A program made the translations under genes and the position numbers. Under the pieces are notes generated by a model. It was not told where the DNA came from and ran no database searches. It worked only from the letters and a program-made list of their open reading frames with translations. Positions 1-64,000 of a stretch of DNA of 64,000 bases are shown here, in pieces. The DNA is taken from the IMG/VR virus record IMGVR_UViG_3300042453_005404, positions 62,001 through 126,000 of that record; one strand, written 5' to 3'. Numbering within the stretch: position 1 is the stretch's first letter; each line of letters begins with the position of its first letter.

Positions 1-80
1 AGACAACATAAAAAGTATATACTTGAACACTTTAATCCCGCATTGGTTACATTTGGAAAAGAATATCTTGGAGATATAAA

Positions 81-665
81 ATGAAAACGTTTCGAGTCGA
101 TGATGTTAGTGTTAATACAAATCAAGAAAAACTATTGGAAATGATTGCGTTGCTAAATCAACGTTACAACAATTCACGTTTTCTGCTGGGTATTTCTCCT
201 CTTGTCTGTGATATGAAGGAGTTTAGTGACAAAAGAAACGAACGAATATTTCCTTCTATTTTTAACGCTTATAGCGATCATAGAGTTTTTTACAAGGTAG
301 ACAAGTGTGGTGTACCAGCAGTTGTTTCTGAGTTAATAAAGCTTTATGGTAGCAAGATTGACTTGGCTGGTCACGGTTTGATTCATGTTGATCATCGTCT
401 TCTAACAAAAGAAGTACAAGAACTCAGTATTCTTTCTTCATGTAACTTGATTGGTGCAAAAACTTATATTCCACCTTTCAATAAATGGAACAAACACACT
501 GAAGAAATATGCAAAGAGTTTGGTATTAACTTGGTGAAATTTGAAGATGGTTGGCGGCACCTTGGATTCGAACCTATCAATGACAACTCAAGAAACTACT
601 ATTTTCATACCCATGACTTTGATATGGAAAAGTTCAAAATGATTGTTGCTGGGAGCGGTAAATGA
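81..665 (+). CDS. Polysaccharide deacetylase-like (NodB/DUF2334-type) protein
   Basis: FRVDD near the N-terminus, GHGLIHVDH metal motif, YIPPFNKWN motif; sits in a glycan cluster. Confidence 0.55.
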   Translation: MKTFRVDDVSVNTNQEKLLEMIALLNQRYNNSRFLLGISPLVCDMKEFSDKRNERIFPSIFNAYSDHRVFYKVDKCGVPAVVSELIKLYGSKIDLAGHGLIHVDHRLLTKEVQELSILSSCNLIGAKTYIPPFNKWNKHTEEICKEFGINLVKFEDGWRHLGFEPINDNSRNYYFHTHDFDMEKFKMIVAGSGK

Positions 666-1213
666 TTGTTGCCATACATCAGCCGAACTTTTTTCCTTGG
701 TTGCCTTTTTATGAAAAGATAAAAGCCGCTGATGTGTTCGTTTTTCTTCGTAACTGTCAGTTTGAGAAAAACAACTATCAAAATCGATTTCATTACCGTG
801 ATCGATGGCATACCATGAGCGTCAACAAAGGTTTGGAACCTATCGTTGACAAGCGATATGTAAGCCATGAAAAAGATTGGAACAAAATCAAAGTTAACTT
901 AAAAGACAAGTTTGTGTTAAACGAGTATGACGAATGCATTAGTGATCACTTGTACGAAACCAATCACAAGATCATTCTTAAAACGCTGAAAAAGTTAAAT
1001 ATCAACACTGCGATTGAGTACGATAGCCCTACAGATCTTACTAACACTGATAGACTTGTTGAAATATGCAAAGCTTTAAAGGCCACTACATACCTTGCTG
1101 GGCGTGGTGGTACAAAATACATGGATATGAGTAAGTTTGAAGCCGCTGGAATAAAGGTTGACATTCAAAAGGTTTCTGTTGAACAATCCATCCATGTTCT
1201 TGATATTCTATAG
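662..1213 (+). CDS. wbqC: WbqC-like protein
   Basis: AIHQPNFFPWLPFYEKI, QFEKNNYQNR and ATTYLAGRGG are WbqC hallmarks. Confidence 0.85.
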   Translation: MIVAIHQPNFFPWLPFYEKIKAADVFVFLRNCQFEKNNYQNRFHYRDRWHTMSVNKGLEPIVDKRYVSHEKDWNKIKVNLKDKFVLNEYDECISDHLYETNHKIILKTLKKLNINTAIEYDSPTDLTNTDRLVEICKALKATTYLAGRGGTKYMDMSKFEAAGIKVDIQKVSVEQSIHVLDIL

Positions 1214-1216
1214 GCC

Positions 1217-2035
1217 ATGCCACAGAAACTTTTTGATCGTATTGTTGTAAGCTCCGACGATTCTCCTACCTTTTTGAACTTTTGGCCTTGCGTATCACAA
1301 GCATGGCAAAAATTCTTCGATGTAAAGCCAACACTAGCATTGGTAACAAACAGATCACCAGACGATTCGTTGTTTGCAACTTTGCAAAAATACGGTGATG
1401 TTTGTACCGTTCCTTATATCCAAGGCATACCAACAGCCAATCAAGCTAAAATAGCTCGTTTTCTTGTTGCTAGTAAGATGGGCGACGACGTTTGCATGAT
1501 CGAAGACATTGATACTGTTCCTTTACAGCGAACGTTTTTCGAAAACAGATTAAAAATGCGTGAACCTAATCGTATTTTGGCCGTAGGGCATGAAGTTTTG
1601 GCAAATACTGTTGATACTGGTAAGTTTCCGATCAGCAATATCACAACTGAGGGCCGAAACTTTAAACTACTGTTTAACCCAAACGATCTTAGCCATGAAG
1701 AATTATTGAAATCGTATGTTGGTATGCGTGTTGTTGATCATAAAGAAAACATTGCAAACAATCCGTCCCATTTTTCTGACGAATCAATGATTCGTGGATT
1801 GATTCATAAACACAACTTGCATCACATGGTTCAAAAAGTTGAAAGAGGAGCAGACATTCATAGAGATTGGGTTGATCGATCATGGTGGGGGATCGATGAA
1901 AACAAGTTGAAAAATGGAGGATACGTTCTTTGCAACTTTTTACGTCCGTGCAGAGAAAACGCACAACATTTTATTCCAATCTATGAATATTTGTACGGAT
2001 ATTTGCCGAAACCTAGCGAGTTGTTTGTTCTATGA
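1217..2035 (+). CDS. Putative glycosyltransferase
   Basis: AKIARF followed by a DxD-like EDID motif; cluster context. Confidence 0.45.
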   Translation: MPQKLFDRIVVSSDDSPTFLNFWPCVSQAWQKFFDVKPTLALVTNRSPDDSLFATLQKYGDVCTVPYIQGIPTANQAKIARFLVASKMGDDVCMIEDIDTVPLQRTFFENRLKMREPNRILAVGHEVLANTVDTGKFPISNITTEGRNFKLLFNPNDLSHEELLKSYVGMRVVDHKENIANNPSHFSDESMIRGLIHKHNLHHMVQKVERGADIHRDWVDRSWWGIDENKLKNGGYVLCNFLRPCRENAQHFIPIYEYLYGYLPKPSELFVL

Positions 2036-2595
2036 TCAACATCATCGAAGAGTTATACAGCGATCCAAAACATAGCGACTACAGCGAGAAATCATCAAAC
2101 GTTCGCTTCGAACATCTTGTGAGAGATTTGAGTGTTCCGAATGTTTCTATTCTGGACTATGGCTGCGGGCCGGGAAATATGGTGTCTTGGTTTTTGTCGA
2201 ACAAACAAACTCCAAAATACTATTATGGCTATGATGTTCGGGAAAAAACCATAGCGTTTGCCAAGCAAATTCTTCCTAGTTTTAAGTTTGAAACAACATT
2301 GCCAACTGACGAACTGTTTGATATGGCACTGTTCGCTGGCACTATAAGTTATGCTTTCGATGAAGATATCGATTTGTGTAAAAATTTTTATCGACAAGAA
2401 ATCGATAAAGCAATGGGTTTGTTGAAAACTGATGGCATAATTCGAGGTACTGTGCGTAAAGTCGGTTATGAATATGCCAAAAACAACAAACGTATGATCA
2501 CATATACGGAAAACGAGCTACAAAACTTGGGAGCAAAAACCGTGTACAATATATTCGATCATGAATGGTTTTTCGAAATAACAAAACAAAGGTGA
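2032..2595 (+). CDS. Class I SAM-dependent methyltransferase
   Basis: ILDYGCGPG motif I, YYGYD motif II. Confidence 0.85.
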   Translation: MINIIEELYSDPKHSDYSEKSSNVRFEHLVRDLSVPNVSILDYGCGPGNMVSWFLSNKQTPKYYYGYDVREKTIAFAKQILPSFKFETTLPTDELFDMALFAGTISYAFDEDIDLCKNFYRQEIDKAMGLLKTDGIIRGTVRKVGYEYAKNNKRMITYTENELQNLGAKTVYNIFDHEWFFEITKQR

Positions 2596-2599
2596 AAAG

Positions 2600-3064
2600 A
2601 TGGCTGATTTTGGTGGATCGGGAATAACACAAGAGTTGTTTGATTGGATTGTTGCAAACATTCCACAAGGTTCTACAATGTTGGAGTTGGGAGCTGGGCA
2701 TGTAAGCACAAAGTTCCTATCGCAGAGATATAAGCTTCATTCAGTAGAAGATAAGGCAGAGTTTCTAAACGTATATCCCAGCACTTACATATATGCACCC
2801 ATTGATACAAGAAAAAACTGGTATTATCGTAAAGCTTTAGAAGAAAATCTACCAAAGGAATATGATTGCATACTGGTTGATGGACCTACTGGGGAGGGTA
2901 ATCGATGGGGTTTTCTAGAAAACCTAGATTTGTTTCGGCAGGATGTTCCAATTGTTGTTGATGATACATGGAGGAAGGCAGAAAAAGATCTTTTGTTGGA
3001 AGTTGCTAAAAAAACTGGTAAAGAATATAAGCTGTTCGAAAACTTTGGGGTTATATACCGGTAA
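2600..3064 (+). CDS. SAM-dependent methyltransferase-like protein
   Basis: MLELGAG, ILVDGP, IVVDD motifs. Confidence 0.65.
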   Translation: MADFGGSGITQELFDWIVANIPQGSTMLELGAGHVSTKFLSQRYKLHSVEDKAEFLNVYPSTYIYAPIDTRKNWYYRKALEENLPKEYDCILVDGPTGEGNRWGFLENLDLFRQDVPIVVDDTWRKAEKDLLLEVAKKTGKEYKLFENFGVIYR

Positions 3065-3113
3065 ACATTCGGCTCCGATATCGATAAGCTAAATCTCTTC
3101 GAAAGGCCAACAT

Positions 3114-4409
3114 ATGTCAGAAACACAAAAGCTTGATTTAACAACTCCTACTCGCAAACACAAGATTATAATGCTTTCTGATCACCCACTGTGCACTTCT
3201 GGTGTGGGTGTTCAAGCAAGGTTCCTTATCCAAGGTCTTTTAAACACCGGTAAATATTCATTTCGTTGTTTGGGAGGAGCAATAAAGCACCCAAACTACG
3301 ATACGGTCATGGTAAATCCAGATTTTGTCATTAAACCGGTTGATGGATTTGGTAATCACGAAATCGTTCGCAACATTCTAATCAACGAACGTCCTGATGC
3401 CATTCTTTTATTCACAGATCCTCGTCAGTTTATGTGGCTTTGGGAAATTGAAGACGAGATTCATCAAATCTGTCCAATAACTTATTGGCATGTTTGGGAT
3501 AATGATCCATATCCAGCATTCAATGATGTTTGGTATAAATCAACCGATCTTATCAACTGTCTTTCTTATAAGACTTTTGAGCTTGTGAAGCCAAACTTCC
3601 CAGAACGTACACGCTATATTCCTCACGCATTTCCAAAGCAAGTATACTTTCCGATGCCAGAACAAACCAAAGAAGAAATTCGTAAGAAAAACTTTGGTGA
3701 TCGAGCAGATTGGTTTATTGGCACATGGGTAAATCGTAACGCTACCCGTAAAATGCCAAACGATGTTCTTAACGCATTCCGTGTTTTTCTAGATCGTCTG
3801 GAAAAAGAAGAAGGTCATCGCAAAGCTATGCTTATCATGCACACCGATCCAAACGATAGTGAAGGCCCCAATCTTCTTGCAGTGTCAGAAACGCTCGGCA
3901 TTGCCAACAATGTTATGTTTTCTGTGCAAAAAGTAGACTTCAACGATATGAATGCTCTTTACAACATCACAGATTTTACCATCAACGTTTCAAAAGCAGA
4001 AGGCTTTGGTTTGGCGACGCTTTCATCGATGATGGTTGGTAAACCTATCATTGCGATTAAAACTGGTGGATTGACCAGACAAGTTGTTGATCACCGTGAT
4101 GGTTCAGAAAATGGTATTGCTATCGAGCCCGCAGCACGTACAATGGTTGGCAGCCAAATGGTACCATATATTTACGATGATCATGTAAACTATCTTGATG
4201 TTGCTGAAGCTTACTGGAAGCTATACAAGATGAGCCCAGAAGAACGTAAAGCTCTTGGAGAAAAAGCTCGCTTGTATTGTGATTTTGAGTTTGATTATGA
4301 CAACGTAATCAAAGCTTGGGATGAAAGTTTGCATGAATGCATCACAAACTGGAAGACAAACAAACCAAAACAATGGACTTGTGAACAACTTCGTCCGTTC
4401 GGTAAATGA
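3114..4409 (+). CDS. GT4 (GT-B) glycosyltransferase
   Basis: SGVGVQ N-terminal motif, YIPHAF, KAEGFGLATL E-x7 motif. Confidence 0.9.
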   Translation: MSETQKLDLTTPTRKHKIIMLSDHPLCTSGVGVQARFLIQGLLNTGKYSFRCLGGAIKHPNYDTVMVNPDFVIKPVDGFGNHEIVRNILINERPDAILLFTDPRQFMWLWEIEDEIHQICPITYWHVWDNDPYPAFNDVWYKSTDLINCLSYKTFELVKPNFPERTRYIPHAFPKQVYFPMPEQTKEEIRKKNFGDRADWFIGTWVNRNATRKMPNDVLNAFRVFLDRLEKEEGHRKAMLIMHTDPNDSEGPNLLAVSETLGIANNVMFSVQKVDFNDMNALYNITDFTINVSKAEGFGLATLSSMMVGKPIIAIKTGGLTRQVVDHRDGSENGIAIEPAARTMVGSQMVPYIYDDHVNYLDVAEAYWKLYKMSPEERKALGEKARLYCDFEFDYDNVIKAWDESLHECITNWKTNKPKQWTCEQLRPFGK

Positions 4410-4428
4410 TAGGAAGAAAGGTAAAACA

Positions 4429-5607
4429 ATGAAAACAGTTCTTTTAAGAGCCCCACTTCTTACTCATTCCGGCTACGGTGTTCATGCACGTCAAATCGCA
4501 AAATGGTTGTTTCGTGTTGCATCAGAAACACACGAACTAGACATTACCACAGAGTCTCTGCCATGGGGCAGATGCCATCTCATTGTTGACCCAGAAGCCG
4601 AAGATGGTATTATTGGACAAATCATACAAGCTTCGAACAATAAAAAGAACTTTTATGATATAACCATTCAACTACAACTACCAAACGAGTGGAACCCATT
4701 CCTTGGCAACTTCAACATTGGTGTAACTGCCGGTGTTGAAACAGACATATGCAATCCAGCTTGGATTGATTGTATTAATCGTATGGATATGATTGTTGTA
4801 CCCAGCGAGTTCACAAAGCAAACGTTTCTAAACACTGGCGAGATAAAAGTTCCACTTGTTGTTGTACCAGAAGCGTTCCCAGAAACGTTTGCAAGTAATC
4901 CTGTTAAGTTGGACCTTGGTTTAAAAACAAAGTTCAATTTTTTGCTTGTTGGTCAACTCACAGGCAACAACACAGAAAATGATCGCAAGAACTTGCCATA
5001 CTCAATAAAGTGGTTTGCAGAAACGTTTGCTGGTTGTCCTGATGTTGGTGTTATAATCAAAACAAACAGTGGCGCATTAACACAAGTTGACAAGCGTAAC
5101 GTTACAGGAATTTTTTCCAAGCTTGTTGGAGAAGTTTCAAAACCTAACGGTCCAACGTTTTACCTTCTTCACGGACATATGTCGGACGAAGAAATGCATG
5201 GACTATACACACACCCAGATATCAAAGCTCTTGTAACGCTTACACACGGCGAAGGTTATGGATTACCGATCTTAGAAGCTGCTGCTTGTGGTTTGCCTGT
5301 AATTGCTACCAACTGGAGCGGGCATCTAGAGTTTTTAAAACACGGTAAATTTATCGCTATCGAGCACACGTTGGCTACAATTCCAACAAGCCGAGTTGAC
5401 AATCAAATATTCATGCCTACAGCGAAATGGGCAATGCCTTTAGAAGCAGATGTGAAATATCGTTTGAAGAAGTTTTATAGTGGTTCCGTTATGCCAAAGC
5501 AATGGGCAACAGAACTTGCAGCAAAAATAAAAGAACTATATTCGTTTGAAGCTGTTGCACGTACTTATTCATCATTGCTAGATAAAACTTTGAAAGCAGA
5601 ACAATGA
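4429..5607 (+). CDS. GT4 (GT-B) glycosyltransferase
   Basis: SGYGVHAR, DRKN, GEGYGLPILEAAACGLPVI; start moved to MKTVLL at 4429. Confidence 0.9.
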   Translation: MKTVLLRAPLLTHSGYGVHARQIAKWLFRVASETHELDITTESLPWGRCHLIVDPEAEDGIIGQIIQASNNKKNFYDITIQLQLPNEWNPFLGNFNIGVTAGVETDICNPAWIDCINRMDMIVVPSEFTKQTFLNTGEIKVPLVVVPEAFPETFASNPVKLDLGLKTKFNFLLVGQLTGNNTENDRKNLPYSIKWFAETFAGCPDVGVIIKTNSGALTQVDKRNVTGIFSKLVGEVSKPNGPTFYLLHGHMSDEEMHGLYTHPDIKALVTLTHGEGYGLPILEAAACGLPVIATNWSGHLEFLKHGKFIAIEHTLATIPTSRVDNQIFMPTAKWAMPLEADVKYRLKKFYSGSVMPKQWATELAAKIKELYSFEAVARTYSSLLDKTLKAEQ

Positions 5608-5927
5608 TTGGATACTTGCTATCGATATTGCTGTTGACCGCTCTTTGCGTTGTAACATTTTACGCAATTCGTTGGGCCAAGATAATTTTTATTTTAGAAG
5701 ATGATCTTGCTGACGCTATTGAAGTACATGAACGCACCGCAAAAGCTTTGGAAGCGATTATAAAAACACCAATGTTTTTTGATAATCCTCAAGTAAAAGC
5801 TACTGTTGACGAAGCAATGGAAAACGTAAAAATCTGTCAAACAGCAACACACAAATTGATTCAGAACTTTACGCAACGCAGCAAACAACGTTATATACGG
5901 CTTATAGATCAAGACGAGGACGAATGA
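5604..5927 (+). CDS. Hypothetical membrane-anchored protein
   Basis: N-terminal hydrophobic helix; ATGA-coupled to neighbours. Confidence 0.6.
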   Translation: MIGYLLSILLLTALCVVTFYAIRWAKIIFILEDDLADAIEVHERTAKALEAIIKTPMFFDNPQVKATVDEAMENVKICQTATHKLIQNFTQRSKQRYIRLIDQDEDE

Positions 5928-6661
5928 CTCCTAAAGGCAAAAAGCTTATCAAACGTAAACCAAAGGGCGGGGCTGCGCCGCAAGAGTTTTACTTCAACGA
6001 TAACACTCAACAAGCAATTGTTGACTATAAATTAGAAACAAATTCTACCAAAAAAAATGATATATACGTTCGTGAGATTCTTCCAGCTTTTAACAAGCTT
6101 GTAGAAAATCTCATCAACGTATATGGTTTTCAAATTCAATACGAAACCAAAGCTGATTTACAAAACGAATGCATTGAGTTTCTTTATGGTGTTATAACCA
6201 AGTTCGATGCTTCGAAAGGTACCAAAGCTTTTTCTTATTTCAACGTTGTTGCAAAGCATTGGCTAATCATTAAGAGCAAACAAAGTGTTAGAAATGTGCA
6301 TGTGTTTACCAGCATCGATGACACAGAATCCATGTCTCAACATGATTTAGAAACCATTGAAAATTATAGTGTTTCTCCTTCACCCGAAGAAACAATGATC
6401 GATTTTACCAAAAAACAAAAAATTCGAACAATCTTGGATTTGATAGCTTCCAAGGCTATAACAGAAAATGAAATTGAGTGCCTTAAAGGAATCAACTTGT
6501 TGTTTAGCAATATCAACGAACTTGATTTTCTCAACAAACGAGCTGTAATGTTGTATCTAAGAGAAATAACATCTCTTTCACCCAAACAATTAAGCGTTGT
6601 GCTTTCTTTGATGAAAAAACATTACAAGTTATCCAAGCAGGAATACGAGCAAGAAGAATGA
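5924..6661 (+). CDS. Phage sigma70-family (late, gp55-like) sigma factor
   Basis: Region-2-like DLQNECIEFLYGVITKFDASKGTKAFSYFNVVAK; lies before the virion operon. Confidence 0.65.
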   Translation: MTPKGKKLIKRKPKGGAAPQEFYFNDNTQQAIVDYKLETNSTKKNDIYVREILPAFNKLVENLINVYGFQIQYETKADLQNECIEFLYGVITKFDASKGTKAFSYFNVVAKHWLIIKSKQSVRNVHVFTSIDDTESMSQHDLETIENYSVSPSPEETMIDFTKKQKIRTILDLIASKAITENEIECLKGINLLFSNINELDFLNKRAVMLYLREITSLSPKQLSVVLSLMKKHYKLSKQEYEQEE

Positions 6662-7077
6662 GCAATCAATCTTTTGAAGAAGAAATAATCCAGATGGACA
6701 ACAATCCATCTGGCCAACAACTTATCAAAAAAGCCGACCAAGATCTTGCAACGTTTGTTGAATTGCTTGATTCTATCACTACTATCGATGAACGTTTAAA
6801 GCTTTTGTGGAAGCAAATTTACGAAAATGCATTAATCGATAGACGCAACGCTTACATGATTTGGACCGATTTATATTTGCAAGTTCACGGAAATCCAGAA
6901 CAACATGTTATTCATGGTGATCATTTATCCAAATACATGGAACGTATGGAAAAAGCTAACACTCAGTTGTTAAAACTAGCAGAGTTAGTTTATAAAGCCA
7001 AAGACAAGCAAGAAGCAGAAGAAATACCAGACAGTAAATCGATATTCGATAGAATAAAACGTGGCAGCAGAGGATAG
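6658..7077 (+). CDS. Hypothetical helical protein
   Basis: Coupled ORF in the operon; no recognisable motif. Confidence 0.6.
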   Translation: MSNQSFEEEIIQMDNNPSGQQLIKKADQDLATFVELLDSITTIDERLKLLWKQIYENALIDRRNAYMIWTDLYLQVHGNPEQHVIHGDHLSKYMERMEKANTQLLKLAELVYKAKDKQEAEEIPDSKSIFDRIKRGSRG

Positions 7078-7079
7078 CT

Positions 7080-8849
7080 ATGCCAAATGAAAACCTAAAC
7101 GTTGGTAGAATATTAGCGGGTGCAACTAATCCATCACTAGATCCAACAAAACTAATATTGAACAGCCAAATGGCTGGGTCACCACCAACTTTTCAACGTG
7201 CTACAGTTGAAGAAGTTATATACAATCCAAAAGAATTGTCAACCACAGATCGTGACAGACTAAAAAGCTTGGTAGTAAACCCAGAAGAAGTAAATCAAGC
7301 GCCTGCAAACAGCGTTATCGCCACCGTGATATCTGATGGTGTAAGTGACGCCACACCAACCAAAGTGCTTATCGCTCCATTTTTTCAAAGCCATTTCATG
7401 CTTCCGGTTCAAGTTGGAGAACAAGTCACCATTGTATTTGAAGATTTTCAAAAATACGGCTTTAAAGGTGGTAAATGGATCACAAGAGCATCTGAAGGTT
7501 TGCCGGTTGAAGATCCTAACTTTACTCACAACGACAGAAGATTCAATATTGAATATAATTCTGACCAGCGAGCAAGTCAATCTTTAAACAGAACCAGTTA
7601 TACTCCTAATTTTCCAAATGGTGGTGACACCATCGGCACTAGAACTCTTCCTCAAGACACCACTACAAATCCATACGACACGATATATCAACAATCACGT
7701 TCTGGAGATTTACAACACGCTTATGAGGTAGTTCCACGCTGGACAAAACGTCCACAAGAGTTTGTGATTCAAGGCATGAACAATGCTCTTATCATGCTGG
7801 GCAGAGATCGTGTGGGTTACGTAACAAGTTCAGCAGTCGAACAGAAAAACTATGCAGGAACAATTGATCTTGTAACAGGTCGAAGCCGCTATTTGCTTAC
7901 GCCCGCAGACAGCACGGTCACAGAGCATAAAAAAACTAGTCCGTTTGTTATTATAAACTCAAGAAGCCTTAACGAAGTTGATAAAGCACCTCGATTAAAT
8001 GGCAAGGTAGAACAAACAAAAGAAGGAGATCCTGATTTTGTTCATGATGCTGCCCGCATATACATGAGCATGAAAACTTTGGGTGACACCAACTTCAAAA
8101 CAGCCAAAACAACTCAAGGTGCTGTTAACAATGCATTGCAACCTTCTGGCATCAACTATTCTCCTAACAGCTTATATCCCACACAGTTTAGTTCTTCAAG
8201 TGCCAACGTTGGGTCTTCATACGTTGTAACTAAAGCCGATCATATAAGATTGATTGCAAGAAGATCTGTTCCAGCAGAAGACAATCTAGATCCTATTATA
8301 TCTGGCTCTGTGTTGATTCTTAAAGAAGGCAAGAATCGTACTCCAGAAGATATGAACGCACAAGCTGCCGCAGCAGATCATTTGGCTTATCTATACATGA
8401 GCCCAGAAGGTAGAGTTCAAGTAGATGGTTTGCAAATATTTCTTGGTGGGGCCGCAATAAACACCAACCCTGCACCAGCAAATCCTCAAGCACCGGCACC
8501 TGATGTTCCAAGAAACCAAGATGGCGCAACAGCTGAATTGTCTGTTGGTGATCAAAACACTTTTGCTGGTGCAGAACCTTACATCAAATGGAGTGAGTTC
8601 AAAAAGGTTGTTGAAGGTTTGCAACGTCAAATAGACGCTCTACAAACAGCTTACAGCGGTTTGGTTGATGATTTAAACATAGCTACCAATAATGTTTGTG
8701 TACATGGTGGGCCTAACAGTGCTTGGATACCTTTATACACTGCAAGCAATGTTAAACGAACCACTCTTAGTAATGCTATTAGTGAGGCTAGAACCAAAAC
8801 AAATCAAGCTGTATACAAAAGCCGTAGCACTAAAATATTTGGGCAATGA
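7080..8849 (+). CDS. Baseplate hub/spike protein (gp5-like)
   Basis: OB-fold-like APFF...LPVQVGEQVTIVF; IQG.NN.LIMLG.DR; ADHIRLIAR; upstream of gp25-like gene. Confidence 0.6.
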   Translation: MPNENLNVGRILAGATNPSLDPTKLILNSQMAGSPPTFQRATVEEVIYNPKELSTTDRDRLKSLVVNPEEVNQAPANSVIATVISDGVSDATPTKVLIAPFFQSHFMLPVQVGEQVTIVFEDFQKYGFKGGKWITRASEGLPVEDPNFTHNDRRFNIEYNSDQRASQSLNRTSYTPNFPNGGDTIGTRTLPQDTTTNPYDTIYQQSRSGDLQHAYEVVPRWTKRPQEFVIQGMNNALIMLGRDRVGYVTSSAVEQKNYAGTIDLVTGRSRYLLTPADSTVTEHKKTSPFVIINSRSLNEVDKAPRLNGKVEQTKEGDPDFVHDAARIYMSMKTLGDTNFKTAKTTQGAVNNALQPSGINYSPNSLYPTQFSSSSANVGSSYVVTKADHIRLIARRSVPAEDNLDPIISGSVLILKEGKNRTPEDMNAQAAAADHLAYLYMSPEGRVQVDGLQIFLGGAAINTNPAPANPQAPAPDVPRNQDGATAELSVGDQNTFAGAEPYIKWSEFKKVVEGLQRQIDALQTAYSGLVDDLNIATNNVCVHGGPNSAWIPLYTASNVKRTTLSNAISEARTKTNQAVYKSRSTKIFGQ

Positions 8850-8891
8850 TTTGTAAAACCTCCCCTCTCTAGTTACCAACAGGACTACACA

Positions 8892-9677
8892 ATGGCTATA
8901 GAAGACGGCATCAGAAACAGTAAAGCAACAACAGCAGAAAATCAAAAGTTGGTTAATGACCTAACAAACAAAGCTATAACAGCAGGAAAAGTAACTCTTA
9001 TTGAGGGAATCGTTAATGGCTTACCAGCTCCTGTCAACTTTGCTGCAAGAGCTCTTGGAGAAGGTTTACATGCAGCGTTCAAGGTTCAGCCAGATGCGAT
9101 ATTGCAACCAGCAGACGGAAATCAAGACCCACGCAAGCTAATGGCATATGCCATGGCTTTTGCCATCATAAAAGCCATATGGTGTTTTATAAAAAGCATC
9201 TTGAATCCTTTGCCAATAATCGGTTCATTTTTTTCTCTTTGCATTGAAGAAGCATTAAGTGAAAACAACAGGGCCGACGTTGCCGCTTCGAATAACGACA
9301 ACAGCAATCAAGCATTAGCATCAGCAGTTAATAGCTACAATAACTTTCGTGATCAAAATATCGAGGTTGTTCCAAACAGCGATTTAGAAAGAGCCAGACA
9401 AAACTTACGAAATTCTTCACAGAATGATTCACGTTCTACTGAGATGACAAGTGGACCTGCTGGCATAACATTTGATCAGTTTGTTGCTAGCACCGCAACT
9501 GCCGCACCTTCTGGCACTTCCACAGATTCGGATGCAGTAACATCATTGCAATCACAAATTAACCAAGGAACAACCTCGGCAAACGTACCACCGGCCTCGC
9601 CTCAAATAGAATCACCGGAATGGCGGCCATCAGAAGTTAGCAGGTATCAAGAAGCTCGCAAGTTGTTTGGTCTATAG
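8892..9677 (+). CDS. Hypothetical virion-associated protein
   Basis: Long ORF in the structural operon. Confidence 0.55.
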   Translation: MAIEDGIRNSKATTAENQKLVNDLTNKAITAGKVTLIEGIVNGLPAPVNFAARALGEGLHAAFKVQPDAILQPADGNQDPRKLMAYAMAFAIIKAIWCFIKSILNPLPIIGSFFSLCIEEALSENNRADVAASNNDNSNQALASAVNSYNNFRDQNIEVVPNSDLERARQNLRNSSQNDSRSTEMTSGPAGITFDQFVASTATAAPSGTSTDSDAVTSLQSQINQGTTSANVPPASPQIESPEWRPSEVSRYQEARKLFGL

Positions 9678-9686
9678 TTATATAAC

Positions 9687-10163
9687 ATGATAAGCTTTAA
9701 AAGTGTAGGTATTACATCAGCCGAGTTAACTGCGCAGCAAAGAGCCATAGAACCAACTCCTATACCAATTGGGATTGTAACGCCATTACGTTTAGGAACA
9801 AGTGACGACGGATTGTTGAGTATGCACTACACTGTTGGTGATACCATGAAAAACAATCTACGTGATTTGATTATGACTAACTGGGGTGAAAGACTTGCTT
9901 TATACGATTACGGGGCAAATCTTGGTCCATTGGTTACTGAGTACGAACTAGGCAAAGAAGCATTCGATGATGCCGCAATGCAAAGAATCATGAACGCTGT
10001 TGGCAAATATATGCCTTATGTGGAGTTGGAAGGATTTGATAGTTCACAAACGTTTTATGCGCAAGATCCCGGTTTAGGTGTTGTAGCCATAGTGATTGAT
10101 TACAGTATACCAAGAGCATCGGTTCCTACAACAAGATTGCAAATAACGTTTGCAGTTACGTAA
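9687..10163 (+). CDS. Baseplate wedge subunit (gp25/GPW-like)
   Basis: NNLRDLIMTNWGERL..YDYGANL motif, ~150 aa. Confidence 0.85.
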   Translation: MISFKSVGITSAELTAQQRAIEPTPIPIGIVTPLRLGTSDDGLLSMHYTVGDTMKNNLRDLIMTNWGERLALYDYGANLGPLVTEYELGKEAFDDAAMQRIMNAVGKYMPYVELEGFDSSQTFYAQDPGLGVVAIVIDYSIPRASVPTTRLQITFAVT

Positions 10164-10201
10164 AATAACACTGATCCATATCTAACATAAGGTGAAACAC
10201 A

Positions 10202-12067
10202 ATGCCGGTTGATTCCAGACGAACAATAAACCAACTCGTCAAGTCAAGAAAGTATCTTAACAAAGACTTTGATGCTTTTCGTAACGATCTTGAAGAATAT
10301 GCTCGAATATTTTTTCCAAATCGTTTGCAAGACTTTTCTGCCAATGGATTTGGTGGTTTGTTATTAGAGTTAGCGTCATATATTGGTGACGTTCAAAGCT
10401 TTTATCTCGATCATCAGTTTGGTGAAATAAATGCCGAAACAGCTGTTGAATCAAAAAATCTTGAAAAGCTTTTAAGAGAAGCCAATGTACAAATTGTTGG
10501 TGCGTCTCCAGCGGTTTTACCGGTAACTTTTTATTTTCGCATTCCTGTGAACTCTCAAGGAACATACAACACAACTGCTTTGCCTGTTGTAAAAGAAGGA
10601 ACCATAGTTAGCTCCAATCGTGGAGTGCAATTTCAACTTGTTGAAGACATTGATTTTACTGTTACAAAAAGCGATGGAACACCGGCAAAAAACATTAGCT
10701 ACGTCAGAGGTGAGGTTGACAACACCAACAATCCAGTTAACTGGATATTTTCAGCTACCGGAGATTGTTTAAGCAGTGTTACTTCTACAGAATCTTTTAC
10801 TGTTAACGGCTTTGAACCATTCAAACGTTACACTATTCAAAACCGAGATGTAACAGATATAATCTCGGTTGTTGATAGCGATGGTAACAATTATTATGAA
10901 GTTGATTATCTAACACAAGATACAGTGTTTAGATCGGTCAGAAATAGAAATCCTGTAACAGCTGTGGCTCCAAATGAACAATACGTTGAAGCAAACTTAG
11001 AAATTCTACCGGCACCATTTAGATTCTATAGAACAACCGAACTAGCTACAAGACTAACAACATTAACCTTTGGTGGAGGATCTGGTCAAACAATGGATAA
11101 TGATCTTGTACCTGATCCATCCGAAGCGGCTTTGCCTTTATATGGTCGTAAAAATTTCTCTAGATTTGCTATTGATCCAAACAACTTGCTTAGAACTTCG
11201 ACTCTTGGTGCTATAGCTCCAAACGTTACAATCACTGTTACATATCGTGCTGGTGGTGGTTTAAGTCACAACATTCCAAACCAAAGCATTACCGAAATAG
11301 CCACTTTGATTACTGACTTTCCCAATAGCCCAACAAACGCTATAGCGGCAGCAGTGAGAGCATCAGCAGATGCAAACAACAACGCTAGCGGGCGAGGTGG
11401 TGCAGATGCTCCAACTCTTGACGAGCTTCGTTTGCAAATACCTTCAGCAAGAGCATCACAAAGCCGCATTGTAAGCAAAGAAGATTTAATGGCAAGAATA
11501 TATTCATTACCAGCAAACTTTGGCAGAGTGTATCGTGCTTCAGTGCAAAACAATCCAGACAACCCCAACGCTGCATTGCTTTACATTCTTTGCAGAAACG
11601 ATCTAAATCAACTTATTCTTGCTCCAGATCTTCTTAAGAGAAATTTGCAAGTGTATCTAAATCAATATCGTATGATATCAGATGCTATTGATATTCTGGA
11701 TGGCAGAATTGTTAACTTGCAAATCAACTATGACATAACTGTTGATCCTACATTCAATCGTCAACAAGTGCTGCAAAACGTGCAAGGAAAACTAGTACAG
11801 TACTTTAATGTTGGCAACTTTCAAATGGATCAACCTTTGATTCTTGATGACGTAAGAAACATCATATACAACAACGTTGGTGTGCTAGCAGTTAGAGGTA
11901 TCACCGCAACCAATATCACAGGAACAGTTGGTGACAGAACATACAGCAACGTTCGTTATGACATAACAACAAATTTAATCAATAACTCTATCATGATACC
12001 TCCACCGGGAGGTATGTTCGAAATAAAGTATACTAACTTCGATCTTGTAGGTCGAACAGCTGCTTAG
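10202..12067 (+). CDS. Baseplate wedge protein (J/gp6-like)
   Basis: YLNKDFDAFRNDL, LLELASYIGDV.SFYLD, GGAD..TLDELR, RIVSKED. Confidence 0.85.
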   Translation: MPVDSRRTINQLVKSRKYLNKDFDAFRNDLEEYARIFFPNRLQDFSANGFGGLLLELASYIGDVQSFYLDHQFGEINAETAVESKNLEKLLREANVQIVGASPAVLPVTFYFRIPVNSQGTYNTTALPVVKEGTIVSSNRGVQFQLVEDIDFTVTKSDGTPAKNISYVRGEVDNTNNPVNWIFSATGDCLSSVTSTESFTVNGFEPFKRYTIQNRDVTDIISVVDSDGNNYYEVDYLTQDTVFRSVRNRNPVTAVAPNEQYVEANLEILPAPFRFYRTTELATRLTTLTFGGGSGQTMDNDLVPDPSEAALPLYGRKNFSRFAIDPNNLLRTSTLGAIAPNVTITVTYRAGGGLSHNIPNQSITEIATLITDFPNSPTNAIAAAVRASADANNNASGRGGADAPTLDELRLQIPSARASQSRIVSKEDLMARIYSLPANFGRVYRASVQNNPDNPNAALLYILCRNDLNQLILAPDLLKRNLQVYLNQYRMISDAIDILDGRIVNLQINYDITVDPTFNRQQVLQNVQGKLVQYFNVGNFQMDQPLILDDVRNIIYNNVGVLAVRGITATNITGTVGDRTYSNVRYDITTNLINNSIMIPPPGGMFEIKYTNFDLVGRTAA

Positions 12068-12075
12068 GAGACACC

Positions 12076-13671
12076 ATGTATCGCATTCTTAAAGCTGATA
12101 AGGACGGATACGTCACCAACAAACTGATTTTTAGCAGCAAAACTGCTATGTCACGCAGCACTGATGCCAACGTAGGTCAAGCTGGTACCATCGATTTGTT
12201 CAAGTTATATGATGTAACTCCTGTTGCGTCGGGCACTTCTGGTATCGAAATATCTCGTGGCGTTATTCACTTTGATTTAAACACTCTTAAAGCTTTAACA
12301 AGTTCTTTGTTGGACGTAACCGATTCAAGCTTTAAAGCTTATTTGTCGATGAAAAACGTTTACGGAGGTCAAACAGTTCCTTCAAACTTTGTGCTTGCTG
12401 TTAATCCTCTTGGAAAAGATTTTACTGAAGGCAGAGGCAACGATGTTATCGGTTACCGTGATTTGGATGCTGTAAATTGGTTCACAGCTTCTATTAACGG
12501 TGCAAACATAACAACATGGGCAAGTGGAGGAATAACATACGGCGGTGACACAGCAGATGTTAATGCTGATTATTACCTATCGGGGTCTGCTCTTCTTGGT
12601 TATGTTCCACTATCATTCTCTCAAAGCTTTGCCAGAGGAGATGAAGACCTTTTTATTGACGTTACAACAGCTGTTTCTGCCGCAATAACAGGAAAAATAC
12701 CTGATTATGGTTTTCGTATAGCTTATTCTGGTTCACAAGAAACAGATACAGTTACACGCTTTGTGAAACGTTTTTCTTCAAGACAATCAAGAAACACAAA
12801 CATACACCCAGCGTTGGTGATTAAGTACAACGATAGTTTTATTGACAACCAAGCACAAACGTTTTTTGATTACAACAACAAAATAGGTTTGTACTATTCT
12901 CCATTTGGAACACCAGCAAACTTTATGTCTGGCAGCACTGAAATAGCTGGTTCTGGTAGCGTCATGTTGGAACTTGTTGCTTCAAAGAGTGTTTATGTTA
13001 CTGCTGCAACATACAGTTTAAGCCATAGTGCTTCAATCAGTTACACATCAGCAAGTTGGAACTATTTTTCTCAAAGCTTTACAGGTTCGCAAATAAGTTT
13101 TGGTGGTTTGTATCAAACAGGAAGCTATTATGCTGATGTGTTTATTCCTTTGAATATAACAGGATTATCCGGGGTTCTTGATTCTGGCAACTCTACCACA
13201 TTTAAAACTGTTTGGAAGTCTGTGGATAATACTGTTATATTCGCTACAGGCCCATCTTTGACCTTCAAGCCGCTTCAAGGTAGCAAAAGCTTGGTACCAA
13301 CAAGAAACTACGGAATAAACATAACCAATCTACAAGATTCATATATCAACACTGACTCAACAAAGCTGCAAGTTTTTGTGTATGACTATGACACAACGCT
13401 TGAAAGCTTTTATTTGCCATACAATATAAAGCCAAAGATTTTTCCAACAATGTACTGGAGATTGATCGATCCTTTTTCCAAAGAAATATTGATTCCGTTT
13501 GATGATGTTGGAACAAAGTTGTCGGCTGACGGTGCCGGTATGTATTTTACTTTGTATATGCAAGATCTTCCAATCAACAAACCATTAGAAATACAGTTTT
13601 TGATCAAAGAAAATCGAGAAACATATTTGATTGAAAATCAAGGATTTAAGTTCAAGGTTGTAACAGCATGA
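12076..13671 (+). CDS. Virion structural protein
   Basis: Beta-rich, S/G/T-rich 531-aa ORF after the baseplate wedge; AGGAG RBS at ~12066. Confidence 0.55.
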   Translation: MYRILKADKDGYVTNKLIFSSKTAMSRSTDANVGQAGTIDLFKLYDVTPVASGTSGIEISRGVIHFDLNTLKALTSSLLDVTDSSFKAYLSMKNVYGGQTVPSNFVLAVNPLGKDFTEGRGNDVIGYRDLDAVNWFTASINGANITTWASGGITYGGDTADVNADYYLSGSALLGYVPLSFSQSFARGDEDLFIDVTTAVSAAITGKIPDYGFRIAYSGSQETDTVTRFVKRFSSRQSRNTNIHPALVIKYNDSFIDNQAQTFFDYNNKIGLYYSPFGTPANFMSGSTEIAGSGSVMLELVASKSVYVTAATYSLSHSASISYTSASWNYFSQSFTGSQISFGGLYQTGSYYADVFIPLNITGLSGVLDSGNSTTFKTVWKSVDNTVIFATGPSLTFKPLQGSKSLVPTRNYGINITNLQDSYINTDSTKLQVFVYDYDTTLESFYLPYNIKPKIFPTMYWRLIDPFSKEILIPFDDVGTKLSADGAGMYFTLYMQDLPINKPLEIQFLIKENRETYLIENQGFKFKVVTA

Positions 13672-16600
13672 CAACATTAATGTCTCCGATACAAAGATTG
13701 TTTCGTGTTCGACCGGGTGTATTTAGTCCATCGATTGTTCGTGGCATTACATCACCAGATGGAGGTTTATCTTCTTTCGAAACAGAAAACGGAGAATTTT
13801 TAACTCAAACATCTGTGGCAGAAACAGGTTCATTTAGATATGACCCAATAGGCTCTGGTATCAAAAGCACTCAACAGTTGAATGTTGATTGGAGTTTGTT
13901 CGAAAACCATGTATTTTTCAACAGTGCTCAAGTAAAAGTAAACAGTGCTTTCAACAAAATCTTTGACAGATACCCTTTTGATGGTACACGCAAAGAAACC
14001 GAGTTGTTTTTTGATCAAATGACTGGGTTCGAACGTTATGTTTATGACAACCTACCAAAAAACAAAGGTTATCTTTATTTTTCTGGAAGTAATGTTGGTG
14101 ATCCTGTTACAAAAGGTACGTGGGTAACAGTAAAAGACGCTGCGGGCACAACCTTTCCTTTTCTTACCAAAGATCCTAACGGTGCAAGTAGACTTGATCC
14201 TATCACAAGTTCAATATCTTTACAATTTCAAATATATGCAGCAACAGGGTCAAATGCCAATCAAGTTGTATTTCAAAAACTTCAAACTTTGAGTGCTACC
14301 GAGCAACATGGATTTGGTTGCTTTCTATCGAGTTCTACAGGGCCAACAGCCGATCTAACTTTCTTTGTAGCCTCTGGGTCAACAAATGTAATGTCGGCCT
14401 CTATAAGCCTTGTAAAAGGCAACTGGGCACCTGTTACGTTTATATGGGATAGAACAAGTGGTGTCAATCAATTGTTTGGTTACGTAAGCGGAACGTTGGT
14501 TGCAACAAGCAGTCAAACAACAATAAGAAACTTGAATTTTGCAACTGCTAGTATGTTTATTGGAACAGGCAGCAACATAACTGCACCCTTTTTTACTCCA
14601 CAAACAACCTTTTCTGGTGCTTTGGATGAACTACGTTACTACAAACGTATTGTTTCAACAAATGAAATGCTAGCATACCAAAGCAGCAGCGTGTACGCAG
14701 AATCAGACTTAGCTCTTTATTTTAAATTCAATGAAGCTTCTGGGTCAATAAGCAACCTTGTGTTGGATCATTCTGGCAAAGGTATGCATGGAACACTTAA
14801 CGGCTATGCACTCAATACTCTTAAAGTAAGAAACATTAACACTGGATCTTACATGGGTGCAAGTCCAATGATTTACGAAGACGTTAGAATGTGCCCGATA
14901 CTTTTCCCAGATCAACCAACTGTGGTCACATATCGTGAAAACCTTGTTGCTAATGGAGCTTCGTATGATAGCTATAACCCAAACATCATTACCAAGCTAG
15001 TACCAAAGCAATACTTTACATATGGTCAAGAACAAGCTGCTTTAGAAACTGAAGAAGGTGAACTCAATGAGTTGCAGTATGGTTCTGAGCCAAACACAGT
15101 AAACCTTGGCAGCACACAAACGCTGTTAAGCTTACTTTATATGTGGGCCAGCTTTTTTGACGAAATCAAACTGTTTCTTGATGCATTTTCAACGTTAAGA
15201 CATGTTGACTACCAACAATTTGATACGGTGCCTGATGCTTTCTTAAAACAACTTGCAGACTTTTACGGTTTAGATCTTCCACCATTGTTTATCGGTTCAG
15301 ATGTAAATCAATTCATCAACGGTAAAAATATAACACCAAACATCGTCAACAGTGAATATACTTTGCAATATCTGCAAAATCAAATATGGCGTAGAATATT
15401 GATCAATGCTAACGATATTCTTAAAAGCAAAGGTACCATTCATAGCATTAAATCGTTGCTTCGTGCGGTTGGTATTGATGGTGATAACATCTTTAGATTC
15501 AAAGAGTATGGCGGACCAACACAACGTACACTTGACTCTTTAAGAGAAAGTAGAAACGAAATCGGTACATCATTAAGCTTTAAAAATGGTGGTTATTTCA
15601 AATCTCCATATCTTTCTGGGAGCCGGGTAGAGCCGGGGTACCCACCCCCCCTTGGTTCATTTGTTGTTGATCCCGTTACAGGACATAACGCAAACACGAC
15701 AAATCCAAACGATGGTTTGTTTACAAGTGGATCATGGACATTCGAAGGCATATACAACTATAGTGGCGTTCCTTCTACGTCTTCTATTCAAAGTCTTGTA
15801 CGTATTATATCCTCTGGGTCAGCTAACACAGAAAACATACTAGCTAACTTGTATGCAATAAGCGGATCTGGTTTGACATTGTATGTGCAACCAAACTCTG
15901 CTGTTAACGCAACAGCACTCACAATGAGTATAACAACCCCAGACATTCTAGATGGGCAAGCTTGGAACATAAGCTTTGGTAGACAACGTGGAGACTCTAT
16001 TGGCCAAGTTTCATCTTCTTACTTTCTTCGCATAGGCAGAAATAACCTTGGAAACATTTCTGAAGAATATCTCACAAGTTCGTTGTATGACGATAACTTT
16101 GGCAGCAACTCTGCTAACAACTTGTGGCAAGTTCGTGATGCAACATACAACACTAGTGGTTCTTTTTTAGCTATTGGCAGTGGCAGCACAACCATTTCCA
16201 CAACTACAAAATTCGTTAACGAACATTTTTTGCAAACGTTTGATGGCAAGGTTTCTCAGCTTCGTTGGTGGAGCAAAGCTCTTACAGTAGATGAATGGAG
16301 AGAACACGTTAGAGATTACAAGTCTCTTGGTGTTGAAGATCCAAGAGTTAACTTCAACTTTGAAAACTTTAGAAGCGGTTCATTCGAAAAGCTTAGAGCT
16401 GATTGGTCAACAGATCAAATCGATTTAACAACAGATTCTACTGGTTTTATTCAAGTGTTTGATTTTTCACAACATTATCTTCATGCTAGCGGAACTGGAT
16501 TTGGTAACAATCAAACCGTTATCGTTCCCGAACGTTTTTATTACTCGTTTATCTCTCCAAACTTTGACGAAGCTGTTACCAATCAAAAGGTGCGTGTAAG

Positions 16601-17123
16601 AAGCTATCAAAGCTTGGACTTTGTTGAACAAGATGTTGGAGCGTATTCGCAGGCTGCGCCAGTATACGAGATTCAACAAGAACAAATTCCAGAAGACAAC
16701 GCTAAGTTCAGCATAGACTTTTCTATTGTTGATTCTCTTAACCAAGACATGATGGGTATGTTTTCTTCTTTAGATGTGTTCAACAACATACTAGGCGATC
16801 CTAATATGATGTTCTCGCAAGACTATCCAGACCTTGAAACACTTAGAGACATTTACTTCAACCGACTAACAGACAAACTAAACGTTCGTGGGTTCTTTGA
16901 TTTTTATCAATGGTTCAATACAAACATGGGCAAGTTTATCGAACAACTACTTCCCAGAAAAACAAAGTTTTTAGGCATCAACTACGTGATTCAATCTCAC
17001 ATGCTTGAACGTCCCAAGCTTGAATATCACTTCGAAGATCAGTACGTCGGGACTAACAACAGAAATCGTCAAAAAGAAGTGATTTTGTTGCAACTTTTAA
17101 CAGGCATACTCAACAAGTATTAA
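13668..17123 (+). CDS. Baseplate/tail protein (gp7/gpI-like) with LamG-like domains
   Basis: FSGALDELRYY...LALYFKFNE and FDGKVSQLRWW LamG-like motifs; ILKSKGT..SIKSLLRAVG. Confidence 0.65.
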   Translation: MTTLMSPIQRLFRVRPGVFSPSIVRGITSPDGGLSSFETENGEFLTQTSVAETGSFRYDPIGSGIKSTQQLNVDWSLFENHVFFNSAQVKVNSAFNKIFDRYPFDGTRKETELFFDQMTGFERYVYDNLPKNKGYLYFSGSNVGDPVTKGTWVTVKDAAGTTFPFLTKDPNGASRLDPITSSISLQFQIYAATGSNANQVVFQKLQTLSATEQHGFGCFLSSSTGPTADLTFFVASGSTNVMSASISLVKGNWAPVTFIWDRTSGVNQLFGYVSGTLVATSSQTTIRNLNFATASMFIGTGSNITAPFFTPQTTFSGALDELRYYKRIVSTNEMLAYQSSSVYAESDLALYFKFNEASGSISNLVLDHSGKGMHGTLNGYALNTLKVRNINTGSYMGASPMIYEDVRMCPILFPDQPTVVTYRENLVANGASYDSYNPNIITKLVPKQYFTYGQEQAALETEEGELNELQYGSEPNTVNLGSTQTLLSLLYMWASFFDEIKLFLDAFSTLRHVDYQQFDTVPDAFLKQLADFYGLDLPPLFIGSDVNQFINGKNITPNIVNSEYTLQYLQNQIWRRILINANDILKSKGTIHSIKSLLRAVGIDGDNIFRFKEYGGPTQRTLDSLRESRNEIGTSLSFKNGGYFKSPYLSGSRVEPGYPPPLGSFVVDPVTGHNANTTNPNDGLFTSGSWTFEGIYNYSGVPSTSSIQSLVRIISSGSANTENILANLYAISGSGLTLYVQPNSAVNATALTMSITTPDILDGQAWNISFGRQRGDSIGQVSSSYFLRIGRNNLGNISEEYLTSSLYDDNFGSNSANNLWQVRDATYNTSGSFLAIGSGSTTISTTTKFVNEHFLQTFDGKVSQLRWWSKALTVDEWREHVRDYKSLGVEDPRVNFNFENFRSGSFEKLRADWSTDQIDLTTDSTGFIQVFDFSQHYLHASGTGFGNNQTVIVPERFYYSFISPNFDEAVTNQKVRVRSYQSLDFVEQDVGAYSQAAPVYEIQQEQIPEDNAKFSIDFSIVDSLNQDMMGMFSSLDVFNNILGDPNMMFSQDYPDLETLRDIYFNRLTDKLNVRGFFDFYQWFNTNMGKFIEQLLPRKTKFLGINYVIQSHMLERPKLEYHFEDQYVGTNNRNRQKEVILLQLLTGILNKY

Positions 17124-17135
17124 AAGGAAACGTCG

Positions 17136-18170
17136 ATGGCATACTGGGTTATAGATCAATCTTACAAGCCGTTTGTTGACATAGAAAATTACTATGGCAG
17201 AACCAATCGTAATCTTGTTGTAACTGATGGAATGTCAACCAAAGCCATTGACATATATCGTGAAGGTGTGAACTTACGAACCGTACAAGATGTATACAGT
17301 TCCAATCAACCAAAAATTATCGTTCAAGACGGCACACAAGACAGTATAGCTCGCCCAAATGGTGAAATAATTCATGAATCATCATTTATCACTTACGGTC
17401 AAGCCGTAGATTTAACGCAATATACTTCGAATAAAATGTTCAATGATTCACATGTTGGTGTGGAAGGTACAACGTTGAATGGTAATGGTGTTCGTATCAG
17501 CAAAACCACAAACTACTTGATTGAATCTGGTCTTATCGTCGAAGGATACATTAACGCTGATGATGTGTATCCAATATACATGAATGGCGGGCCTCAGTTT
17601 TATGAAGAATCGATTATAGAACCTTTTCCTTTGCCGTTTCGTCTTGCAACCAACGAAAGTCCACAAGAACAAATACGTGGAGTATATGCCTTTTTAGAAG
17701 CTGGCAACATTGGTGAAGAACGTAGATTTGGCACAAATATCACAGAACAAATGATTTATAAAGATCAACCAGCAATGGTTAGATCGTTTTTGGAATATGG
17801 GGCGAGTTATTTGATTGTTACAAACTCGCTGGGAACTGTTATTGGTGTTGTTGATACAAGACCAAACGCTATTATGGATCAAACAGTGCAACCAAAACTT
17901 AAACCTTGGGTTGATCAAGCAAACGGTGAGTATTTTCCAGCACTAACAAATACAATCGATCTGCTTGGTGTTACTGTTACTTCTAGCATTGTTAATTTAA
18001 ATGGAGAAGTTGTTGGCTCAACAACTCAACCATTCTTTAGTGAGAACTATGATATATCAGATTCATATCTGCAAACAAGAGATCAAAAAAGTGCAACAGC
18101 TGGATTTACATATGGTAATGGATTGTATGGCACCGATAGTGTTGCCTTTGGTGGCATGTACAGGGGATAA
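17136..18170 (+). CDS. Hypothetical virion protein
   Basis: Operon context. Confidence 0.55.
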   Translation: MAYWVIDQSYKPFVDIENYYGRTNRNLVVTDGMSTKAIDIYREGVNLRTVQDVYSSNQPKIIVQDGTQDSIARPNGEIIHESSFITYGQAVDLTQYTSNKMFNDSHVGVEGTTLNGNGVRISKTTNYLIESGLIVEGYINADDVYPIYMNGGPQFYEESIIEPFPLPFRLATNESPQEQIRGVYAFLEAGNIGEERRFGTNITEQMIYKDQPAMVRSFLEYGASYLIVTNSLGTVIGVVDTRPNAIMDQTVQPKLKPWVDQANGEYFPALTNTIDLLGVTVTSSIVNLNGEVVGSTTQPFFSENYDISDSYLQTRDQKSATAGFTYGNGLYGTDSVAFGGMYRG

Positions 18171-18178
18171 CTAACATC

Positions 18179-20479
18179 ATGGCAAAAACACTTAAAGGTA
18201 CAAGAGCAAGAGGTCTTCCACCAAAACTTTTACTATCCCGCAAACAGGATGCAACAGGTAGCTTTCCTACTGTATGGAGAACAGCAAGCGATAATCGTAC
18301 AGGAAAATATCCTGTGTTCTTCAATGACAACAAGGTTGTTTCATTCAATCAACCAGTGACCGATGCCGGTTTTTTCGTTACAACATATCCAGAATATGAA
18401 GAAAAAGTTGTCGTTGTGGGAAGTCCCGGTAATCCGACAAATGAATCTGATCCTATAGTTTTTGACAATTCGTTTTCTGGGACTCCTATTGTTGTCATAA
18501 CAGAAATAACGAGCAATCCGAACACTCCAATGGTGAATGCATTTGTTTCTGTTATGTCAGCCACGGGTTCTATAATCGGGTTTTCCGCTCCATTTGAAGG
18601 TACTTTTGTATACCGAGCGATATACCAGCCTGCTTATGGCAACCCAGTAAACGTACTTCGCTCACCAAGATATACCGATCAATACTCTTTAGTTGTTGCA
18701 GAAAACAACATAATGAGCAGCAACACATCATATGTAACGTTTTCCGATTTTGGTTCTACACCAACAGAAAACTATGTAACGTTTTGGGATTATAATGGCC
18801 CTCCAAACAATACAGGAGCCAACCTATCTGGTAGCGTTAATAGTACATATATCACAAACACATCAGTTCAAGTTACGGCTAGTGCTCAAGGTGGTGGTTC
18901 TACTGTTTTGCATTATATGGGTGTTGGAACATCAACTGCTAGTATCGATGTAAAAGGTATTGTTTACCCTCTTGTGATGACACCACAAGCTATTAATGCA
19001 GGACTGTCAACAGAAGATATATCTGCTTTATATAAGCAACCGTATTTCTCTGGGTCAGAGATTGTTAATCAACCTATTGTTGCCTCTGGTAGCATGGTTA
19101 AAGGCGTATCTGACACTTTTGTTACTTTTACTCCCGGTCAAGATGTTGAGCCATTTATGGATATTGCAAATCCAGAAGGTGATGCCAAGTCTCTTCCTGT
19201 AACAAGTTCAACGTATCAATTTTATGCAACAGGAAGTGCTGTAACAACAACTGGTTTAGGTTTTCAACAGCCTCTTTGGAGCAAAAACAAGATCGAAATC
19301 GATATAACGCCAGCAGCGGAACAAACAATCACGATGTATCAAAGTGCCAGTGTTGGCAGTTATCCCATGTATTATTGGAATTTGAATACCAAACAATACG
19401 ATGGAGTTGGCACAGGAAAAGGTTTGAATAGCTATCCAAACACTCTTAATGGTTTAAAACAGTTTTTAGAAGAGCAAACGTTTGGATTTGCGCCAAGTAT
19501 GGACAACGCAGGTTCTCCTACCGGCTTCCCAGAAGGCCAGTATAACGTAAAAGGCCGACAAATCAGTAGCCTTGGTTTTCCATATCATTCAAAGTTTAAA
19601 CCAAACAACAACCAGCAAATACTCATGTCGAACTATTTGTCCGAGCCGTTTTTGTTGGAAAAAGTGGTGATCGAGTTTGCTGGCAAGCTGCTTCCTTCGG
19701 ATTATGGAAACACAGCGATTTGGACATTCTTTCTCTTAAACAACCGTCCTGCTTTGAGTGGGGCCAGATCCCCCGCTCAAACCGTAGTATACCAAACAAA
19801 CAATGTTTCAACGCCTCCTCCAACGTTTGTCACTAGTTCATTACTAACGTCTACAATACTCGATTTGGTAGATCATATGCAGATTTGTTTGTCTGCGAGC
19901 GGTGACGTTAAAGGTTACTTGCAACGAGAACTTTTGATAACAACCGACAAATTGGTTGGGCCTGAAAACAGTTCAAAACAGTTCGTTTTATCTTCCAGTG
20001 TTAAATCTAGTTTAGCGTATGAAGCTGGTATGTATACGATTTTTACGGGATCAGCTGATGGTGGTTTTATACCATCTCTTGATTTTTCTGGTCGCAATCA
20101 ACTTGACCAAACAAACGGCAGGGATTGGGTTTCCACGTTCGAAAATCCAGTTGTTGCAGGACAAGCCTCGCAATATATTGCAAGTTACAACTATGCATTT
20201 AACGTTAATGCCGCATACACGAAAATCAATCCGTATGTGTTGCTACCAACAGACAAGCTTGTTTTTGGTTTTCAACTACCTTGGTGGGAGGGTGCTGGGG
20301 GGACAACATGGAACGATGGGAAAACCGAGGTATTGTTTTCTCCTAGCTACGTTAATAAAATCATTCTTTACGGCTCTACCCTAAGACTCAATCCAGAAAC
20401 AAGTCAACTTGAAGAACATCACGACACGCTCAATCAACTTCTTTCTTCAAACAGTATTCATGAAGTGATCGGAGAATAG
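18179..20479 (+). CDS. Hypothetical virion/tail protein
   Basis: 766 aa, S/T/G-rich beta protein in the operon. Confidence 0.55.
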   Translation: MAKTLKGTRARGLPPKLLLSRKQDATGSFPTVWRTASDNRTGKYPVFFNDNKVVSFNQPVTDAGFFVTTYPEYEEKVVVVGSPGNPTNESDPIVFDNSFSGTPIVVITEITSNPNTPMVNAFVSVMSATGSIIGFSAPFEGTFVYRAIYQPAYGNPVNVLRSPRYTDQYSLVVAENNIMSSNTSYVTFSDFGSTPTENYVTFWDYNGPPNNTGANLSGSVNSTYITNTSVQVTASAQGGGSTVLHYMGVGTSTASIDVKGIVYPLVMTPQAINAGLSTEDISALYKQPYFSGSEIVNQPIVASGSMVKGVSDTFVTFTPGQDVEPFMDIANPEGDAKSLPVTSSTYQFYATGSAVTTTGLGFQQPLWSKNKIEIDITPAAEQTITMYQSASVGSYPMYYWNLNTKQYDGVGTGKGLNSYPNTLNGLKQFLEEQTFGFAPSMDNAGSPTGFPEGQYNVKGRQISSLGFPYHSKFKPNNNQQILMSNYLSEPFLLEKVVIEFAGKLLPSDYGNTAIWTFFLLNNRPALSGARSPAQTVVYQTNNVSTPPPTFVTSSLLTSTILDLVDHMQICLSASGDVKGYLQRELLITTDKLVGPENSSKQFVLSSSVKSSLAYEAGMYTIFTGSADGGFIPSLDFSGRNQLDQTNGRDWVSTFENPVVAGQASQYIASYNYAFNVNAAYTKINPYVLLPTDKLVFGFQLPWWEGAGGTTWNDGKTEVLFSPSYVNKIILYGSTLRLNPETSQLEEHHDTLNQLLSSNSIHEVIGE

Positions 20480-20487
20480 TTACTATC

Positions 20488-21648
20488 ATGCCAATCTACG
20501 ATGTAGAAAACAGATTCTCCTACTACAAAAACTACTCTGACAACATTCTTGTTGGCCCACCTAAACCAACAATGGGATCTTCTGTATGGCAACGTTCTGT
20601 TTCTGGAAGCGTTGTAAGTGGATCAGAAGAATATAAGGCAGCCACAACTTTAACCGAATATTATTTTGTAAAGAACAATCCATTTCTTCGTTCTGGCGAG
20701 GTTCGGTATTTAAGGCTCGTCAGTGCTGCTCAAACGTTAATAGACAGCATTGTTCCAAATATTTTCTCATTATATAAAACTGGATCATTTGGAACTGGCT
20801 CGTTCGTTTATTCAACGAAAGATTTTGCAGCAACTGACGTTTATCTTAAAATGTACTGGAGTTTGGACGGCTATCCAGTTACGGCAAGTTATAGTGACCC
20901 TAATATCGTAAACAACATAAACTTTTGCAAAGCAAGTCCTTTCGAAAAACAATACAGCGAAGTACCTCGATTTTACACCGAAAATTTGAACTTGATAGCA
21001 GATTTTAAAGAATTTGGAACGTATTTTGGTAGCAACACAGTTCCTTTCAAAGTTACAAAAAATAAGCTGATCATATGTTTGACTACTGGCAGCGCAGCGG
21101 GCGTTGGATTGATCAATAATATCGACGCAATAGGAATAGGTGGAGTAAGTACATTCACGGTAACAGACTATACTGGCAGTTTTGCCAACCCTGTACTTGC
21201 ACCAAAGTTAGTTTTTGGAATCAATCCAAGACCAATCTCAACAAATGATTCTGGAAATACGATCTCTGGTTACGTTGTTTCAAACATGACAGGGGCGTAT
21301 ATTGAAGGTTGGAAATACGGATTGTACAACGGCATCCCAGCCAACTTTTCTTGTGTGTTTCGTCAAAACCATTACGGTCAACCAAGAGATATGCTTGAAG
21401 GCAGAATCTACACCAAAACATATAACAATCCTGCTATTGGTGGACCATTAGATGAAGCAGGCGGTATCAATTTTATATCTGGGAGCGCATTGCGTGGTGA
21501 AAGTGATAACTGGCTCACCGCAAGCATATACGGCAGTACAAATGTTGCCGCTGCTTATACAGTTAATCCATATGGATCTGGTATATTCGACAAAGAATAT
21601 AGAGCATCTCAACCTTGGTTTGATAACGATCCAAGAGTAGGAACATAA
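20488..21648 (+). CDS. Hypothetical virion protein
   Basis: Operon context. Confidence 0.55.
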   Translation: MPIYDVENRFSYYKNYSDNILVGPPKPTMGSSVWQRSVSGSVVSGSEEYKAATTLTEYYFVKNNPFLRSGEVRYLRLVSAAQTLIDSIVPNIFSLYKTGSFGTGSFVYSTKDFAATDVYLKMYWSLDGYPVTASYSDPNIVNNINFCKASPFEKQYSEVPRFYTENLNLIADFKEFGTYFGSNTVPFKVTKNKLIICLTTGSAAGVGLINNIDAIGIGGVSTFTVTDYTGSFANPVLAPKLVFGINPRPISTNDSGNTISGYVVSNMTGAYIEGWKYGLYNGIPANFSCVFRQNHYGQPRDMLEGRIYTKTYNNPAIGGPLDEAGGINFISGSALRGESDNWLTASIYGSTNVAAAYTVNPYGSGIFDKEYRASQPWFDNDPRVGT

Positions 21649-21649
21649 C

Positions 21650-22726
21650 ATGGGATTACTCGATAACAAACAGCGTATCATGGACACTATCATCACAGAT
21701 GAAGGCCGCCGCCAACTTGGTACCGGACGCTTTATTCCTGCCTTTTATTCGTTTAGTGATGCTGGTGCTGTGTATTCAATATCAGACACATATGTTACTG
21801 GAACTGTTCCAGATAGTTCTATAGCAACGCTTTTATCTTTTGAAGCTTTTCCATTGCCACAAGATCAAGTTTCATATGAAGCTGATGACAGTGGTGGATT
21901 AAGAGTGTTTAGCAACAACAACTATTTTAGTTCGTCGCAAGGTGTTGTTCGTGTTATTGGTGGGCAGTTGGTTAGAGGTTGGGAAAGAGGTACACCAGAG
22001 ATTTTATCGAGCTCGGCAACGTTTGCTTCGGTTGCATCAACAGTTTTAGGTGACAACACAAACAACTTTCGTAAGTTGATGATTCTCAAAAGTCCAGACT
22101 TGCTATACACCAACCGTGATGAATTTATTCTCAGCACAAACTCTGCATCTTTTTACATTAACGATAGAACCACGTTGGCTGGTGGTGTAACTGTTGGAAG
22201 TTTGGAAGCAACTGAAGACCTATATTTCGACCGTAGATTGTCACACATCGACAATTTTACGTTTCTTCCTCCTATAAACAAATCAGATGCTCTTTCTGCT
22301 CGCTCTCAACCTATCGGAAACTATGCTGGTGCGGTTAATGGAAACCGTCAAATACTAACATTTGAAGATCTTAAAAACGAGTTTAACAACGTTGTTGTTG
22401 CCAATGGTACAACACAACAACGTGTGCAGTTACAACGTACAACCGTTCGTTTCAGCGAAACTACAATCACCAACAGAATTGTTGGTCAAATGTTCGAAAT
22501 GGCAAACGGCAAAGTGACAAAACTAGACGTTGTTGACTTTGGCGTGTTTGGAGTGCAAAACAACTCGCCGTTACTTCCGTTATTTCCTGATGCAGTGCCG
22601 GTGCCTTTGAATCCTGATCTTGTTACCGCTACAACCAGAATTCATGTTTATTTCATTGGTAAGGTGCTAACAGACTCACAAGGTCACAACAAGTTCATCA
22701 ATATGTTCACTCTTGTCTTCCAATAG
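21650..22726 (+). CDS. Tail/baseplate-associated protein (N-terminus paralogous to 30697)
   Basis: MDTIITDEGRRQLG...F....FSD motif. Confidence 0.55.
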   Translation: MGLLDNKQRIMDTIITDEGRRQLGTGRFIPAFYSFSDAGAVYSISDTYVTGTVPDSSIATLLSFEAFPLPQDQVSYEADDSGGLRVFSNNNYFSSSQGVVRVIGGQLVRGWERGTPEILSSSATFASVASTVLGDNTNNFRKLMILKSPDLLYTNRDEFILSTNSASFYINDRTTLAGGVTVGSLEATEDLYFDRRLSHIDNFTFLPPINKSDALSARSQPIGNYAGAVNGNRQILTFEDLKNEFNNVVVANGTTQQRVQLQRTTVRFSETTITNRIVGQMFEMANGKVTKLDVVDFGVFGVQNNSPLLPLFPDAVPVPLNPDLVTATTRIHVYFIGKVLTDSQGHNKFINMFTLVFQ

Positions 22727-22801
22727 TTTGTAAAACGTTACCTCTACTTGTCTATTCTGATTTGTGCAAAGCACTATATATTGAATAGGTTTTAAAGCAC
22801 A

Positions 22802-25192
22802 GTGGAAGTAAGAATCAACACCGTTCAAGTTATATCCGCAACCGATGATTTTGCTTCTCTTGAAGAAGCAACCTCAACAAAATATGTATATCGATTTAGC
22901 TTGAATGTAAGCAAAACGGCAACAAACAACGCAGCGGCAACAAGGTTGGTAATTCGAGCCTATACCGAAGACCCGAAAAATGCCGTGCAATTGTCTTTGT
23001 TCAATCAAAACACGCAACAAACGCTAAACATCTCAAATCAAAACGCAGCGCAGTTGGTTAGCAGCATTCAAAGACGTGCTTTCGATATCACAACAAACAT
23101 AACAGCCACCAGAAACAATGCGTTGGCAACACAAACATATACACTAAAGGATTTGATTGTTCGTTTCAATCATGGAGTGGGATACACAGTTATAACCAAT
23201 TCTACGAAGCCCGCTGTGAGAAACGAAATATATGTGGCATCAAACACAATCAACCAGCAACCATTGAATGAAGATCGTAGTATTGCGCAACTAAGCAAAG
23301 AACTTCTCCAGCAATATAAAATCGACCCAGCTAATTCAATCAAACGAACATATGCAGAAAACACCGCATATGAAACAAATAACGGCTTGATTGTGAATTA
23401 CTACGAAAGTCAAAACAACACTGAAAAAATGATTGCATCAAACTTGATGACAACAAACAATACACAAACAGCAATAACCGCTAGAGTACAAACGTATAGT
23501 ATCGCAGATCGAGACGTTATAACAATTCATCCAGAATTTACATTCCCAGCAGAAACCATTCAAACACAAGATTTTTATGCAATGTTTTCGTTGTATGATT
23601 TACGAAACAACTTGGTACAAGAATTTGTTAAGTTGGTTAGACACCAAACAAATGTAGCACGCATAAAACGAGTTATAACACCACCTGATTTTACTGTTTC
23701 GAAACTGGGTGGTGGTCAACTAATGTTAACGTTAAAACAAAAAGATCTTAATGCCACAGGAGTCAAGATCTATAAAACAGTTTACAACTCTAGTGTTAAA
23801 ACAAGAAGCAAAATACAAGATGTTGTTGGGAACTATGATTTGCTGGCTGGGGAAACAAAAACAATTGTTATACAAAACACAGACCTTGGTTTGTTGTTGT
23901 TTCGTGCTTTGAGTTACAACGCAAGTTCAGATATTAGCAGTGATTTTACAAGTCAAATTGTTGAAGGCAACGAAAGCGTTGACACCAAAGCCAATGTTTA
24001 TGTCAGCATAAACCATGAATACAATCGCAGAGATGTAAGAATCGTGATAAATGATATACCGGATGACATAGCTTTTTTGCAGCTATATCGTACCAACTTA
24101 TCAATAGATCCATATTCAGAAACGTTGTTAACCACTTTTTTCGTTGGAGGCCAAGGCAGCAATTCAAGCTATGCATATATAGAAAACGTTTTAGACCAAA
24201 ACAAATCTTACCGTTATCGTTGTGCTTTAACGGATATCAAAGGTCAACGATATGAAGCTTCTGGAATGATCGAGTTTGTGTATATACCACAAGCACAAGA
24301 TTATGCAGCAATCACTGTGTCGTCACCAACCATTACACCCGTACAGTTACCGGGCAGCAGCACGCAATATTTCGATGTTAGCTTTAACGTCAGTTATGCT
24401 ATAACCAATCGTTTAGAAGACAACTTAAGACAACTTCTTACCAACCAAAATTTAATTTCGTTTTATGGCAACGATATTAGCCCAGAACGCTTAAGAGATT
24501 TGCTTGTAACAAAAGTTGAGTTACGTGATTTAGAAACCAATGACAAACTGCTCATGGGTTATACTGATGGCAACTACGTTCAAAGCTTAACAAGATATGG
24601 ATTGTTGAGTCGTAGCTCAAGATACACATATGAATTAACGACATATGTAAGAAAACCAGCAACGTTGTTAGAAGCAACAGTTCTAAATAAAGTTTCTACA
24701 CCAAGAAACAATGGCGATCAATCTCCACCAACATATTCTTATAAGCCTTACAACGTTAATAACCCATACGGTTTACTTACAGGAACCAATCCACAAAAAA
24801 ATGGTAACGAATTCGTAGCACAATATGGATTCGATCAATTTGAGTTTTCTGAAATCACTGGCATCAATTATGTCAACGTTGATCTTAAACCACCAATAGC
24901 AAGAATCAACGGATTAAAAGCAAACGTTTTCAACAGTAAAAACGTAGACTTAACTTGGAGTGTTAACGGAGATCAATCAAACATAAGTCATTTCATTATT
25001 CGTAGGCAAAACGTTGCAACCGGCAAGTTAGACTTGATTGGAAAGGCACACGGCATCAACACTCAAAACAAATATGTTTTTACGGACAACGTTCGTTACA
25101 CAGATTCTGGGGTGTATGCGTACATTGTTACAATGCAATTTTTCAACTTTAATTTAAGTCCAAATTACACCAGCAATGAGGTGATACTGTAA
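22802..25192 (+). CDS. Large virion protein with Ig/FN3-like domains
   Basis: GTG start; LTWSV...FIIRR...YVFTD...Y.Y.V FN3-like pattern. Confidence 0.5.
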   Translation: MEVRINTVQVISATDDFASLEEATSTKYVYRFSLNVSKTATNNAAATRLVIRAYTEDPKNAVQLSLFNQNTQQTLNISNQNAAQLVSSIQRRAFDITTNITATRNNALATQTYTLKDLIVRFNHGVGYTVITNSTKPAVRNEIYVASNTINQQPLNEDRSIAQLSKELLQQYKIDPANSIKRTYAENTAYETNNGLIVNYYESQNNTEKMIASNLMTTNNTQTAITARVQTYSIADRDVITIHPEFTFPAETIQTQDFYAMFSLYDLRNNLVQEFVKLVRHQTNVARIKRVITPPDFTVSKLGGGQLMLTLKQKDLNATGVKIYKTVYNSSVKTRSKIQDVVGNYDLLAGETKTIVIQNTDLGLLLFRALSYNASSDISSDFTSQIVEGNESVDTKANVYVSINHEYNRRDVRIVINDIPDDIAFLQLYRTNLSIDPYSETLLTTFFVGGQGSNSSYAYIENVLDQNKSYRYRCALTDIKGQRYEASGMIEFVYIPQAQDYAAITVSSPTITPVQLPGSSTQYFDVSFNVSYAITNRLEDNLRQLLTNQNLISFYGNDISPERLRDLLVTKVELRDLETNDKLLMGYTDGNYVQSLTRYGLLSRSSRYTYELTTYVRKPATLLEATVLNKVSTPRNNGDQSPPTYSYKPYNVNNPYGLLTGTNPQKNGNEFVAQYGFDQFEFSEITGINYVNVDLKPPIARINGLKANVFNSKNVDLTWSVNGDQSNISHFIIRRQNVATGKLDLIGKAHGINTQNKYVFTDNVRYTDSGVYAYIVTMQFFNFNLSPNYTSNEVIL

Positions 25193-25193
25193 C

Positions 25194-28100
25194 ATGGTAG
25201 CCACAAGAAACGGAAATCCGATAAGAACAGGTGGTGTGTCAATACAACCTGCATATACACCAATACTTGTTCCTTTCGCAGCCACAACAACAACAGACAC
25301 ACCACAAATGGCAACAGCTCCAATACAGTTTGCAGCAAGTGTGGTACCATCTTCGCTAACAAGCGCACCAATAATATCTGTTCCAATTGGTCCATCTCCG
25401 ATTGCTAGCACCATATCAACTGCTAACGTTCCGTTGCCTATGATGTCTATTGGCACAACAACTATAACTCCTACAGTTAGAGCCGTAGGCGAAGGTGCTC
25501 CAAATCCCAGTTCCAGACAAGCAACAGTGCTCGATCCTATTATAGTTTTAACTGGAGAAGCAGAACCTTTTGTTGCTCCACCCATCGCATTTACACTAAG
25601 AGCTAGTCCTGTTAGGTTGCTATCTCAAAACGGCTTGACTGAAGAAACGTTGTCATTAGATACACACACCATTGTTAATGGTCAGCCAGTTTTGGATGTA
25701 TCAAGTCTTCGTGGTGACATTATTTCGCTACTTGATTATAAGCCAATTTACACTCCATCTGCTGTTGTACCAAATTTTCAATTATATTTTGACCATTTAT
25801 ATCAAACTAGCTTGGTAAGAGACACGCTTCGAAAATATTTGCTTCTCAACCGCACAATAACAAATCCACAATTAAACTCTGTGTTGGGTTCAATATCAAC
25901 AAGAATCAACAACGATATCAACAATTCAAGAACAACACTTCGAACGCTGGATGACTTAATACGAAAAATCAGGACCATCAACAACGTATTGAGTTTGAAA
26001 AGCACCATGAACACGTCAGATGCTTTATATACACCTTTTATCGGACTTAGAAATTTTGTAACGCAACGTATGTTGTTTTCTGAACAATCTTACGATTTAT
26101 TTGCTGATACAAAAATATTGTATCAGCTTTTGTTTGATCTTGGTGGTGTTTTAGAAAAATGTTCGTTTAATCTTTTATCTGACTTCACAGATGCCGCTCG
26201 ATCTGCTTACGTAAGCTCACCAATTGATGCCAGACAACAAAACGTACAAGATTCGATAACAATCGACTTAACTTATGGGGATAACCTTGCATATACGCCA
26301 GCAGCGATTCGAAGCAAATACGTTAAAGACTATATCACATTTAACGGTATCCTAAACGTATTACCAGCCAGCAGCACTGATAGGTTTAAATTTTTGGTCA
26401 ATTTACTATCAAAAGAATTCAGAGTATCAAAAGGATTAGGCAAATATCAGCTAACAGAAGAAAAAACGTTTTTTGGTTTTGGATCTCAAGGAAATCCTTT
26501 TGACAATGTTATCGGGGGAATTCCTTCAGATATTTTCATTGCTCCTCTTGGCAACAACAGTTTGTCTACCTTGTTTTATCTTAAAACAAGCACACAAAAT
26601 GCTGTTGTTTTACCTTTCGAAAGTCGGCAAGTAATGGGCGACGGTGAAACAGTATTTGTGCCGGGAACAAACTATTTTTCTGACGGTATATTGAACGGTG
26701 ACCTTTCTGCGTTTAACAGCTATCGAGAAACGTTTTCTGAACGAGTGACAAAAGCAATCAACGTTTTCAACAGTTTGTTATTGCATCAAGATGCTGAAGA
26801 TAGTACTTCTAGAACTTTAAAGCCCGAAGAAATGCTTAAGTCCATATTGCAATATTACGCTACATCGCAAGATCTTATACGTAGCGTCAATAATGATCCA
26901 ACAAACACATTAAGTTTTGTATTGTTTTCTTTGGGAAACTCCAACCCAACGATAAAATTTGAAGTATACAAGTTGTTGCTTTTGATTGCTTTGTATGATA
27001 CACGTTCCACTGTAACAATAGATTTTCCTCAAACAGACAAATTTCGATCTTTGTTGTTGGGCGAGCTAACACAACAAAGAATACAAGGTTTTTCCGAACT
27101 TTTAACCGAAAACAACATTCCCGATCTTTTAAACAATCAAATCTTGGTAATAAAACAACTGATTCTTGCAAACGTAGCGCCGTTTCCGCCAGAAAGTGCG
27201 ATCAATAGTAACATAAACAACAACGCAGCATTGGTTCAAATACAACAACTTTCCAACTTGATTTACACGTTACGTGGCAAAGACAACTTGTTTAAAAACG
27301 TATTAGATATGTGCTCGCAAATGTTTGCCGCAGCAAGCAGCAATGAAATAACATATCATTTATTGAACGGTACATCAGCAACACGATATAATGGTTTAAC
27401 TTTATCTGGCTTTATTTTGCTGGTGTTTGAAATATTTTCAAGTCTTGTGGAACAGTTTGCAGCAAATAAAATAACCTATGGATTAGTTGATAGCGATCAA
27501 GATCCAACAAAAGCTACCACACGGTACGTTCAAGTCAACTTTATTAGAAATGCATTGTCACGATTGTCAACAGATATAAACAACTTTTTGAGTGGGCAAA
27601 CATACGACAACAACATTATTGCGGACTATGAAAGCAAATTGCAGCAAGAAGATCAAATCATAGCTAATATCTTGAAATATTTCGAGATTCTAAACAATCG
27701 CATGACTGGCATCAGCAACATATCAGAAGAACAAGCAAGATTGCTAAGAGAGATCAACACAAACAATCCAAACTCATTAAGCAACACACGCACAGCAAAA
27801 AGTATACTTCGAAGCATTGTTGACAAAAAAGCTGTATACAACCCAAACAATGTCCAAGGTTTAGATTTCTATTTACCTGCTGGCAAAGTTGTAAGCGACA
27901 AAAACTGGAAAGCAATAAAAATAGCATTAAGACAATATCCAGCTTTTACTAGTACTGGATTGGACGCAGAAACAAAAGTCAAAATTGTTACGGTGGGTAT
28001 ACCACATGGCTTTGTTGAATCTGCGTTAGGTGCCCGGTTGAACAAGAATGCAGTAAACAGCGGTCAACTTGAAGAAGCAACCAGCGATTTGATCAACATC

Positions 28101-28871
28101 AAGCTTTACAAGCTTGATAGAAACAACGATGGAATCATTTATAAGCCTCAACAGTTTAAGTTCGACTTGTCTTTGTTTGCAAAAGGTTTTGATGCATATT
28201 CATTGCAACAGCTAGAAAATGAAGATTATTACACACTCAGAGACATGTTTGAGTTCTACGATTTTGATGAGGATCAAAGTTATAACTCTGTCAGAGCATC
28301 AACTAGAAACAACTTCATTACAAACGATTCTTACTACAACCGTTCAGAGGAACGAAGAAACTTGGGCTTAGAAGTTACTGAAAATTTATTTCGTAGCTTT
28401 GTGTTGGATATGTATCTTCACATCACCACTGGGTTGAATACCAGTGAAGAAACGTTTATATCGTATACAGAAGCCGAAACTACACAGTTTATAACAGAAA
28501 TGCAAAAAATTCAACTTGGAACAGCTGATTTGACAAAAGTCAAGTTCATGACACCAGAATATCGTGATCTGTTGGCGGCTTTTCAAGATGATCGTGACTA
28601 TTCCAAACTGATGTTGACTCTTTGCAATGACATTACCAAAACTGTATTTCGTCAAAAAGACTATGATCGTGTTTTCAACATAATGTACGGAACAGATAAA
28701 TTTCCCATAGATGTTAATGCAATGAGTCAAAAAAGAGAAACAAATGCATTGTTGCAAACGTTAGCTAACACCAATCAACTTTATACCGATAACAACGAAA
28801 CTTACAAAATAGCAGAGGATAACAGTTTGTTGCTTGATTCATATTTTATAAACGTGGAGATTGTGAGATAA
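25194..28871 (+). CDS. Large hypothetical virion protein (1225 aa)
   Basis: P/T/A-rich N-terminus, helical body; operon context. Confidence 0.55.
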   Translation: MVATRNGNPIRTGGVSIQPAYTPILVPFAATTTTDTPQMATAPIQFAASVVPSSLTSAPIISVPIGPSPIASTISTANVPLPMMSIGTTTITPTVRAVGEGAPNPSSRQATVLDPIIVLTGEAEPFVAPPIAFTLRASPVRLLSQNGLTEETLSLDTHTIVNGQPVLDVSSLRGDIISLLDYKPIYTPSAVVPNFQLYFDHLYQTSLVRDTLRKYLLLNRTITNPQLNSVLGSISTRINNDINNSRTTLRTLDDLIRKIRTINNVLSLKSTMNTSDALYTPFIGLRNFVTQRMLFSEQSYDLFADTKILYQLLFDLGGVLEKCSFNLLSDFTDAARSAYVSSPIDARQQNVQDSITIDLTYGDNLAYTPAAIRSKYVKDYITFNGILNVLPASSTDRFKFLVNLLSKEFRVSKGLGKYQLTEEKTFFGFGSQGNPFDNVIGGIPSDIFIAPLGNNSLSTLFYLKTSTQNAVVLPFESRQVMGDGETVFVPGTNYFSDGILNGDLSAFNSYRETFSERVTKAINVFNSLLLHQDAEDSTSRTLKPEEMLKSILQYYATSQDLIRSVNNDPTNTLSFVLFSLGNSNPTIKFEVYKLLLLIALYDTRSTVTIDFPQTDKFRSLLLGELTQQRIQGFSELLTENNIPDLLNNQILVIKQLILANVAPFPPESAINSNINNNAALVQIQQLSNLIYTLRGKDNLFKNVLDMCSQMFAAASSNEITYHLLNGTSATRYNGLTLSGFILLVFEIFSSLVEQFAANKITYGLVDSDQDPTKATTRYVQVNFIRNALSRLSTDINNFLSGQTYDNNIIADYESKLQQEDQIIANILKYFEILNNRMTGISNISEEQARLLREINTNNPNSLSNTRTAKSILRSIVDKKAVYNPNNVQGLDFYLPAGKVVSDKNWKAIKIALRQYPAFTSTGLDAETKVKIVTVGIPHGFVESALGARLNKNAVNSGQLEEATSDLINIKLYKLDRNNDGIIYKPQQFKFDLSLFAKGFDAYSLQQLENEDYYTLRDMFEFYDFDEDQSYNSVRASTRNNFITNDSYYNRSEERRNLGLEVTENLFRSFVLDMYLHITTGLNTSEETFISYTEAETTQFITEMQKIQLGTADLTKVKFMTPEYRDLLAAFQDDRDYSKLMLTLCNDITKTVFRQKDYDRVFNIMYGTDKFPIDVNAMSQKRETNALLQTLANTNQLYTDNNETYKIAEDNSLLLDSYFINVEIVR

Positions 28872-30661
28872 TGACAGTAACAATAGGCGAATCTTTACCT
28901 TCTTTACCGGTAACCGTTGCAGACGTACCAGAGATTACAACGTTTGAAGCAACGTTTTTCTATAATTTTTATCGACCGGATGAACTTATCAATTCAAGCG
29001 TGGCAACTGCTGCTCAACCAAACACTGTTGATTTTTCTAGAAACGTTCCTCGTTATGTTCGTCTTTCATGGAACAAAGTAAACGTTACCTCGGGTGATGT
29101 TAGCAGGCAAGAATTTGTCAACATATCGATTGCTGCAAATGCAGACAAGATTCTAAATGAAGACGATTTGTCTCTAGCTTACTTTGATACGTTCAACCAA
29201 CAAGAATCAAGCTTTAAAACTCAGCAACAATTGTACTTAAGCCGTTTGCTTGCGCAAATCAACTACAATCGTGTTGATATAGGACTAACAGATGCAATAA
29301 GAGCATTGCATGAAACAACAAGCGAAAACGTTACTCAAGAATATCTTAATTCCAATTTAAATTATGCCAGAGCCAGAACACCACCGGATGGTGAAAACAC
29401 AACCATCATGCCTGTATCAAACAAAGTTTTTGGTACTTTGTTTCATGAAAAACTTGTAAACGATTCCATGATTGGTATCACACCAAATATGGTTAGCGGC
29501 CTCGATAATTTGTTTGCAACACAACATTCAATCAAAGCATACGCAAACAGATTAAATGGCTCGCAATATGATCTTTCGTTAGAAAATCCAATAACAACAA
29601 CAGTTAGTGAATTGCAAACTGATTTTGGTTTAGTCTTTCAATCAACTGGATATGTTATTGATCGATATCGCAGACTCAGCAGCGGAGAACTTGTAGAACG
29701 AACAACATTTTATGTCGAAAACCCAGATACCACAGAGTTTTTTGACACAAAAGTACTTTATAATCAACGTTATGTGTATGACATAAAATCGATTACAGCT
29801 TTGCAAACATTAACTTTTGATCCAAATCTTCGTGTTAATGTTATATCAACGTTTTTGGTGGGCGGTAAGTTCAGAAGAACTTATGTGCTTTGTGAAGACA
29901 CTACACCACCCGAGCCTCCAACCGACTTTTTCATTCGCTGGGATTACGGTTTAAAGAAGCCTGTTCTTACATGGAACTTTCCCATAGACACAAGAAGGCA
30001 CATTAAATATTTTCAAGTGTTTAGACGAAAAAATGTTGGTGATGTTAGGCCAGCGCAACTTCCATTCGAACTTGTAAGAATGTACGATTTCAACGATTTA
30101 CAAAATGCGTTTGGAACATATTTTGTTTCTCCAGCGCCGGGAAGCTCAGGTTTGTTTCAATTCATACGAGGCGAAGCAAATATCGATGCAAACGTTGTTA
30201 TAAACCAATCAACAATAACAAGCTTGGATGTTTTTTCTCCAACATGTTACATTGACGAAGATTTCGATAAAAACACTTATTACATATACGCTGTTGCTTG
30301 CGTTGATGCACATGGAATAACAAGCAACTATAGCAATCAAATTGGCATAAAGTTTGATAAGCAACGCAACACAATTGATCGAATGGATGTATCAGCACCA
30401 AACGCACCAAAGCCTTACCCAAACCTGTATTTGAACAAAGATGCATTTGTTGACACAATAAAAAACGAAGGTTATTCTCAAATGACTGTTGTGTTTAACC
30501 CAGAATACTATGAACTAACTCCCCGAGCGAACGGTGGCGGAGACATGAGAATTCTAAACTTTGGACCTCAAAACAAATATCGAATTCAATTGATCAACAC
30601 AGACTTACAAACCGATCAATTTGTTGATATAACAGTTACGGATGACAGAAATCCGGTTTGA
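28871..30661 (+). CDS. Virion protein with FN3-like domain
   Basis: PPEPPTDF...LTW...YFQVFRR...YIYAVACVD.HG.TSNYS. Confidence 0.55.
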   Translation: MTVTIGESLPSLPVTVADVPEITTFEATFFYNFYRPDELINSSVATAAQPNTVDFSRNVPRYVRLSWNKVNVTSGDVSRQEFVNISIAANADKILNEDDLSLAYFDTFNQQESSFKTQQQLYLSRLLAQINYNRVDIGLTDAIRALHETTSENVTQEYLNSNLNYARARTPPDGENTTIMPVSNKVFGTLFHEKLVNDSMIGITPNMVSGLDNLFATQHSIKAYANRLNGSQYDLSLENPITTTVSELQTDFGLVFQSTGYVIDRYRRLSSGELVERTTFYVENPDTTEFFDTKVLYNQRYVYDIKSITALQTLTFDPNLRVNVISTFLVGGKFRRTYVLCEDTTPPEPPTDFFIRWDYGLKKPVLTWNFPIDTRRHIKYFQVFRRKNVGDVRPAQLPFELVRMYDFNDLQNAFGTYFVSPAPGSSGLFQFIRGEANIDANVVINQSTITSLDVFSPTCYIDEDFDKNTYYIYAVACVDAHGITSNYSNQIGIKFDKQRNTIDRMDVSAPNAPKPYPNLYLNKDAFVDTIKNEGYSQMTVVFNPEYYELTPRANGGGDMRILNFGPQNKYRIQLINTDLQTDQFVDITVTDDRNPV

Positions 30662-30696
30662 ACCATAACTACTAGTATACGAAAAGGAACTAAACA

Positions 30697-31407
30697 ATGG
30701 GTTTTTTGCAACAAGATACCAACAACATTATCGTGGATGCCGTTCTTACGGATGTAGGGCGTCAAAAGCTAGCTGCTGGCACATTCAATGTTATCAAGTT
30801 TGCTGCTGGTGATGATGAAGTAGACTACGGAATGATTGTTCGCTACGGTAGAACTGTAGGTCAAGAAAAGATCGAAAAGAACACACCAGTTTTTGAAGCA
30901 ATAACCAATAACAAACTAGCTTTGGTGCATCCTTTGGTGTCATTGCCTGATCCAAACCGTTACACGATGCCTCTTTTTACACTTTCTGCAACAGCCGGTT
31001 TAACTGACAATACTTTGGCTCTTGGTGTTAACAGCACAACCAGCACCGCTCCTCAACAACAAAACGTTACTGTTCAACAAACTCTTACAGGAGGAGAAAC
31101 AGTTCCACAAGAACTGGTAGATAATCAGTTTTTGGTTGTGTGCGACGATAGATTCTTGTTTATTGCAGGAAGCACTCCTGTTATTGATCGTAACCGTATG
31201 GCAACATATATTCTTACAAGAAACAGCACACCAAGTTCTCAAGGTGGAGCAAGCGTAAGCATTCCAATCACCGCAAAAGCTATTACAAATGCTCAGTTTC
31301 TCATATATGGACAACCCAGCAACAAAAACAATATCAGAACAGTTGTAAGAGTAACAGGTATGAGCAGCGGTGCCGTAAAAGAGTTTGTTGCTTCTATTAC
31401 CAAGTGA
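30697..31407 (+). CDS. Tail/baseplate-associated protein
   Basis: VDAVLTDVGRQKLA.G.F....FAAGDDEVDY; AAAAGGA RBS. Confidence 0.6.
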   Translation: MGFLQQDTNNIIVDAVLTDVGRQKLAAGTFNVIKFAAGDDEVDYGMIVRYGRTVGQEKIEKNTPVFEAITNNKLALVHPLVSLPDPNRYTMPLFTLSATAGLTDNTLALGVNSTTSTAPQQQNVTVQQTLTGGETVPQELVDNQFLVVCDDRFLFIAGSTPVIDRNRMATYILTRNSTPSSQGGASVSIPITAKAITNAQFLIYGQPSNKNNIRTVVRVTGMSSGAVKEFVASITK

Positions 31408-31427
31408 AATAAAAGGATCATACCAAA

Positions 31428-32675
31428 ATGGCTACATTTGAATTTTTCAATGCTCAAACAGATAAAAAAACTCAAGGTGATGTACTTGAACAACTTATCG
31501 ATGTTATCGGTAACGATGTGTCATCTTCCGTAACAAGAAGAAAATATCAAGTTTGGGTAACAGGTTCTGGAACTGGTCCCGGTGTTACGTCTTCTCTTTT
31601 CCAAACGATATTCGACCAAGATTATACCCTTCAAACTGCAAACCCCGTATTCGATGCAACAATCGGTTTGCACACAAGCTCACTTCTTGTGCAAACAATA
31701 ACAACATCATACGACGCAATAAACGATCAATATTACTTTCCAAGCACATCTTTGATGATGCGTGAAAAAATCGATATATATCGTACCTTTGCCCAACAAC
31801 TTCTTGGTAACGACACAAAACCTTTTACATTTATTTCTGGAAGCTTTAACGGAACATCTGTTGTTGGCTCTTCAATCAAAGAAGCTTTGTTCTTTTCGTT
31901 TAAACGTTTGTTTTCAAGAGATCAACTTAAAAACGATACGTATGCTCTTAGAATGTTTTATAGCGGATCAGCCATTTCTCCAACTCCTAGCGATTTGTCT
32001 TCAAGCGGTACAGCAGAAAATATTTATACCGATCTTGGTTCGTCAACAAACCGAGTGCAATTGCCCGGTGGCTTTGTTGGAACTCTTGTTGACACAGCAA
32101 CAACAAATGCAGTTGGACTTATTTGGCACGATCAAGGCATTATCGTGTTGGACGCCAGCAAGGTTTTTGACCCAACTCAAACAATCACAGGTTCCATTCA
32201 AAGCGTTACAACATTAACCGAACCGTTTAATGGTTCTCTTTTATACAGCGGTACAGGTGCCGTTAATGCATTGTTTGCTAGCGCATCCATTGATGATGTT
32301 CTAGACTATGTTTGTTCCACTCGTTTCACTGGATCAGATGCAACAGTGATGGCTTTCCAAAACCAAACAAACATCAACTCCAGTGTGTACTTCTGTAAGT
32401 TCTCTGCTGATAGATTCAACTACTCCAGCAATCCAACTTACACAGACAATGATGGACGTATTGTTGTAATAGATGCAGGCCAAGAAGACATTCAACGCAG
32501 CTTTGCATTCATCACAAGCATTGGTTTGTATGATGCTGACAACAATCTTTTGGCTGTAGCAAAAACCTCACGGCCTATTTTGAAAAATTTTCAGAGAGAA
32601 TATACTGTAAAGGTACGTTTGGACTACGCTCGTAAGAAAAACATTCGTTTTTGTTCGAAAAAATCGTCAAAATAG
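31428..32675 (+). CDS. Tail-associated protein (C-terminal domain paralogous to 33086)
   Basis: FNYSSNPT...ITSIGLYD..NNLLAVAK.SRP..K...VKVRLDY, resembling the tail-fibre/baseplate-joining motif. Confidence 0.6.
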   Translation: MATFEFFNAQTDKKTQGDVLEQLIDVIGNDVSSSVTRRKYQVWVTGSGTGPGVTSSLFQTIFDQDYTLQTANPVFDATIGLHTSSLLVQTITTSYDAINDQYYFPSTSLMMREKIDIYRTFAQQLLGNDTKPFTFISGSFNGTSVVGSSIKEALFFSFKRLFSRDQLKNDTYALRMFYSGSAISPTPSDLSSSGTAENIYTDLGSSTNRVQLPGGFVGTLVDTATTNAVGLIWHDQGIIVLDASKVFDPTQTITGSIQSVTTLTEPFNGSLLYSGTGAVNALFASASIDDVLDYVCSTRFTGSDATVMAFQNQTNINSSVYFCKFSADRFNYSSNPTYTDNDGRIVVIDAGQEDIQRSFAFITSIGLYDADNNLLAVAKTSRPILKNFQREYTVKVRLDYARKKNIRFCSKKSSK

Positions 32676-32739
32676 CCATTTTTACAACAGCAAATCATTG
32701 TATATCCTCAATGGTATTTGCCATTGAGGGATATATTTT

Positions 32740-33078
32740 ATGATTCTAAAAGTTGGCAATCGACGTTATAATATTGAGCAATGGTCTGATCAACAGATTG
32801 AAGAACTTACTGGAAAAGAAGCCAGTGAAGTTTGTGGGTTTACGGACTACTATCAAGGGAAGATCGTTATCAATAGTTGTATGGCAAAGGACGTTAGAGA
32901 AGAAACATTAATGCATGAGATATTGCATACTTTGCTGGATAACTCTGGGATAGAGGAAGTGTCGAGACAAGTTAAGGAAGGTGCAAACCTTTCTGAGTTA
33001 GTCGCTACCATTCTTGCTCCTAGATTACATTCGCTGATAAAAGAAAACAAAATGGAATACTTAGTTGAAAGTATTTAG
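32740..33078 (+). CDS. HEXXH zinc metallopeptidase-like protein
   Basis: CGFTD...KIVIN...EETLMHEILH. Confidence 0.7.
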   Translation: MILKVGNRRYNIEQWSDQQIEELTGKEASEVCGFTDYYQGKIVINSCMAKDVREETLMHEILHTLLDNSGIEEVSRQVKEGANLSELVATILAPRLHSLIKENKMEYLVESI

Positions 33079-33085
33079 GTAATGT

Positions 33086-35512
33086 ATGTCTATTCAACGT
33101 TTTGAGCCGGGAGATATCGAGTTTTTTACGATTCAAACGGTTCCCAGCACAACCTTTGTTTCTAGTAGTACAGGAGTAACTGGCGCTGCTTACGTTTATC
33201 CTCGTCGTTCAAATGCGATGAAAGATTATTACGTTAACTGGGCTGCTGTATCGGGAGCACCCACAGGTTCCTTTCAACAAATCAATGACATAGACGACGT
33301 TATTGCTTTCGCAAAACAATCAGAAAATCCAACACAACTTAATACCAGAATAAAAGACTATCTTTCTGTTGTAAAAAATCAACCAAAAAGCATTAGAAAT
33401 CAACAAAAACAAGAAGTTGTAAGATTTACTCCGGGTGTAAACCTTAACTTGGATATGACACGCAAGTTTGTTACAACAAACGTGCTTATGCCTTATTACA
33501 GCTTGTTTGGTACCAACTACAACTTTGCATTCACCAACTATAACTCTTTAAACTTTCTTACAGCAAGTGGTTTACCAACAGGATCAGCTTTGCTTTATCC
33601 CGCTTCTGGTTCTGCTTCTGGCGTGGGAACTCTTGTGTCTTCCAGCTATATTCCTAGTGGAGCGTTTTCTTTTGATTTTTGGATCAATCCAAAATACACA
33701 ATCGACACACAAACAAGTGAGTTTAAAGCTGGAACGATTCTGCACTTTTCTGGAGCTTATGCTTTGTCTCTTATCTCTGGATCAAGTCGAGATTCAAATG
33801 GTTTAACAGATGGCTATCGATTGCTTTTACAACTCAGCAGTTCAGCAACTAGTTTACCCTCAACAATAAATCCAGCAAACACAACCGGTTTAAGCTTTGT
33901 TTCAAACGATAACTGCTTAACAAGAAACACATGGCATCATGTAACAGTAAGATGGGGAACAAACAGTTATAACTTTGGTAGTGGTTCGTTTATGGTTAAC
34001 GGAATAGAACAAGGTACATTCTATATTCCGTCTGCCAGTGTTGCTCCTAAACAACAAACCGGTAAAGCATTTCAGTCAATCCTAGCAGTTGGAAACTTTT
34101 TAGAAACACCAGAAACAGGTACAGCTGGTTGGTTCTTTTCTGATATAGCTCAAACACGATTTGGTGTTCCTGTTTCCGAACCTGCATTTCTCTTAAATCC
34201 ACCAAACTATGATGAACCTCCAGCATATAAACTTGCACACCCTCTCAATGCAGAAGTGCATGAACTGAAAATCTATAACAAGTATCTTAGCCAAAATGAA
34301 ATAGCCTCAAGAAGCCTATCAGGAGCTCCATTAGGCGATCCAAATCTATTGTTCTATCTTCCCCCGCTATTCACAAAAGAATCGCCTACAAGGGCTGTAG
34401 ATAATACCGCCGCAGCCCTCGGAGGTGTGCTAGTGCATCCTTTCCAATGCATTGATGGAACAACCCAACATCCATTCAATGTCGATCTTAGCTTTGATAC
34501 AGGTGGACACTACATCAACCTAGAAAACTACACAAGAGACTTTGCTTCAGGAAACTATCCAAGACTGATAAACCTCACTGGAAGTGCTCTTGTTGGCAAC
34601 ACACAACAACTAACCGCAAATCAGTTTCTTTACAACACAGGCTCAGTTCGTAAAAACAGCTTAACTATTCTGCCAAACGATAACGGTCAGTTCACACCAA
34701 ACTATTATCAGTTACTAAACACACTTAGTTCAAGTGCGTTCGTTACCGATAAGGGCCAACAAGCCTTTAACTTGGTTACACTGCGAAATATGTATTCGTT
34801 GGAATCAATCTATGATCTTGTACCTCCAACTAGCGGAAGTGCAACTCTTAACACCGATCTAAATCCAAGAAGTATTATCGCTGCACTGTCTGGATTTGAT
34901 GTAACAAGTTCTCTTGGAACTCTTAACCCCCAACGCACGCCAACTATTCTTCAACGCACACAAGAAAACGGAAGTTTACAAGTTGTTATCTTTGACATAT
35001 CCAACTTGTTCTATGGCAACAAAATAGCTCCAAACACCTTTACAATCACCGATACAAACGTATCAAACAGTTATGGCAAGGTTGGTATCACTCTAAAAGA
35101 TGATGGCTTTGGAAGTCTTTATCGTGCTGATTGTTCTGGTTCACAAGCTTTAAACAACTCTGTTGGCAACATCTTTTATGACAACGGTATTGTGCTAATC
35201 AAAAATCCAAGCCTTTATTGGTTTGGAGAAAACGGTTTTGAATGCACCTTTCAAGGTGAACGTAACATCCACGTTATGAAGGCAGATTTGTACGCTAACC
35301 CTCTTGAACTTGTAAGCTCCAGTAATCCAAGTTGGAATCGTGACTTGGAAGCAACAGACTTTGCTAGTGATTTTGATAAGCGTTATGTGTATATCACCGA
35401 TCTATATCTTCATGACGATAATCTCAATGTCATCGCAAAGACAAAAATGGCTCAACCGGTTTTGAAACGTTCCGGCGATAAGCTCAAGTTTACGGTTAAG
35501 ATGGACTTTTGA
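33086..35512 (+). CDS. Tail-associated protein with LamG-like domain
   Basis: FSFDFWINP, WHHVTVRW, ELKIYNKYLS; C-terminal LYLHDD.LNVIAK.K.AQPV.K...KMDF. Confidence 0.6.
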   Translation: MSIQRFEPGDIEFFTIQTVPSTTFVSSSTGVTGAAYVYPRRSNAMKDYYVNWAAVSGAPTGSFQQINDIDDVIAFAKQSENPTQLNTRIKDYLSVVKNQPKSIRNQQKQEVVRFTPGVNLNLDMTRKFVTTNVLMPYYSLFGTNYNFAFTNYNSLNFLTASGLPTGSALLYPASGSASGVGTLVSSSYIPSGAFSFDFWINPKYTIDTQTSEFKAGTILHFSGAYALSLISGSSRDSNGLTDGYRLLLQLSSSATSLPSTINPANTTGLSFVSNDNCLTRNTWHHVTVRWGTNSYNFGSGSFMVNGIEQGTFYIPSASVAPKQQTGKAFQSILAVGNFLETPETGTAGWFFSDIAQTRFGVPVSEPAFLLNPPNYDEPPAYKLAHPLNAEVHELKIYNKYLSQNEIASRSLSGAPLGDPNLLFYLPPLFTKESPTRAVDNTAAALGGVLVHPFQCIDGTTQHPFNVDLSFDTGGHYINLENYTRDFASGNYPRLINLTGSALVGNTQQLTANQFLYNTGSVRKNSLTILPNDNGQFTPNYYQLLNTLSSSAFVTDKGQQAFNLVTLRNMYSLESIYDLVPPTSGSATLNTDLNPRSIIAALSGFDVTSSLGTLNPQRTPTILQRTQENGSLQVVIFDISNLFYGNKIAPNTFTITDTNVSNSYGKVGITLKDDGFGSLYRADCSGSQALNNSVGNIFYDNGIVLIKNPSLYWFGENGFECTFQGERNIHVMKADLYANPLELVSSSNPSWNRDLEATDFASDFDKRYVYITDLYLHDDNLNVIAKTKMAQPVLKRSGDKLKFTVKMDF

Positions 35513-35559
35513 TCTATACCCACTATTTATCATCACCTATACTACAATAGAGGTGAAAA

Positions 35560-36543
35560 ATGATAATAGAAGACAGAGTTGAATCGATTGCTGGTAAGCC
35601 AAAACAAAAACACAGAGTTGTTGTTTACGAATGTGATTTTTGTCACATTATTTTTACTCCAAAAAAGCTTGAGTATAAGCAACTAAAAAACAAAAACCAC
35701 TACTGTAAGCTTGAGTGTGCGTATGCTCATCGGAGATCGATGGAAAAAAGCTATAAAGCTTCTCCTAGAAAAGCAGAAGTTGAATGTTTTTATTGCAAGA
35801 AAGTTGTCCTGCAATGGAAAAATCAGATTGCTAAGTTCGAACATCATTTTTGTAGCAAACCTTGCCGTGGCGCAGCGATTAGAGAAGGTTTGATTGCTAA
35901 TAATGCACGAATGGATGAAGGAATAAAACAGAAGCTTCGTGAAGCTGCTTTGGAGAGATATAAGGACAAAGAAAATCATCCTATGCTTGGCAAGCATCAC
36001 ACAGAAGAAGCCAGAGAAAAAATTTCAAAACATCATAAAGAAACAGGTTGTTTCAACGGAGAAAAAAACCCTATGTATGGCAAAAACCATACAACAGAAA
36101 CCAGACAGAAAATGTCGGAGATCGTATCTTCTGAGATGATATCAGGCAAACGTAGGGCTTACGGGAAGAACTTCCATGAAAAGGGATATATTTTTTCTGA
36201 GAAGTTGAGCAAAGAAGTTTTCTATAAATCGTCTTGGGAAAAAGCAACGGTTGAATGGCTGGAAAAAGAAATAACAGTGAAAACGTTCACGTATGAGCCA
36301 TTTGCAATCACTTATAAACTAAATGAAGGAAACAGAGAGCACGTTCGCCGTTACATTCCAGATTTTCTCGTTGAATATGTCGATGGTCGCAAAGAACTTT
36401 GGGAAATCAAACCAGCAGTTTATTCAGAATCAGCCAAAGTAAAACAAAAACAGTCAGCTGCTGAAGAGTATTGCCAAACACATGGCATCGATGCTTATAA
36501 GCTACTGACAAAGCAATCATTAGAAGAGATGAACATCCTCTGA
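35560..36543 (+). CDS. Putative homing endonuclease: Zn-finger + NUMOD3 + TnsA-like PD-(D/E)xK
   Basis: CDFC/CFYC..FCS..C; two NP/HPM.GK.HT.E.R.K.S repeats; YKSSWE...YIPDFLV...WEIKP. Confidence 0.75.
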   Translation: MIIEDRVESIAGKPKQKHRVVVYECDFCHIIFTPKKLEYKQLKNKNHYCKLECAYAHRRSMEKSYKASPRKAEVECFYCKKVVLQWKNQIAKFEHHFCSKPCRGAAIREGLIANNARMDEGIKQKLREAALERYKDKENHPMLGKHHTEEAREKISKHHKETGCFNGEKNPMYGKNHTTETRQKMSEIVSSEMISGKRRAYGKNFHEKGYIFSEKLSKEVFYKSSWEKATVEWLEKEITVKTFTYEPFAITYKLNEGNREHVRRYIPDFLVEYVDGRKELWEIKPAVYSESAKVKQKQSAAEEYCQTHGIDAYKLLTKQSLEEMNIL

Positions 36544-36646
36544 GTTGATGTAACTAGCCCTTGAGATAAAATCCTTCCCTTCAAAAAGAAGAATGACTGT
36601 CTTTACACTCTTCTATTGGTTATCTTCCACACCGCTACTTATGGTT

Positions 36647-37378
36647 ATGATTAGATTATATCATTTTTTATTTGAGAACACACAACAGACTGTTTTTATA
36701 AATGCGTTGAAAACATTCATGGAAAAAAACCCAGATTCAATATTGACCAATGCAATCGGTGATCCACAAGAGTTTTACGAAGCCAACAAGAATAAAATTG
36801 ATGGTATACTGAGCGACACTACCAACTTCAGCTTTCTTGGTGCTGGAATGAATGGTGCTGCGTTCAATCTTGGTGATAGAGTGCTAAAGTTACAACAACA
36901 AGATATTCGAGCAAAAAAAATCTTAAAAACTTACAGCGGCAAAGAAAAAAAAGGTTTGCACTATCCCATGATATACGATCATGGTACCTTGATTGCTCCA
37001 ACAACCAAAAAATCGATTGATTATACTGTTTTAGAAAAGTTTGAAACCAGCTTTGTTAAAGATCCTGATATAAGATGGCTGATTGACAGACTTGTTTTAA
37101 CAACCAACATGAAAATCACACAGCAAAACCCAGCCACAAAAAAACCTTATACCCAAGATGAACTAAAAGAAACAATAAAAAACAGTATACTCAACAATGA
37201 GCGAGCAAGCGAAATATACCCAAAATTAACCGAAAAGCTAAGACTAAAAGCAGATTGGTTGGAACGTTTGATCGAGGATATGGTGGCTTTGCAAAATGAA
37301 GAAATTCTTGACAGTGTTGGCGCAAATCTAGGAGTGAGAAGATTAGGGTCTGAAGGTTATTTGGTTTTCTTTGACTGA
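36647..37378 (+). CDS. Protein kinase/APH-like protein
   Basis: FLGAGMNGAAF...VLKL Gly loop and lysine; D..GANLG...LVFFD; start inferred at MIRLYHFLFE. Confidence 0.5.
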   Translation: MIRLYHFLFENTQQTVFINALKTFMEKNPDSILTNAIGDPQEFYEANKNKIDGILSDTTNFSFLGAGMNGAAFNLGDRVLKLQQQDIRAKKILKTYSGKEKKGLHYPMIYDHGTLIAPTTKKSIDYTVLEKFETSFVKDPDIRWLIDRLVLTTNMKITQQNPATKKPYTQDELKETIKNSILNNERASEIYPKLTEKLRLKADWLERLIEDMVALQNEEILDSVGANLGVRRLGSEGYLVFFD

Positions 37379-37415
37379 GGTGTTGTCCACGATTCAACTA
37401 TATATATTATATCGT

Positions 37416-38420
37416 ATGAAGAGGATAAAAGAAGCAACACGTTACAAGAGAGAAACAGGATTAACCTTGCCTCGTTGGCAAGATCAAATAATAAAGTATG
37501 AAAAAGAAGGTGGATACTTTATTCACTTTTCTATTGTTCCAAGAATGAACTTGTATATTGTCAACAAATACAATACACCTATTGGATTTTACGCATATGC
37601 GTTAGATAAATCAAAGATAGAAAATTTTGCCGCTGATAGACCTTACGCTATTATTTTCAAACCTAAATCCGAAGCAAGAATTTTAGAACTTAAAACATAT
37701 AGCGAAACTGATTTAAAAAAAGATATTGATAAGCTTGTAGAAATGGGGTATCCGTTAGAAACCATCGAAAAAGCAGAGAAAGAAGCCCGAGTTAAATCTC
37801 CCGGCGGAAAGATTTGGAATGTCACAAGAGTTTTAAGTGGTAGTGCTGGGATACAAAACCGTGAAAGAACAAGAGGAGGTGGAGAGACAGGTAAATGGTC
37901 AGTGCTTTTAAAAAAGCTTGGTTATGATGGAGTAAATGACGATTGTTTGCGTGTGATTGACGTTCAAGAATCATGTCAAGCTGTATTTTTTGATACCACC
38001 AAACTTGATTTAGTAAAAATTGTTGATCTTAAAGGTGCTAAAATAAAATTTCACACAGATTTGTTTGATGTTGAATCTAGAGAACTGAAAACGGCTCTAA
38101 AGGTATCAAAACTTGGAAAAGGCACAAAAGATCTTGTAAATCACAAATCCAAAGAGGTTCGTAGGAATCTAGCAACGAAAACAACCGACCCAGAGATCTT
38201 AAGACTTTTGGCTGACGATACCGTTGACGATGTTGTTTGGGACGTTGCAGAAAATCTAAAAACTCCGCCCGACGTTTTAAGAGATATAGCAAACAATACC
38301 CATCGTCGCCATTTAGGTGGTGTTCGTCAAGCGGCAAAAGATACACTTGAAAAACTTAACCTTAATCTAGAAGAAGCTTTGATTATGGAAAAGTTATTGT
38401 GGAAACTACTAAAACGATAA
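37416..38420 (+). CDS. Hypothetical protein, possible ART-like N-terminal domain plus C-terminal HEAT/LRV repeats
   Basis: FIHFS...YNTP.G.YAY...LGYDGV.D...E..QAVFF; VRRNLA.KT..PEIL..LADD....VWDVAEN.KTP..VL. Confidence 0.45.
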   Translation: MKRIKEATRYKRETGLTLPRWQDQIIKYEKEGGYFIHFSIVPRMNLYIVNKYNTPIGFYAYALDKSKIENFAADRPYAIIFKPKSEARILELKTYSETDLKKDIDKLVEMGYPLETIEKAEKEARVKSPGGKIWNVTRVLSGSAGIQNRERTRGGGETGKWSVLLKKLGYDGVNDDCLRVIDVQESCQAVFFDTTKLDLVKIVDLKGAKIKFHTDLFDVESRELKTALKVSKLGKGTKDLVNHKSKEVRRNLATKTTDPEILRLLADDTVDDVVWDVAENLKTPPDVLRDIANNTHRRHLGGVRQAAKDTLEKLNLNLEEALIMEKLLWKLLKR

Positions 38421-38836
38421 AGAAACCTGTAAAACGTAGACGTAAGCGCCATTACATCACAGGCATTCATCACTCTCCTAAGTGTTCAACTCCAATAAAA
38501 TATCGCTCTGGGTGGGAATACACGGTTGCGCTCTATCTTGATCAAGATCCAAACGTATTATCCTACGAATATGAGAGCATTAACATTCGATATGCAGTGG
38601 CTGGGAAGTACAGAACCTATACCCCAGACTTTCTCATCCTTTATAAAGACGGTAAAAAGGTTATTGTTGAAGTTAAGCGTGCAGACAAGCTTACTGATCG
38701 TAAGGTTATTGCCAAGGCTACCGCAACAAGAAAATGGTTAAAAGAGAATAAGTTGGATGATTATAGCTACGAGTTTTGGACTAATGCTGTGATAGAGGGA
38801 TTTACGAAGTTGTTAGAAGCAAAGACTAAGACTTAG
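38399..38836 (+). CDS. TnsA-N/T4 gp4-like (head completion) endonuclease
   Basis: YRSGWE...LD.DPNV..YEYE...Y.PDFL......EVK. Confidence 0.75.
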   Translation: METTKTIKKPVKRRRKRHYITGIHHSPKCSTPIKYRSGWEYTVALYLDQDPNVLSYEYESINIRYAVAGKYRTYTPDFLILYKDGKKVIVEVKRADKLTDRKVIAKATATRKWLKENKLDDYSYEFWTNAVIEGFTKLLEAKTKT

Positions 38837-39728
38837 TTTTCAAAAGATTTCTTGCGATTGAGAGTTTACGTTCAGCGGTTTCTCTGTTTTCTGAACGCTC
38901 TTTTTCTGCTTTTTGTTCTTGTTGTTTTCTAAGGTCTGGAAGGTACCGAGAATATATTTCTCTCTCGATGCGACTACCAGCTCTTGCTTTATATTTTGTT
39001 ATAGCTGCATATTTTTTGATTTTTTGTTCGATCCAATCTGGAGAAAGGAAATATTCAAGTTTATCAACAACGTTTTCTAGTTCTTGTTTGTTAAGAAGCT
39101 TGAGAGATTCATCTGAAGCTTGTAGGATTCTTTCGAACGACGCAGGCTGTAGACTGTAGGCTGTTACAGTTTTCTCTAGTTCGCCTGTGGGGCTAACAGT
39201 ATATTGAGTTTCATGCGTGGTTTTTTGACCGCCACGGTAGTTTTGATCATCAGTTATGCCCTTAAAGAACTCTTCAACTTTACCTGTTTTTTTACCAGCA
39301 ATGTGCACATGCTGCAACAGTTCTTTGGGTATAAACGTTTCAATATCCCATCCCCACGCTCCTAATGCTGAATCAGGATGTTGCTCTATGGATTCTTCTG
39401 CTCTTGCCTCATGTTCTTTTTTTGCTTGATCTAAAACCCATTTAGGCAACGCAAGTTTGTAAAGGGTAACGTTTTTGTATTTCTGGCCTTCTGTTGCCCC
39501 GAATCTACCTTTGTTTGCTGCCCACGCCGCCCAACTGTTTTTTATGGCATTTAGTGGAGCGGTAAACAAGCCTAGATTTTCGAACTTTGGACTATACACA
39601 CCAGCTTGGATTTGTCTGTCTGACATGTTGGCATTATCTGATATGTGATAAGTGTATACTGTTTTGGTATTGAGTTTAGCTTCTAGAATCAACGTTTCGA
39701 TCAAAAGCTTTAAGTTCGATATTGTCAT
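38826..39728 (-). CDS. Hypothetical protein (possible ART-like fold)
   Basis: Start inferred at MTISNLKLLIE; YHIS...GLF...W...E.FIP pattern. Confidence 0.5.
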   Translation of the reverse strand: MTISNLKLLIETLILEAKLNTKTVYTYHISDNANMSDRQIQAGVYSPKFENLGLFTAPLNAIKNSWAAWAANKGRFGATEGQKYKNVTLYKLALPKWVLDQAKKEHEARAEESIEQHPDSALGAWGWDIETFIPKELLQHVHIAGKKTGKVEEFFKGITDDQNYRGGQKTTHETQYTVSPTGELEKTVTAYSLQPASFERILQASDESLKLLNKQELENVVDKLEYFLSPDWIEQKIKKYAAITKYKARAGSRIEREIYSRYLPDLRKQQEQKAEKERSENRETAERKLSIARNLLKTKS

Positions 39729-39791
39729 ATTCGTAAATATTGTTTGAGAACAAAAAACGTGTGTGGTAATCTGGCAAAAGGAGTTGCAACC

Positions 39792-40295
39792 ATGCAATAT
39801 TACGTTTCAGTTGGCAACAAAGACAAAACCATTACTTCAACCAAGTTTTATTCCTCACTTGAAACTGCTCTTGTGGTAGGTAAAAGTATGATGGCTCATT
39901 GCGAGCCCAACGATCATTATTTTCAAATCGGAAATCGCACAAAGGTTTTCACATCAGCTTATCAACGTAACGCACAAAACGAATGGATTGCGCTGTATAA
40001 TCCTGTGTGGTCAAACGAAATGTTGCAAAAGCAACAGCGATATCTTTATATCAAAGTTCCTCGTACCAAAGACATGGCATTCAAAACAGGTTGGGGCTGG
40101 ACCAATGCTGTTGTTGAACAGTTTCAAACCAAGTTTGGTGTTGAGTTTCTTGATTTGAAAGAAAAGTGGCAAGACCACGCAGAGCGATCAACAAATCATA
40201 AAACGTATTATCGTTTGAAATACTCATGCATTATTCCAGAGCAATCACTTGATTCTCTTCGCCGTGCATATGGTTGCGAGGTATCCGAGCGATGA
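39792..40295 (+). CDS. Hypothetical protein
   Basis: AAGGAG RBS and sigma70-like promoter (TTGAGA 39744, 17 nt, TAATCT 39767). Confidence 0.6.
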   Translation: MQYYVSVGNKDKTITSTKFYSSLETALVVGKSMMAHCEPNDHYFQIGNRTKVFTSAYQRNAQNEWIALYNPVWSNEMLQKQQRYLYIKVPRTKDMAFKTGWGWTNAVVEQFQTKFGVEFLDLKEKWQDHAERSTNHKTYYRLKYSCIIPEQSLDSLRRAYGCEVSER

Positions 40296-40375
40296 TTATG
40301 TTTGTTGCGATGTGGGGATTTATGGGTTTAGGTTTTTACGTTGATACGCTAAAATACAAAAGAAGGTGATGTGAA

Positions 40376-40636
40376 ATGAACAACGAAGAACCAGATTTCA
40401 TCTATGGTTGTGGACACAGTTGCGTGTTTAGATTTCCTAAAGTTGGTGGAGTTGCAACCAATGGCTCATGTCATTGTGTGCCTCGCAGTATGTCTCCAAT
40501 GGAGCAAGTGGAGCTACGTAAAAAGATTCGTGATCTTGTAAACTATGCTTCTGTTCTAAGGTTGGAACACAAACAACGACAAGAGCTTTATGCCTCGTCG
40601 CCATCTGATCCGAACGAAGTGATTTTAGGTTGTTAA
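40376..40636 (+). CDS. Hypothetical protein
   Basis: GAAGGTG RBS-like sequence; C/H-rich N-terminus. Confidence 0.5.
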   Translation: MNNEEPDFIYGCGHSCVFRFPKVGGVATNGSCHCVPRSMSPMEQVELRKKIRDLVNYASVLRLEHKQRQELYASSPSDPNEVILGC

Positions 40637-40646
40637 AGGAAACACT

Positions 40647-41207
40647 ATGAAGTATTATTTGGGTTTAGATATTTCCACAAGCTGTACTGGAATATGCTTG
40701 ATTGACGAAAACGAACAAGTTATTGTTCTTGATGCTGTGAAATTGACTTCGACCACACTAAGTAATATGTGGGAAAAGGCAGACAGAGGTATTGAAGAGA
40801 TAAAAAAACTTGTTGGTGATAAAAAGATCGAGCGCATATTTGTTGAAGCAAATGCTAAGATGTTTAGCACAGGTTTCAGCAGTGCAGATACGCTACTTAC
40901 ACTAGCCAAGTTTAACGGTTTGATATCATATCTTTCCCATAAAGCTTATAAGGCAGAAGTTGTTGATGTTAACGTAACATCTGCACGCAAGGCTGTTGGG
41001 TTCAAGAATACCAAAGTCGATAAACGTCCCGTAAAAGAAAAGGTATTTGACCATGTTAAAGCTTTGCATCCAGAACTTCCTTGGAAACGCCATGTTGCCA
41101 AAACGGGCAAAAGCCAAGGACAAGAAGTCTACAACCCAGAATGCAAAGACATGAGCGACGCTTATGTTATTGCAGTAGGTGGAAAAAGATTAATACCATT
41201 CCTATAG
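40647..41207 (+). CDS. ruvC: RuvC-like Holliday junction resolvase
   Basis: LGLDISTSCTG, IFVE, SARK, DMSDAYVIA. Confidence 0.85.
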   Translation: MKYYLGLDISTSCTGICLIDENEQVIVLDAVKLTSTTLSNMWEKADRGIEEIKKLVGDKKIERIFVEANAKMFSTGFSSADTLLTLAKFNGLISYLSHKAYKAEVVDVNVTSARKAVGFKNTKVDKRPVKEKVFDHVKALHPELPWKRHVAKTGKSQGQEVYNPECKDMSDAYVIAVGGKRLIPFL

Positions 41208-41211
41208 CTGA

Positions 41212-41916
41212 TTAAGCAACTTTCTTCGCAGCTTTTGCAAGTGACCCGCTAGCATATTTTCCCCCAGAAGAACCTATGAAATAAGCAAAACCGTCATACT
41301 CAACAGGTCCAACAGAAATAGTTTCCTTTTCGCTTGCAAAGGATGAGGCTACGACCCTTGCAAGTTTTCCCGGTGCTCCAAAGAAGTTATTTCCTTCTGC
41401 ATATGTTCTAGCAGCAAATATTATGCTGACCGTTTCTCCCGGAGGTATCCCGTGGAGGCCGCCTCTACTATCACTAAAGTCTGCGGCACGATTCACATTA
41501 GTACTCCAACTTTGGAGCAGTTTGCCTTTTGATGGCTTAAGCTTATTTGGTAAATTCATGGTAACGTATTTGTTATACTTAATTTCTTCACCATAAGGCT
41601 TTATTAAACCTGACAATCTTTCTCTGGATATTACCATGCCTCGGTATACTTTTATATCGCCGGAAGAAAGAAGCGTAGTGTATTTGTTTTGATTTAACAA
41701 ATTCAATATTTTTTGCGAATATTTTTTTAGAGATTTTTGATCGTTGCCTTGAAACATGTCTAAGAGCGCATAGTAGAGTAACTCTTCTTCTCTTGTATTT
41801 CCTTCTTTGGGTACTGGAACATCTGTTCGTTGTGGAGCAAACAAATATTCTCCATAAGGATCACTTTTATTCGCTTCCGGTTTTATAGCTTCATATAAAA
41901 ATTTATCAAGCTTCAT
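41212..41916 (-). CDS. R-S-E type ADP-ribosyltransferase-like protein
   Basis: KVYRGM, QSWST, SEKETISVG. Confidence 0.6.
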   Translation of the reverse strand: MKLDKFLYEAIKPEANKSDPYGEYLFAPQRTDVPVPKEGNTREEELLYYALLDMFQGNDQKSLKKYSQKILNLLNQNKYTTLLSSGDIKVYRGMVISRERLSGLIKPYGEEIKYNKYVTMNLPNKLKPSKGKLLQSWSTNVNRAADFSDSRGGLHGIPPGETVSIIFAARTYAEGNNFFGAPGKLARVVASSFASEKETISVGPVEYDGFAYFIGSSGGKYASGSLAKAAKKVA

Positions 41917-41919
41917 GTT

Positions 41920-42534
41920 TCATGACTCCTCAAAAGACAAAACAAGTGATTTTAGTTTTCTGATATCTACAGAATGTGGATCTCGCCCTAAAAAGCTTTT
42001 GGGTGGTATTGCCATAACGAATCCTTCGTGTTGAACTTTACCAATAGATATGGTTTCCATTTCACTAGCACGTTCCGGCATCACGGTTTTTGCTAGTATT
42101 CCCGGCTTGCCAAAGAATTTGCCTTTTGTTGCTGTTGCAATAAACACAACAGGTATTTCTCCTTCTACATCTGGATCAACCGCAAACTGTATTCCTACAT
42201 TTGGATCTGCTGACCAACTTTGAATAATGCGCTTGGTTGGAATATCACCAGAACCTTTAAACGTTCGATATATCACACCACTTTTACTGGTTTCTTCTGT
42301 GTAGTTTTTACCATTGCAAAGCTTTTCTGCGTCATCATAGAAAAGCTTCATGCCACGGTAAACCACGACCCCAGCTGGATCGATTATTTCAGAATATTCA
42401 TGAGAAGCAATAAGCTTTTCAATCTCAGGCATCGCTGCTTCTAGTTTGTCAGTTTTGTTGCTGGCAACAAATGACTTAAGAGCATCAAACAATTCTGGAG
42501 AAAACTGCTCATATAAAAGCGAGGTGAGTTTCAT
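41920..42534 (-). CDS. R-S-E type ADP-ribosyltransferase-like protein (paralogue of 41212)
   Basis: VVYRGM, QSWSA, SEMETISIG; start at MKLTSLLYE. Confidence 0.6.
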   Translation of the reverse strand: MKLTSLLYEQFSPELFDALKSFVASNKTDKLEAAMPEIEKLIASHEYSEIIDPAGVVVYRGMKLFYDDAEKLCNGKNYTEETSKSGVIYRTFKGSGDIPTKRIIQSWSADPNVGIQFAVDPDVEGEIPVVFIATATKGKFFGKPGILAKTVMPERASEMETISIGKVQHEGFVMAIPPKSFLGRDPHSVDIRKLKSLVLSFEES

Positions 42535-42535
42535 T

Positions 42536-43030
42536 TCAACCTGCTGCACGAACACGTTGTTCTAGAAGATAAATGTGCTCTTCGTGCTTGTCTAGAACAT
42601 TGCCAAGCATTTGCTCTAAACCTCTTGTAAGCAATCCAGCTTGTTCTAGCTGATCCATGAGTTCTCCACCCATACGCACATAGGTTAGTTCAGCGTCATG
42701 ACTTACAACAATGTATGGTTGATCGCTGTGTGTAACAGCTTTCAAAAGCATTTCCATAGCTTTAACACGCTTGAAGTAGTTGGTAAGAGAAACGTCATGA
42801 CTAACGCCAATAAGCTTTTCACCAATCAAATCAATCTCTGGTAGGATTGCTTCGTAAAGGCGTTGATAGAGAAGATGATCACCGTAGAAGTTCTCTCCTT
42901 TGGTTTGCCAGTGGTGTGAGTGATGGACTACTTGAAGACCTTCTGTAACGGCAAGGAAGGCAGCAAGAGGTGCCCATTCAGAGTCACCAAATACAGAACA
43001 GCATTGTTCTAAAGATAGTTTGTCGTGCAT
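42536..43030 (-). CDS. Dps/ferritin-like protein
   Basis: HHSHHWQTKG.NFYGDHLLYQRLY...D..GEK; C-terminal D.HEEH.YLL. Confidence 0.75.
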   Translation of the reverse strand: MHDKLSLEQCCSVFGDSEWAPLAAFLAVTEGLQVVHHSHHWQTKGENFYGDHLLYQRLYEAILPEIDLIGEKLIGVSHDVSLTNYFKRVKAMEMLLKAVTHSDQPYIVVSHDAELTYVRMGGELMDQLEQAGLLTRGLEQMLGNVLDKHEEHIYLLEQRVRAAG

Positions 43031-43094
43031 GATAGTTGTCCTTTTTGTAGGTTATCTATAGTTATGAGCATATCTACAAAAAGGAATATATATC

Positions 43095-43514
43095 ATGCAA
43101 TGGCCAGAACCCGGTTACAATCATATGCCAGCCTATCAAGTGTCCGGCTTACCATATGCTCTCTCAGACACAGCGACAGCAACTCCACCATATCGTGTGC
43201 AGTTCCCATATGTCACAAAGTTCATCACCATCAGGGCAGATGGTGGAGCTTTAGATATTGGTTTTACGGCTAATGGTGTGCTGGGGGTGAATCACTTCAC
43301 GCTTCCCAACAACGGGGTGATTACAATGGAAGTCAGAGTGAAAGAAATATATTTGGGCGGCACAAACACATTTCACATCATTGCTGGATTGACAGGAATA
43401 CCAACGGCAAGCATTCCAACCTTAACTGGTTCATATGCTTGGAGTGCATCAGATCCATATCATACAGGATCAAATGCCTATGCCAACGTTATTGTATATG
43501 ACGGTGTTGGTTGA
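43095..43514 (+). CDS. Hypothetical beta-rich protein (possibly virion)
   Basis: AAAAAGGA RBS; beta-strand pattern. Confidence 0.55.
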   Translation: MQWPEPGYNHMPAYQVSGLPYALSDTATATPPYRVQFPYVTKFITIRADGGALDIGFTANGVLGVNHFTLPNNGVITMEVRVKEIYLGGTNTFHIIAGLTGIPTASIPTLTGSYAWSASDPYHTGSNAYANVIVYDGVG

Positions 43515-43535
43515 TTAACGAAAAACGTGACTTCC

Positions 43536-43979
43536 TCACTGTTCTTGGCCTAAAATACCAAACATGGTATTTAACACAGGGCCAGCTTCCAAATGAACAA
43601 TAACAGCATTTGCTAGTTGCTTCATGTGGTTGCGTACCTTGGGATTGCTTAACACAAGACTGTTTTCAAACACAACTTGATCCAAACGATCAACGATTCG
43701 ATCAAGTTCTCGAATATAGTTTTCGAAAACCAACTCACCAGTTTCTAGTTTTTGCTTTAAGGTTCTCATAGGCAAAAATAGTTCTGCTCCAAGATGAATA
43801 ACCTCGCAGCCTTTCATTCTTTCTTTTTCTGGATTTTCAATTCGTGTTGTTATGTCTTCTAACGTTGCAGCAATACCCATACCCATGTCTTGAAGCCATT
43901 CCAAATCATTTTCATCCATGTCACGCATGGACGACAACATAATAGCTGCTTGCTTTGATGGTTTGAATGAATCACTCAT
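43536..43979 (-). CDS. Hypothetical protein
   Basis: Coupled to the 43976 ORF. Confidence 0.55.
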   Translation of the reverse strand: MSDSFKPSKQAAIMLSSMRDMDENDLEWLQDMGMGIAATLEDITTRIENPEKERMKGCEVIHLGAELFLPMRTLKQKLETGELVFENYIRELDRIVDRLDQVVFENSLVLSNPKVRNHMKQLANAVIVHLEAGPVLNTMFGILGQEQ

Positions 43980-44179
43980 CGTCTCACCGTGTTTTGCATT
44001 TTAGCTTTTTCCTTGGCCGCATCAACCATGGTTTGAACCCAACCGGGAATCTCGTTACGAATATGCTGCACAACATAGTTCCCAGCACAAGCCTGAGCAT
44101 GAGCCGCCGCATCTTCACGATATCGATAAACACCCGCCAATCGGGTACCATCCATCACAACAAATACTTCGTTATTCAT
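43976..44179 (-). CDS. Hypothetical protein
   Basis: GAGG RBS; V.VV.....GVY.....A pattern of small phage proteins. Confidence 0.55.
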   Translation of the reverse strand: MNNEVFVVMDGTRLAGVYRYREDAAAHAQACAGNYVVQHIRNEIPGWVQTMVDAAKEKAKMQNTVRR

Positions 44180-44195
44180 AGTTTATTACCTCTTG

Positions 44196-44291
44196 TTAGT
44201 TACCAACGTGATATGCCAAAACAATCATGAACGGGACAACCATACACATGTATAGCCCCATAACCAAATCATCTAAATCTTCTGTTTTCAT
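44196..44291 (-). CDS. Small membrane peptide (31 aa), not in the ORF track
   Basis: MKTEDLDDLVMGLYMCMVVPFMIVLAYHVGN; ATG lies 6 nt after a minus-strand -10 box. Confidence 0.5.
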   Translation of the reverse strand: MKTEDLDDLVMGLYMCMVVPFMIVLAYHVGN

Positions 44292-44326
44292 GTATACATT
44301 ACATCACGTTTTATTCGAGATTTAAA
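44292..44326 (-). promoter_or_regulatory. Leaderless sigma70-like promoter (minus strand)
   Basis: TTTAAA-17-TGTAAT-6-ATG. Confidence 0.5.
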
Positions 44327-44340
44327 GCGTTTTTAATACG

Positions 44341-44375
44341 TTTAGATTTTTGCTGTTGTATGATATTCTATATAC
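44341..44375 (+). promoter_or_regulatory. Leaderless sigma70-like promoter
   Basis: TTTAGA-17-TATTCT-6-ATG(44376), TG extended -10. Confidence 0.8.
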
Positions 44376-44582
44376 ATGAAAGCGAAAGAGATGACAAAGA
44401 TCGTGAAAGCAAAAGACCTCCAGCCCGGCGACACCGTGCTTAAGACTCTGGGCCACGTCCTCCTGCGGCGCACCGTGCGTAGCGTGACTCGGCTTGAGGC
44501 CGATCCCACTGCTATAAGGGTGGCATACACTGACCATACCACTATGTTGTGTGACGACAATCACACGGTTACAACAGTCTGA
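44376..44582 (+). CDS. Small beta-barrel hypothetical protein
   Basis: VKAKDLQPGDTV pattern; starts at the promoter-defined ATG. Confidence 0.65.
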   Translation: MKAKEMTKIVKAKDLQPGDTVLKTLGHVLLRRTVRSVTRLEADPTAIRVAYTDHTTMLCDDNHTVTTV

Positions 44583-45043
44583 TGACGAAGACCGTATACA
44601 TTATGATGGGCATCCCCGGCGGCGGCAAGTCAACGTGGATTCGTAACAACGTACCTTCTGATGCAGTGATTTGTTCCGCAGATCACTTCTTCGAAGATGC
44701 CAACGGCAACTATAACTGGAAGGCAGAGCTCTTGTTTCCTGCACACAAGACTTGCTTTCGCAAGTACATCAAGGCACTGGACAATCCGGCTGTACAAAAC
44801 ATCGTGGTGGACAACACCAATACCAAGCGTGCATTCATGCAAGACTATGTGCATGAAGCAAACCTACGTGGTATCGATGTGACGATTGTAACCATTGTTG
44901 CTGATCCGGCTGTTGCCGCTCTCCGTAACGTGCATGGTGTACCTGCCGAAACCGTTAACAAGATGCACAACGAGCTTCTCAACACTTTGCAACTAGGTTT
45001 TAGTTCCGATTGGGGAATCAAGCAGCATATCAAGGTTATTTAA
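44582..45043 (+). CDS. AAA_33 P-loop kinase (PNK kinase-like)
   Basis: GIPGGGKST, ICSAD, VVDNTN, RNVHGVP. Confidence 0.85.
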   Translation: MTKTVYIMMGIPGGGKSTWIRNNVPSDAVICSADHFFEDANGNYNWKAELLFPAHKTCFRKYIKALDNPAVQNIVVDNTNTKRAFMQDYVHEANLRGIDVTIVTIVADPAVAALRNVHGVPAETVNKMHNELLNTLQLGFSSDWGIKQHIKVI

Positions 45044-45064
45044 TTTATGCCGCCGCCTTATTCA

Positions 45065-45280
45065 ATGAAACAAGGTAAGCTATATCGTGTGAGGGCATCA
45101 TTTCCTACTGACGCAGAAGCCTTTAGATTTACCCATCTTGGTGATGTTGTGGTTGCGATTGAAACGATGGAAGATCATAACAACGTTATTTATTGGAAGG
45201 TTCTTACAGCGAACGCAGAGTTGGTAGCAATTGCTGAGAGGAACGTTCAATATTTTCTGGAGGATATGAAAAATGACTGA
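45065..45280 (+). CDS. Divergent SH3-like family member
   Basis: QGKLYRV...VVAIE...WKVLT.N. Confidence 0.55.
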   Translation: MKQGKLYRVRASFPTDAEAFRFTHLGDVVVAIETMEDHNNVIYWKVLTANAELVAIAERNVQYFLEDMKND

Positions 45281-45345
45281 GCCACGAACAGGCAAAGATC
45301 GTTTCTATTTCGCTTGTCACGGTACTTCAAACAAGTAGGAACAGC

Positions 45346-45570
45346 ATGATCGATCATTTGAAACTAGGTATGCTATTCGAATCAAAATGCGATTTCAAAT
45401 GTCTCGCAAGCACAAGTAATACACCAGTTCCACCAGTAGTTACCATTGAAAAAGGAGATCTTTTGGTTTTGATTGATTTCGAGGGTTATGAACATTATAG
45501 GTTTCTAGCCCCTGATGGTTCTACTGTGACAATGTATGGAACTTACAACTTAAAGAAAGTAGAAGAATGA
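45346..45570 (+). CDS. Divergent SH3-like family member
   Basis: LKLGMLF...IEKGDLLVLID...RFLAPDG. Confidence 0.5.
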   Translation: MIDHLKLGMLFESKCDFKCLASTSNTPVPPVVTIEKGDLLVLIDFEGYEHYRFLAPDGSTVTMYGTYNLKKVEE

Positions 45571-45767
45571 TTCATAAAGTATACATCGTTCGTTGTTCGT
45601 ATTGTCAAACTCCATTGTGTGAACCTCACGGTTTGGATCATCGACCCAGATATTTTTATCAACTTGATAGTATTCCACAAGCTATGAGTGAAGCAAACTG
45701 GGGTACAGTAAACGGATTGCAAGTTTGCAATCGTTGCCTAGAACGGCATCAACGATCAGAGTTTTAA
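45567..45767 (+). CDS. Small Zn-finger protein
   Basis: CSYC...CNRC. Confidence 0.55.
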   Translation: MIHKVYIVRCSYCQTPLCEPHGLDHRPRYFYQLDSIPQAMSEANWGTVNGLQVCNRCLERHQRSEF

Positions 45768-45770
45768 ACC

Positions 45771-45805
45771 TTTATATTTAACAAAACATCTGATATCCTA
45801 ACATC
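45771..45805 (+). promoter_or_regulatory. Leaderless sigma70-like promoter
   Basis: TTTATA-17-TATCCT-6-ATG(45806). Confidence 0.7.
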
Positions 45806-46960
45806 ATGGCAAAGATCATCACACATCGTACCCTTTTCACCCGTGATTCTCGTGGTTCCATTCGTACTTGGTACATGGAAACCAAAGGAGATAGCTATCG
45901 TACCGTTTCTGGTATTCTTGATACTCCTAGCTCTGTTGTTACATCAGAATGGACTGTGTGCGCAGGAAAGAATACTGGCCGTGCAAACGCTACAACTCCC
46001 GAGCAACAAGCTCTAAAGGAAGTAGAAAGCCGCTATACCAAGCAGCTTAAAACCGGTTACTTTGAGAATCAAAGCAACGTTGATGTTGCTCAATATGTCG
46101 AACCCATGCTAGCAAAGAGCTACGAAGATTATCGTGGCAAGCTAGACTTTTCTCCCGGTACTTGGTTTCTCAATGTCAAGTACAATGGTCTGCGTATGAT
46201 CGCAACCAAGGATGGACTGTTCACCCGTAAAGGTGAACGTTTCCTTTCAATCCCTCATATCGAAGAATCCCTTAAGCCATTCTTCCAGCAATATCCCAAC
46301 GCTGTTCTGGACGGTGAATGCTTCAACGAGCAGTATCGTCAAGAACTCAACGAGATTGTAAAGCTTGCTCGAAAGACCAAGAAAATCACCAAGGCAGACC
46401 TTGCCGAGAGTGAGCGTCTTATTCGTTATTACGTTTATGACGGTTATGGTTTTACTCCAGAACTAGGAGAAGATGCAGCATATCATAAGCGTAGGCTTTG
46501 GATCAACAGCAACGTTGTCAAGAAGTATGCTTATGTGGAAAAGATCGAGGATTGGCTTGTTAAGGATGAAGCACACATGATGGAGCTTTACAACAACATT
46601 GTGTCCCGTGGCCATGAAGGCGCTATTCTGCGTCTTGTTCGTATGCCTTATGAACACAAACGCAGCAAGAATCTTCTCAAGGTGAAGCCGTTGGAAGATG
46701 CTGAGTTTACGATTACCAACGTTCAAGAGGGTACAGGCAACTGGAGCGGTAAGGCTAAGATCATTTCTTTGCGTGATAGCAATGGCAAAGAGTTTGACGC
46801 TACCTTCAAGGGTACAATGGAAGATGCAGCGTACTTCTTGACCGTCAAGGATCAATGGATTGGCAAGGAAGTAACCGTGCAGTTTAATGGTTATACTGGT
46901 CTTGGTACCCCACAGTTTGCGCAACTAGACTACAAAAACATGGTTAAGGGTGACCGCTAA
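45806..46960 (+). CDS. lig: ATP-dependent DNA ligase
   Basis: EPMLA, KYNGLR (motif I), LDGE, YYVYD, EGAILR, LLKVKP, OB-fold C-terminus. Confidence 0.9.
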   Translation: MAKIITHRTLFTRDSRGSIRTWYMETKGDSYRTVSGILDTPSSVVTSEWTVCAGKNTGRANATTPEQQALKEVESRYTKQLKTGYFENQSNVDVAQYVEPMLAKSYEDYRGKLDFSPGTWFLNVKYNGLRMIATKDGLFTRKGERFLSIPHIEESLKPFFQQYPNAVLDGECFNEQYRQELNEIVKLARKTKKITKADLAESERLIRYYVYDGYGFTPELGEDAAYHKRRLWINSNVVKKYAYVEKIEDWLVKDEAHMMELYNNIVSRGHEGAILRLVRMPYEHKRSKNLLKVKPLEDAEFTITNVQEGTGNWSGKAKIISLRDSNGKEFDATFKGTMEDAAYFLTVKDQWIGKEVTVQFNGYTGLGTPQFAQLDYKNMVKGDR

Positions 46961-47011
46961 ACCCTTGAAATCATAGAGAAAAAACGTTAACAAAAAAAGG
47001 TAAAAAATACC

Positions 47012-47046
47012 TTTAGATATTCGTTAACGTTTGGTATTCTATGAGT
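47012..47046 (+). promoter_or_regulatory. Leaderless sigma70-like promoter
   Basis: TTTAGA-17-TATTCT-6-ATG(47047). Confidence 0.8.
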
Positions 47047-48117
47047 ATGAAGATCGGAATCGAAATCGAGTTCTACAGTCCCAAAAACATCACCGACACC
47101 ATTGCGGCTCTTCGTCGCAAGGTTCGTGGTCTTTCTATTGGTAGCTACGGTAGCTCTGGTTGGAAGATCGTGAGTGATGGTTCTCTTGCAACCATCGATA
47201 GCTTTCACGGCATGGAGCTTGTGTCTCCTGTGCTTGATACCGACAAGGCTGCTAACCTGCGCATGGTTCGCAAGGTGTGCGCTGCGTTGCAAGCTATGGG
47301 TAGCACGGTGAATAACTGCTGCGGTCTGCATGTTCATGTGGATGGTACCGATCTGTCGGTTGAGCAGATTAAGACGATTTTTCATCGCTATACCAAGTTT
47401 GAGGGTATGATCGATCTCATGGTTCCTGCTAATCGGCGTGGTACTAACGTGTACTATACCAAGGGTGGTACCAACATCATCAACAATGTGGAAAACTGTC
47501 AAACCATGAACGCTCTTATGCGTGTGCTGCCTGATCGTTACTACAAGGTGAACCTGTGTGCTCTGGGTCGTCATGGCACGATTGAGTTTCGGCAACACTC
47601 TGGGTCGATCAATGCGGATACCATTCTTAACTGGGTTGAGTTTCTTACTTCGTTTGTCGAAGCTTCCAAGATCACTCCTGCGGCTCCGCAACGTGCTCTT
47701 CGTGGTCGTCCGGCTTCTGGTACGGGCATGGCTGCTGGTTGCCGCAAGGTTTACGATGTGTTCATGGCTTCATACAACAACGGTGGTGGTACCTTGTACC
47801 TTGCCACGATTGCTAACCGTACCGGTCTTGCCATTAACAGCGTAAAGGTTGCAATCTCGACTCTTAAGACCAAGCACGGGATTGTGATTAAGAAGACTGC
47901 TGGACAGCAGCGTGGTGCTACCAACCCGATGTACACGATTGCAAACCCTCATGCGCAGCCTCGTTTGAATCCTGTGCGTTCTACTCGTAGCACTGCCAGT
48001 GCTCCCGCTACTCCTACTGACACGATTTGGCGTGGTGTTAGCAAGACTCTCAAGGCTTACTACGTCGAGCGCATTCAAGAGCTTTCGGGCTTCGGTGTTC
48101 AGAACGTTTCGCTGTGA
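47047..48117 (+). CDS. Putative amidoligase (Amidoligase_2/COOH-NH2 ligase) with C-terminal wHTH-like domain
   Basis: IGIEIEF, WKIVSDGSL, ELVSPVL, CGLHVHV, RYYKVN, TIEFRQHSG. Confidence 0.85.
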   Translation: MKIGIEIEFYSPKNITDTIAALRRKVRGLSIGSYGSSGWKIVSDGSLATIDSFHGMELVSPVLDTDKAANLRMVRKVCAALQAMGSTVNNCCGLHVHVDGTDLSVEQIKTIFHRYTKFEGMIDLMVPANRRGTNVYYTKGGTNIINNVENCQTMNALMRVLPDRYYKVNLCALGRHGTIEFRQHSGSINADTILNWVEFLTSFVEASKITPAAPQRALRGRPASGTGMAAGCRKVYDVFMASYNNGGGTLYLATIANRTGLAINSVKVAISTLKTKHGIVIKKTAGQQRGATNPMYTIANPHAQPRLNPVRSTRSTASAPATPTDTIWRGVSKTLKAYYVERIQELSGFGVQNVSL

Positions 48118-48449
48118 TGGTTGATGAAATGAACAATCTGCAACTTGGCAAAATGTATTTGGTTAAAGAGCTTTTCTGGCTTCTTTATCCAACGAAAGGT
48201 CTGGCAGGAGGGGCTGCGGACGGCTTCGGGGGGCATGGTTGGCGGTTGAAGAAGCTGACGACTGCTTATGAAACTGCAAAATGGGAGAGCGAAAGTTTCA
48301 ACTGCAATGTTGATGTTGTTGAAGAAAACACTTGCTTTGTTTTGCTTGAAGTAGACAACGGTTATTTCAAACTTCTTAACTCAAACGGTAACATTGGTTG
48401 GACTTGGGGTAGGGATTTCTTCGAGCATTTCGAACTTGTCAAGGAATAA
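48114..48449 (+). CDS. Hypervariable SH3-like protein, subfamily A copy 1
   Basis: LGKMYLVKE.FW.LYPTK-[variable]-CNV.VVEENTC.VLLE...GNIGW...FELVKE. Confidence 0.85.
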   Translation: MMVDEMNNLQLGKMYLVKELFWLLYPTKGLAGGAADGFGGHGWRLKKLTTAYETAKWESESFNCNVDVVEENTCFVLLEVDNGYFKLLNSNGNIGWTWGRDFFEHFELVKE

Positions 48450-48452
48450 GCA

Positions 48453-48767
48453 ATGAACAATCTGCAACTTGGTAAGATGTATTTGGTTAAAGAGTTTTTC
48501 TGGTTTCTTTTTCCAACAAAAGAACTAGCGGAGCGCCAGTGCAGGTGGTCGAGGGCGGGGGCCTCGACATCGGGGGCGACGGGGGTGGCAAAAGTGTTAA
48601 GCCAAAATTTTAAATGCAACATTTTTGTTGTTGAACCAAAGACTTGCTTTGTTTTGCTTGAAGTAGATGATGATTATTACAAGCTTCTTGACTCAAATGG
48701 TAACATTGGTTGGATTTTTAGTTGGGATTTCTCTGGTTGTTTCGAACTTGTAAAGGATTTATGTTGA
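48453..48767 (+). CDS. Hypervariable SH3-like protein A2
   Basis: Same framework; G-rich insert 48528-48587. Confidence 0.85.
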   Translation: MNNLQLGKMYLVKEFFWFLFPTKELAERQCRWSRAGASTSGATGVAKVLSQNFKCNIFVVEPKTCFVLLEVDDDYYKLLDSNGNIGWIFSWDFSGCFELVKDLC

Positions 48768-48798
48768 GAATATTTTCAGAGTATGATATACTTTTGAT
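48764..48798 (+). promoter_or_regulatory. Leaderless sigma70-like promoter (duplicated at 49431)
   Basis: TTGAGA-17-TATACT-6-ATG(48799). Confidence 0.8.
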
Positions 48799-49116
48799 AT
48801 GCTACAAATCGGTAAGATGTATTTGGTTAAAGAGTATTTCTGGTTTCTTTTTCCAACAAAAGAACTGGCGGTGGGGGCGATCGATCGCTTCGAGGGGCGG
48901 GCGTCGCAGGGCTGGGCGGCGACGGGGGCGGTGGTGGCAAAAGTGTTAAGCGAACGTTATAAATGCAACATTTTTGTTGTTGAACCAAAGACTTGCGTTG
49001 TTTTGCTTGAAATGGATGAAACCGAACATTGCTATAAGCTTCTTGATTGTAATGGAAACATTGGTTGGACTCGTTGTTGGAGTTTCGCCTCCTATTTCGA
49101 GCTTGTAAAGGAATAA
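48799..49116 (+). CDS. Hypervariable SH3-like protein A3
   Basis: Same framework; insert 48865-48936 is 57/72 GC. Confidence 0.85.
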   Translation: MLQIGKMYLVKEYFWFLFPTKELAVGAIDRFEGRASQGWAATGAVVAKVLSERYKCNIFVVEPKTCVVLLEMDETEHCYKLLDCNGNIGWTRCWSFASYFELVKE

Positions 49117-49122
49117 GCAACA

Positions 49123-49434
49123 ATGCAACTTGGTAAGATGTATTTGGTTAAAGATTGGTTTTGGTTTCTTTATCCAACAAAAGAACTGGCAAGGACGCCT
49201 GCGGCGAAGGCGAGCAGGGCGATGCGGCCCACGAGGGCGAGGGCGGGGATGGATGCGAAATGGTTGAGCCAAGAATTTAAATGCAACGTTGGTGTTGTTG
49301 AACCAAACACTTGCGTTGTGTTGCTTGAAGTAGATAATGGTTATTTTAAGCTTCTTGATTCGAATGGTAACATTGGTTGGATTATTTGTTGGAATGTCTC
49401 CAAAAATTTCGAACTTGTAAGGGATTTATGTTGA
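49123..49434 (+). CDS. Hypervariable SH3-like protein A4
   Basis: Same framework; insert 49191-49258. Confidence 0.85.
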   Translation: MQLGKMYLVKDWFWFLYPTKELARTPAAKASRAMRPTRARAGMDAKWLSQEFKCNVGVVEPNTCVVLLEVDNGYFKLLDSNGNIGWIICWNVSKNFELVRDLC

Positions 49435-49465
49435 GAATATTTTCAGAGTATGATATACTTTTGAT
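49431..49465 (+). promoter_or_regulatory. Leaderless sigma70-like promoter
   Basis: TTGAGA-17-TATACT-6-ATG(49466). Confidence 0.8.
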
Positions 49466-49711
49466 ATGCTACAAATCGGTAAGATGTATAAAGTTCCGTG
49501 GTATGTTGAAGCTGACGAGTACATAGCTGGACGACTGATTGAGCGAATCAAACTAAAAGATGGCGATCTTGTTGTTGTTGTTAGCATGGAAGAATACCGT
49601 ATGGGCGGGGAGATTCGTTGGGACACAAAACTGCTGACAGGTGACGGAAGACTTGTATACGTTTCGATATCGCAACCGGGGTCTGCATACTGGAAAAAAG
49701 CACATGAATAG
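49466..49711 (+). CDS. Divergent SH3-like family member
   Basis: MLQIGKMY...LKDGDLVVVV...KLLTGDG. Confidence 0.7.
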   Translation: MLQIGKMYKVPWYVEADEYIAGRLIERIKLKDGDLVVVVSMEEYRMGGEIRWDTKLLTGDGRLVYVSISQPGSAYWKKAHE

Positions 49712-50003
49712 AAATCTTCAAATCGGAAAGCTGTATAAAACACCTTGGAAGACTTCTTCTTACGGAGCTTACATCAAGTTTGATGATCATGGCATGGTGC
49801 CTGACTACAACAGAAGCATCGACCTTCCAGATGGCGCATATGTTGTTTTGCTTGAAGTTAACGTGAATAAAGCTGAATATTTCTATAACAATAGAAAAGC
49901 CAACACATACGTTCTTAAGGTTCTAACAGAGGATGGTGCTGTTGCATATGTTACGTGCACAGAAGCTGGTTTGGATTACTGGAAAAAGGTTGTTCGTCCA
50001 TAA
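49704..50003 (+). CDS. Divergent SH3-like family member
   Basis: LQIGKLY...VVLLEV...KVLTEDG; start at MNRNLQ. Confidence 0.7.
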   Translation: MNRNLQIGKLYKTPWKTSSYGAYIKFDDHGMVPDYNRSIDLPDGAYVVLLEVNVNKAEYFYNNRKANTYVLKVLTEDGAVAYVTCTEAGLDYWKKVVRP

Positions 50004-50017
50004 AACTTAGTTAATCC

Positions 50018-50052
50018 TTTAGATATTCATATTCTTATGGTATTCTATATAT
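50018..50052 (+). promoter_or_regulatory. Leaderless sigma70-like promoter
   Basis: TTTAGA-17-TATTCT-6-ATG(50053). Confidence 0.8.
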
Positions 50053-50427
50053 ATGAAGCAGAAGAAGGCTGTTGTTCGTCGCAAAGGTTCGGTTTCCAGC
50101 AAAGTCAAACAACTGGATTGGATCATGCAGTTTATCATTCGCATGAATCCTTGTGCGATTTGTGGTGGTTCCTTGGCTGATGGGTACAATCCTCGTTATC
50201 CGGGTAAAAGCATCACGCTGCATCATTCCATCGGAAGCCGTGAAGTTGACGATTGGGAGAATCTGGAGTATGTAGCTGGTATGGTGCTGTGTCATTCTAC
50301 ATGCCACAAGAGCTATCATTTGAAGCGCAGACACATGGATGCGGGCAAGGATGTAAACGAGGGCGAGGTTGCGATCATGGAAAGCAATATTGCCAAGGTT
50401 GTGAAGAAGCAGAGGAAAGTAAAATGA
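50053..50427 (+). CDS. HNH endonuclease-like protein
   Basis: CAICG...TLHH...LCH..CH..YH. Confidence 0.7.
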   Translation: MKQKKAVVRRKGSVSSKVKQLDWIMQFIIRMNPCAICGGSLADGYNPRYPGKSITLHHSIGSREVDDWENLEYVAGMVLCHSTCHKSYHLKRRHMDAGKDVNEGEVAIMESNIAKVVKKQRKVK

Positions 50428-50642
50428 ATCACACGATTGGAAAAATGCATCAGTTTGTAGCCGTTCAACTACCGATTTATAATAGGATCGGAGACGTTCC
50501 GTTTGCTTACTTGGTACAGAATGAAGTTGTTGTTTTTCTTTCGAAAACAGATAAATACGTAAAGGTACTATTTGACGATGGCACCGTTGGAATAGTGCCT
50601 TATTTTCCAGAACGTGATCATTGGGTTGAATACACCGGTTAG
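50424..50642 (+). CDS. Divergent SH3-like family member
   Basis: TIGKMH...VVVFLS...VKVLFDDG.VG; start at MNHTIG. Confidence 0.65.
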   Translation: MNHTIGKMHQFVAVQLPIYNRIGDVPFAYLVQNEVVVFLSKTDKYVKVLFDDGTVGIVPYFPERDHWVEYTG

Positions 50643-50656
50643 GAGAACGTAAAACA

Positions 50657-50986
50657 ATGTCCGAATATATTGAATCCGAGACAAACTGTTGGAACAAATC
50701 ACCAATGAAACAAGGTAAACTGTATTACGGGCTTTGTGATCGAGAGGTGATCGAAGAAAAGCTTTTACCTCATTTTTTTGATGCTCATGAGATCAATGAT
50801 GTGATTGAGGTAGTAGACGCAGCATCACCGGTTGTATTCTTGGAAAAGACAATCACAAGGCGAGAGGATGGATACGGTGGTAGAGAAAGGTATCAAACCT
50901 TTATAAAGATTCTTACACCTGCTGGAAATATTGGTTGGGTTGTTTGGTTTGAAGGCGATTGGAAGGAAGTAAAATCATGTCAATAA
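50657..50986 (+). CDS. Divergent SH3-like family member
   Basis: QGKLYY...VVFLEK...KILTPAGNIGWV. Confidence 0.7.
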   Translation: MSEYIESETNCWNKSPMKQGKLYYGLCDREVIEEKLLPHFFDAHEINDVIEVVDAASPVVFLEKTITRREDGYGGRERYQTFIKILTPAGNIGWVVWFEGDWKEVKSCQ

Positions 50987-51321
50987 CATTCTACGATCAG
51001 AACAATCCAGCAAAGTACAACGATGATGGAGATCAAATCGGTGGTGGTATCGAAGTAAACTTCGCAAACGGCAACGCATACACTGTGCTTTCTCTCATGG
51101 GTTTGTGCGGCAAAGATAATCCCGATCTTTGTGGAGAAATGAACGGTCACGACTTTCGTAAATGCGCATATCGTGCGTTAGCAACGTTGGATATGATAAA
51201 TGATGAAAGTCGATTTAACGTTGATCCCATCGATGTAGCACAACATTGGGGATACGCAAAAGAACGAATCAAACGGCTTTTAACGGTTTTTGCCGACGCT
51301 GAAACTGTTTGTTGGGGGTAA
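50977..51321 (+). CDS. Hypothetical protein
   Basis: EVNFANGNA..VL..MGL pattern; coupled start. Confidence 0.6.
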   Translation: MSITFYDQNNPAKYNDDGDQIGGGIEVNFANGNAYTVLSLMGLCGKDNPDLCGEMNGHDFRKCAYRALATLDMINDESRFNVDPIDVAQHWGYAKERIKRLLTVFADAETVCWG

Positions 51322-51323
51322 AG

Positions 51324-51486
51324 GTGGCATACTTTACCATAGGTAAACTGTATCAAAACGTTACAAAAAACGAAGCTTCTTGCTGATGATGGCACAGTTT
51401 ATCAGGCAGCGATTTTGAAAAACACACGTTACATACAAATCTGGTTTAAACCCGTTTCGTCATTTTCGGACATAGTTAAGTTATGA
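51324..51486 (+). pseudogene. Possible deleted/frameshifted SH3-like family remnant
   Basis: Frame 1 TIGKLYQ joins, after an A6 run (51365-70), frame 2 KLLADDGTVY; middle of the domain absent. Confidence 0.4.
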
Positions 51487-51828
51487 ATGATAAAAATATT
51501 GACAGGTGCCGAGCTAGTTCCCGGCAAAATGTATACTATTTGGGGGCGTTTGAATCGTGATACGTGGCCCGCATATCATCAACGACCAACTCTTCAATCA
51601 CCATCAACTGTTGCAACTGTTGCTCCATTGTTTCCATTGGAGCCATTTGTGTTTTTAGAACGCACGCCAAGTGAGTTTAGATGGAATGAAACCGATCCAA
51701 TGTATGACTACAAAATATTGACTTGTGACGGCGTTGTGGGCTGGCTATGCTTTCATGACGATGATTTGTCTGCTTTGGGTATTGGTTTTCGTGAATATGA
51801 TCCAAAAGACTTTGAAGTAAACCTTTAA
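51487..51828 (+). CDS. Divergent SH3-like family member
   Basis: LVPGKMY...FVFLE...KILTCDGVVGWL. Confidence 0.7.
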   Translation: MIKILTGAELVPGKMYTIWGRLNRDTWPAYHQRPTLQSPSTVATVAPLFPLEPFVFLERTPSEFRWNETDPMYDYKILTCDGVVGWLCFHDDDLSALGIGFREYDPKDFEVNL

Positions 51829-51868
51829 ATCGTAGCAACAACTTGATATACTAAAACTAGTTAAACCT

Positions 51869-51979
51869 ATGAGCATTCAAAGCATAATTTCTGCCACAGT
51901 GTTTGCAAGTGTTTTCTTTTTGTGGATATTCACTTGTCCAATGATAACACACAAAAAGTGTTGCTGTTGTAAAAACTAA
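51869..51979 (+). CDS. Small membrane peptide with Cys-rich tail (36 aa)
   Basis: Hydrophobic helix then KKCCCCKN; promoter TTTAAA(51824)-17-TATACT upstream. Confidence 0.4.
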   Translation: MSIQSIISATVFASVFFLWIFTCPMITHKKCCCCKN

Positions 51980-51995
51980 CAAAAGGAAGCAAATC

Positions 51996-52193
51996 GTGCG
52001 TAACTATGAAAAACAAAAAGATCTTGTTAATGCCAATCTTGTTGAAGGTGAGTTGATCAACTACAAAAACAAAGTTTGCAGAGTTTCTATATCCCGTGGT
52101 GGCCCTTTAGACAAACCAAAAGTAAGTGTTGTTTTAACTCCTATGCCTCAAATCACAATCACAGAAGACACAGAAATCATTGTTTCTACATAA
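51996..52193 (+). CDS. Hypothetical protein
   Basis: AAGGA RBS, GTG start. Confidence 0.5.
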   Translation: MRNYEKQKDLVNANLVEGELINYKNKVCRVSISRGGPLDKPKVSVVLTPMPQITITEDTEIIVST

Positions 52194-52328
52194 ACGTTTA
52201 TGACTTTCCGCCATGAGCTTTATGTTGTTTTTTGGATTGTTGTTGTTTTGTACGCATATGCGTTAGGTTTCGCACTCGCAAAATGCTAATATGCCTTGAT
52301 TACAAGCACAAACAAAAAATAAAATACC

Positions 52329-52363
52329 TTTAGATGTTCATGAACATATGATATTCTATATGC
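52329..52363 (+). promoter_or_regulatory. Leaderless sigma70-like promoter
   Basis: TTTAGA-17-TATTCT-6-ATG(52364). Confidence 0.8.
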
Positions 52364-53503
52364 ATGATGAACGTTCACCCGGCTCTTCGTTTCTCGTTTG
52401 ACCATCTTCGCACGGCTCTTATGACCCGTGTGGATTCTGGTGCAATCAACATCACTCGCAAGGGTTCTCTGGCCCTTTTCAACTATTCCAAGGATTGTCA
52501 GTTTGAGCATCTTTGGGATGATTATACCATCATGGCCCGTGGTCTTATTCTCGACATGGAGAATGAGTCTATTGTGGCTCTTCCTTTTCCCAAGTTCTTC
52601 AATGCGTCGGAGAAGGAGGGTGCTAGTGTTGTCAAGTTTGATGCTCCCTTTGATGCGTATACCAAGATGGACGGATCGCTGGGTATCGTGTATTTCCACA
52701 ATGGTTCATGGCACGTTGCAACCCGTGGTTCGTTTACGTCCGAACAGTCTGTGTGGGCAGAGAAGTGGCTGCACGATAACCTCAAGCCTTATCACCAGCT
52801 TGATCAGAATGTGACATATCTTTGTGAGATTATCTATGACAGCAACCGTATTGTTATCAACTACCCTTTTGAGGGTTTGGTGATGCTTGGTGCTTATAAC
52901 CGTGTTACCGGCATTGAGCTTGACTATGATCGTGATTTGCGTCCGTTGTGTGAGCGTATCGGTATGATGCTTGCAGAGCGTCACCAGTTCACTTCATTTG
53001 TTGCTGCACAGGAGTTTGTCAAGACTCTTCCCGGCAACGAGGAAGGTTTCGTTATTCGTTTTCGGGATTCTGGCGAGCGTGTAAAGCTCAAGGGTTCTGA
53101 ATATTGCTCTTTGCACAAGATGATTAGCAACATTACTCCTTTGGCTATCTGGGAGCTTTTGTGTGCGGGTTACTCCATTGAAGATTACAAGAAGGCTTTG
53201 CCGGAAGAGTTTTGGGATGAGGTTGACGAGATTGTTGGTCATTTCCAGCGTCGTGCTGCTTGTGTTATGCTGGATGTTGTGAACCTTTATTCCGAGGTTT
53301 CTGATTTGTCTGACAAGGATCTTGGTTTGAAGCTGGCTGGCGAGTTCAAGCGTCGTGAGAATGCTTCGTTGCTGTTCCCTTATCGTAAGAAGGGAACGGC
53401 TTTGGTTCACGGTTTGGTGATGAAGTCTTTGCGGCCTACTGGAAACGTGATTGAGGGATATGTGCCGTCTGCCATGCTCCAGCGTTCTCAGTCGGAGGAA
53501 TGA
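52364..53503 (+). CDS. RNA ligase (T4 Rnl1-like)
   Basis: ARGLI...PFPKFFN, KMDGSLG, ATRGSF, EGFVI, VKLKG.EY. Confidence 0.9.
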   Translation: MMNVHPALRFSFDHLRTALMTRVDSGAINITRKGSLALFNYSKDCQFEHLWDDYTIMARGLILDMENESIVALPFPKFFNASEKEGASVVKFDAPFDAYTKMDGSLGIVYFHNGSWHVATRGSFTSEQSVWAEKWLHDNLKPYHQLDQNVTYLCEIIYDSNRIVINYPFEGLVMLGAYNRVTGIELDYDRDLRPLCERIGMMLAERHQFTSFVAAQEFVKTLPGNEEGFVIRFRDSGERVKLKGSEYCSLHKMISNITPLAIWELLCAGYSIEDYKKALPEEFWDEVDEIVGHFQRRAACVMLDVVNLYSEVSDLSDKDLGLKLAGEFKRRENASLLFPYRKKGTALVHGLVMKSLRPTGNVIEGYVPSAMLQRSQSEE

Positions 53504-53505
53504 TC

Positions 53506-53811
53506 ATGCAACTCGGCAAGATGTATTTGGTTAAAGAGCTTTTCTGGTTTCTTTATCCAACAAAAGAACGGGCGGAGTATGGGCGTGCGAGGGCGGCGTC
53601 CGTTGCGGCGATGGCGTGGCGGTGGGCGGCGAATAATGCAAAAGTGTTAAGCGAACGTTATAAATGCAACGTTTTTGTTGTTGAAGAAAACACTTGCGTT
53701 GTTTTGCTTGAAGTAGATGATGATTATTACAAGTTTCTTGATTGTAATGGAAACATTGGTTGGATTATTTGTCGGGATTTCTCCAACTATTTCGAGATTG
53801 CAAAGGAATAA
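53506..53811 (+). CDS. Hypervariable SH3-like protein A5
   Basis: Same framework; insert 53569-53631. Confidence 0.85.
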   Translation: MQLGKMYLVKELFWFLYPTKERAEYGRARAASVAAMAWRWAANNAKVLSERYKCNVFVVEENTCVVLLEVDDDYYKFLDCNGNIGWIICRDFSNYFEIAKE

Positions 53812-53817
53812 GCAACA

Positions 53818-54138
53818 ATGCAACTTGGTAAGATGTATTTGGTTAAAGAGCTTTTCTGGCTTCTCTTTCCAACAAAAGAAGTAGCGTGCGACCTTATGGC
53901 GATAGGCTGGGACAGCCCACTGGAGGCAACAGTGGAGAAGGGGCAGGCTTATCAAGAAGCAGACTATATAAGTGAACATATGTGTTGCGACGTTGCTGTG
54001 GTGGAAGAAAATACTTGTTTTGTGTTGCTTGAGCAAGATGAAAAGCTTTTCAAACTTCTTGATTGCAACGGTAACATTGGTTGGATATGGTGTAGGTGTT
54101 TGTCTTTTTCCAAGTATTTCGAACTTGTAAAGGAATAA
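53818..54138 (+). CDS. Hypervariable SH3-like protein A6
   Basis: Same framework; insert less GC-rich. Confidence 0.85.
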   Translation: MQLGKMYLVKELFWLLFPTKEVACDLMAIGWDSPLEATVEKGQAYQEADYISEHMCCDVAVVEENTCFVLLEQDEKLFKLLDCNGNIGWIWCRCLSFSKYFELVKE

Positions 54139-54144
54139 GCAACA

Positions 54145-54447
54145 ATGCAACTTGGTAAGATGTATTTGGTTAAAGAGTATTATTGGTTTATGTTTCCAAC
54201 AAAAGAACTAGCGGAGGCCATCGCCGCTGGACGGCGGGCGCTGGCCGCACTCGATGCGGGCGCTGCGGGACGGAGGGTGGCGAGCGAAGATTATAACTGC
54301 AACAACGTTTCTTTTGTTGAAGAAAACACTTACGTTGTTTTGCTTGAACAAGACAATGATTATATCAAAATTCTTGACTCAAATGGAAACATTGGTTGGA
54401 TTGTTTGTTGGGATTTTTCCGACTTTTTCGAACTTGTAAAGGAATAA
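54145..54447 (+). CDS. Hypervariable SH3-like protein A7
   Basis: Same framework; insert from 54211. Confidence 0.85.
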   Translation: MQLGKMYLVKEYYWFMFPTKELAEAIAAGRRALAALDAGAAGRRVASEDYNCNNVSFVEENTYVVLLEQDNDYIKILDSNGNIGWIVCWDFSDFFELVKE

Positions 54448-54453
54448 GCAACA

Positions 54454-54750
54454 ATGCAACTTGGTAAGATGTATCGTTTTACAGAAAGAGCAAAACGAGC
54501 TTGCATAAGGTATGCAATCAAAAACCGTTGGCCTCTCACGTTCTCTTCCGAGGTTAGTCTCGCAAAAGGTCGAGTGCGGGCGCAATATCCATTGGATTCA
54601 TGCATTGTTGTGTTAGAGTCTCACGAAACAACAACTTCTGGAAAGCTTTTGTCTGGTAAAACATCACGCAGACTTAAGGTTTTACTTCCTGATGGTAAGA
54701 TTGGTACGATGTATGTGGATACAACAGAATGGGAACAGGTAACTGAATGA
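54454..54750 (+). CDS. Divergent SH3-like family member sharing only MQLGKMY with the array
   Basis: Identical upstream junction, then divergent; KVLLPDGKIG. Confidence 0.7.
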   Translation: MQLGKMYRFTERAKRACIRYAIKNRWPLTFSSEVSLAKGRVRAQYPLDSCIVVLESHETTTSGKLLSGKTSRRLKVLLPDGKIGTMYVDTTEWEQVTE

Positions 54751-54814
54751 TTATGGTACTTTGCTTTGCTGCTAGCCTTTGTTTGGCGATTTGCTCACGA
54801 AAGCAAATCGTTCG

Positions 54815-54994
54815 ATGAAAACCATTAAACTACCAGAAACCATTGAACGTTCAACAGTGCTACTTGTTTTTGGCTTAATCGTGTTTTCTGGCATGATCGG
54901 TTTTGCTTTTGGTGCTGATGCCGGTTATGCCAAAGGATTCCAAGATGGTTCACAAAGCCGCACTGTTTCTCCCATACCTCTTCAAATGCCCTAA
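54815..54994 (+). CDS. Small membrane protein
   Basis: TM helix followed by GY.KG..DG. Confidence 0.5.
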   Translation: MKTIKLPETIERSTVLLVFGLIVFSGMIGFAFGADAGYAKGFQDGSQSRTVSPIPLQMP

Positions 54995-55026
54995 AATCCA
55001 GCGGTTTAAGAAAAAGCAATAATACG

Positions 55027-55061
55027 TTTAGATATTCGTGAACGTATGCTATTCTAAAAGC
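55027..55061 (+). promoter_or_regulatory. Leaderless sigma70-like promoter
   Basis: TTTAGA-17-TATTCT-6-ATG(55062). Confidence 0.8.
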
Positions 55062-55256
55062 ATGAAGAACAACACGGTTTCTGCTCGTCGTCTCGCTCGT
55101 TCGATGGAGTCTAGCGTCAAGCTTATCGCTCGCAAGTTTGCACGCTTGAACGAAGCACAGCGTCTTCGTGCAATGCAGATTATTGCGAACATGGATGATC
55201 TTAGGTCGTTTGAGTCCATCGTTCGTAACTCGTTTGTGTGCAACACGGAGCTCTGA
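55062..55256 (+). CDS. Hypothetical protein
   Basis: Start defined by promoter geometry (MKNNTV). Confidence 0.6.
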   Translation: MKNNTVSARRLARSMESSVKLIARKFARLNEAQRLRAMQIIANMDDLRSFESIVRNSFVCNTEL

Positions 55257-55259
55257 AAC

Positions 55260-55466
55260 ATGGGATACGTAAAAGACATGGTGCTTCACAAGCAAGAAGA
55301 GCTTGCTGGTGAGATTCACGAAGATGCTTTTCTCGCTTATCTGGAAGAGATGGAGCAGATTCAAAACAATCACATTCTGGCAGATCATGTGATTCTTAGC
55401 AATGGCAAGCGTTGCTATATTCAAGCGAACTGTTATCCTGCTGACGGTGTGTGTGAGTGCAAGTAA
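55260..55466 (+). CDS. Hypothetical protein
   Basis: MGYVKDM.. N-terminus; TAATG-coupled to A8. Confidence 0.6.
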   Translation: MGYVKDMVLHKQEELAGEIHEDAFLAYLEEMEQIQNNHILADHVILSNGKRCYIQANCYPADGVCECK

Positions 55467-55741
55467 TGCAACTCGGTAAGATGCATTTGGTTAAAGAGTG
55501 GTTTTGGTTTCTTTATCCAACAAAAGAAAAGACGTGGCGCTCGGGGCCAGCGGCGAGGGCGGATAATGCAAAATTGTTAAGCGAACATGTCCAATGCAAC
55601 GTTTTTGTTGTTGAACCAAACACTTGTGTTGTTTTGCTTGAAGTAGATAATGGTTATTTTAAGCTTCTTGATTCAAACGGAAACATTGGTTGGATTCGTT
55701 GTTGGAGTTTCGCCTCCTATTTCGAGCTTGTAAAGGAATAA
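55466..55741 (+). CDS. Hypervariable SH3-like protein A8
   Basis: Same framework; shortest insert 55529-55561. Confidence 0.85.
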   Translation: MQLGKMHLVKEWFWFLYPTKEKTWRSGPAARADNAKLLSEHVQCNVFVVEPNTCVVLLEVDNGYFKLLDSNGNIGWIRCWSFASYFELVKE

Positions 55742-55747
55742 GCAACA

Positions 55748-56047
55748 ATGCAACTTGGTAAGATGTATTTGGTTAAAGATTGGTTTTGGTTTCTTTATCC
55801 AACAAAAGAACTGGCGATGCGTGGGCGGAGCTCGGGGGAGGGGGCGATGACGCTGGCGAACGGGCGGCTGGGCGCAGAATGGTTGAGCCAAGAATTTAAA
55901 TGCAACGTTGGTGTTGTTGAACCAAACACTTGCTTTGTCTTGCTTGAAGTAGATGAAGTATATTTCAAGGTTCTTGATTGTAATGGAAACATTGGTTGGA
56001 CTTATTGCTTTGATTTCTCTGGTTATTTCGAACTTGTAAAGGAATAA
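55748..56047 (+). CDS. Hypervariable SH3-like protein A9
   Basis: Flanks identical to A4; insert 55816-55877. Confidence 0.85.
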   Translation: MQLGKMYLVKDWFWFLYPTKELAMRGRSSGEGAMTLANGRLGAEWLSQEFKCNVGVVEPNTCFVLLEVDEVYFKVLDCNGNIGWTYCFDFSGYFELVKE

Positions 56048-56051
56048 AGCA

Positions 56052-56351
56052 ATGAACGATCTTCAACTCGGTAAGATGTATTTGGTTAAAGAGTGGTTTT
56101 GGTTTCTTTATCCAACAAAAGAACTGGCGGCGGGGTTCTCGTCGCCGTCGAGGGCGGAGTGGTGGTGTAATGCAAAAGTGTTAAGCGAACGTTATAAATG
56201 CAACGTTTTTGTTGTTGAACCAAACACTTGCGTTGTTTTGCTTGAAGTAGATAATGGTTATTTTAAGCTTCTTGATTCAAACGGTAACATTGGTTGGATA
56301 TGGTGTAGGTGTTTGGCTTTTTCCAAGCATTTCGAACTTGTCAAGGAATAA
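56052..56351 (+). CDS. Hypervariable SH3-like protein A10
   Basis: Insert 56124-56165, 13/14 codons NNG. Confidence 0.85.
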   Translation: MNDLQLGKMYLVKEWFWFLYPTKELAAGFSSPSRAEWWCNAKVLSERYKCNVFVVEPNTCVVLLEVDNGYFKLLDSNGNIGWIWCRCLAFSKHFELVKE

Positions 56352-56355
56352 AGCA

Positions 56356-56688
56356 ATGCAACTTGGTAAGATGTATTTGGTTAAAGAGTATTGTTGGTTT
56401 CTTTATCCAACAAAAGAACTGGCCTCGACGACGGGGCCACGGTGGTCGAGCGTGAGGCGGTGGCCCTCCGACGAGGAGCGCACGGTGGCTTATCGAGATG
56501 CAAAATGGTTGAGCCAAGCATTTAAATGCAACGTTGGTGTTGTTGAACCAAAAACTAGTTTTGTCTTGCTTGAACAAGACAAGGATCATTTCAAGGTTCT
56601 TGATTCAAACGGAAACATTGGTTGGATTCGTAGCGATGATTTTTCGAAAAATTTCAAGGTTTTGAATGAAAAGAAGAATAACCTTTAG
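56356..56688 (+). CDS. Hypervariable SH3-like protein A11
   Basis: Start at MQLGKMY (56356); insert from 56419. Confidence 0.85.
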   Translation: MQLGKMYLVKEYCWFLYPTKELASTTGPRWSSVRRWPSDEERTVAYRDAKWLSQAFKCNVGVVEPKTSFVLLEQDKDHFKVLDSNGNIGWIRSDDFSKNFKVLNEKKNNL

Positions 56689-56718
56689 ATATGTCAAATA
56701 TTTTGGTATTATAGAAGT
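56684..56718 (+). promoter_or_regulatory. Leaderless sigma70-like promoter
   Basis: TTTAGA-17-TATTAT-6-ATG(56719). Confidence 0.8.
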
Positions 56719-57477
56719 ATGAAGCGAACGATTGTAATCGGTGATGTACATGGTTGCCTTGCAGAGCTCAAGGAGCTTGTTGACGAGGTTGGATATGTTC
56801 GTGGTGAGGATCGATTGATTCTTGCTGGTGATCTTGTGGATCGTGGTGTAGATTCTGCTGGAGTTGTTCGTTATGCAATGAAGATTGGTGCCGAGGCTGT
56901 TTGCGGCAATCATGACAACAAGCTTTTGCGTCGTTCCAAGCACCTTGCACGGCAGCGTAGCAATCCCGCATACGTCAACCCGATGAAGCCTTGCGAAGAC
57001 CAAGAAAACACTCTTGCGAGTCTTGGTGATGCAGAGTTGGCGTGGCTTGGATCTTTGCCTTATCATATCAAGCTTGACGAGTTTAACGCTGTTGTGGCTC
57101 ATGCTGGCATTGTTCCCGGTGTTCCTCTTGTTCGTCAACGTGATGAAGCGTTTATGATGGTTCGTTACGTTGATAAGGATAACGGCAAGATGAAGCATAT
57201 GGTTATGCCGGGATATCTTCGTCCAGAAAACAGTGATTACTGGGCAGATAAGTTTGACAGCAGCTTTGATGTTATCTTTGGCCACAACGTTGTTGGATTG
57301 AAGGATATCAAGGTTTGGGAAAACACTAACGGTGGTCGTTGCTTTGGTATCGATACTGGTTGTGTGTTTGGAGGACGCTTGAGCGCCCTTGTTATGCAAG
57401 CTCGCAGCAAGCCTTATGAGGTTATTCAAGTACAAGCACACAAGCAACACTGCGTTTCTGATCTATTTTCAGAGTGA
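56719..57477 (+). CDS. Metallophosphoesterase (ApaH/PrpA/Pnkp-phosphatase-like)
   Basis: GDVHG, GDLVDRG, GNHD, HAG, FGH, DTGC. Confidence 0.9.
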   Translation: MKRTIVIGDVHGCLAELKELVDEVGYVRGEDRLILAGDLVDRGVDSAGVVRYAMKIGAEAVCGNHDNKLLRRSKHLARQRSNPAYVNPMKPCEDQENTLASLGDAELAWLGSLPYHIKLDEFNAVVAHAGIVPGVPLVRQRDEAFMMVRYVDKDNGKMKHMVMPGYLRPENSDYWADKFDSSFDVIFGHNVVGLKDIKVWENTNGGRCFGIDTGCVFGGRLSALVMQARSKPYEVIQVQAHKQHCVSDLFSE

Positions 57478-57489
57478 AAAGAGCATAAT

Positions 57490-57883
57490 ATGGAAAACAA
57501 ACATAAGCACTTTACAGTATTCAACAATCGATGGTTTATGCTGTTTCGAGAGCAAGCAGGAGTGATTAGCGAAAGCCCTTGTTGGGTTTTGTTTTACGAC
57601 TGTTATTCGCATTACAACGAATCTTTGATCAAGCTTTTGATTGAAGCTGCAAGAGAATACAAAAGCGATAGACACCTAGCAATGTAAGTCAAAAATGAAC
57701 AACGACGAAAAGCAAAAACTTATCGACGATTTCGAAAAAGCTATTAGCGAGATTCGTGTGTTGCGTTACACTTCTCCAGATGAAGAGCTAAAAGGTCTTA
57801 GAGTTCATTTGTTTGAGAATGAATGGGATAGGTTGGAGCACACTATTAGAGAACTAAGAAAGAATGAAACCGAAGAAAGGTAA
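57490..57883 (+). CDS. Two small hypothetical proteins (57490-57687, 57695-57883)
   Basis: Consecutive co-directional ORFs. Confidence 0.5.
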
Positions 57884-58148
57884 GCTTTACACACTAGAGC
57901 TTAAATGGAACACAGATCCTGCGAATATCAGATCTGTTGCTGTATGGAATCGCAGACTTGATGTTGGTGACTTTATGGATAAATCATTAGTGATAGGCAG
58001 AATCGAATACAACAAAGATATGTTTATCTTTTTGGAAGATGGAACAAACGGATTTAGCCAAAAGAGTCCAAAGATTTTGACCAGCGATGGAGTTGTTGGG
58101 TATATTGTGCCAAACTATGATATCTGTTCGATGAAACGGGTTAAGTAG
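57864..58148 (+). CDS. Divergent SH3-like family member
   Basis: KKGKLYTL...FIFLEDG...KILTSDGVVGYI. Confidence 0.7.
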   Translation: MKPKKGKLYTLELKWNTDPANIRSVAVWNRRLDVGDFMDKSLVIGRIEYNKDMFIFLEDGTNGFSQKSPKILTSDGVVGYIVPNYDICSMKRVK

Positions 58149-58161
58149 AAAGAAGACGACT

Positions 58162-59364
58162 ATGAGCGAACGTTATCAGATTATAATCAAGGCTGGGGAG
58201 CATACTTTTCATTTCAAAACCAAGACAAGGGTTGGGGAGTTTTGGAACTTCTCAGAGGAGATGAAGGAGCATATTGATTGGGAGCAGATGGCTATTGGAT
58301 TGGACAAAAAGACCAAGGAAGTTTTGGACTCTGTGAGTTGTCCTAAGTGTAAGTCTAGCACACAGGAAACATTTATGGAGGGTCAGTATCTTGTTCCTTC
58401 TAGTGACAGGGATGCTATTATCAAGGCTTGCACTAAATGTCAGTGGTCTAGGTTGGAGCGACTATGAGTGATATAAAGTTTCCAGTTGTATCAAAAGAAA
58501 TTATTGACAAAGTTTTTACTTCTGATGATGGATGGACTACTGTATATGAGGGTCCAACCATCGTAAGCAGTGCAAGTATTATGCCACAGATTTATGTGCC
58601 GCTTCAAGTTTCTCATATATTCAAGAAGGAAGATAAAGAATGAAACGCTATTATGCCAAGGCTGACACATGGTTCAAGGAAGGAACGGAAGCGTTTAGAG
58701 AAGAAGAGATGTTTCCTTATGGTAGTTTGACTGATGGTGAAACTGGAGAGAAAACGGGCTCAGCGATTTATCGTGGGATTTACGTTATTGGATCTGGTGG
58801 CAGCTATCTTGATAAATCATACAAAGAAGGGGAAGAAGTTGAGATGCGAGAACATTGCTCGGACGATGAGTTTCTTGTGGTAGAGGAATAGGTTATGGGA
58901 ATAAATGGGGATACCAAGGATATTGGTTGGATTCAATGTAGCCAATGTGGGTGGGGTTGTGAAGTACATCGTTCAGAAGTTGAGATTGGGGATTATGTAG
59001 ATCGGCAATCATGTCCTGATTGTGGTCTTGGGCCATGTGAGATTGATTGGGATTATCCAGATGGTAAGGGTTGGGTAGCAGAAAAAGTTTGACTTATTGA
59101 TAATGGTATGATAGTTTAAACCTATCGAAAGCAAAGGAAAATATGAAAGCAACGTTTAAGTCATTTGTCGAAGGCGAGAAGCGATTCATTGTAGTAGGTG
59201 AGCCTCATGTATATCAGAATGGATTCCTTGTCACTTGTATTGATACAAGCACTGGAGAAACCGAAAGCAAAACTATCGCAAGCTCTGAGAGACTTGATCT
59301 ATGTGAGTTCGAACTAAAATGCCTTGGTAAAGTTGTTTGGGAAAAGAAGCTTATCCCAGTATGA
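58162..59364 (+). CDS. Run of five small hypothetical proteins (58162-58467 Zn-ribbon, 58464-58643, 58640-58891, 58895-59092 Zn-ribbon, 59143-59364)
   Basis: Coupled ORFs; CxxC pairs in two; 58464-58643 read manually. Confidence 0.55.
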
Positions 59365-59756
59365 CAGAGATAGAAGAAGAAAGAATGTGGCTCAAGTGTT
59401 TGGAGCTGGAACGAGAGAATAAACGTCTTCGTGAAATAATGAACATCGGATCGCTTTATACAGTGAAGAAGTATTTTTGGTTGCTTTTTCCAACAAAAGC
59501 CCTCACCGTGGGTGACGAACTGCACGCCGATGGCCACGGCCACGCCATCCCCTTCGCCGCCTTCGCCTCCATCGCCGCCGATTATTGGAGCAGACGATAC
59601 AACTGTGAAGTTACTTATTTTTGTCCTGATTCAATCGTTGTTTTCCTTGAAGAAGATGGAAATTACAAGAAAGTTCTGACTTCAGATGGAAAGATTGGTT
59701 GGATTTGGTTTGCTGAAGAATACTACAACGATTGCTTTGAGGAAGTAAATCCATGA
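59361..59756 (+). CDS. Hypervariable SH3-like protein, subfamily B copy 1 (with 26-aa N-terminal extension; core starts 59439)
   Basis: MNIGSLY.VKK.FW.LFPTK-[C-rich insert 59499-59579]-YWS...CEV.YF.PDS..VFLEEDG...KVLTSDGKIGW. Confidence 0.85.
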   Translation: MTEIEEERMWLKCLELERENKRLREIMNIGSLYTVKKYFWLLFPTKALTVGDELHADGHGHAIPFAAFASIAADYWSRRYNCEVTYFCPDSIVVFLEEDGNYKKVLTSDGKIGWIWFAEEYYNDCFEEVNP

Positions 59757-60052
59757 ACATTGGAAGCCTTTATAGGGTTAAGAAGTTTTATTGGTTGCTT
59801 TTTCCAACAAAAGAAATCGCCGCTGTAGCAGAACACCCCGCCTCCTCCCCCAGCGCCGCCGCCCTCGCCGCCGCCAGCGCCTATTGGAGCGGCCAGCTGA
59901 ACTGTGAAGTAACTTGTTTTTCTCCTGATTCCATTATTGTATTTCTTGAAGAAGATGGGAAATACAAGAAGGTTCTGACTTCTGAAGGAAGAATCGGATG
60001 GACTTGGTTTATTGAATCATATAACGAATGCTTTGAGGAAGTAAATCCATGA
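59753..60052 (+). CDS. Hypervariable SH3-like protein B2
   Basis: 16 consecutive NNC codons at 59834-59881. Confidence 0.85.
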   Translation: MNIGSLYRVKKFYWLLFPTKEIAAVAEHPASSPSAAALAAASAYWSGQLNCEVTCFSPDSIIVFLEEDGKYKKVLTSEGRIGWTWFIESYNECFEEVNP

Positions 60053-60363
60053 ACATTGGATCGCTTTATACAGTGAAGAAGTATTTTTGGTTTCTTTTTT
60101 CAACAAAAGCCGTCGCCGCCGCCGCATCCGACCCACCGTCCACCGCCGCATCCGACGCACCGTCCGCCGCCGCCGCCGGAGAAGCCGCTGCTTATTTGAG
60201 CAGACGATACGACTGTGAAGTTACTTATTTTTCTCCTGATTCCATCGTTGTTTTCCTTGAAAATGATGGAAAACTCAAGAAAGTATTGACTTCTGATGGA
60301 AAGATTGGTTGGACTTGGTTTAGTGAAACCTATAACGAATGCTTTGAGGAAGTAAATCCATGA
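60049..60363 (+). CDS. Hypervariable SH3-like protein B3
   Basis: C-rich insert with an internal 24-nt duplication. Confidence 0.85.
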   Translation: MNIGSLYTVKKYFWFLFSTKAVAAAASDPPSTAASDAPSAAAAGEAAAYLSRRYDCEVTYFSPDSIVVFLENDGKLKKVLTSDGKIGWTWFSETYNECFEEVNP

Positions 60364-60665
60364 ACATTGGATCGCTTTATACAGTGAAGAAGTGGTCTTG
60401 GTCACTTTTTCCAACAAAGGAAACTGCCGCCGCCGCCGCCGCAAGCAGCCCCGCCGCCGCAGGAGCCGCTCCCGACGCCGCTCCCGCCGCTGATTATTGG
60501 AGCAAACAGTTAAACTGCAATGTAACCTACTTTTCTCCTGATTCCTATATTGTCTTCTTGGAAGAAGATACGAAGTTCAAGAAAGTTCTTACTTCTACTG
60601 GAAAGCTTGGTTGGGTTTGGTTTGATGAAAGTTATAATCATTGTTTTGAGGAAGTATCGTCGTGA
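60360..60665 (+). CDS. Hypervariable SH3-like protein B4
   Basis: (GCC)5 run and GCCGCTCCC duplication in the insert. Confidence 0.85.
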   Translation: MNIGSLYTVKKWSWSLFPTKETAAAAAASSPAAAGAAPDAAPAADYWSKQLNCNVTYFSPDSYIVFLEEDTKFKKVLTSTGKLGWVWFDESYNHCFEEVSS

Positions 60666-60925
60666 GGATTCTTCAAGGTGCAACAGCCGTAGATGTTAAC
60701 GATGTGATACTGGATATAGGTGGATTATATCATTATCCATACAGCGTATGTCTTCGTGAAAACGATTGCAAAGCACACGGCTCAGTTGTTGATCAATACA
60801 CTCCATTTGTTGTATTAGAGTTTATTGAAGGGCTTTCCGGCAAGTATCTAAGAATTCTTACCACAACTGGAGAGATTGGTCTTGTACAATACAACTCAAG
60901 ATACTTGAAGCAGATTGAGAAGTAA
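60662..60925 (+). CDS. Divergent SH3-like family member
   Basis: IGGLYHY...FVVLEF...RILTTTGEIGLV; GTG start. Confidence 0.6.
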   Translation: MRILQGATAVDVNDVILDIGGLYHYPYSVCLRENDCKAHGSVVDQYTPFVVLEFIEGLSGKYLRILTTTGEIGLVQYNSRYLKQIEK

Positions 60926-60929
60926 TATC

Positions 60930-60964
60930 TTGATATTCAGATTAACGTTTGCTATACTGTATTC
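60930..60964 (+). promoter_or_regulatory. Leaderless sigma70-like promoter
   Basis: TTGATA-17-TATACT-6-ATG(60965). Confidence 0.8.
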
Positions 60965-61552
60965 ATGAACAATCAAGTTATGAACTATCTTGCTCTCGAT
61001 CTAGAACTCAACACCAACGAACTTGGCAACACAACCAAAATCATTCAAGTTGGCGTGGCCTTTGGTAGCAATGTTTCTAACATTGAAACTCGTAAATGGT
61101 ATGTTGATCCAAAAGAGCCGCTGTCAACACATATCATTGGTCTAACAGGTATCACACAAGAAGATATTGACACCAAAGCTGTTCCTCTATCACAAGTTGC
61201 AGCCGAGCTTGGTCAAATCATTGAAGCTAATCAAACGTTTGTGAATCCTATTCAATGGGGTGGTGGAGACGATCAAGAACTCAAAGCCGAGTTTGAAGAA
61301 AACGGCATCGAGTTTCGCTGCTTCGGACATAGAGCTATTGACGTGAAAACGCTTTTTGTGTTTCTCCAGATGGCCAAGGGGAACAGTTGGAAGGGTGGAC
61401 TACGAGCTTGTATGAGCAAGTATAAGCTTGACTTCAAGGGTGAACCACACCGAGCAGACGTTGATGCTTACAACACGCTTGTATTCTACTTTGAACTAAT
61501 GAAACGTCAAGCTAAGATTGAAGAAATGATTAGGACGGCTAAAGAACTATGA
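60965..61552 (+). CDS. DEDDh 3'-5' exonuclease
   Basis: LDLEL, IIQVG, LTGIT, D..L, H.A.VDA. Confidence 0.85.
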   Translation: MNNQVMNYLALDLELNTNELGNTTKIIQVGVAFGSNVSNIETRKWYVDPKEPLSTHIIGLTGITQEDIDTKAVPLSQVAAELGQIIEANQTFVNPIQWGGGDDQELKAEFEENGIEFRCFGHRAIDVKTLFVFLQMAKGNSWKGGLRACMSKYKLDFKGEPHRADVDAYNTLVFYFELMKRQAKIEEMIRTAKEL

Positions 61553-62890
61553 GGCGCAAGACTGCAACAACCAAGAAGATTCCTCGCCTAACTTCTGTTG
61601 AAGAGGCGATGGAAGTTGTATCAGATTATCTAAACACTGAACGTTTTAGGGCTGATCCATACGCAGAGGATGTGACACCAGAGCAGCTACGTGGATTGAT
61701 TGAGCGTATCTGGGCTGATGCATATGCGGAGGGAGTAGCCAGTGGATATGAGCAAGGTTTGGGTGAGAGTGATGAATAATAGTTTGAGATTCCAAAAACC
61801 GTATGATATTCTTTATATGTGGCAGTCAAATGAGAAGCTTGACGCTGGTGAAAGGACAAGGATAAAGTGATGCTAAAGAACACATGGACTCCAGAAGATG
61901 TTATTTCAGAAATGAAGGTTGGCATTCGTGAGTTTGGTCGTTATACATTTTCGGACAAGGGACCAGAAGAGGTTATGGATATTCACAGTATTGCTAAATA
62001 TCTTGTAACGCTACCTACCGAAGCTGTTTATGGTTTTATCAAGGAGCTTCGTGGTAAGACTAAGATCAACTCTGATAGGGAGCGAGTGGCACGAAGTTTG
62101 CTTGTAGCGATTGATACAGGCCCTTGGACAGAACAAGAGTTTCTTCATATCTGTGAAGCTTCTCCCGGCAGCTACTGAGGATAGAATCATGAAAACGTTT
62201 ACGATTCGTTATGAGTTGAATGTAGATCTAACCGAGAATGAGCTTTATCCAGATGGAACGGATGGAGTTGGAGAGGTTACACCGAAAAAGGTAGCTGCTC
62301 TTATTCAGAGTTCTGGAGGGATGAAGGAAGTTCTGAAAGAATGGGATCTATATCCTTATGGTGTTCTAACTGTTACAGAGAAGAAATGATATCATGAAAA
62401 AGATGGACATTTATCACTTCGTTGATGAAGTTTCTAGTCTCGCAAGAGACTTCGCTCATTATGAGCAAGACACATATCCAGCAGAAGATGTTCGTATGAC
62501 CTTCGCTGAGTGGCTTCCATTGCTTTTGAAGTTTATGGATGAACAGGTTGAAGATGCTGGTGGACTAACCGCTACTTCTCCAGAGTTCAAGGAGTTTCTA
62601 AAGACTGTGAAGCCTTGGAATGGACGTATGCCGGGAGGGTGGCGATGAAGCGTTATTTATTGATTGCTGGATATTATTATTATCCTAAAGGTGGAACAGC
62701 CGATTGGGTTGGTTGTTTTGAAACCTGTGAAGAGGCAGAAGCAAAAGTTGTAAGAACTCAAGAACATGAGTTATTTAGCCGTGGGCCTCGTAAGGGACAG
62801 ATTAAATCAACCAGCGAATATTATTCTGTTGACGGTAGTAAGCGTGATTGGTATGAAGTGATTGATCTGATGGAATGGATGGAACGGTAG
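61549..62890 (+). CDS. Run of five small hypothetical proteins (61549-61779, 61867-62178, 62189-62389, 62394-62648, 62645-62890)
   Basis: Co-directional coupled ORFs; promoter TTGAGA(61784)-17-TATTCT inside the run. Confidence 0.55.
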
Positions 62891-62984
62891 TCTAATGTTC
62901 AACACATCAAAAGACGAGTTTTACACTCTTATTATCAACGAAGAAGACTTCAAAAACCCCTAAATATCCAGCAAAAAGAATATC

Positions 62985-63019
62985 TTTACTTCTCTGGGGC
63001 AGGGTGATATACTGTTTCC
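62985..63019 (+). promoter_or_regulatory. Leaderless sigma70-like promoter
   Basis: TTTACT-17-TATACT-6-ATG(63020). Confidence 0.8.
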
Positions 63020-63199
63020 ATGAAGAACGAAGAAGTGGATCTTCTGTTGGAGTCCATTCGTAAGAATCTGGAAGAGATTGCTATGGTTGAGCCTGACCTG
63101 CGTTCTTATCGGGATTGGAAGACTCGTTTGGAGTGTCTTGCTGAGTCCTTGGATAGGGATCTGCGGCAAGCAAAGCGTTGGGCGTCTTTCAAGGAATAA
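63020..63199 (+). CDS. Hypothetical protein (59 aa, not in the ORF track)
   Basis: MKNEEVDLLLESIRKN...; start fixed by promoter geometry. Confidence 0.65.
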   Translation: MKNEEVDLLLESIRKNLEEIAMVEPDLRSYRDWKTRLECLAESLDRDLRQAKRWASFKE

Positions 63200-63203
63200 T
63201 CCC

Positions 63204-63238
63204 TTTACTTCTCTTCTCCAGTAAGATAGAGTAGAAAC
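63204..63238 (+). promoter_or_regulatory. Leaderless sigma70-like promoter
   Basis: TTTACT-17-TAGAGT-6-ATG(63239). Confidence 0.75.
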
Positions 63239-63733
63239 ATGACTAACATTGACACTCTGTTCTCGTTTGCCTTGAACAAGCTTACGGCAGACCGTGAGCG
63301 GCTCAATAGCCTTCTTGAAAAGCAGAAGGGGACCGATATCGGTCGTTTCATGGAGAGGGCTCTGGAATGGCGTACAGAGGCTTCCAAGATGCAACTTCTG
63401 TGGGAGCTCTTTCATGAAGTGATTGATATGTCTGATCTTGGGTTTATTGGGAGTTTTGTGAAGTTTGTAGTAAACGACCTTCTCGACGACGGTGCCTTTA
63501 GGGTTGAGTGGCGCAAGGCTTTTCTTGACGAAAACAAGCGTCTTGTTTGGCTTGGTGGGGATTTCAAGACTGTTTTGACGGACAAGGATGATCCCAAGGC
63601 TGAACCTGTTGTTGTTTACGATGTTGACGAGGGAACGCAGGATGTTGCTTTGTTGATGGAGGCTATGGATCACAAGGAGTGGGAAGTTTTGCAGCGGCAA
63701 GAACTTGAAGCTTCTTGCCAAGATGCGGAATAA
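63239..63733 (+). CDS. Hypothetical protein
   Basis: Promoter-defined start. Confidence 0.7.
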   Translation: MTNIDTLFSFALNKLTADRERLNSLLEKQKGTDIGRFMERALEWRTEASKMQLLWELFHEVIDMSDLGFIGSFVKFVVNDLLDDGAFRVEWRKAFLDENKRLVWLGGDFKTVLTDKDDPKAEPVVVYDVDEGTQDVALLMEAMDHKEWEVLQRQELEASCQDAE

Positions 63734-63737
63734 TCTT

Positions 63738-63772
63738 TTTACTTCCAAGTGATGTTGTGGTAGAGTAAAACC
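63738..63772 (+). promoter_or_regulatory. Leaderless sigma70-like promoter
   Basis: TTTACT-17-TAGAGT-6-ATG(63773); another TTTACT at 63977 is truncated by the window edge. Confidence 0.75.
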
Positions 63773-63973
63773 ATGAACCACAACGAGATGCAGAACTTCG
63801 CAACGAACAACGGTCTTGGTACGATCCATTTTGAGACTCGTATTGCTCTCAACACGGGTCGTCCCATCGAGGTTGGATATGTCTGGGTGAACGGGCATCG
63901 TGAGCTCTTTTGCAAGCGTAGCCAGAACACCGAGTTTCACCTCTGCAACGACTACAGGAAACTCGCAGAATAA
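63773..63973 (+). CDS. Hypothetical protein
   Basis: Promoter-defined start. Confidence 0.65.
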   Translation: MNHNEMQNFATNNGLGTIHFETRIALNTGRPIEVGYVWVNGHRELFCKRSQNTEFHLCNDYRKLAE

Positions 63974-64000
63974 TCCTTTACTCTTCCAGAACGCTCTGAT

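What the first reader, a model, noticed from the sequence alone, without database searches (positions are those of the whole stretch)
48528..60491. Variable loops carry a codon-phase signature: NNG in subfamily A, NNC in subfamily B
Seen: third positions are G in 16/20 (A2), 19/24 (A3), 17/21 (A5), 17/21 (A9) and 13/14 (A10) loop codons. They are C in 22/27 (B1), and B2 has 16 consecutive NNC codons (59834-59881). Positions 1-2 vary freely around a GCG (A) or GCC (B) consensus. Conserved third positions with variable first and second positions is the opposite of ordinary purifying selection. (GCG)n and (GCC)n are the same CGG/CCG trinucleotide repeat on opposite strands. Inference: the loops derive from a CGG/CCG repeat seed or from templated or untemplated synthesis (RT-, TdT- or PrimPol-like) with strand-specific output, followed by mutagenesis. 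NNC recalls DGR AAC-to-NNC variation, but length variation and scarce retained adenines do not fit a classical DGR.
Basis: partly seen in the sequence, partly recalled or inferred. Interest (0 to 1): 0.9.

Follow-up and report, generated by a model that had tools for sequence, protein, structure and literature searches.

The report
Phage protein loops with fixed third-codon base
An uncultured freshwater giant phage carries over twenty copies of a small SH3-like protein whose one hypervariable, GC-rich loop is written almost entirely in NNG or NNC codons; the likeliest cause is alanine triplet repeats reshaped by selection and recombination, not a reverse transcriptase.

Summary
Fifteen tandem ~100-aa paralogs in the window each carry a 14-28 codon loop of 58-84% GC in a 39% GC genome. 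At four-fold codons the third base is G in 112/170 (subfamily A; framework 16/276) and C in 55/76 (subfamily B; framework 10/112). The pattern recurs in 99 distinct loops from 40 metagenomic loci. It is inherited by clade: NNG is one derived clade nested among NNC lineages.

It is not amino-acid composition, because other Ala/Pro/Ser-rich tracts of the same genome end in A/T. It is not host-like codon usage (GGG, AGG, CTC, CCC dominate).

No reverse transcriptase, template copy, PolX or PrimPol was found in the ~119 kb seen. Variable lengths, frequent indels and mosaic loops also argue against a DGR.

Between close strains, loop third positions change at the framework's synonymous rate. Positions 1-2 change 3-4 times faster (pN/pS 1.8 against 0.4). 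Crossovers and short conversion patches lie inside loops.

Best reading: loops seeded by Ala-coding CGG·CCG repeats (GCC or GCG), then diversified by selection, in-frame slippage and paralog recombination. Active maintenance of the phase is not excluded.

The parts
48117..48449 (+). Paralog A1; loop 48201-48278 (26 codons, G3 12)
   Evidence: Profile hit E 5e-43; loop counts; identical loop in strain L006
48453..48767 (+). Paralog A2; loop 48525-48590 (22 codons, G3 16)
48799..49116 (+). Paralog A3; loop 48865-48939 (25 codons, G3 19)
   Evidence: counterpart in L007 has a different loop and a 90-94% identical framework
49123..49434 (+). Paralog A4; loop 49186-49257 (24 codons, G3 19)
   Evidence: loop differs by one position-1 change from L006, L007 and L012
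53500..53811 (+). Paralog A5; loop 53569-53640 (24 codons, G3 17); patchwork of two neighbouring paralog loops
53818..54138 (+). Paralog A6; loop 53881-53961 (27 codons, G3 11; weakest signature, GC 58%)
54145..54447 (+). Paralog A7; loop 54208-54273 (22 codons, G3 9, C3 6); alleles differ by a compensated +1/-1 frameshift
55457..55741 (+). Paralog A8; loop 55529-55570 (14 codons, G3 9)
   Evidence: the L006 allele has a 6-nt tandem duplication
55748..56047 (+). Paralog A9; loop 55811-55876 (22 codons, G3 17)
56052..56351 (+). Paralog A10; loop 56124-56174 (17 codons, G3 13); used as search query and for the structure model
56356..56688 (+). Paralog A11; loop 56419-56502 (28 codons, G3 16, C3 6)
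   Evidence: shares a 29-nt loop segment with another paralog, L006:9391
59439..59756 (+). Paralog B1; loop 59502-59579 (26 codons, C3 21)
59753..60052 (+). Paralog B2; loop 59816-59881 (22 codons, C3 18; 16 consecutive NNC codons at 59834-59881)
60049..60363 (+). Paralog B3; loop 60112-60189 (26 codons, C3 17; internal 24-nt tandem duplication)
60360..60665 (+). Paralog B4; loop 60423-60491 (23 codons, C3 16; begins with five GCC codons)

Best explanation
The loops are hypervariable surface inserts in an expanded family of ~100-aa SH3-like proteins. The family belongs to an uncultured, recombination-proficient freshwater jumbo phage of 260 kb. The insert lies between the N-terminal beta-hairpin and a conserved helix.

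How the codon-phase signature arises (inferred):
- The inserts began as Ala-coding triplet repeats of the CGG·CCG type, and are probably still fed by them. The repeat was (GCC)n in the older lineages and (GCG)n in one derived clade.
- They then diversified by three processes, all of which alter or reshuffle positions 1-2 while simply copying position 3.
- The first process is selection for amino-acid change.
- The second is in-frame slippage and microhomology indels.
- The third is unequal crossing-over and short-patch gene conversion between tandem paralogs of the same clade.
- Third positions drift only at the ordinary synonymous rate, so they still show the seed's G or C.

Shown here: the signature, its inheritance by clade, the position-specific rates, the indels, and the in-loop crossovers and conversion patches.

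Inferred: the repeat seed, selection as the cause of the fast change at positions 1-2, and a binding function for the loop.
For: 1. Specificity. At four-fold codons G is 112/170 in A loops against 16/276 in the framework, and C is 55/76 in B loops against 10/112. Ala/Pro/Ser/Arg-rich tracts in other genes of the same genome end in A/T.

2. Ala ground state.
- GCG is 20% of NNG-class codons and GCC 26% of NNC-class codons. The next most frequent codons are one or two steps away at positions 1-2.
- Pure runs persist, for example GCC x5 in B4.
- GCC and GCG are the only Ala phases of one duplex repeat. The reverse-complemented NNC profile predicts the NNG profile: predicted G .52/C .54/G .76, observed G .49/C .38/G .75.

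3. Rates, from 28 independent pairs chosen by framework similarity.
- Loop position-3 rate 0.024 against framework 0.022 (p = 0.77).
- Loop positions 1-2 rates 0.039 and 0.046 against 0.014 and 0.012 (p = 2e-4 and 3e-7).
- Nei-Gojobori pN/pS is 1.79 in loops (pS 0.023) and 0.41 in frameworks (pS 0.030).

4. Neutral decay fits. Framework four-fold distances are 0.17 within the NNG clade and 0.38 among NNC members, with saturation at 0.60. These predict about 91% and 76% retention of a pure seed. Observed retention at four-fold codons is about 79% and 78%. The longest-branch members have lost the signature.

5. Indels between close alleles are mostly multiples of three (3, 6, 9, 18, 21, 27 nt). 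One-nucleotide and other non-triplet gaps (1, 2, 4, 5 nt) also occur. The one case examined at codon level is a compensating pair, and the non-triplet gaps in the other pairs may partly be alignment artefacts.

6. Recombination inside loops.
- L006:15005 is identical to L025:646 up to the middle of the loop and nearly identical (a few single-base differences) to L025:1256 from there on.
- A5 is a patchwork of two adjacent paralogs.
- NNC codons inside NNG loops are clustered: 31 adjacent pairs against 14.4 expected.
- In the six pairs whose loops differ most, which I tallied by hand, loop third positions also differ more than framework third positions (10/140 against 13/458, p = 0.04). This is as expected for imported patches.

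7. The phage encodes gp32, RecA, a PD-(D/E)XK nuclease, ligases and its own polymerases.

8. The class is inherited. The NNG clade has support 97/94 and is nested among NNC lineages.
Against: - Long-term divergence looks more skewed to positions 1-2 than the short-term pN/pS of 1.8. For example, L004:10004 needs about 57% change at positions 1-2 but 14% at position 3 from a GCC seed.
- Third-position purity of non-Ala codons does not fall with Ala content (rho 0.07 and 0.18, not significant). A simple clock-like decay would predict a fall.
- In NNG loops the commonest exception at synonymous sites is C, not the A expected from G-to-A decay in an AT-rich genome.
- Framework synonymous distances may be underestimated because of gene conversion. 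In that case the loops would be older than assumed and some force would be needed to keep G3/C3.
- pN/pS above 1 cannot by itself separate selection from a mechanism that spares position 3.
- No pure long repeat was caught in the act of expanding.
- 54% of the genome was not seen.
Confidence: 0.5

Rival explanations
1. The G3 or C3 periodicity is actively maintained by selection at the DNA level, as in the GC-rich, GC-skewed vls cassettes of Lyme Borrelia. A GC-rich tract in an AT-rich genome would be a preferred site for microhomology-mediated exchange. A fixed base at every third position would act as a register, so that exchanges between unrelated loops fall in frame. Amino-acid diversity then has to be written in positions 1-2.
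For: - Crossover and conversion junctions lie inside loops, although the frameworks offer longer identical stretches.
- Unrelated loops are more alike in register than out of register: 0.38 against 0.32 for NNG, 0.43 against 0.28 for NNC.
- The amino-acid repertoire is subordinated to the third base in both clades.
- Purity is independent of Ala content.
- Composition parallels vls: loops 72% GC against 39%, skew +0.37 or -0.31. vls has 49% against 28.6% and skew 0.52, which the authors interpret as selected for gene conversion (PMC11499132).
Against: - Loop third positions change at the framework synonymous rate, with no sign of extra constraint.
- G-runs are fewer than composition predicts: 107 against 141. 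There is no excess of folding, mean z about 0. The G4 or hairpin versions therefore fail.
- It needs second-order selection.
- The higher in-register similarity follows automatically from the periodicity, so it does not show that the register is used.
Confidence: 0.22
2. A phase-aware templated diversifier rewrites the loops. This would be a DGR-like retroelement with an (AAS)n-type template, or an unknown system, encoded in the unseen part of the genome. It would randomise positions 1-2 and copy position 3.
For: - The NNC repertoire is what AAC-to-NNC mutagenesis gives.
- Orthologous loops are bimodal: identical, or changed at many sites at once while the flanks stay identical. For example, L011:4205 and L010:5540 have 0 differences in 231 framework bases and 13 substitutions in the loop.
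- 54% of the genome is unseen.
Against: - No RT was found among the Pfam-scanned large ORFs or the pre-annotated genes of about 119 kb, which includes at least 10 kb around all three arrays.
- No orphan copy of the loop flanks was found.
- Loop lengths range from 13 to 43 codons, and indels are frequent.
- The ground state is GCC/GCG, not AAC. Positions 1 and 2 have different spectra.
- Third positions also differ in the most diverged pairs.
- Mosaics are explained by known donor paralogs.
- The loop lies near the N-terminus of an SH3-like fold, not in a C-terminal C-type-lectin or Ig variable region.
Confidence: 0.07
3. The loops are filled by untemplated, G- or C-biased synthesis at a break, as TdT-like N-region addition does. 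Selection on the protein afterwards imposes the reading frame, so that position 3 shows the raw bias.
For: - Variable length, high GC, strong strand skew and sharp conserved junctions resemble CDR3 N-regions.
- Position 3, the least constrained site, is the most biased.
Against: - No PolX, TdT or PrimPol domain was found among the ORFs scanned.
- Untemplated addition gives no 3-base period.
- It does not explain GCC/GCG runs, internal tandem duplications or the mosaics traced to neighbouring paralogs.
- The strand choice is inherited by clade.
Confidence: 0.04
4. The loops are captured fragments of genes from a high-GC host, so the GC3 bias is inherited.
For: Loops are 58-84% GC in a 39% GC genome. 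A few mixed loops (L003:10010, 10334, 10667) use a codon mix that resembles high-GC bacteria.
Against: - High-GC genes mix G and C at third positions. Here it is one or the other.
- The dominant codons (GGG, AGG, TGG, or CTC, CCC) are not preferred codons of high-GC bacteria (the codon preferences are my own knowledge).
- The family has no relative in 185,579 species genomes.
- A 26-nt piece of the A11 loop has no exact match there. This is a weak test.
Confidence: 0.02

Closest known systems
Codon-homogeneous amino-acid repeats (polyalanine tracts from GCN / CGG·CCG triplet repeats) evolving by slippage and unequal crossing-over
   Same: Ala codon as the ground state; one synonymous codon dominating; length changes in multiples of three; internal tandem duplications; unequal crossovers between copies.
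   Different: Here the tract is not a homopolymer. It is a highly diversified 13-43 codon insert in which only the third base still shows the repeat. The state (GCC or GCG type) is inherited by whole clades of a multigene family in an AT-rich phage.
Segmental gene-conversion systems, especially the Borrelia vls locus (PMC11499132)
   Same: Tandem array of paralogous units; variation concentrated in short regions; mosaic variants built from neighbours; much higher G+C and strong GC skew than the rest of an AT-rich genome.
   Different: - There is no single expression site with silent cassettes; every copy is a complete gene.
- Change was seen between strains, not shown within one infection.
- The skew has either sign.
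- G-runs are under-represented rather than clustered.
- The strict codon phase is not a described vls feature in the text I read.
Diversity-generating retroelements (AAC to NNC)
   Same: Library-like NNC codons in a ligand-binding-type loop; saltatory replacement of a short tract between identical flanks.
   Different: No RT or template was found. Lengths are variable and indels frequent. The ground state is GCC/GCG rather than AAC. An NNG variant exists. The fold and the position of the tract differ.
SH3 domains with a specificity-determining loop between the first strands
   Same: Small beta-barrel whose best structural matches are SH3 domains. The variable insert follows the first beta-hairpin.
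   Different: Matches are weak (Foldseek E 0.06, TM 0.41-0.47; Pfam SH3_3 E 0.04). The insert is long and partly helical. No ligand is known.

Membership tests
Diversity-generating retroelement | Reverse transcriptase gene in the element, usually near the variable region | tested here: not met
   About 50 large ORFs (roughly 150 aa and longer, selected from the ORF lists) were scanned against Pfam, and called genes in walked loci carried Pfam annotation. No RVT family appeared in about 119 kb of the 260 kb genome, including at least 10 kb each side of all three arrays. Small ORFs in the window, L002 and L003 were not scanned, and the rest of the genome was not seen.
Diversity-generating retroelement | Template repeat nearly identical to the variable region, with mismatches at template adenines | tested here: not met
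   nhmmer profiles of the loop flanks hit only the family genes, plus one chance-level hit at E 0.17. No A-rich copy exists in the 98 kb scanned.
Diversity-generating retroelement | Variable region of fixed length, changed by substitution only | tested here: not met
   Loops are 13-43 codons long. Indels of 1-27 nt occur between close alleles.
Triplet-repeat-derived (polyalanine) tract | One synonymous codon dominates, and runs of it occur | tested here: met
   GCG 119 against GCC 13, GCT 5 and fewer than 5 GCA in NNG loops; GCC 217 against GCT 29, GCA 23 and GCG 10 in NNC loops. Runs reach five GCC codons.
Triplet-repeat-derived (polyalanine) tract | Length polymorphism in whole codons between close alleles | tested here: met
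   Indels of 3, 6, 9, 18, 21 and 27 nt, with frameworks no more than 4% diverged in most of these pairs.
Triplet-repeat-derived (polyalanine) tract | Observed expansion of a pure repeat | tested here: inconclusive
   Only a one-codon difference within an Ala run was seen (L006:13398 against L010:5540). No long pure tract was caught expanding.
Cassette-type segmental gene conversion (vls, pilE/pilS type) | Mosaic variants assembled from paralogous donors | tested here: met
   The L006:15005 chimera; the A5 patchwork; shared loop segments between paralogs.
Cassette-type segmental gene conversion (vls, pilE/pilS type) | One expression site plus promoterless silent cassettes; unidirectional transfer during infection | tested here: not met
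   All copies are complete ORFs with start codons in tandem arrays. The timescale of transfer cannot be tested with assemblies.
Cassette-type segmental gene conversion (vls, pilE/pilS type) | G-run clustering (G4 potential) on the coding strand | tested here: not met
   107 G-runs of 3 or more, against 141 +/- 7 in mononucleotide shuffles.
SH3-like fold | Five-stranded small beta-barrel matching solved SH3 domains | tested here: inconclusive
   AlphaFold2 model with pLDDT 82.8 and pTM 0.74. The top 18 PDB matches are SH3 domains or SH3-containing kinases, and nearly all of the top 50 are. Probability is 0.93-0.99, but E is 0.06 or worse and TM 0.4-0.47. Pfam SH3_3 gives E 0.04, below its cut-off.

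The most novel reading that the evidence does not exclude
The third-position periodicity is not a fossil but a working part. One possibility is a frame-keeping register that lets a recombination-proficient phage shuffle unrelated loop segments between more than 20 paralogs without losing the reading frame. That would be a retroelement-free, recombination-based diversity generator. The other possibility is the footprint of an undiscovered phase-aware diversifier that writes NNG or NNC codons.
Probability: 0.25. Interest if true: 0.9.

Novelty: new variant of a known kind. Interest (0 to 1): 0.62.

Why it matters
This would be a natural protein family whose binding-type loop is written like a synthetic NNS-style library, yet without a diversity-generating retroelement.

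If the reading given here holds, it shows how a triplet repeat, diversifying selection and paralog recombination can together build a repertoire of small binders in a phage, comparable to antibody CDRs. It also supplies a simple sequence signature for finding such repertoires elsewhere: local GC3 with a single base, inherited by clade.

If the phase is actively maintained, it would be a new principle for keeping the frame during combinatorial recombination.

The family is unannotated and found only in metagenomes: 233 clusters at 50% identity, none in isolate phages or in 185,579 species genomes. It is abundant in freshwater jumbo phages, so its targets are also open; host defence or takeover factors are a guess.

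Tried and rejected
- Lax clustering of loops. GC-rich low-complexity loops aligned spuriously, so it was discarded in favour of stricter designs.
- Selecting pairs by loop similarity. This suggested unusually conserved third positions. It proved to be an ascertainment effect once single-copy genes showed that the strains differ by only 0-6% at third positions and pairs were chosen by framework instead.
- G-quadruplex idea. G-runs are under-represented.
- RNA or DNA hairpin idea. There is no excess folding energy over codon shuffles.
- GC-biased gene conversion. It would favour G and C alike, and it should also enrich framework four-fold sites, which are only 18% G+C.
- Translation and tRNA ideas. 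There are no tRNA genes in the window, and the NNG and NNC sets have opposite decoding properties.
- Rfam. No match in the window.
- Amino-acid composition as the cause. Refuted by other low-complexity tracts of the same genome.
- Host capture.
- Polarising third-position changes. Too few informative sites.
- Correlating Ala content with third-position purity. Inconclusive.
- Walking the contig downstream. It stalled because the only DNA returned came from another strain.
- Literature search for a described equivalent. It found none.

Full report
**What is there**

The window is part of a 260,466-bp viral contig, IMGVR_UViG_3300042453_005404. Window position 1 corresponds to contig position 62,001.

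The sequence is phage-like:
- a baseplate wedge protein, glycosyltransferases and large lectin-domain proteins in the first 45 kb;
- then DNA ligase, an amidoligase, an RNA ligase, a phosphatase and an exonuclease among many small ORFs.

GC content is about 39%. No isolate phage is close. Megablast finds nothing. The baseplate protein is at most 31.5% identical to Flavobacterium and Microcystis phage proteins.

Between 48,117 and 60,665 lie 15 tandem paralogs of about 100 aa on the + strand, A1-A11 and B1-B4. The same genome has at least seven more outside the window: four at L002:9101-10315 and three at L003:10010-10993.

**The observation**

Each paralog has a conserved N-terminal part ending in PTKE and a conserved C-terminal part starting about 8 codons before a Cys. 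Between them is a loop of 14-28 codons that cannot be aligned between paralogs.

Loop GC is 58-84%. Third-position counts:

| | Loop | Framework | Fisher p |
|---|---|---|---|
| A loops, third-position G | 63% | 19% | 1e-39 |
| B loops, third-position C | 74% | 14% | 6e-28 |
| A loops, G at four-fold codons | 112/170 | 16/276 | |
| B loops, C at four-fold codons | 55/76 | 10/112 | |

In long ORFs of the window, G and C are 11% and 13% at four-fold codons.

'Vary freely' is slightly overstated. The GCG or GCC consensus is kept at 49%/39% of positions 1 and 2 in A and 64%/67% in B.

**Generality**

- A search of 5.8 billion proteins found 96 relatives, all from metagenomes and all with different loops.
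- A profile search of 1.84 billion representatives found 233 clusters.
- There is none in isolate phages and none in 185,579 species genomes.
- DNA came from two closely related strains (L006, L007) and 32 metagenome contigs. It gave 112 distinct members and 99 distinct loops.
- Loop cores fall into an NNG class (G3 75%) and an NNC class (C3 76%).
- On a tree of the frameworks, the NNG class is essentially one clade (support 97/94). It is nested among NNC lineages that include other phage genera, with one reversal.
- The phase is therefore a heritable property of lineages, although the loop sequences themselves are not conserved.

**What it is not**

*Not amino-acid composition.* Ala/Pro/Ser/Arg-rich tracts in five other genes of the same genome have A/T-rich third positions. 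One PAS-rich tract, for example, has A 52, T 39, G 16, C 12.

*The nucleotide rule dictates the residues.* NNG loops are rich in W, M, R, E and K and poor in D, N, H, Y, F and I. NNC loops are the reverse.

*Not host-like codon usage.* GGG, AGG and TGG, or CTC and CCC, dominate, and only one of G or C is used. A 26-nt piece of one loop has no exact match in the genome collection; this is a weak test.

*Not a classical DGR.*
- No reverse transcriptase was found among the Pfam-scanned large ORFs or the pre-annotated genes of about 119 kb, including at least 10 kb on each side of all three arrays.
- No orphan copy of the loop flanks was found.
- Loop lengths are 13-43 codons.
- Indels are frequent.
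- The ground state is GCC/GCG, not AAC.

*Not PolX, TdT or PrimPol.* No such domain was seen in the same scans.

*Not G-quadruplexes or hairpins.* G-runs are fewer than composition predicts (107 against 141). Folding energy equals that of codon shuffles.

There are no tRNA genes and no Rfam matches in the window.

**How the loops change**

The two related strains differ from the window by 0-6% at third positions of single-copy genes. Orthologous loops are bimodal.

Some are identical or differ by one base: A1, A4, A10, A11 and B1.

Others differ heavily while their flanks are identical:
- A5 against L006:6706 has 64 identical bases upstream, then at least 14 substitutions and a 21-nt indel.
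- L011:4205 against L010:5540 has 0 differences in 231 framework bases and 13 substitutions plus indels in the loop.
- A7 alleles differ by a compensated +1/-1 frameshift.

Along 28 independent pairs chosen by framework similarity:

| Position | Loop rate | Framework rate | p |
|---|---|---|---|
| 1 | 0.039 | 0.014 | 2e-4 |
| 2 | 0.046 | 0.012 | 3e-7 |
| 3 | 0.024 | 0.022 | 0.77 |

Nei-Gojobori counts give pN/pS 1.79 in loops (pS 0.023) and 0.41 in frameworks (pS 0.030). There is thus no general hypermutation and no special protection of the third base. Amino-acid-changing positions simply move faster.

Indels between close alleles are mostly whole codons (3-27 nt), often between short direct repeats.

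**Recombination inside loops**

- L006:15005 is identical to L025:646 from the upstream spacer to the middle of the loop. It is nearly identical (a few single-base differences) to L025:1256 from there to the stop codon. This is an unequal crossover whose junction lies in the loop, although the frameworks offer longer identical stretches.
- A5 is a patchwork of 10-30-nt pieces of two adjacent paralogs seen in L016.
- Several loops share their first 27-33 nt and then diverge.
- NNC codons inside NNG loops are clustered in patches: 31 adjacent pairs against 14.4 expected.
- In the six pairs whose loops differ most, tallied by hand, loop third positions also differ more than framework third positions (10/140 against 13/458, p = 0.04). 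This is expected if patches are imported.
- The phage encodes gp32, a RecA homologue, a PD-(D/E)XK nuclease, ligases and its own polymerases. It therefore has the enzymes for frequent recombination; that recombination is in fact frequent is an inference.

**Explanation**

GCC and GCG are the two Ala-coding phases of one duplex repeat, CGG·CCG.
- They are the commonest codons of the two classes, at 26% and 20%.
- The next codons lie one or two steps away at positions 1-2.
- Pure runs persist.
- The reverse complement of the NNC profile, read in the Ala phase, predicts G .52/C .54/G .76. The NNG class shows G .49/C .38/G .75.

The conserved Ala that opens the loop is GCG in A and GCC in B. It is GCT in a basal member without the signature (L023:727).

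My reading is as follows. The inserts arose, perhaps repeatedly, by slippage of such Ala codons. They then diversified by selection on the protein, in-frame indels and exchange among paralogs of the same clade. All of these processes copy the third base.

A rough neutral-decay calculation supports this. Framework four-fold distances are 0.17 within the NNG clade and 0.38 among NNC members, with saturation at 0.60. These predict about 91% and 76% retention of a pure seed. Observed retention at four-fold codons is about 79% and 78%. Members on the longest branches have lost the signature.

**What remains unexplained**

- Long-term divergence is more skewed to positions 1-2 than a pN/pS of 1.8 suggests (for example L004:10004).
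- Third-position purity of non-Ala codons does not fall with Ala content.
- The commonest synonymous exception in NNG loops is C rather than A.
- Framework distances may be deflated by gene conversion.

An active force that keeps G3 or C3 is therefore not excluded. The most attractive version is a recombination register. Unrelated loops are 6-15 points more alike in register than out of register. This is automatic, however, and does not show that the register is used.

The Borrelia vls cassettes offer a precedent. They combine high G+C and GC skew in an AT-rich genome with segmental gene conversion, and the authors regard the composition as selected (PMC11499132). Unlike vls, there is here no silent-cassette architecture and no G-run clustering.

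**Protein**

An AlphaFold2 model of A10 has pLDDT 82.8 and pTM 0.74. It shows a small beta-barrel with the variable segment after the first hairpin, leading into a conserved helix. That segment has the lowest confidence.

The top 18 PDB matches are SH3 domains or SH3-containing kinases, and nearly all of the top 50 are, but the scores are weak. The viral library adds nothing named. PHROGs has no family for these proteins and Pfam only weak, sub-threshold hits.

A role as variable binders of host or competitor factors is a guess. It rests on the fold, the copy number and pN/pS above 1.

**Verdict**

The polymerase and mutagenesis ideas are not. The case is best filed as a new variant of known processes: triplet-repeat tracts, diversifying selection and paralog recombination. 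About one chance in four remains that the phase itself is functional or that it marks an unknown diversifier.

Noticed in passing
L002:9101-10315 and L003:10010-10993 (contig 49.5-50.8 kb and about 130.2-131.2 kb): Seven more members of the family lie in the same genome outside the window. Four are NNG-type and sit right after an MnmA-like tRNA 2-thiouridylase gene. Three have mixed G/C third positions, and one of these is the single NNC reversal inside the NNG clade.
   Followed up: partly
window 49466-49711, 49700-50003, 50400-50642, 50657-50986, 51487-51828, 54454-54750, 57864-58148, 60662-60925: Eight further small ORFs share the N-terminal GK(M/L)Y motif and the C-terminal LLxxxGxIG(W/Y) motif but lack the GC-rich insert. 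They look like distant, loop-less relatives of the same small barrel, interspersed with the arrays.
   Followed up: no
L002:1624-3444: The RecA homologue is 607 aa, with two RecA matches and a weak intein-splicing hit at residues 309-345. It probably contains an intein.
   Followed up: no
window 35560-36540: An ORF with NUMOD3 motifs and a TnsA-like endonuclease domain sits among the large tail-fibre-like genes. It is likely a homing endonuclease.
   Followed up: no
window 54208-54273 and alleles L013:163, L006:7048, L024:1010: The A7 loop alleles carry a 10-bp perfect inverted repeat (GGCCATCGCC / GGCGATGGCC) 11 nt apart. The alleles differ by a +1/-1 compensated frameshift plus three substitutions within 22 nt. 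This is the kind of cluster that template switching in a quasi-palindrome produces.
   Followed up: partly
NNG-class loops in all loci, e.g. window 54214-54225 and 56461-56469: NNC codons inside NNG loops come in patches: 31 adjacent pairs against 14.4 expected. The origin of the patches is not settled; it could be import from NNC loops, in-phase inversion or ancestral remnants.
   Followed up: partly
window 48827-49123 (-), 48946-49272 (-), 60100-60444 (-): Antisense ORFs of about 100 codons run across the loops. They encode Pro/Gly/Arg-rich strings and are most simply by-products of stop-free GC-rich sequence.
   Followed up: no
L023:727: One family member, basal to the NNG clade, has an AT-rich loop (GC 33%, T at 11 of 19 third positions) and a GCT codon at the conserved loop-opening Ala. 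It shows what the site looks like without the signature.
   Followed up: partly
window 13668-17123 and 33086-35512: Two very large proteins carry concanavalin-like (Laminin_G_3) domains. They are probably tail fibres or adhesins. Most neighbouring large ORFs have no Pfam match at all.
   Followed up: no
window 45567-64000 against L006 and L007: Strains that are 93-100% identical in single-copy genes differ in the number and order of array genes. The window's A2-A3 block, for example, is absent from L006, and extra paralogs are present in L006 and L007. Copy number therefore turns over quickly.
   Followed up: partly

What the first reader, a model, noticed from the sequence alone, without database searches (positions are those of the whole stretch)
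48741..54475. GGTAAGATGTAT (GKMY) behaves as a crossover/cassette junction
Seen: the divergent gene at 49466 shares an 82-nt block (previous gene end, promoter, MLQIGKMY) with A3 and then becomes unrelated immediately after GGTAAGATGTAT. The divergent gene at 54454 likewise shares TTCGAACTTGTAAAGGAATAAGCAACAATGCAACTTGGTAAGATGTAT with the array and diverges at the same point. Inference: the mobile unit runs from GKMY to the next GKMY, so cassettes are added or excised by recombination at this motif, as in integron or shufflon-like arrays. No recombinase is visible in this window.
Basis: partly seen in the sequence, partly recalled or inferred. Interest (0 to 1): 0.7.

Follow-up and report, generated by a model that had tools for sequence, protein, structure and literature searches.

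The report
Phage paralog arrays shuffled by homology
The 'GKMY junction' is the conserved first beta-strand of a family of small SH3-like proteins that an uncultured freshwater jumbo phage carries in tandem arrays. The arrays gain, lose and mix units by ordinary homologous recombination at many positions, not at an integron- or shufflon-like site.

Summary
An 83-nt block (48740-48822 = 49407-49489, one mismatch) and a 49-nt block (54117-54165 = 54426-54474) both end exactly after GGTAAGATGTAT, in front of two divergent genes.

The integron/shufflon reading does not hold:
- The two divergent genes (D1 at 49466, D2 at 54454) are remote paralogs of the same roughly 100-aa superfamily.
- GK[ML]Y is that superfamily's N-terminal motif, the first strand of an SH3-like barrel. 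It shows synonymous variation and is less conserved as DNA than other framework words.
- Between array units, identical tracts run straight through the motif (120 nt exact, 49071-49190 = 55696-55815).
- Segment-wise nearest neighbours disagree, and the PHI test has p<0.0005.
- Related strains from other metagenomes carry 0-4, 1-3 and 2-8 units in the three arrays. Their chimeric units have crossovers at the head/hypervariable border, in mid-gene and at NGNIGW.
- The 260-kb contig has no tyrosine or serine recombinase, reverse transcriptase, RecT or ERF. It does have a RecA-family gene.

Best reading: unequal homologous recombination and gene conversion in a tandem gene family. GKMY is simply where homology between subfamilies ends. 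Two promoter-bearing blocks act somewhat like T4-type PeSL cassettes.

One unexplained extra: each unit holds a GC-rich hypervariable island whose codon usage is foreign to the genome.

The parts
48126..49434 (+). Array A. It holds four tandem A-type paralogs: A1 48126-48449, A2 48453-48767, A3 48799-49116 and A4 49123-49434. It lies directly downstream of the amidoligase gene (47041-48117).
   Evidence: ORFs; alignment; HMM. Copy number is 0, 1, 2, 3 or 4 in related strains.
48740..48822 (+). P block copy 1. It contains the 3' end of A2 (..FELVKDLC*), a sigma70-like promoter (48764-48792, TTGAGA-17-TATACT with TG), and the head ATG CTA CAA ATC + GGTAAGATGTAT of A3.
   Evidence: 68 nt exact, or 83 nt with 1 mismatch, to copy 2. 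Best promoter-like match in 47.9-57.6 kb.
49407..49489 (+). P block copy 2. It holds the same sequence, here between A4 and the divergent gene D1. The P-D1 arrangement is shared by the distant relative L012/L013 and by L019, L028 and L074, so it is probably the older copy.
49466..49711 (+). D1, a divergent 81-aa gene (MLQIGKMYKVPW..). It is a remote member of the same superfamily and a paralog of its neighbour D1b.
   Evidence: A clean HMM built without it gives E 5.3e-4. It is 41-44% identical to D1b-type genes. hhalign of D-type vs A-type gives E 3.5e-5. The AF2 model is all-beta with pLDDT 90.
49704..50003 (+). D1b, a D-type paralog with its own head codons (CAAATC GGAAAGCTGTAT). In L012/L013 an A-type body sits at this position.
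   Evidence: clean HMM E 9.4e-8
53506..54447 (+). Array B. Units are B1 53506-53811, B2 53818-54138 and B3 54145-54447. It lies downstream of the RNA ligase gene (52364-53503).
   Evidence: Related strains hold 1-3 units, including a B1|B3 chimera in L074.
54454..54750 (+). D2, a divergent 98-aa gene (MQLGKMYRFTE..). It is the fixed right end of array B in every strain seen. D2-like genes elsewhere keep GK[ML]YRF with other codons or other upstream DNA.
   Evidence: Clean HMM E 6.8e-8. The same junction occurs in L019, L066 and L074. A D2-like gene follows another array at genome 50775-50990 with head GGAAAGCTTTAT. L051/L084 carry GKMYRFKN in an unrelated context.
55466..56688 (+). Array C. 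Units are C1 55466-55741, C2 55748-56047, C3 56052-56351 and C4 56356-56688. It lies upstream of the Metallophos phosphatase gene (56719-57477).
   Evidence: L009 has 2 units and L019/L020 have 7; 8 are inferred from gene sizes in two further contigs.
49071..49190 (+). The longest exact tract shared by two units (= 55696-55815). It runs from the A3/C1 tail through the stop codon, spacer, ATG and GKMY to the start of the hypervariable segment of A4/C2.
48861..48947 (+). Example of a GC-rich hypervariable (HV) island inside a unit (A3). The others are at 48189-48251, 48521-48598, 49183-49263, 53564-53639, 54202-54291, 55807-55885, 56120-56170 and 56415-56495. C-rich ones lie at 59499-60503 in the F-type array.
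   Evidence: In the model the HV forms a helix-loop-helix between strands 2 and 3.
59361..60665 (+). F-type array. It holds four paralogs with head IGSLY and Ala/Pro/Ser-rich, C-rich HV segments.

Best explanation
The window lies in a hyperplastic region of an uncultured freshwater jumbo phage. That region is filled with at least 33 small paralogous genes (about 80-110 aa) of one superfamily. The superfamily has an SH3-like beta-barrel fold, and its first strand is the motif GK[ML]Y.

The A-type subfamily sits in tandem arrays. In these arrays the last codons of one gene (GTA AAG GAA TAA), a 3-6 nt spacer, and the head of the next gene form one conserved stretch. The AAGGA in it probably serves as the ribosome-binding site of the next gene (inference).

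The arrays evolve by general homologous recombination between units: unequal crossing-over, deletion between direct repeats, and gene-conversion patches. The phage's own RecA-family recombinase is the likely catalyst (inferred). Crossovers fall wherever two units are alike.

Each array ends on its right in a gene of a different subfamily (D1, D2). Such a gene shares with the array only the upstream gene's tail and the ancestral GK[ML]Y head. Conversion or crossover tracts that enter from the left must therefore stop at the last shared codon. That produces a sharp 'junction' after GGTAAGATGTAT. It is an edge-of-homology effect, not a recombination site.

The A3 head (MLQI + promoter) is a copy of the D1 head block. 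The two 83-nt promoter blocks now flank A3-A4 as direct repeats and can delete or insert the 667-bp segment between them. This is comparable to PeSL-mediated shuffling in T4-type phages.

Shown: the family relationship, the mosaicism, the copy-number variation, the crossover positions, and the absence of site-specific recombinase genes on the contig.

Inferred: which enzyme acts, the direction of the A3/D1 head transfer, and the ribosome-binding-site role of the tail codons.
For: 1. D1, D1b and D2 belong to the superfamily. An HMM built without them scores 5.3e-4, 9.4e-8 and 6.8e-8, and hhalign gives E 3.5e-5. The A3 model (pLDDT 91) places GKMY at strand 1. Its PDB Foldseek hits are dominated by SH3 domains, though weakly.
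2. Native D-type and D2-type heads encode GK[ML]Y with other codons (GGAAAGCTGTAT, GGGAAAATGTAC, GGAAAGCTTTAT).
3. The 12-mer occurs in 8 of 14 A units, against 12-13 of 14 for two other framework 12-mers.
4. A 120-nt exact tract crosses GKMY. Tracts end at +11 only when the partner is D-type.
5. Nearest neighbours differ by segment. The A3 tail matches the C1 tail at 98%. The C3 tail matches the B2 tail at 94%, while their mid segments match at 69%. PHI: 0 of 2000 permutations reach the observed value; Rm = 25.
6. Chimeric units occur in other strains, mapped at nucleotide level:
- L019 has an A2 head, A4 HV+mid, an A2 patch, then an A4 tail.
- L028 has an A3 head joined to A4.
- L074 has B1|B3 in mid-gene and C1|C3 at NGNIGW.
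- L019 has B1 carrying an A4-type tail.
7. Copy number varies between strains.
8. The D1 and D2 junctions are the same in all strains, so they are old and fixed.
9. No PF00589, PF00239, PF00078, RecT or ERF was found. A RecA-family gene is present at E 1.5e-50.
10. Contigs in two independent runs join 48754 to 49422 through the 68-nt repeat.
11. The two best sigma70-like sites of the region lie in the P blocks.
Against: - At the A3/D1 junction the two partners share only about 12-14 identical nt on the right side. That is short for RecA-type exchange, so this event may have been microhomology-mediated.
- One further junction lies inside the 12-mer (L019, a truncated P block fused to ..AGATGTAT of B3). 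Another lies about 15-20 nt upstream of it (L012 vs W after D1). The 5' end of the genes may therefore be somewhat enriched for junctions. This is expected from selection for intact ORFs, but it was not tested statistically.
- The contig is only about 70% complete, so a recombinase could be encoded elsewhere.
- The Logan joints run through a repeat longer than the assembler's word and could be graph artefacts.
- No experiment or long read shows recombination in action.
Confidence: 0.75

Rival explanations
1. GGTAAGATGTAT is a site for a dedicated recombinase, and units from GKMY to GKMY are inserted or excised as cassettes, as in integrons or shufflons.
For: Two array ends (D1, D2) break exactly after the motif. 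One illegitimate junction lies inside it. Unit number varies between strains.
Against: - Crossovers are scattered over the framework.
- Tracts pass through the motif.
- The motif shows synonymous variation and is not the best conserved word.
- All copies are direct, with no inverted repeat or attC-like structure.
- No Tyr or Ser recombinase was found in 260 kb.
- The 'cassettes' are all paralogs, and the D1/D2 junctions are invariant among strains.
Confidence: 0.04
2. No recombination at the junctions. The shared blocks are kept identical by purifying selection alone (promoter, ribosome-binding site, N-terminal strand), and the genes diverged vertically.
For: The block holds a strong promoter-like site. 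It also holds a probable ribosome-binding site and a structurally important strand.
Against: - The block is 68 nt exact, including spacer and synonymous sites. Yet the adjoining tails of A2 and A4 are 78% alike, and the same block differs at 3-4 positions in L012.
- A3 alone among A units carries the D-type codons CTA CAA ATC.
- Widespread mosaicism shows that recombination is active.
Confidence: 0.06
3. The junctions with non-homologous bodies (A3/D1, D2, L019 P|B3) arose by microhomology-mediated illegitimate recombination or replication template switching at the short GKMY identity. Strand exchange by a RecA-type enzyme was not involved. Ordinary homologous recombination explains only the exchanges between A-type units.
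For: Only 12-14 nt are shared at the right edge of the A3/D1 block. The L019 junction uses 2-3 nt of microhomology.
Against: The left side of each block lies in long homology (the tail of an A-type gene). A conversion tract ending at the end of homology therefore needs no separate mechanism. This rival cannot be told apart from the best explanation with sequence data alone.
Confidence: 0.15

Closest known systems
PeSL (promoter-early stem-loop) cassettes of T4-type phages (Arbiol et al. 2010, PMC2839356; Comeau et al. 2014, PMC4122927)
   Same: - Both occur in hyperplastic regions full of small genes of unknown function.
- In both, a conserved stretch of about 70-100 bp carrying a sigma70-like promoter is repeated between genes and serves as a substrate for homologous recombination that deletes, inserts or swaps the flanked genes.
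- The 667-bp A3-A4 segment lies between two such direct repeats, and contigs show the single-repeat form.
   Different: - The block has no stem-loop terminator.
- It has only two copies and overlaps coding sequence on both sides.
- Most exchanges here use the coding framework of the paralogs, not a regulatory cassette.
- Mini-circles could not be looked for.
Tandem multigene families evolving by unequal crossing-over and gene conversion (concerted evolution; 'genomic accordions' of poxviruses - from general knowledge)
   Same: Both show tandem paralogs, fast copy-number change between close strains, mosaic units, and homogenised framework sequence.
   Different: Here each unit keeps a private hypervariable island, so the units are not homogenised as wholes. 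No selective driver is known.
Integron gene cassettes
   Same: Both are arrays of small genes in one orientation whose number differs between strains.
   Different: There is no IntI gene and no attC-like imperfect inverted repeat. The units are paralogs with their own translation signals. The junctions are not at one site.
Shufflons (Rci / sfx)
   Same: Both have a short repeated sequence at the borders of variable coding segments.
   Different: Shufflons invert segments between inverted sfx repeats using a tyrosine recombinase. Here all 13 copies are direct, no inversion is seen, and there is no recombinase.
Diversity-generating retroelements
   Same: Both give a hypervariable segment inside an otherwise conserved small protein scaffold.
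   Different: There is no reverse transcriptase and no template repeat. The HV segments differ in length and are unalignable, rather than differing at adenine positions. Orthologous HVs are mostly identical between strains.
SH3 / SH3b-like small beta-barrels (structure only)
   Same: The model has five to six strands in SH3 order. The conserved N-terminal strand corresponds in position to the ALYDY strand of SH3, and the variable insert sits where the RT loop lies.
   Different: Foldseek E-values are weak (0.03 and above) and there is no Pfam hit. The insert is a helix-loop-helix of 25-35 residues. No ligand is known.

Membership tests
Integron | Adjacent IntI-type tyrosine recombinase gene | tested here: not met
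   PF00589 has no match in the 260,466-bp contig, while the controls matched in 14 of 14 genomes. The contig is about 70% complete, so absence from the whole genome is not proven.
Integron | attC site (imperfect inverted repeats able to fold) at each cassette border | tested here: not met
   No inverted repeat of 10 nt or more in 48700-49520. The 12-mer is not palindromic.
Integron | All insertions and excisions occur at one defined crossover point | tested here: not met
   Crossovers lie at the head/HV border, in mid-gene and at NGNIGW. A 120-nt tract crosses the motif.
Shufflon | Inverted copies of the crossover repeat, with segments found in both orientations | tested here: not met
   All 13 copies are on the + strand. 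All family genes are on the + strand.
Shufflon | Rci-type tyrosine recombinase | tested here: not met
PeSL-type mobile regulatory cassette | Strong sigma70-like early promoter inside the repeated block | tested here: met
   TTGAGA-17-TATACT with an upstream TG (10 of 12 matches) at 48764-48792 and 49431-49459. These are the two best sites in 9.7 kb. This is a consensus match only; activity was not tested.
PeSL-type mobile regulatory cassette | Stem-loop terminator joined to the promoter | tested here: not met
   No terminator-like site or inverted repeat in the block.
PeSL-type mobile regulatory cassette | Strains differ by loss or gain of the genes between two cassettes | tested here: inconclusive
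   Contigs in runs X2 and X12 join 48754 to 49422 and skip 667 bp. The joint runs through a 68-nt repeat in short-word assemblies. L019 lacks two units, but through a different crossover.
PeSL-type mobile regulatory cassette | Excised mini-circles | not testable with these tools
   Only assembled contigs were available for the runs, with no raw reads.
Tandem gene family under unequal homologous recombination / gene conversion | Tandem paralogs with copy-number variation among close relatives | tested here: met
   Array A has 0-4 units, array B 1-3 and array C 2-8.
Tandem gene family under unequal homologous recombination / gene conversion | Mosaic units with statistically supported recombination at many positions | tested here: met
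   PHI: 0 of 2000 permutations reach the observed value; Rm = 25. Segment nearest neighbours disagree. Chimeras were mapped at nucleotide level.
Tandem gene family under unequal homologous recombination / gene conversion | A general recombinase is available | tested here: met
   RecA-family ORF, E 1.5e-50, with an intein-like insert. Its role in array turnover is inferred.
Diversity-generating retroelement | Reverse transcriptase plus a template repeat matching the variable region | tested here: not met
   No PF00078 match. The HV segments match only themselves in the genome.
SH3-like fold | Small beta-barrel with SH3 strand order | tested here: inconclusive
   The model is confident (pLDDT 91). 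Most of the 50 best PDB matches are SH3 domains, but E is 0.03 or above and TM by target is 0.5-0.7. The atlas lists SH3_3 and DUF1653 neighbours. There is no Pfam match.

The most novel reading that the evidence does not exclude
The GC-rich hypervariable islands may not be ordinary divergence. They are 69% GC in a 36% GC framework, and 79% GC at third codon positions. GGG, GCG, GTG and ACG codons are 6-10 times over-used, the borders are sharp, and there are occasional clustered replacements between otherwise identical orthologs. These features could be the product of a dedicated, so far undescribed diversification process. Candidates are break-and-fill by an error-prone or template-independent polymerase, or strongly GC-biased repair of heteroduplex. 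Such a process would write variable loops into an SH3-like scaffold, and homologous recombination between frameworks would then shuffle them. The arrays would be a phage-encoded repertoire of binders.
Probability: 0.1. Interest if true: 0.85.

Novelty: new member of a known kind. Interest (0 to 1): 0.38.

Why it matters
The result removes a tempting but wrong reading: an integron- or shufflon-like system in a phage. In its place it documents a clear natural example of how a jumbo phage turns over a large family of small early-region genes by homology-driven shuffling. The crossovers are mapped at nucleotide level in several wild strains.

The family itself has no annotation anywhere. It has at least 33 copies in one genome and about 230 clusters at 50% identity, all found in metagenomic data. 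It has a confident SH3-like model with a hypervariable surface hairpin. This pattern is expected of proteins that bind changing host targets, for example in host take-over or counter-defence. That makes it a reasonable target for expression and pull-down work once a host is known.

The odd composition of the variable islands is the one feature that could lead to something new.

Tried and rejected
- Megablast of 9.5 kb against GenBank phages found no match.
- A pattern search for relatives in IMG/VR viral contigs found none confirmed. Relatives came instead from the protein searches and a metagenome pattern scan.
- Pfam and PHROGs found nothing for eight family members. Pfam also found nothing for the Cys/His-rich ORF 50053-50427.
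- A crude count of 'segment A alike, neighbour unlike' pairs was dropped. The head is so conserved, and the upstream segment so shifted by 9-nt indels, that the count measures conservation rather than breakpoints. Nucleotide alignments of individual chimeras were used instead.
- The narrow 8-seed HMM does not detect D1, D1b or D2 (E 0.26-2). The relationship rests on the broader model built without them.
- An hhalign of D2 against alignment A5 is not used as evidence, because A5 contains D2.
- G-quadruplex idea for the HV islands: only one canonical motif lies in an HV. Rejected.
- RNA-structure idea for the HV islands: z-scores range from -1.3 to +0.8. Rejected.
- Silent donor cassettes or a template repeat: none on the contig.
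- Host-derived DNA as the source of the HV: unlikely. The codon preference (GGG, AGG, TCG) is not that of high-GC bacteria. This rests on general knowledge and was not tested.
- Read-level search for circles or variants: only Logan contigs were available, and they break at the repeats.


Full report
**Where the window lies**

The window is bases 62001-126000 of a 260,466-bp IMG/VR virus contig, with a CheckV completeness of about 70%. It has no close relative among GenBank phages. Its DNA ligase is at most 40% identical to ligases of uncultured phages and phages of alphaproteobacteria. The sequence, or near copies of it, is held by at least 20 public runs, most of them from lake, river, reservoir, aquaculture and estuary metagenomes. 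An 18-kb NCBI metagenome contig is 100% identical to 45815-63811.

**The observation**

GGTAAGATGTAT occurs 10 times exactly and 3 more times with one mismatch. All copies are on the + strand, and 0.26 are expected by chance. Each copy encodes G-K-M-Y at residues 4-10 of a roughly 100-aa gene.

These genes form three tandem arrays in the finding's range:
- Array A has four units: A1 to A4, 48126-49434.
- Array B has three units: B1 to B3, 53506-54447.
- Array C has four units: C1 to C4, 55466-56688.

The block in front of A3 and the block in front of the divergent gene D1 (49466) are identical over 68 nt. They match over 83 nt with one mismatch (48740-48822 vs 49407-49489). The head of the divergent gene D2 (54454) is identical over 49 nt to the head of B3. 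In both cases similarity stops at the last base of the motif.

**What the genes are**

An HMM iterated over the contig's ORFs finds 33 members:
- the A-type units;
- a second subfamily with head IGSLY (59361-60665);
- further arrays outside the window;
- scattered remote members at 49704, 50301, 50657, 51487, 54454 and 57864.

A model built from 31 members, with D1, D1b and D2 left out, scores D2 at 6.8e-8, D1b at 9.4e-8 and D1 at 5.3e-4. A profile-profile comparison of D-type with A-type genes gives E 3.5e-5. The two 'unrelated' genes are therefore remote paralogs. They share GK[ML]Y near the start..VVLLE.. in the middle and K[VIL]L..DG.[IV]G near the end.

A profile search of 1.8 billion representative proteins finds 229 clusters, nearly all of about 100 aa and none with a telling name. 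Pfam and PHROGs give nothing.

AlphaFold2 with a 117-sequence alignment gives a confident model of A3 (pLDDT 91, pTM 0.82). It is a small beta-barrel in which MYLV, the end of GKMY, is strand 1. The hypervariable segment forms a helix-loop-helix between strands 2 and 3. The best PDB matches are mostly SH3 domains, but they are weak (E 0.03 or above). The ESM Atlas neighbours include SH3_3 and DUF1653. D1 also folds as a small all-beta protein (pLDDT 90).

GKMY is thus a structural motif of the protein family.

**Is the 12-mer special as DNA?**

It is not:
- Native D-type and D2-type heads encode the motif with other codons: GGAAAGCTGTAT (D1b), GGGAAAATGTAC (L009), GGAAAGCTTTAT (a D2-like gene after another array), plus several GGC/AAA/TAC variants in A-type units.
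- Among 14 A-type units of this genome the modal 12-mer is present in 8. By comparison, ATTTGGTTAAAG is present in 12 and AACATTGGTTGG in 13.
- There is no inverted repeat around the motif.

**Where recombination has happened inside this genome**

Exact tracts shared by different A-type units do not stop at the motif. The longest is 120 nt (49071-49190 = 55696-55815). It runs from 61 nt upstream of GKMY to 58 nt downstream and ends at the start of the hypervariable segment. Tracts end at +11 only when one partner is D1 or D2.

Nearest neighbours change along the gene:
- A3 is closest to A2 in the head, to B1 in the middle and to C1 in the tail (98%).
- C3 and B2 share a tail at 94%, but their middles are only 69% alike.

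On the framework columns of 13 units, none of 2000 permutations reached the observed PHI statistic. The four-gamete test needs at least 25 recombination intervals, spread over the whole gene.

**Related strains**

Protein and pattern searches recovered syntenic loci from other metagenomes, all with the gene order amidoligase ... RNA ligase ... Metallophos phosphatase.

Array sizes differ between strains:

| Array | Units seen | Sources |
|---|---|---|
| A | 0 (L009), 1 (L012/L013), 2 (L019), 3 (L074, and a contig without DNA), 4 (window) | |
| B | 1 to 3 | same calls |
| C | 2 (L009), 4 (window), 7 (L019/L020), 8 (by gene sizes only) | same calls |

The differences were mapped at nucleotide level:
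- In L019 the second A unit has the head of A2, then the hypervariable segment and first half of A4, then a 13-nt patch of A2, then the tail of A4.
- In L028 the unit behind the first promoter block has the head of A3 and the rest of A4.
- In L074 the single B unit switches from B1 to B3 in mid-gene. A C unit switches from C1 to C3 inside the NGNIGW codons.
- In L019, B1 carries an A4-type tail plus a truncated promoter block. That block is fused, by 2-3 nt of microhomology, inside the 12-mer of B3.
- After D1, the window has D1b while L012/L013 has an A-type body. The switch lies about 15-20 nt upstream of the end of GKMY.
- The P-D1 and B3-D2 junctions are the same in every strain. They are old, fixed array ends, not places of current traffic.

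That criterion is met.

**Enzymes**

The contig has no match to Phage_integrase, Resolvase, RVT_1, RecT or ERF. The UvsY search was uninformative because its controls were silent. The contig does encode a RecA-family protein (E 1.5e-50) with an intein-like insertion.

**The promoter blocks**

The two best sigma70-like matches in 47.9-57.6 kb (TTGAGA-17-TATACT with TG) lie in the two 83-nt blocks. A3 alone among the A units starts with ATG CTA CAA ATC. Those are the codons of every D1 head, and they resemble the heads of D1b-type genes. The P-D1 arrangement is shared with the distant L012/L013 lineage (87.5% identity). The likely history is therefore that the D1 head block was copied in front of an A-type body. 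The direction of that transfer is inferred.

The two blocks now flank A3-A4 as direct repeats. Logan contigs in two runs from different studies join 48754 to 49422 through the repeat and so lack the 667 bp between. This is what recombination between the blocks would give. However, the joint runs through a repeat longer than the assembler's word and may be an artefact.

The closest described parallel is the PeSL cassette of T4-type phages. There, promoter-bearing repeats of about 100 bp in hyperplastic regions mediate deletion, insertion and mini-circle formation by homologous exchange (PMC2839356; PMC4122927). The block here lacks the stem-loop, so it is not a PeSL in the strict sense.

**Mechanism proposed**

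The arrays evolve by unequal homologous recombination and gene conversion among tandem paralogs. Crossovers are possible wherever two units are alike. A tract that enters from an A-type tail into the head of a D-type gene must end where the two subfamilies stop being alike, and that is the last codon of the shared GK[ML]Y motif. This produces the sharp junction.

Selection for intact reading frames also favours exchanges in the head when the bodies are not homologous.

The conserved tail-to-head stretch (..GTA AAG GAA TAA, 3-6 nt, ATG..) contains AAGGA at a ribosome-binding-site distance from the next ATG. This would add selective constraint, but it is an inference that was not tested.

**What else was seen**

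Each unit holds a hypervariable island:
- It is 69% GC (45% G), against 36% GC in the framework and 40% in the genome.
- Third codon positions are 79% GC.
- Codon usage is foreign to the genome. GCG makes up 62% of Ala codons against 8% in the genome's long ORFs. GGG makes up 67% of Gly codons against 6%. GTG makes up 82% of Val codons against 15%.
- Most of the contig's 33 short islands of 70% GC or more, about two thirds, lie in these segments. The F-type islands are C-rich rather than G-rich.
- The islands have no donor copy on the contig and no excess RNA structure.
- They are mostly identical between orthologs of different strains. In 2 of 17 ortholog pairs they show clustered substitutions and indels beside identical flanks.
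- Between the window and L009, the island of C1 is replaced with sharp borders, while the island of C4 is conserved.

I have no tested explanation for this composition. GC-biased repair of the only mismatched part of heteroduplexes, or an error-prone fill-in process, are ideas only.

**Verdict**

The cassette-site interpretation is not supported, apart from the general point that units come and go by recombination. The phenomenon is a new example of a known kind: homology-driven modular shuffling in a phage hyperplastic region. It occurs in an unannotated family of SH3-like small proteins with a curious hypervariable insert.

Noticed in passing
48189-48251, 48521-48598, 48861-48947, 49183-49263, 53564-53639, 54202-54291, 55807-55885, 56120-56170, 56415-56495; C-rich ones at 59499-60503: Every unit carries a GC-rich hypervariable island: 69% GC against 36% in the framework, and 79% GC at third codon positions. 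GGG, GCG, GTG, ACG and TCG codons are used 6-10 times more often than in the genome's long ORFs. Most of the contig's 33 GC islands lie in these segments. There is no donor copy and no excess RNA structure. Orthologous islands are mostly stable, with occasional clustered replacement. The origin is unexplained.
   Followed up: partly
47013-47041, 50019-50047, 55028-55056, 56685-56713: A promoter-like motif, TTAGATAT-N14-TATTMTA, occurs 4 times on the + strand with 0 expected. Each copy lies just upstream of a gene block: amidoligase + array A, 50053.., 55062.. + array C, and the phosphatase. It is probably the phage's own early or middle promoter type.
   Followed up: partly
53407-53503 vs L009:8384-8483: The related strain L009 lacks the RNA ligase gene but keeps its last 100 nt or so in front of its B-type unit (78% over 53407-53766; heads). 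This is a deletion, or an insertion, with one end inside the ligase gene and unrelated to GKMY.
   Followed up: partly
L114:580-2403 (G000:C1:42079-43902, upstream of the window): A RecA-family recombinase gene is split by an insertion of about 160 aa with a weak intein-splicing match.
   Followed up: partly
50053-50427: A 124-aa ORF is rich in Cys and His (CAIC..HH..CH..CH..H), reminiscent of a zinc-finger or HNH-type nuclease. It sits between the arrays and has no Pfam match. It is conserved in L009, L019 and L074.
   Followed up: partly
L019:8394-8425: In strain L019 a truncated copy of the promoter block is fused inside the GKMY codons of the B3-type unit (..TTTTCAGA|AGATGTAT..). This removes the -10 box and the start codon, so the gene can start only at the Met of GKMY. 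It is probably a decaying unit.
   Followed up: partly
G000:C1:49556-50990 (outside the window): Another array of four A-like units ends in a D2-like gene (MLQFGKLYRFNS..) whose head has its own codons. The pairing 'A-type array plus terminal D2-type gene' therefore occurs twice in the genome.
   Followed up: partly
59361-60665: A second subfamily (head NIGSLY, tail CFEEVNP) forms a four-unit array in which genes overlap by ATGA. It has Ala/Pro/Ser-rich, C-rich variable segments. It has 6 or more units in L009.
   Followed up: no
whole window: The phage or near relatives appear in at least 20 public runs from 18 studies, most of them freshwater, aquaculture or estuary metagenomes. An NCBI metagenome contig (GCA_043533635.1) is 100% identical over 18 kb.
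   Followed up: no

What the first reader, a model, noticed from the sequence alone, without database searches (positions are those of the whole stretch)
49071..55933. A4 and A9: identical flanks (120 nt + 56 nt) around nearly unrelated cores
Seen: 49071-49190 is identical to 55696-55815 (end of the previous gene, intergenic TAAGCAACA, and the start through GAACTGGC). 49259-49314 is identical to 55878-55933. The cores between them (49191-49258, 68 nt; 55816-55877, 62 nt) differ in length and share little beyond (A/G)GG GCG ATG at the same codon position. Zero substitutions in 176 flanking nt beside a saturated core indicates either targeted replacement or hypermutation of the core, or active homogenisation of the flanks.
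Basis: seen in the sequence. Interest (0 to 1): 0.85.

Follow-up and report, generated by a model that had tools for sequence, protein, structure and literature searches.

The report
Phage gene family with hypervariable GC-rich cores
Two copies of a small, tandemly repeated phage gene share identical flanks because the copies keep overwriting each other's conserved parts by recombination, while each keeps its own unalignable GC-rich middle segment; this architecture is shared by a large, undescribed family of phage mini-proteins.

Summary
It is not a misassembly, because independent assemblies carry both genes.

A4 and A9 are two of 11 tandem paralogues of about 100 aa in three arrays of an uncultured 260-kb freshwater jumbo phage. 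At least 7 more copies lie elsewhere in the genome, plus a sister family, B.

Each gene has AT-rich conserved flanks (33-39% GC) and a 33-90 nt core (60-80% GC). The core is built from the phage's rarest codons: GCG, GGG, CGG and AGG make up 70-74% of their codon families there, against 7-9% in ordinary genes.

Relatives decide the interpretation:
- The A4 core is unchanged in strains whose A4 left flank differs.
- The converted tract has a different extent in a 99%-identical strain.
- The same cores occur with different left flanks.

So the flanks are homogenised by frequent gene conversion or unequal crossover, and tracts stop at the non-homologous cores. No core hypermutation is needed for A4/A9.

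Cores do change in jumps between strains, through short tandem duplications, indels and compensated frameshifts. A DGR, silent donor cassettes, hairpins, G-quadruplexes and a shared motif were tested and found no support.

The protein is predicted to be an SH3b-like barrel carrying the core as a helix-loop-helix excursion. Its function is unknown; a diversified binder is inferred.

The parts
49071..49190 (+). 120-nt tract identical to 55696-55815: last 46 nt of A3, the stop codon, 6 nt of spacer, and the 68-nt left flank of A4
49191..49258 (+).
   Evidence: conserved in L011, L016 and L023
49259..49314 (+). 56-nt tract identical to 55878-55933 (start of the right flank)
55696..55815 (+). Partner of the 120-nt tract: end of A8, spacer, and left flank of A9
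55816..55877 (+). A9 core (57-nt GC-rich part at 55816-55872, 77% GC); a 24-mer from it occurs only once in all of IMG/VR
55878..55933 (+). Partner of the 56-nt tract
48138..49434 (+). Array 1, downstream of the amidoligase gene: A1 48138-48449, A2 48462-48767, A3 48802-49116, A4 49123-49434
53506..54447 (+). Array 2, downstream of the RNA ligase gene: A5 53506-53811, A6 53818-54138, A7 54145-54447
55466..56688 (+). Array 3, upstream of the metallophosphoesterase gene: A8 55466-55741, A9 55748-56047, A10 56061-56351, A11 56356-56688
59439..60665 (+). Sister family B, four tandem genes (about 59439-59756, 59753-60052, 60049-60363, 60360-60665). Same architecture, but the cores are C-rich (GCC)n-type and encode Ala/Pro/Ser
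48755..48822 (+). 68-nt cassette identical to 49422-49489. It contains a promoter-like TTGAGA-17-TATACT site and the MLQIGKMY start

Best explanation
A4 and A9 belong to a tandemly arrayed phage gene family. Seen as DNA, each array alternates about 245-nt homologous segments with unique GC-rich cores of 33-90 nt. One homologous segment comprises the right flank of one gene, its stop codon, a Shine-Dalgarno-like AAGGA, the next start codon and the left flank of the next gene.

Homologous recombination between these segments is frequent relative to point substitution. It takes the form of short-tract gene conversion and unequal crossover, both within and between arrays. Tracts cannot extend through the cores because the cores share no homology. 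The flanks are therefore repeatedly homogenised and re-assorted, while each core stays unique. The 120 + 56 nt A4/A9 identity is the newest such event, or pair of events.

The cores are degenerate (GCG/GGC)n-type low-complexity coding DNA; in family B they are (GCC)n-type. They change occasionally and in jumps, through short tandem duplications, indels and +1/-1 frameshift pairs. Such changes are tolerated because A/T-poor sequence rarely creates stop codons.

Shown: the identity, the mosaicism, core retention under flank replacement, the composition and codon bias, and the kinds of core mutation. Inferred: the protein is an SH3b-like scaffold that displays the core as a variable helix-loop-helix, and the family diversifies binding specificity towards host or defence targets.
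For: Family and architecture: 11 copies lie in the window, and further copies lie elsewhere in the genome.

Mosaicism: exact shared tracts of 28-120 nt connect many different pairs of copies, and none crosses a core. The 120-nt run has P<1e-5 by permutation.

Core retained while the flank is replaced: the A4 core differs by 1 nt in L016 and L023, but their left flanks are of the E[FY]FWFLF type against DWFWFLY in the window. In L023 the left flank is identical to that of A3, consistent with an unequal-crossover hybrid.

Tract extent varies between strains: L011, 99.25% identical overall, carries A8-like sequence further upstream of A4 than the window does.

The A8/A9 junction differs in L017 and L014.

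Re-association: the A10 core occurs with A9-like or A2-like left flanks, and an A7-type gene follows A1 in L028.

Copy number: L013 has 8 copies where the window has 4, and L016 has 3 where the window has 4.

Core behaviour at orthologous positions: the A10, A11, A8, A4 and A1 cores show 0-1 differences while their flanks show 0-10. The A5 position has three related but heavily rearranged cores, with flanks 90-100% identical.

Kinds of core change: compensated frameshifts, a 6-nt tandem duplication, and a 21-nt length difference (complex indel) between 100%-identical flanks. B cores contain (GCC)n and a 24-nt repeat of 2.3 copies. A distant relative has perfect 24-nt and 12-nt tandem duplications inside its core.

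Composition: cores are 60-80% GC against 33-39% in the flanks. Rare NNG codons dominate the cores. Ala, Arg and Gly, which are the three reading frames of (GCG)n, make up 48% of core residues.

Translation: 45 of the 46 unique cores have a length that is a multiple of 3, and those 45 are stop-free in frame; the exception is one aberrant 23-nt copy (L002_9092). Only 13 and 21 of the 45 have stops in the two other frames.

Generality: AT-rich flanks with 70-86% GC cores, in tandem arrays, recur in distant members of a superfamily of 318 clusters.

Fold: the AlphaFold2 model has pLDDT 90.4. Its best structural matches are SH3/SH3b domains, and the family profile hits multi-SH3_3 proteins.

Background: high GC content raises slippage-type mutation and recombination rates in yeast (PMC6064992, abstract seen).
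Against: - The direction and number of conversion events cannot be resolved. The 46-nt gene-end segment looks native to A8, while the spacer looks native to A3/A4, so more than one event or an unsampled donor is required.
- No relative carrying the A9 core was found, so its history is unknown.
- Slippage plus conversion does not by itself explain why third codon positions stay G (family A) or C (family B) across deep divergence in a 39% GC genome. Selection or an unknown bias must contribute.
- A cores are not detected as tandem repeats by Tandem Repeats Finder.
- The function is entirely inferred. The structural matches have weak E-values (0.007 or higher), and Pfam SH3 models do not hit the proteins directly.
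Confidence: 0.7

Rival explanations
1. Cassette import. A single recombination event of about 240 nt made the A3/A4 and A8/A9 regions identical. One core was then swapped for a diverged allele from a co-infecting relative, by double crossover in the conserved flanks. The population would thus hold a pool of cores that are exchanged as units.
For: Core differences are all-or-none at some orthologous positions while the flanks stay similar (A5 and A9 positions). An A7-type gene sits in array 1 of L028. The A9 core is seen only in this strain.
Against: For A4, the core is the old element and the left flank the new one. The alternative cores at the A5 position are related to each other by indels rather than being foreign. 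No example was found of one core at two different positions with both flanks different, apart from A7 in L028.
Confidence: 0.15
2. Dedicated core-targeted diversification. An enzyme system, either DGR-like mutagenic retrohoming or an unknown break-and-fill process with G/C-biased synthesis, rewrites the core between fixed boundaries.
For: The core codon usage is extreme and non-native (NNG in family A, NNC in family B). The left boundary at GAACTGGC is sharp. Some orthologous cores are unalignable between nearly identical flanks.
Against: Core lengths range from 33 to 90 nt, whereas DGR variable regions keep their length. No second copy of either core exists in the 260-kb genome or in the loci held. 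No reverse transcriptase was seen among the window proteins scanned. Several cores are identical across strains whose flanks differ, and the A11-type core evolves slowly across distant relatives. The right boundary is fuzzy, with family-wide subtypes. Intermediate states show ordinary duplications and frameshifts.
Confidence: 0.07
3. Assembly artefact. The repeats caused chimeric joins, so the identical flanks belong to a single locus.
For: Tandem repeats of about 310 nt are hard to assemble from short reads.
Against: Gene order and sequence are identical in independent assemblies from other samples (18,186 nt at 100% identity, plus a 121-kb contig). Related strains show the same positions with the expected divergence.
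Confidence: 0.03
4. Purifying selection alone. The flanks are identical because of nucleotide-level constraint (ribosome-binding site, start region, protein sequence), with no recombination.
For: The gene end encodes the Shine-Dalgarno-like AAGGA for the next gene, and many flank columns are invariant.
Against: Flank synonymous divergence among paralogues averages 0.42 (range 0.09-0.81), so the flanks are free to vary. The other A4/A9 flank segments are 15% diverged. Flank type changes between close strains while the core stays the same.
Confidence: 0.03

Closest known systems
Concerted evolution of tandem multigene families with a hypervariable central region (for example T. cruzi MASP, PMC2691823, and sea-urchin 185/333, PMC1988830; abstracts seen)
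   Same: Conserved 5' and 3' parts with a strikingly variable, repeat-like middle. Tandem arrays, mosaic recombination and copy-number change.
   Different: Here the family is in a bacteriophage and the genes are only about 100 aa. The variable part is a compositional island of 60-80% GC, made of the genome's rarest codons, within 35% GC flanks.
Cassette-based antigenic variation by gene conversion (Neisseria pilE/pilS, Borrelia vlsE; from general knowledge)
   Same: Conserved sequences flanking variable segments act as substrates for recombination.
   Different: There is no expression site versus silent donors: every copy is a complete ORF with its own start. No donor copy of the A4 or A9 core exists in the genome. 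G-quadruplex motifs are not enriched.
Diversity-generating retroelements (from general knowledge)
   Same: A phage-borne, localised hypervariable stretch within an otherwise conserved protein.
   Different: The length varies, no template repeat was found, no reverse transcriptase was seen, and the differences are not restricted to adenine positions.
Coding trinucleotide or low-complexity tracts that evolve by slippage (homocodon runs, polyalanine tracts; PMC8113271 abstract)
   Same: Codon-homogeneous Ala-rich tracts, internal tandem duplications, and length changes in multiples of 3.
   Different: The tracts are GC-rich in an AT-rich genome. They are degenerate, are read in shifting frames, and are kept at one fixed position across a whole superfamily.
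Bacterial SH3 (SH3b, Pfam SH3_3) domains
   Same: The predicted beta-barrel matches SH3/SH3b structures, and the family profile hits multi-SH3_3 proteins.
   Different: Pfam SH3 models do not hit the proteins directly. The proteins are stand-alone, with an N-terminal hairpin and the variable helical excursion.
Mobile GC clusters in yeast mitochondrial genes and Rickettsia palindromic elements inserted in frame (from general knowledge)
   Same: Short translated GC-rich islands inside AT-rich coding sequence.
   Different: There is no palindromic folding beyond what composition gives. The cores sit at a fixed homologous position in one superfamily only. No target-site duplication or inverted-repeat ends were noticed on reading the boundaries (not formally tested).

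Membership tests
Tandem multigene family under gene conversion / unequal crossover | Patchwork of identical tracts shared between different pairs of paralogues, longer than divergence predicts | tested here: met
   Exact shared tracts of 28-120 nt link many pairs. Permutation P<1e-5 for the 120-nt run.
Tandem multigene family under gene conversion / unequal crossover | Segments of one gene have different histories, and tracts differ between close strains | tested here: met
   The A4 core and right flank are conserved while the left flank is swapped. L011 has a longer tract. L023 carries an A3-left/A4-core hybrid.
Tandem multigene family under gene conversion / unequal crossover | Copy-number variation of the array between relatives | tested here: met
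   8 against 4 copies (L013) and 3 against 4 copies (L016).
Diversity-generating retroelement target | Template repeat nearly identical to the variable region | tested here: not met
   No second copy of the A9 24-mer or the A4 18-mer exists in the 260-kb genome. No shared 13-mers were found in the window or loci. Exact-match searches are a weak test for a template that differs at adenines.
Diversity-generating retroelement target | Variable regions of constant length that differ at template adenine positions | tested here: not met
   Cores are 33-90 nt long and are unalignable.
Diversity-generating retroelement target | Reverse transcriptase gene nearby | tested here: inconclusive
   None was found among the window proteins scanned. 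Not all ORFs were scanned, and about 155 kb of the genome was not examined.
Silent-cassette antigenic variation (pilE/pilS type) | Promoterless donor cassettes that carry the variable segments | tested here: not met
   Each core is single-copy in the genome. All copies are complete ORFs.
Slippage-driven coding low-complexity tract | Internal tandem repeats and codon-homogeneous runs | tested here: met
   B cores contain (GCC)n of about 22 units and 24-, 18-, 12- and 9-nt repeats. L040 has perfect 24-nt and 12-nt duplications. A cores are only degenerate: GCG is 16% of core codons, and Tandem Repeats Finder makes no call.
Slippage-driven coding low-complexity tract | Length polymorphism between orthologues by small indels or duplications | tested here: met
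   a 6-nt duplication, a 21-nt length difference (complex indel), and +1/-1 frameshift pairs.
Bacterial SH3 domain (Pfam SH3_3) | Match to the Pfam model above the gathering score | tested here: not met
   No Pfam hit at E<=0.01 for A4 or A9.
Bacterial SH3 domain (Pfam SH3_3) | SH3-type beta-barrel fold and remote profile similarity | tested here: inconclusive
   The top Foldseek hits are SH3/SH3b, but with E>=0.007. The family profile hits multi-SH3_3 proteins at E 1e-10 to 1e-16, summed over repeats.
Mobile GC-rich palindromic insert (mitochondrial GC cluster / RPE type) | Stable hairpin or palindrome | tested here: not met
   Mean folding z-score is -0.03 over 46 cores.
Mobile GC-rich palindromic insert (mitochondrial GC cluster / RPE type) | Scattered insertion into unrelated genes, with presence/absence polymorphism | tested here: not met
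   14 of the 19 GC-rich islands in the window, and all the strand-skewed ones, lie at the homologous position of family A or B genes.

The most novel reading that the evidence does not exclude
The GC-rich, nearly stop-free cores built from rare NNG or NNC codons are an evolved evolvability cassette. On this reading they form a self-diversifying loop library on an SH3b-like scaffold, driven by slippage, tandem duplication and compensated frameshifts. Second-order selection would maintain the library across a large phage superfamily, and recombination in the conserved flanks would shuffle it among copies and strains. Its purpose would be to track variable host or defence targets. This would be a template-free counterpart of diversity-generating retroelements.
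Probability: 0.25. Interest if true: 0.8.

Novelty: new variant of a known kind. Interest (0 to 1): 0.55.

Why it matters
Phages are known to diversify binding proteins with retroelements (DGRs) and by exchanging modules. This locus suggests a third, simpler route.

Arrays of about 100-aa SH3b-like proteins carry a central segment that is a compositional island, prone to slippage and tolerant of frameshifts. Their conserved flanks act as recombination handles.

The same architecture recurs in hundreds of uncharacterised clusters found only in metagenomic phage contigs. The family has no Pfam or PHROG model. It could be a sizeable unrecognised class of host-interaction or counter-defence proteins.

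It also offers a natural case for testing whether local GC content and codon choice are selected for mutability.

For genome annotation, such arrays create long identical tracts beside unalignable cores, and this should not be read as misassembly or as evidence of a DGR.

Tried and rejected
- **RNA/DNA hairpins in the cores.** Folding 46 unique cores against dinucleotide shuffles gave a mean z-score of -0.03, with one core below -2. Rejected.
- **A shared motif or Chi-like site.** CGAGGGCGG looked recurrent, but no k-mer exceeds codon-phase-preserving shuffles. Rejected.
- **G-quadruplexes as recombination initiators.** 4 of 46 cores have a canonical motif, against 6.3 expected. Rejected.
- **DGR template or silent donor cassette.** Both cores are single-copy in the whole genome and in the loci held. 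Rejected, with the caveat that exact matching is a weak test for a DGR template.
- **Host-derived GC-rich DNA.** No family relative was found in 185,579 species genomes. The nearest cultured phages infect low-GC Flavobacterium or Microcystis, at about 30% amino-acid identity. The uniform codon phase argues against random capture. Not supported, but cores were not searched directly against bacterial genomes.
- **A simple deaminase-type A-to-G bias.** Both A and T are depleted at third positions. Rejected.
- **Known family assignment.** There is no Pfam, PHROG or INPHARED match for the proteins or the DNA. Literature searches found no description of the family.
- **The profile hit to a 2,733-aa SprB-repeat protein** was treated as repeat-driven and was not used.


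Full report
**1. The observation**

The window's 49071-49190 and 55696-55815 are identical (120/120). So are 49259-49314 and 55878-55933 (56/56). Identity ends exactly at all four edges.

The intervening 68 and 62 nt align at 0.59 identity. Shuffled cores give 0.49 +/- 0.07, with a maximum of 0.61. Both genes do carry (A/G)GG GCG ATG at codons 32-34.

The 120-nt tract is the longest exact match between any two family copies; the next is 68 nt. The non-core columns of A3+A4 and A8+A9 are 85.7% identical. No permutation out of 100,000 reached a run of 120.

**2. The context**

The window is part of IMGVR_UViG_3300042453_005404, a 260,466-bp uncultured freshwater phage.
- It has myovirus baseplate proteins.
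- It has no nucleotide match or close protein match among 50,697 deposited phages.
- The nearest cultured relatives are Flavobacterium and Microcystis phages, at about 30% identity in a baseplate protein.

A4 and A9 are two of 11 paralogous genes of about 100 aa on the + strand, arranged in three arrays:
- A1-A4 at 48138-49434, after an amidoligase gene.
- A5-A7 at 53506-54447, after a T4 Rnl1-like RNA ligase gene.
- A8-A11 at 55466-56688, before a metallophosphoesterase gene.

At least seven more copies lie elsewhere in the same genome (loci L002 and L003).

A sister family B forms a four-gene array at 59439-60665.

Both exact proteins, in the same order, occur in independent assemblies. One is 18,186 nt at 100% identity from another sample, one is a 121-kb contig, and one is a 2.3-kb contig at 99.25%. 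The structure is therefore real.

**3. Anatomy of a family member**

Each gene has three parts:
- A 68-nt left flank, encoding MQLGKMYLVKEwFWFLYPTKELA.
- A core of 33-90 nt.
- A right flank of about 175 nt, encoding AKvLSErYKCNVfVVEPNTCvVLLEVDngYfKLLDSNGNIGWI..FELVKE.

The gene end contains an AAGGA located 10 nt before the next ATG.

Flanks are 33-39% GC and cores are 60-80% GC. Of the 19 GC-rich islands in the 64-kb window, 14 are family A or B cores. These 14 are the only strongly strand-skewed islands.

Codon usage changes abruptly between ordinary genes of this phage and the cores:

| Measure | Ordinary genes | Cores |
|---|---|---|
| GCG as share of Ala codons | 9% | 73% |
| GGG as share of Gly codons | 7% | 70% |
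| CGG + AGG as share of Arg codons | 7% | 74% |
| G at third codon positions | 14% | about 60-85% |

Further points on the cores:
- Ala, Arg and Gly make up 48% of core residues. These are the three reading frames of (GCG)n.
- 45 of the 46 unique cores have a length that is a multiple of 3, and those 45 are stop-free in frame. The exception is one aberrant 23-nt copy (L002_9092).
- Only 13 and 21 of the 45 have stops in the two other frames. The cores are therefore translated, yet largely open in every frame.
- Family B cores are the complementary type. They are C-rich (GCC)n tracts encoding Ala/Pro/Ser, and contain recent internal tandem repeats such as a 24-nt unit of 2.3 copies at 93% match.

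**4. What relatives show**

Sixteen JGI loci and several ENA contigs cover the arrays at 90-99% identity.

(a) Cores are not generally hypermutable.
- A10, A11, A8, A4 and A1 cores show 0-1 differences where their flanks show 0-10.
- The A11-type core persists in distant relatives with a handful of mostly non-synonymous changes.

(b) Flanks are swapped around stable cores.
- The A4 core occurs with three different left flanks: the window/L011 type (DWFWFLY, identical to A9), an A2-like type in L016, and a type identical to A3 in L023. The last is consistent with an unequal-crossover hybrid.
- The A10 core occurs with A9-like or A2-like left flanks.

(c) The A4/A9 tract is itself polymorphic.
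- In L011 the A8-like sequence extends further upstream of A4 than in the window.
- In L017 and L014 the A8/A9 junction has a different sequence (MNNLQ-type start).
- The 46-nt gene-end segment looks native to A8, while the spacer looks native to A3/A4. More than one event is therefore needed.

(d) The arrays gain and lose copies: 8 against 4 in L013 and 3 against 4 in L016. In L028 an A7-type gene follows A1.

(e) Between paralogues the cores sit at the shuffle baseline (median identity 0.53) while flanks are 75-85% identical. Flank synonymous divergence averages 0.42 and dN/dS is 0.52.

**5. How cores change**

Among 13 pairs whose flanks are at least 98% identical, 5 have cores of only 65-90% identity. 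At the first position after the RNA ligase gene, three related but heavily rearranged cores of 63, 84 and 90 nt occur.

The differences are of these kinds:
- A 6-nt tandem duplication.
- A 21-nt length difference (a complex indel) between 100%-identical flanks.
- +1/-1 frameshift pairs that re-read the same DNA in another frame, for example VVAAAR against WRRRRR.

A distant relative has perfect 24-nt and 12-nt tandem duplications inside its core.

So cores evolve in jumps by slippage-type events. Such events are tolerated because A/T-poor sequence rarely yields stop codons.

This fits experimental work showing that high GC content raises deletion or slippage mutation and recombination rates (PMC6064992, abstract).

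**6. Alternatives tested**

- Hairpins: mean folding z-score -0.03.
- Shared motif: not above phase-preserving shuffles.
- G-quadruplexes: 4 of 46 cores against 6.3 expected.
- Donor or template copies: the A9 24-mer and A4 18-mer are single-copy in the 260-kb genome, and no shared 13-mers exist in the sequence held.
- DGR: variable core length, and no reverse transcriptase among the scanned proteins.
- Relatives in bacterial genomes: none.

**7. The protein**

An AlphaFold2 model of A4, built with a 66-sequence alignment, has pLDDT 90.4 and pTM 0.81. It shows an N-terminal beta-hairpin, a helix-loop-helix spanning the core and the conserved AKWLSQEF helix, and a five-stranded barrel.

Foldseek's best matches in the PDB and BFVD are SH3 and bacterial SH3b domains, with weak E-values of 0.007 or higher.

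A profile search of 1.84 billion representatives found 318 clusters, almost all about 100 aa. It also found multi-repeat proteins that Pfam calls SH3_3.

The distant members keep the same plan: FP(T/S)KE, then a variable Ala-rich stretch, then YWSK..NCNV. Where DNA was fetched, they also keep tandem arrays with 26-40% GC flanks and 70-86% GC cores. One member has no core.

No Pfam or PHROG model covers the family.

**8. Verdict**

Of the three suggested readings, flank homogenisation by recombination is the one supported.

The cores are genuinely unusual, but as compositionally distinct low-complexity coding tracts with saltatory slippage evolution. There is no evidence that they are targets of a demonstrated hypermutation system.

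Two things remain unexplained. The first is why third codon positions stay G or C over deep divergence. The second is what the proteins bind.

The phenomenon is a new variant of a known kind: a multigene family with a hypervariable region under concerted evolution, here in an undescribed and widespread family of phage mini-proteins.

Noticed in passing
window 59439-60665: Sister family B: four tandem genes of about 100 aa (MNIGSLYTVKKyFWLLFPTKE...IGWTWF..CFEEVNP). Their cores are C-rich (GCC)n tracts encoding Ala/Pro/Ser, the strand-complementary type to the G-rich A cores, and they contain recent internal 9-24 nt tandem repeats.
   Followed up: partly
window 48755-48822, 49422-49489 and about 60930-60958: Promoter-like cassettes (TTGAGA-17-TATACT with an upstream TG). 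The first two lie inside an identical 68-nt tract that also supplies an MLQIGKMY start. They may be mobile early-promoter modules that subdivide the arrays.
   Followed up: partly
window 49466-49711, 54454-54750, 57864-58148, 60662-60925: Degenerate or core-less relatives. They share the N-terminal G-K-(M/L)-Y strand and, in some, the ..LE.DG..K.L(T/D)..G.IG.. barrel motifs, but have no GC-rich core. Two of them directly follow arrays 1 and 2.
   Followed up: partly
window 44582-48117, 52364-53503, 56719-57477: A cluster of nucleic-acid repair-type genes interleaved with the arrays: an AAA_33 kinase, an ATP-dependent DNA ligase, an amidoligase, a T4 Rnl1-like RNA ligase and a metallophosphoesterase. 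The amidoligase-then-family order is kept in the distant 261,786-bp relative (L004).
   Followed up: partly
L004 632-2009: The related 262-kb phage carries a GIY-YIG/NUMOD3 homing-endonuclease gene and a TnsA-like endonuclease gene just after the Laminin_G_3 tail-fibre-like gene. Whether the window has them at the same place was not compared.
   Followed up: no
window 54825-55424 (minus strand): A 199-aa minus-strand ORF lies between arrays 2 and 3. A 187-aa minus-strand gene is called there in one related contig, but short plus-strand genes are called there in the assembly identical to the window. The coding status is unclear.
   Followed up: no
window 13668-17123 and 33086-35512: Two large proteins (1,151 and 808 aa) with Laminin_G_3 / concanavalin-like lectin domains, probably tail fibres or receptor-binding proteins.
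   Followed up: no
P0121: The family profile's top hit is a 2,733-aa SprB-repeat protein with 26 matched stretches. This is probably a repeat-summed artefact and is unexplained.
   Followed up: partly
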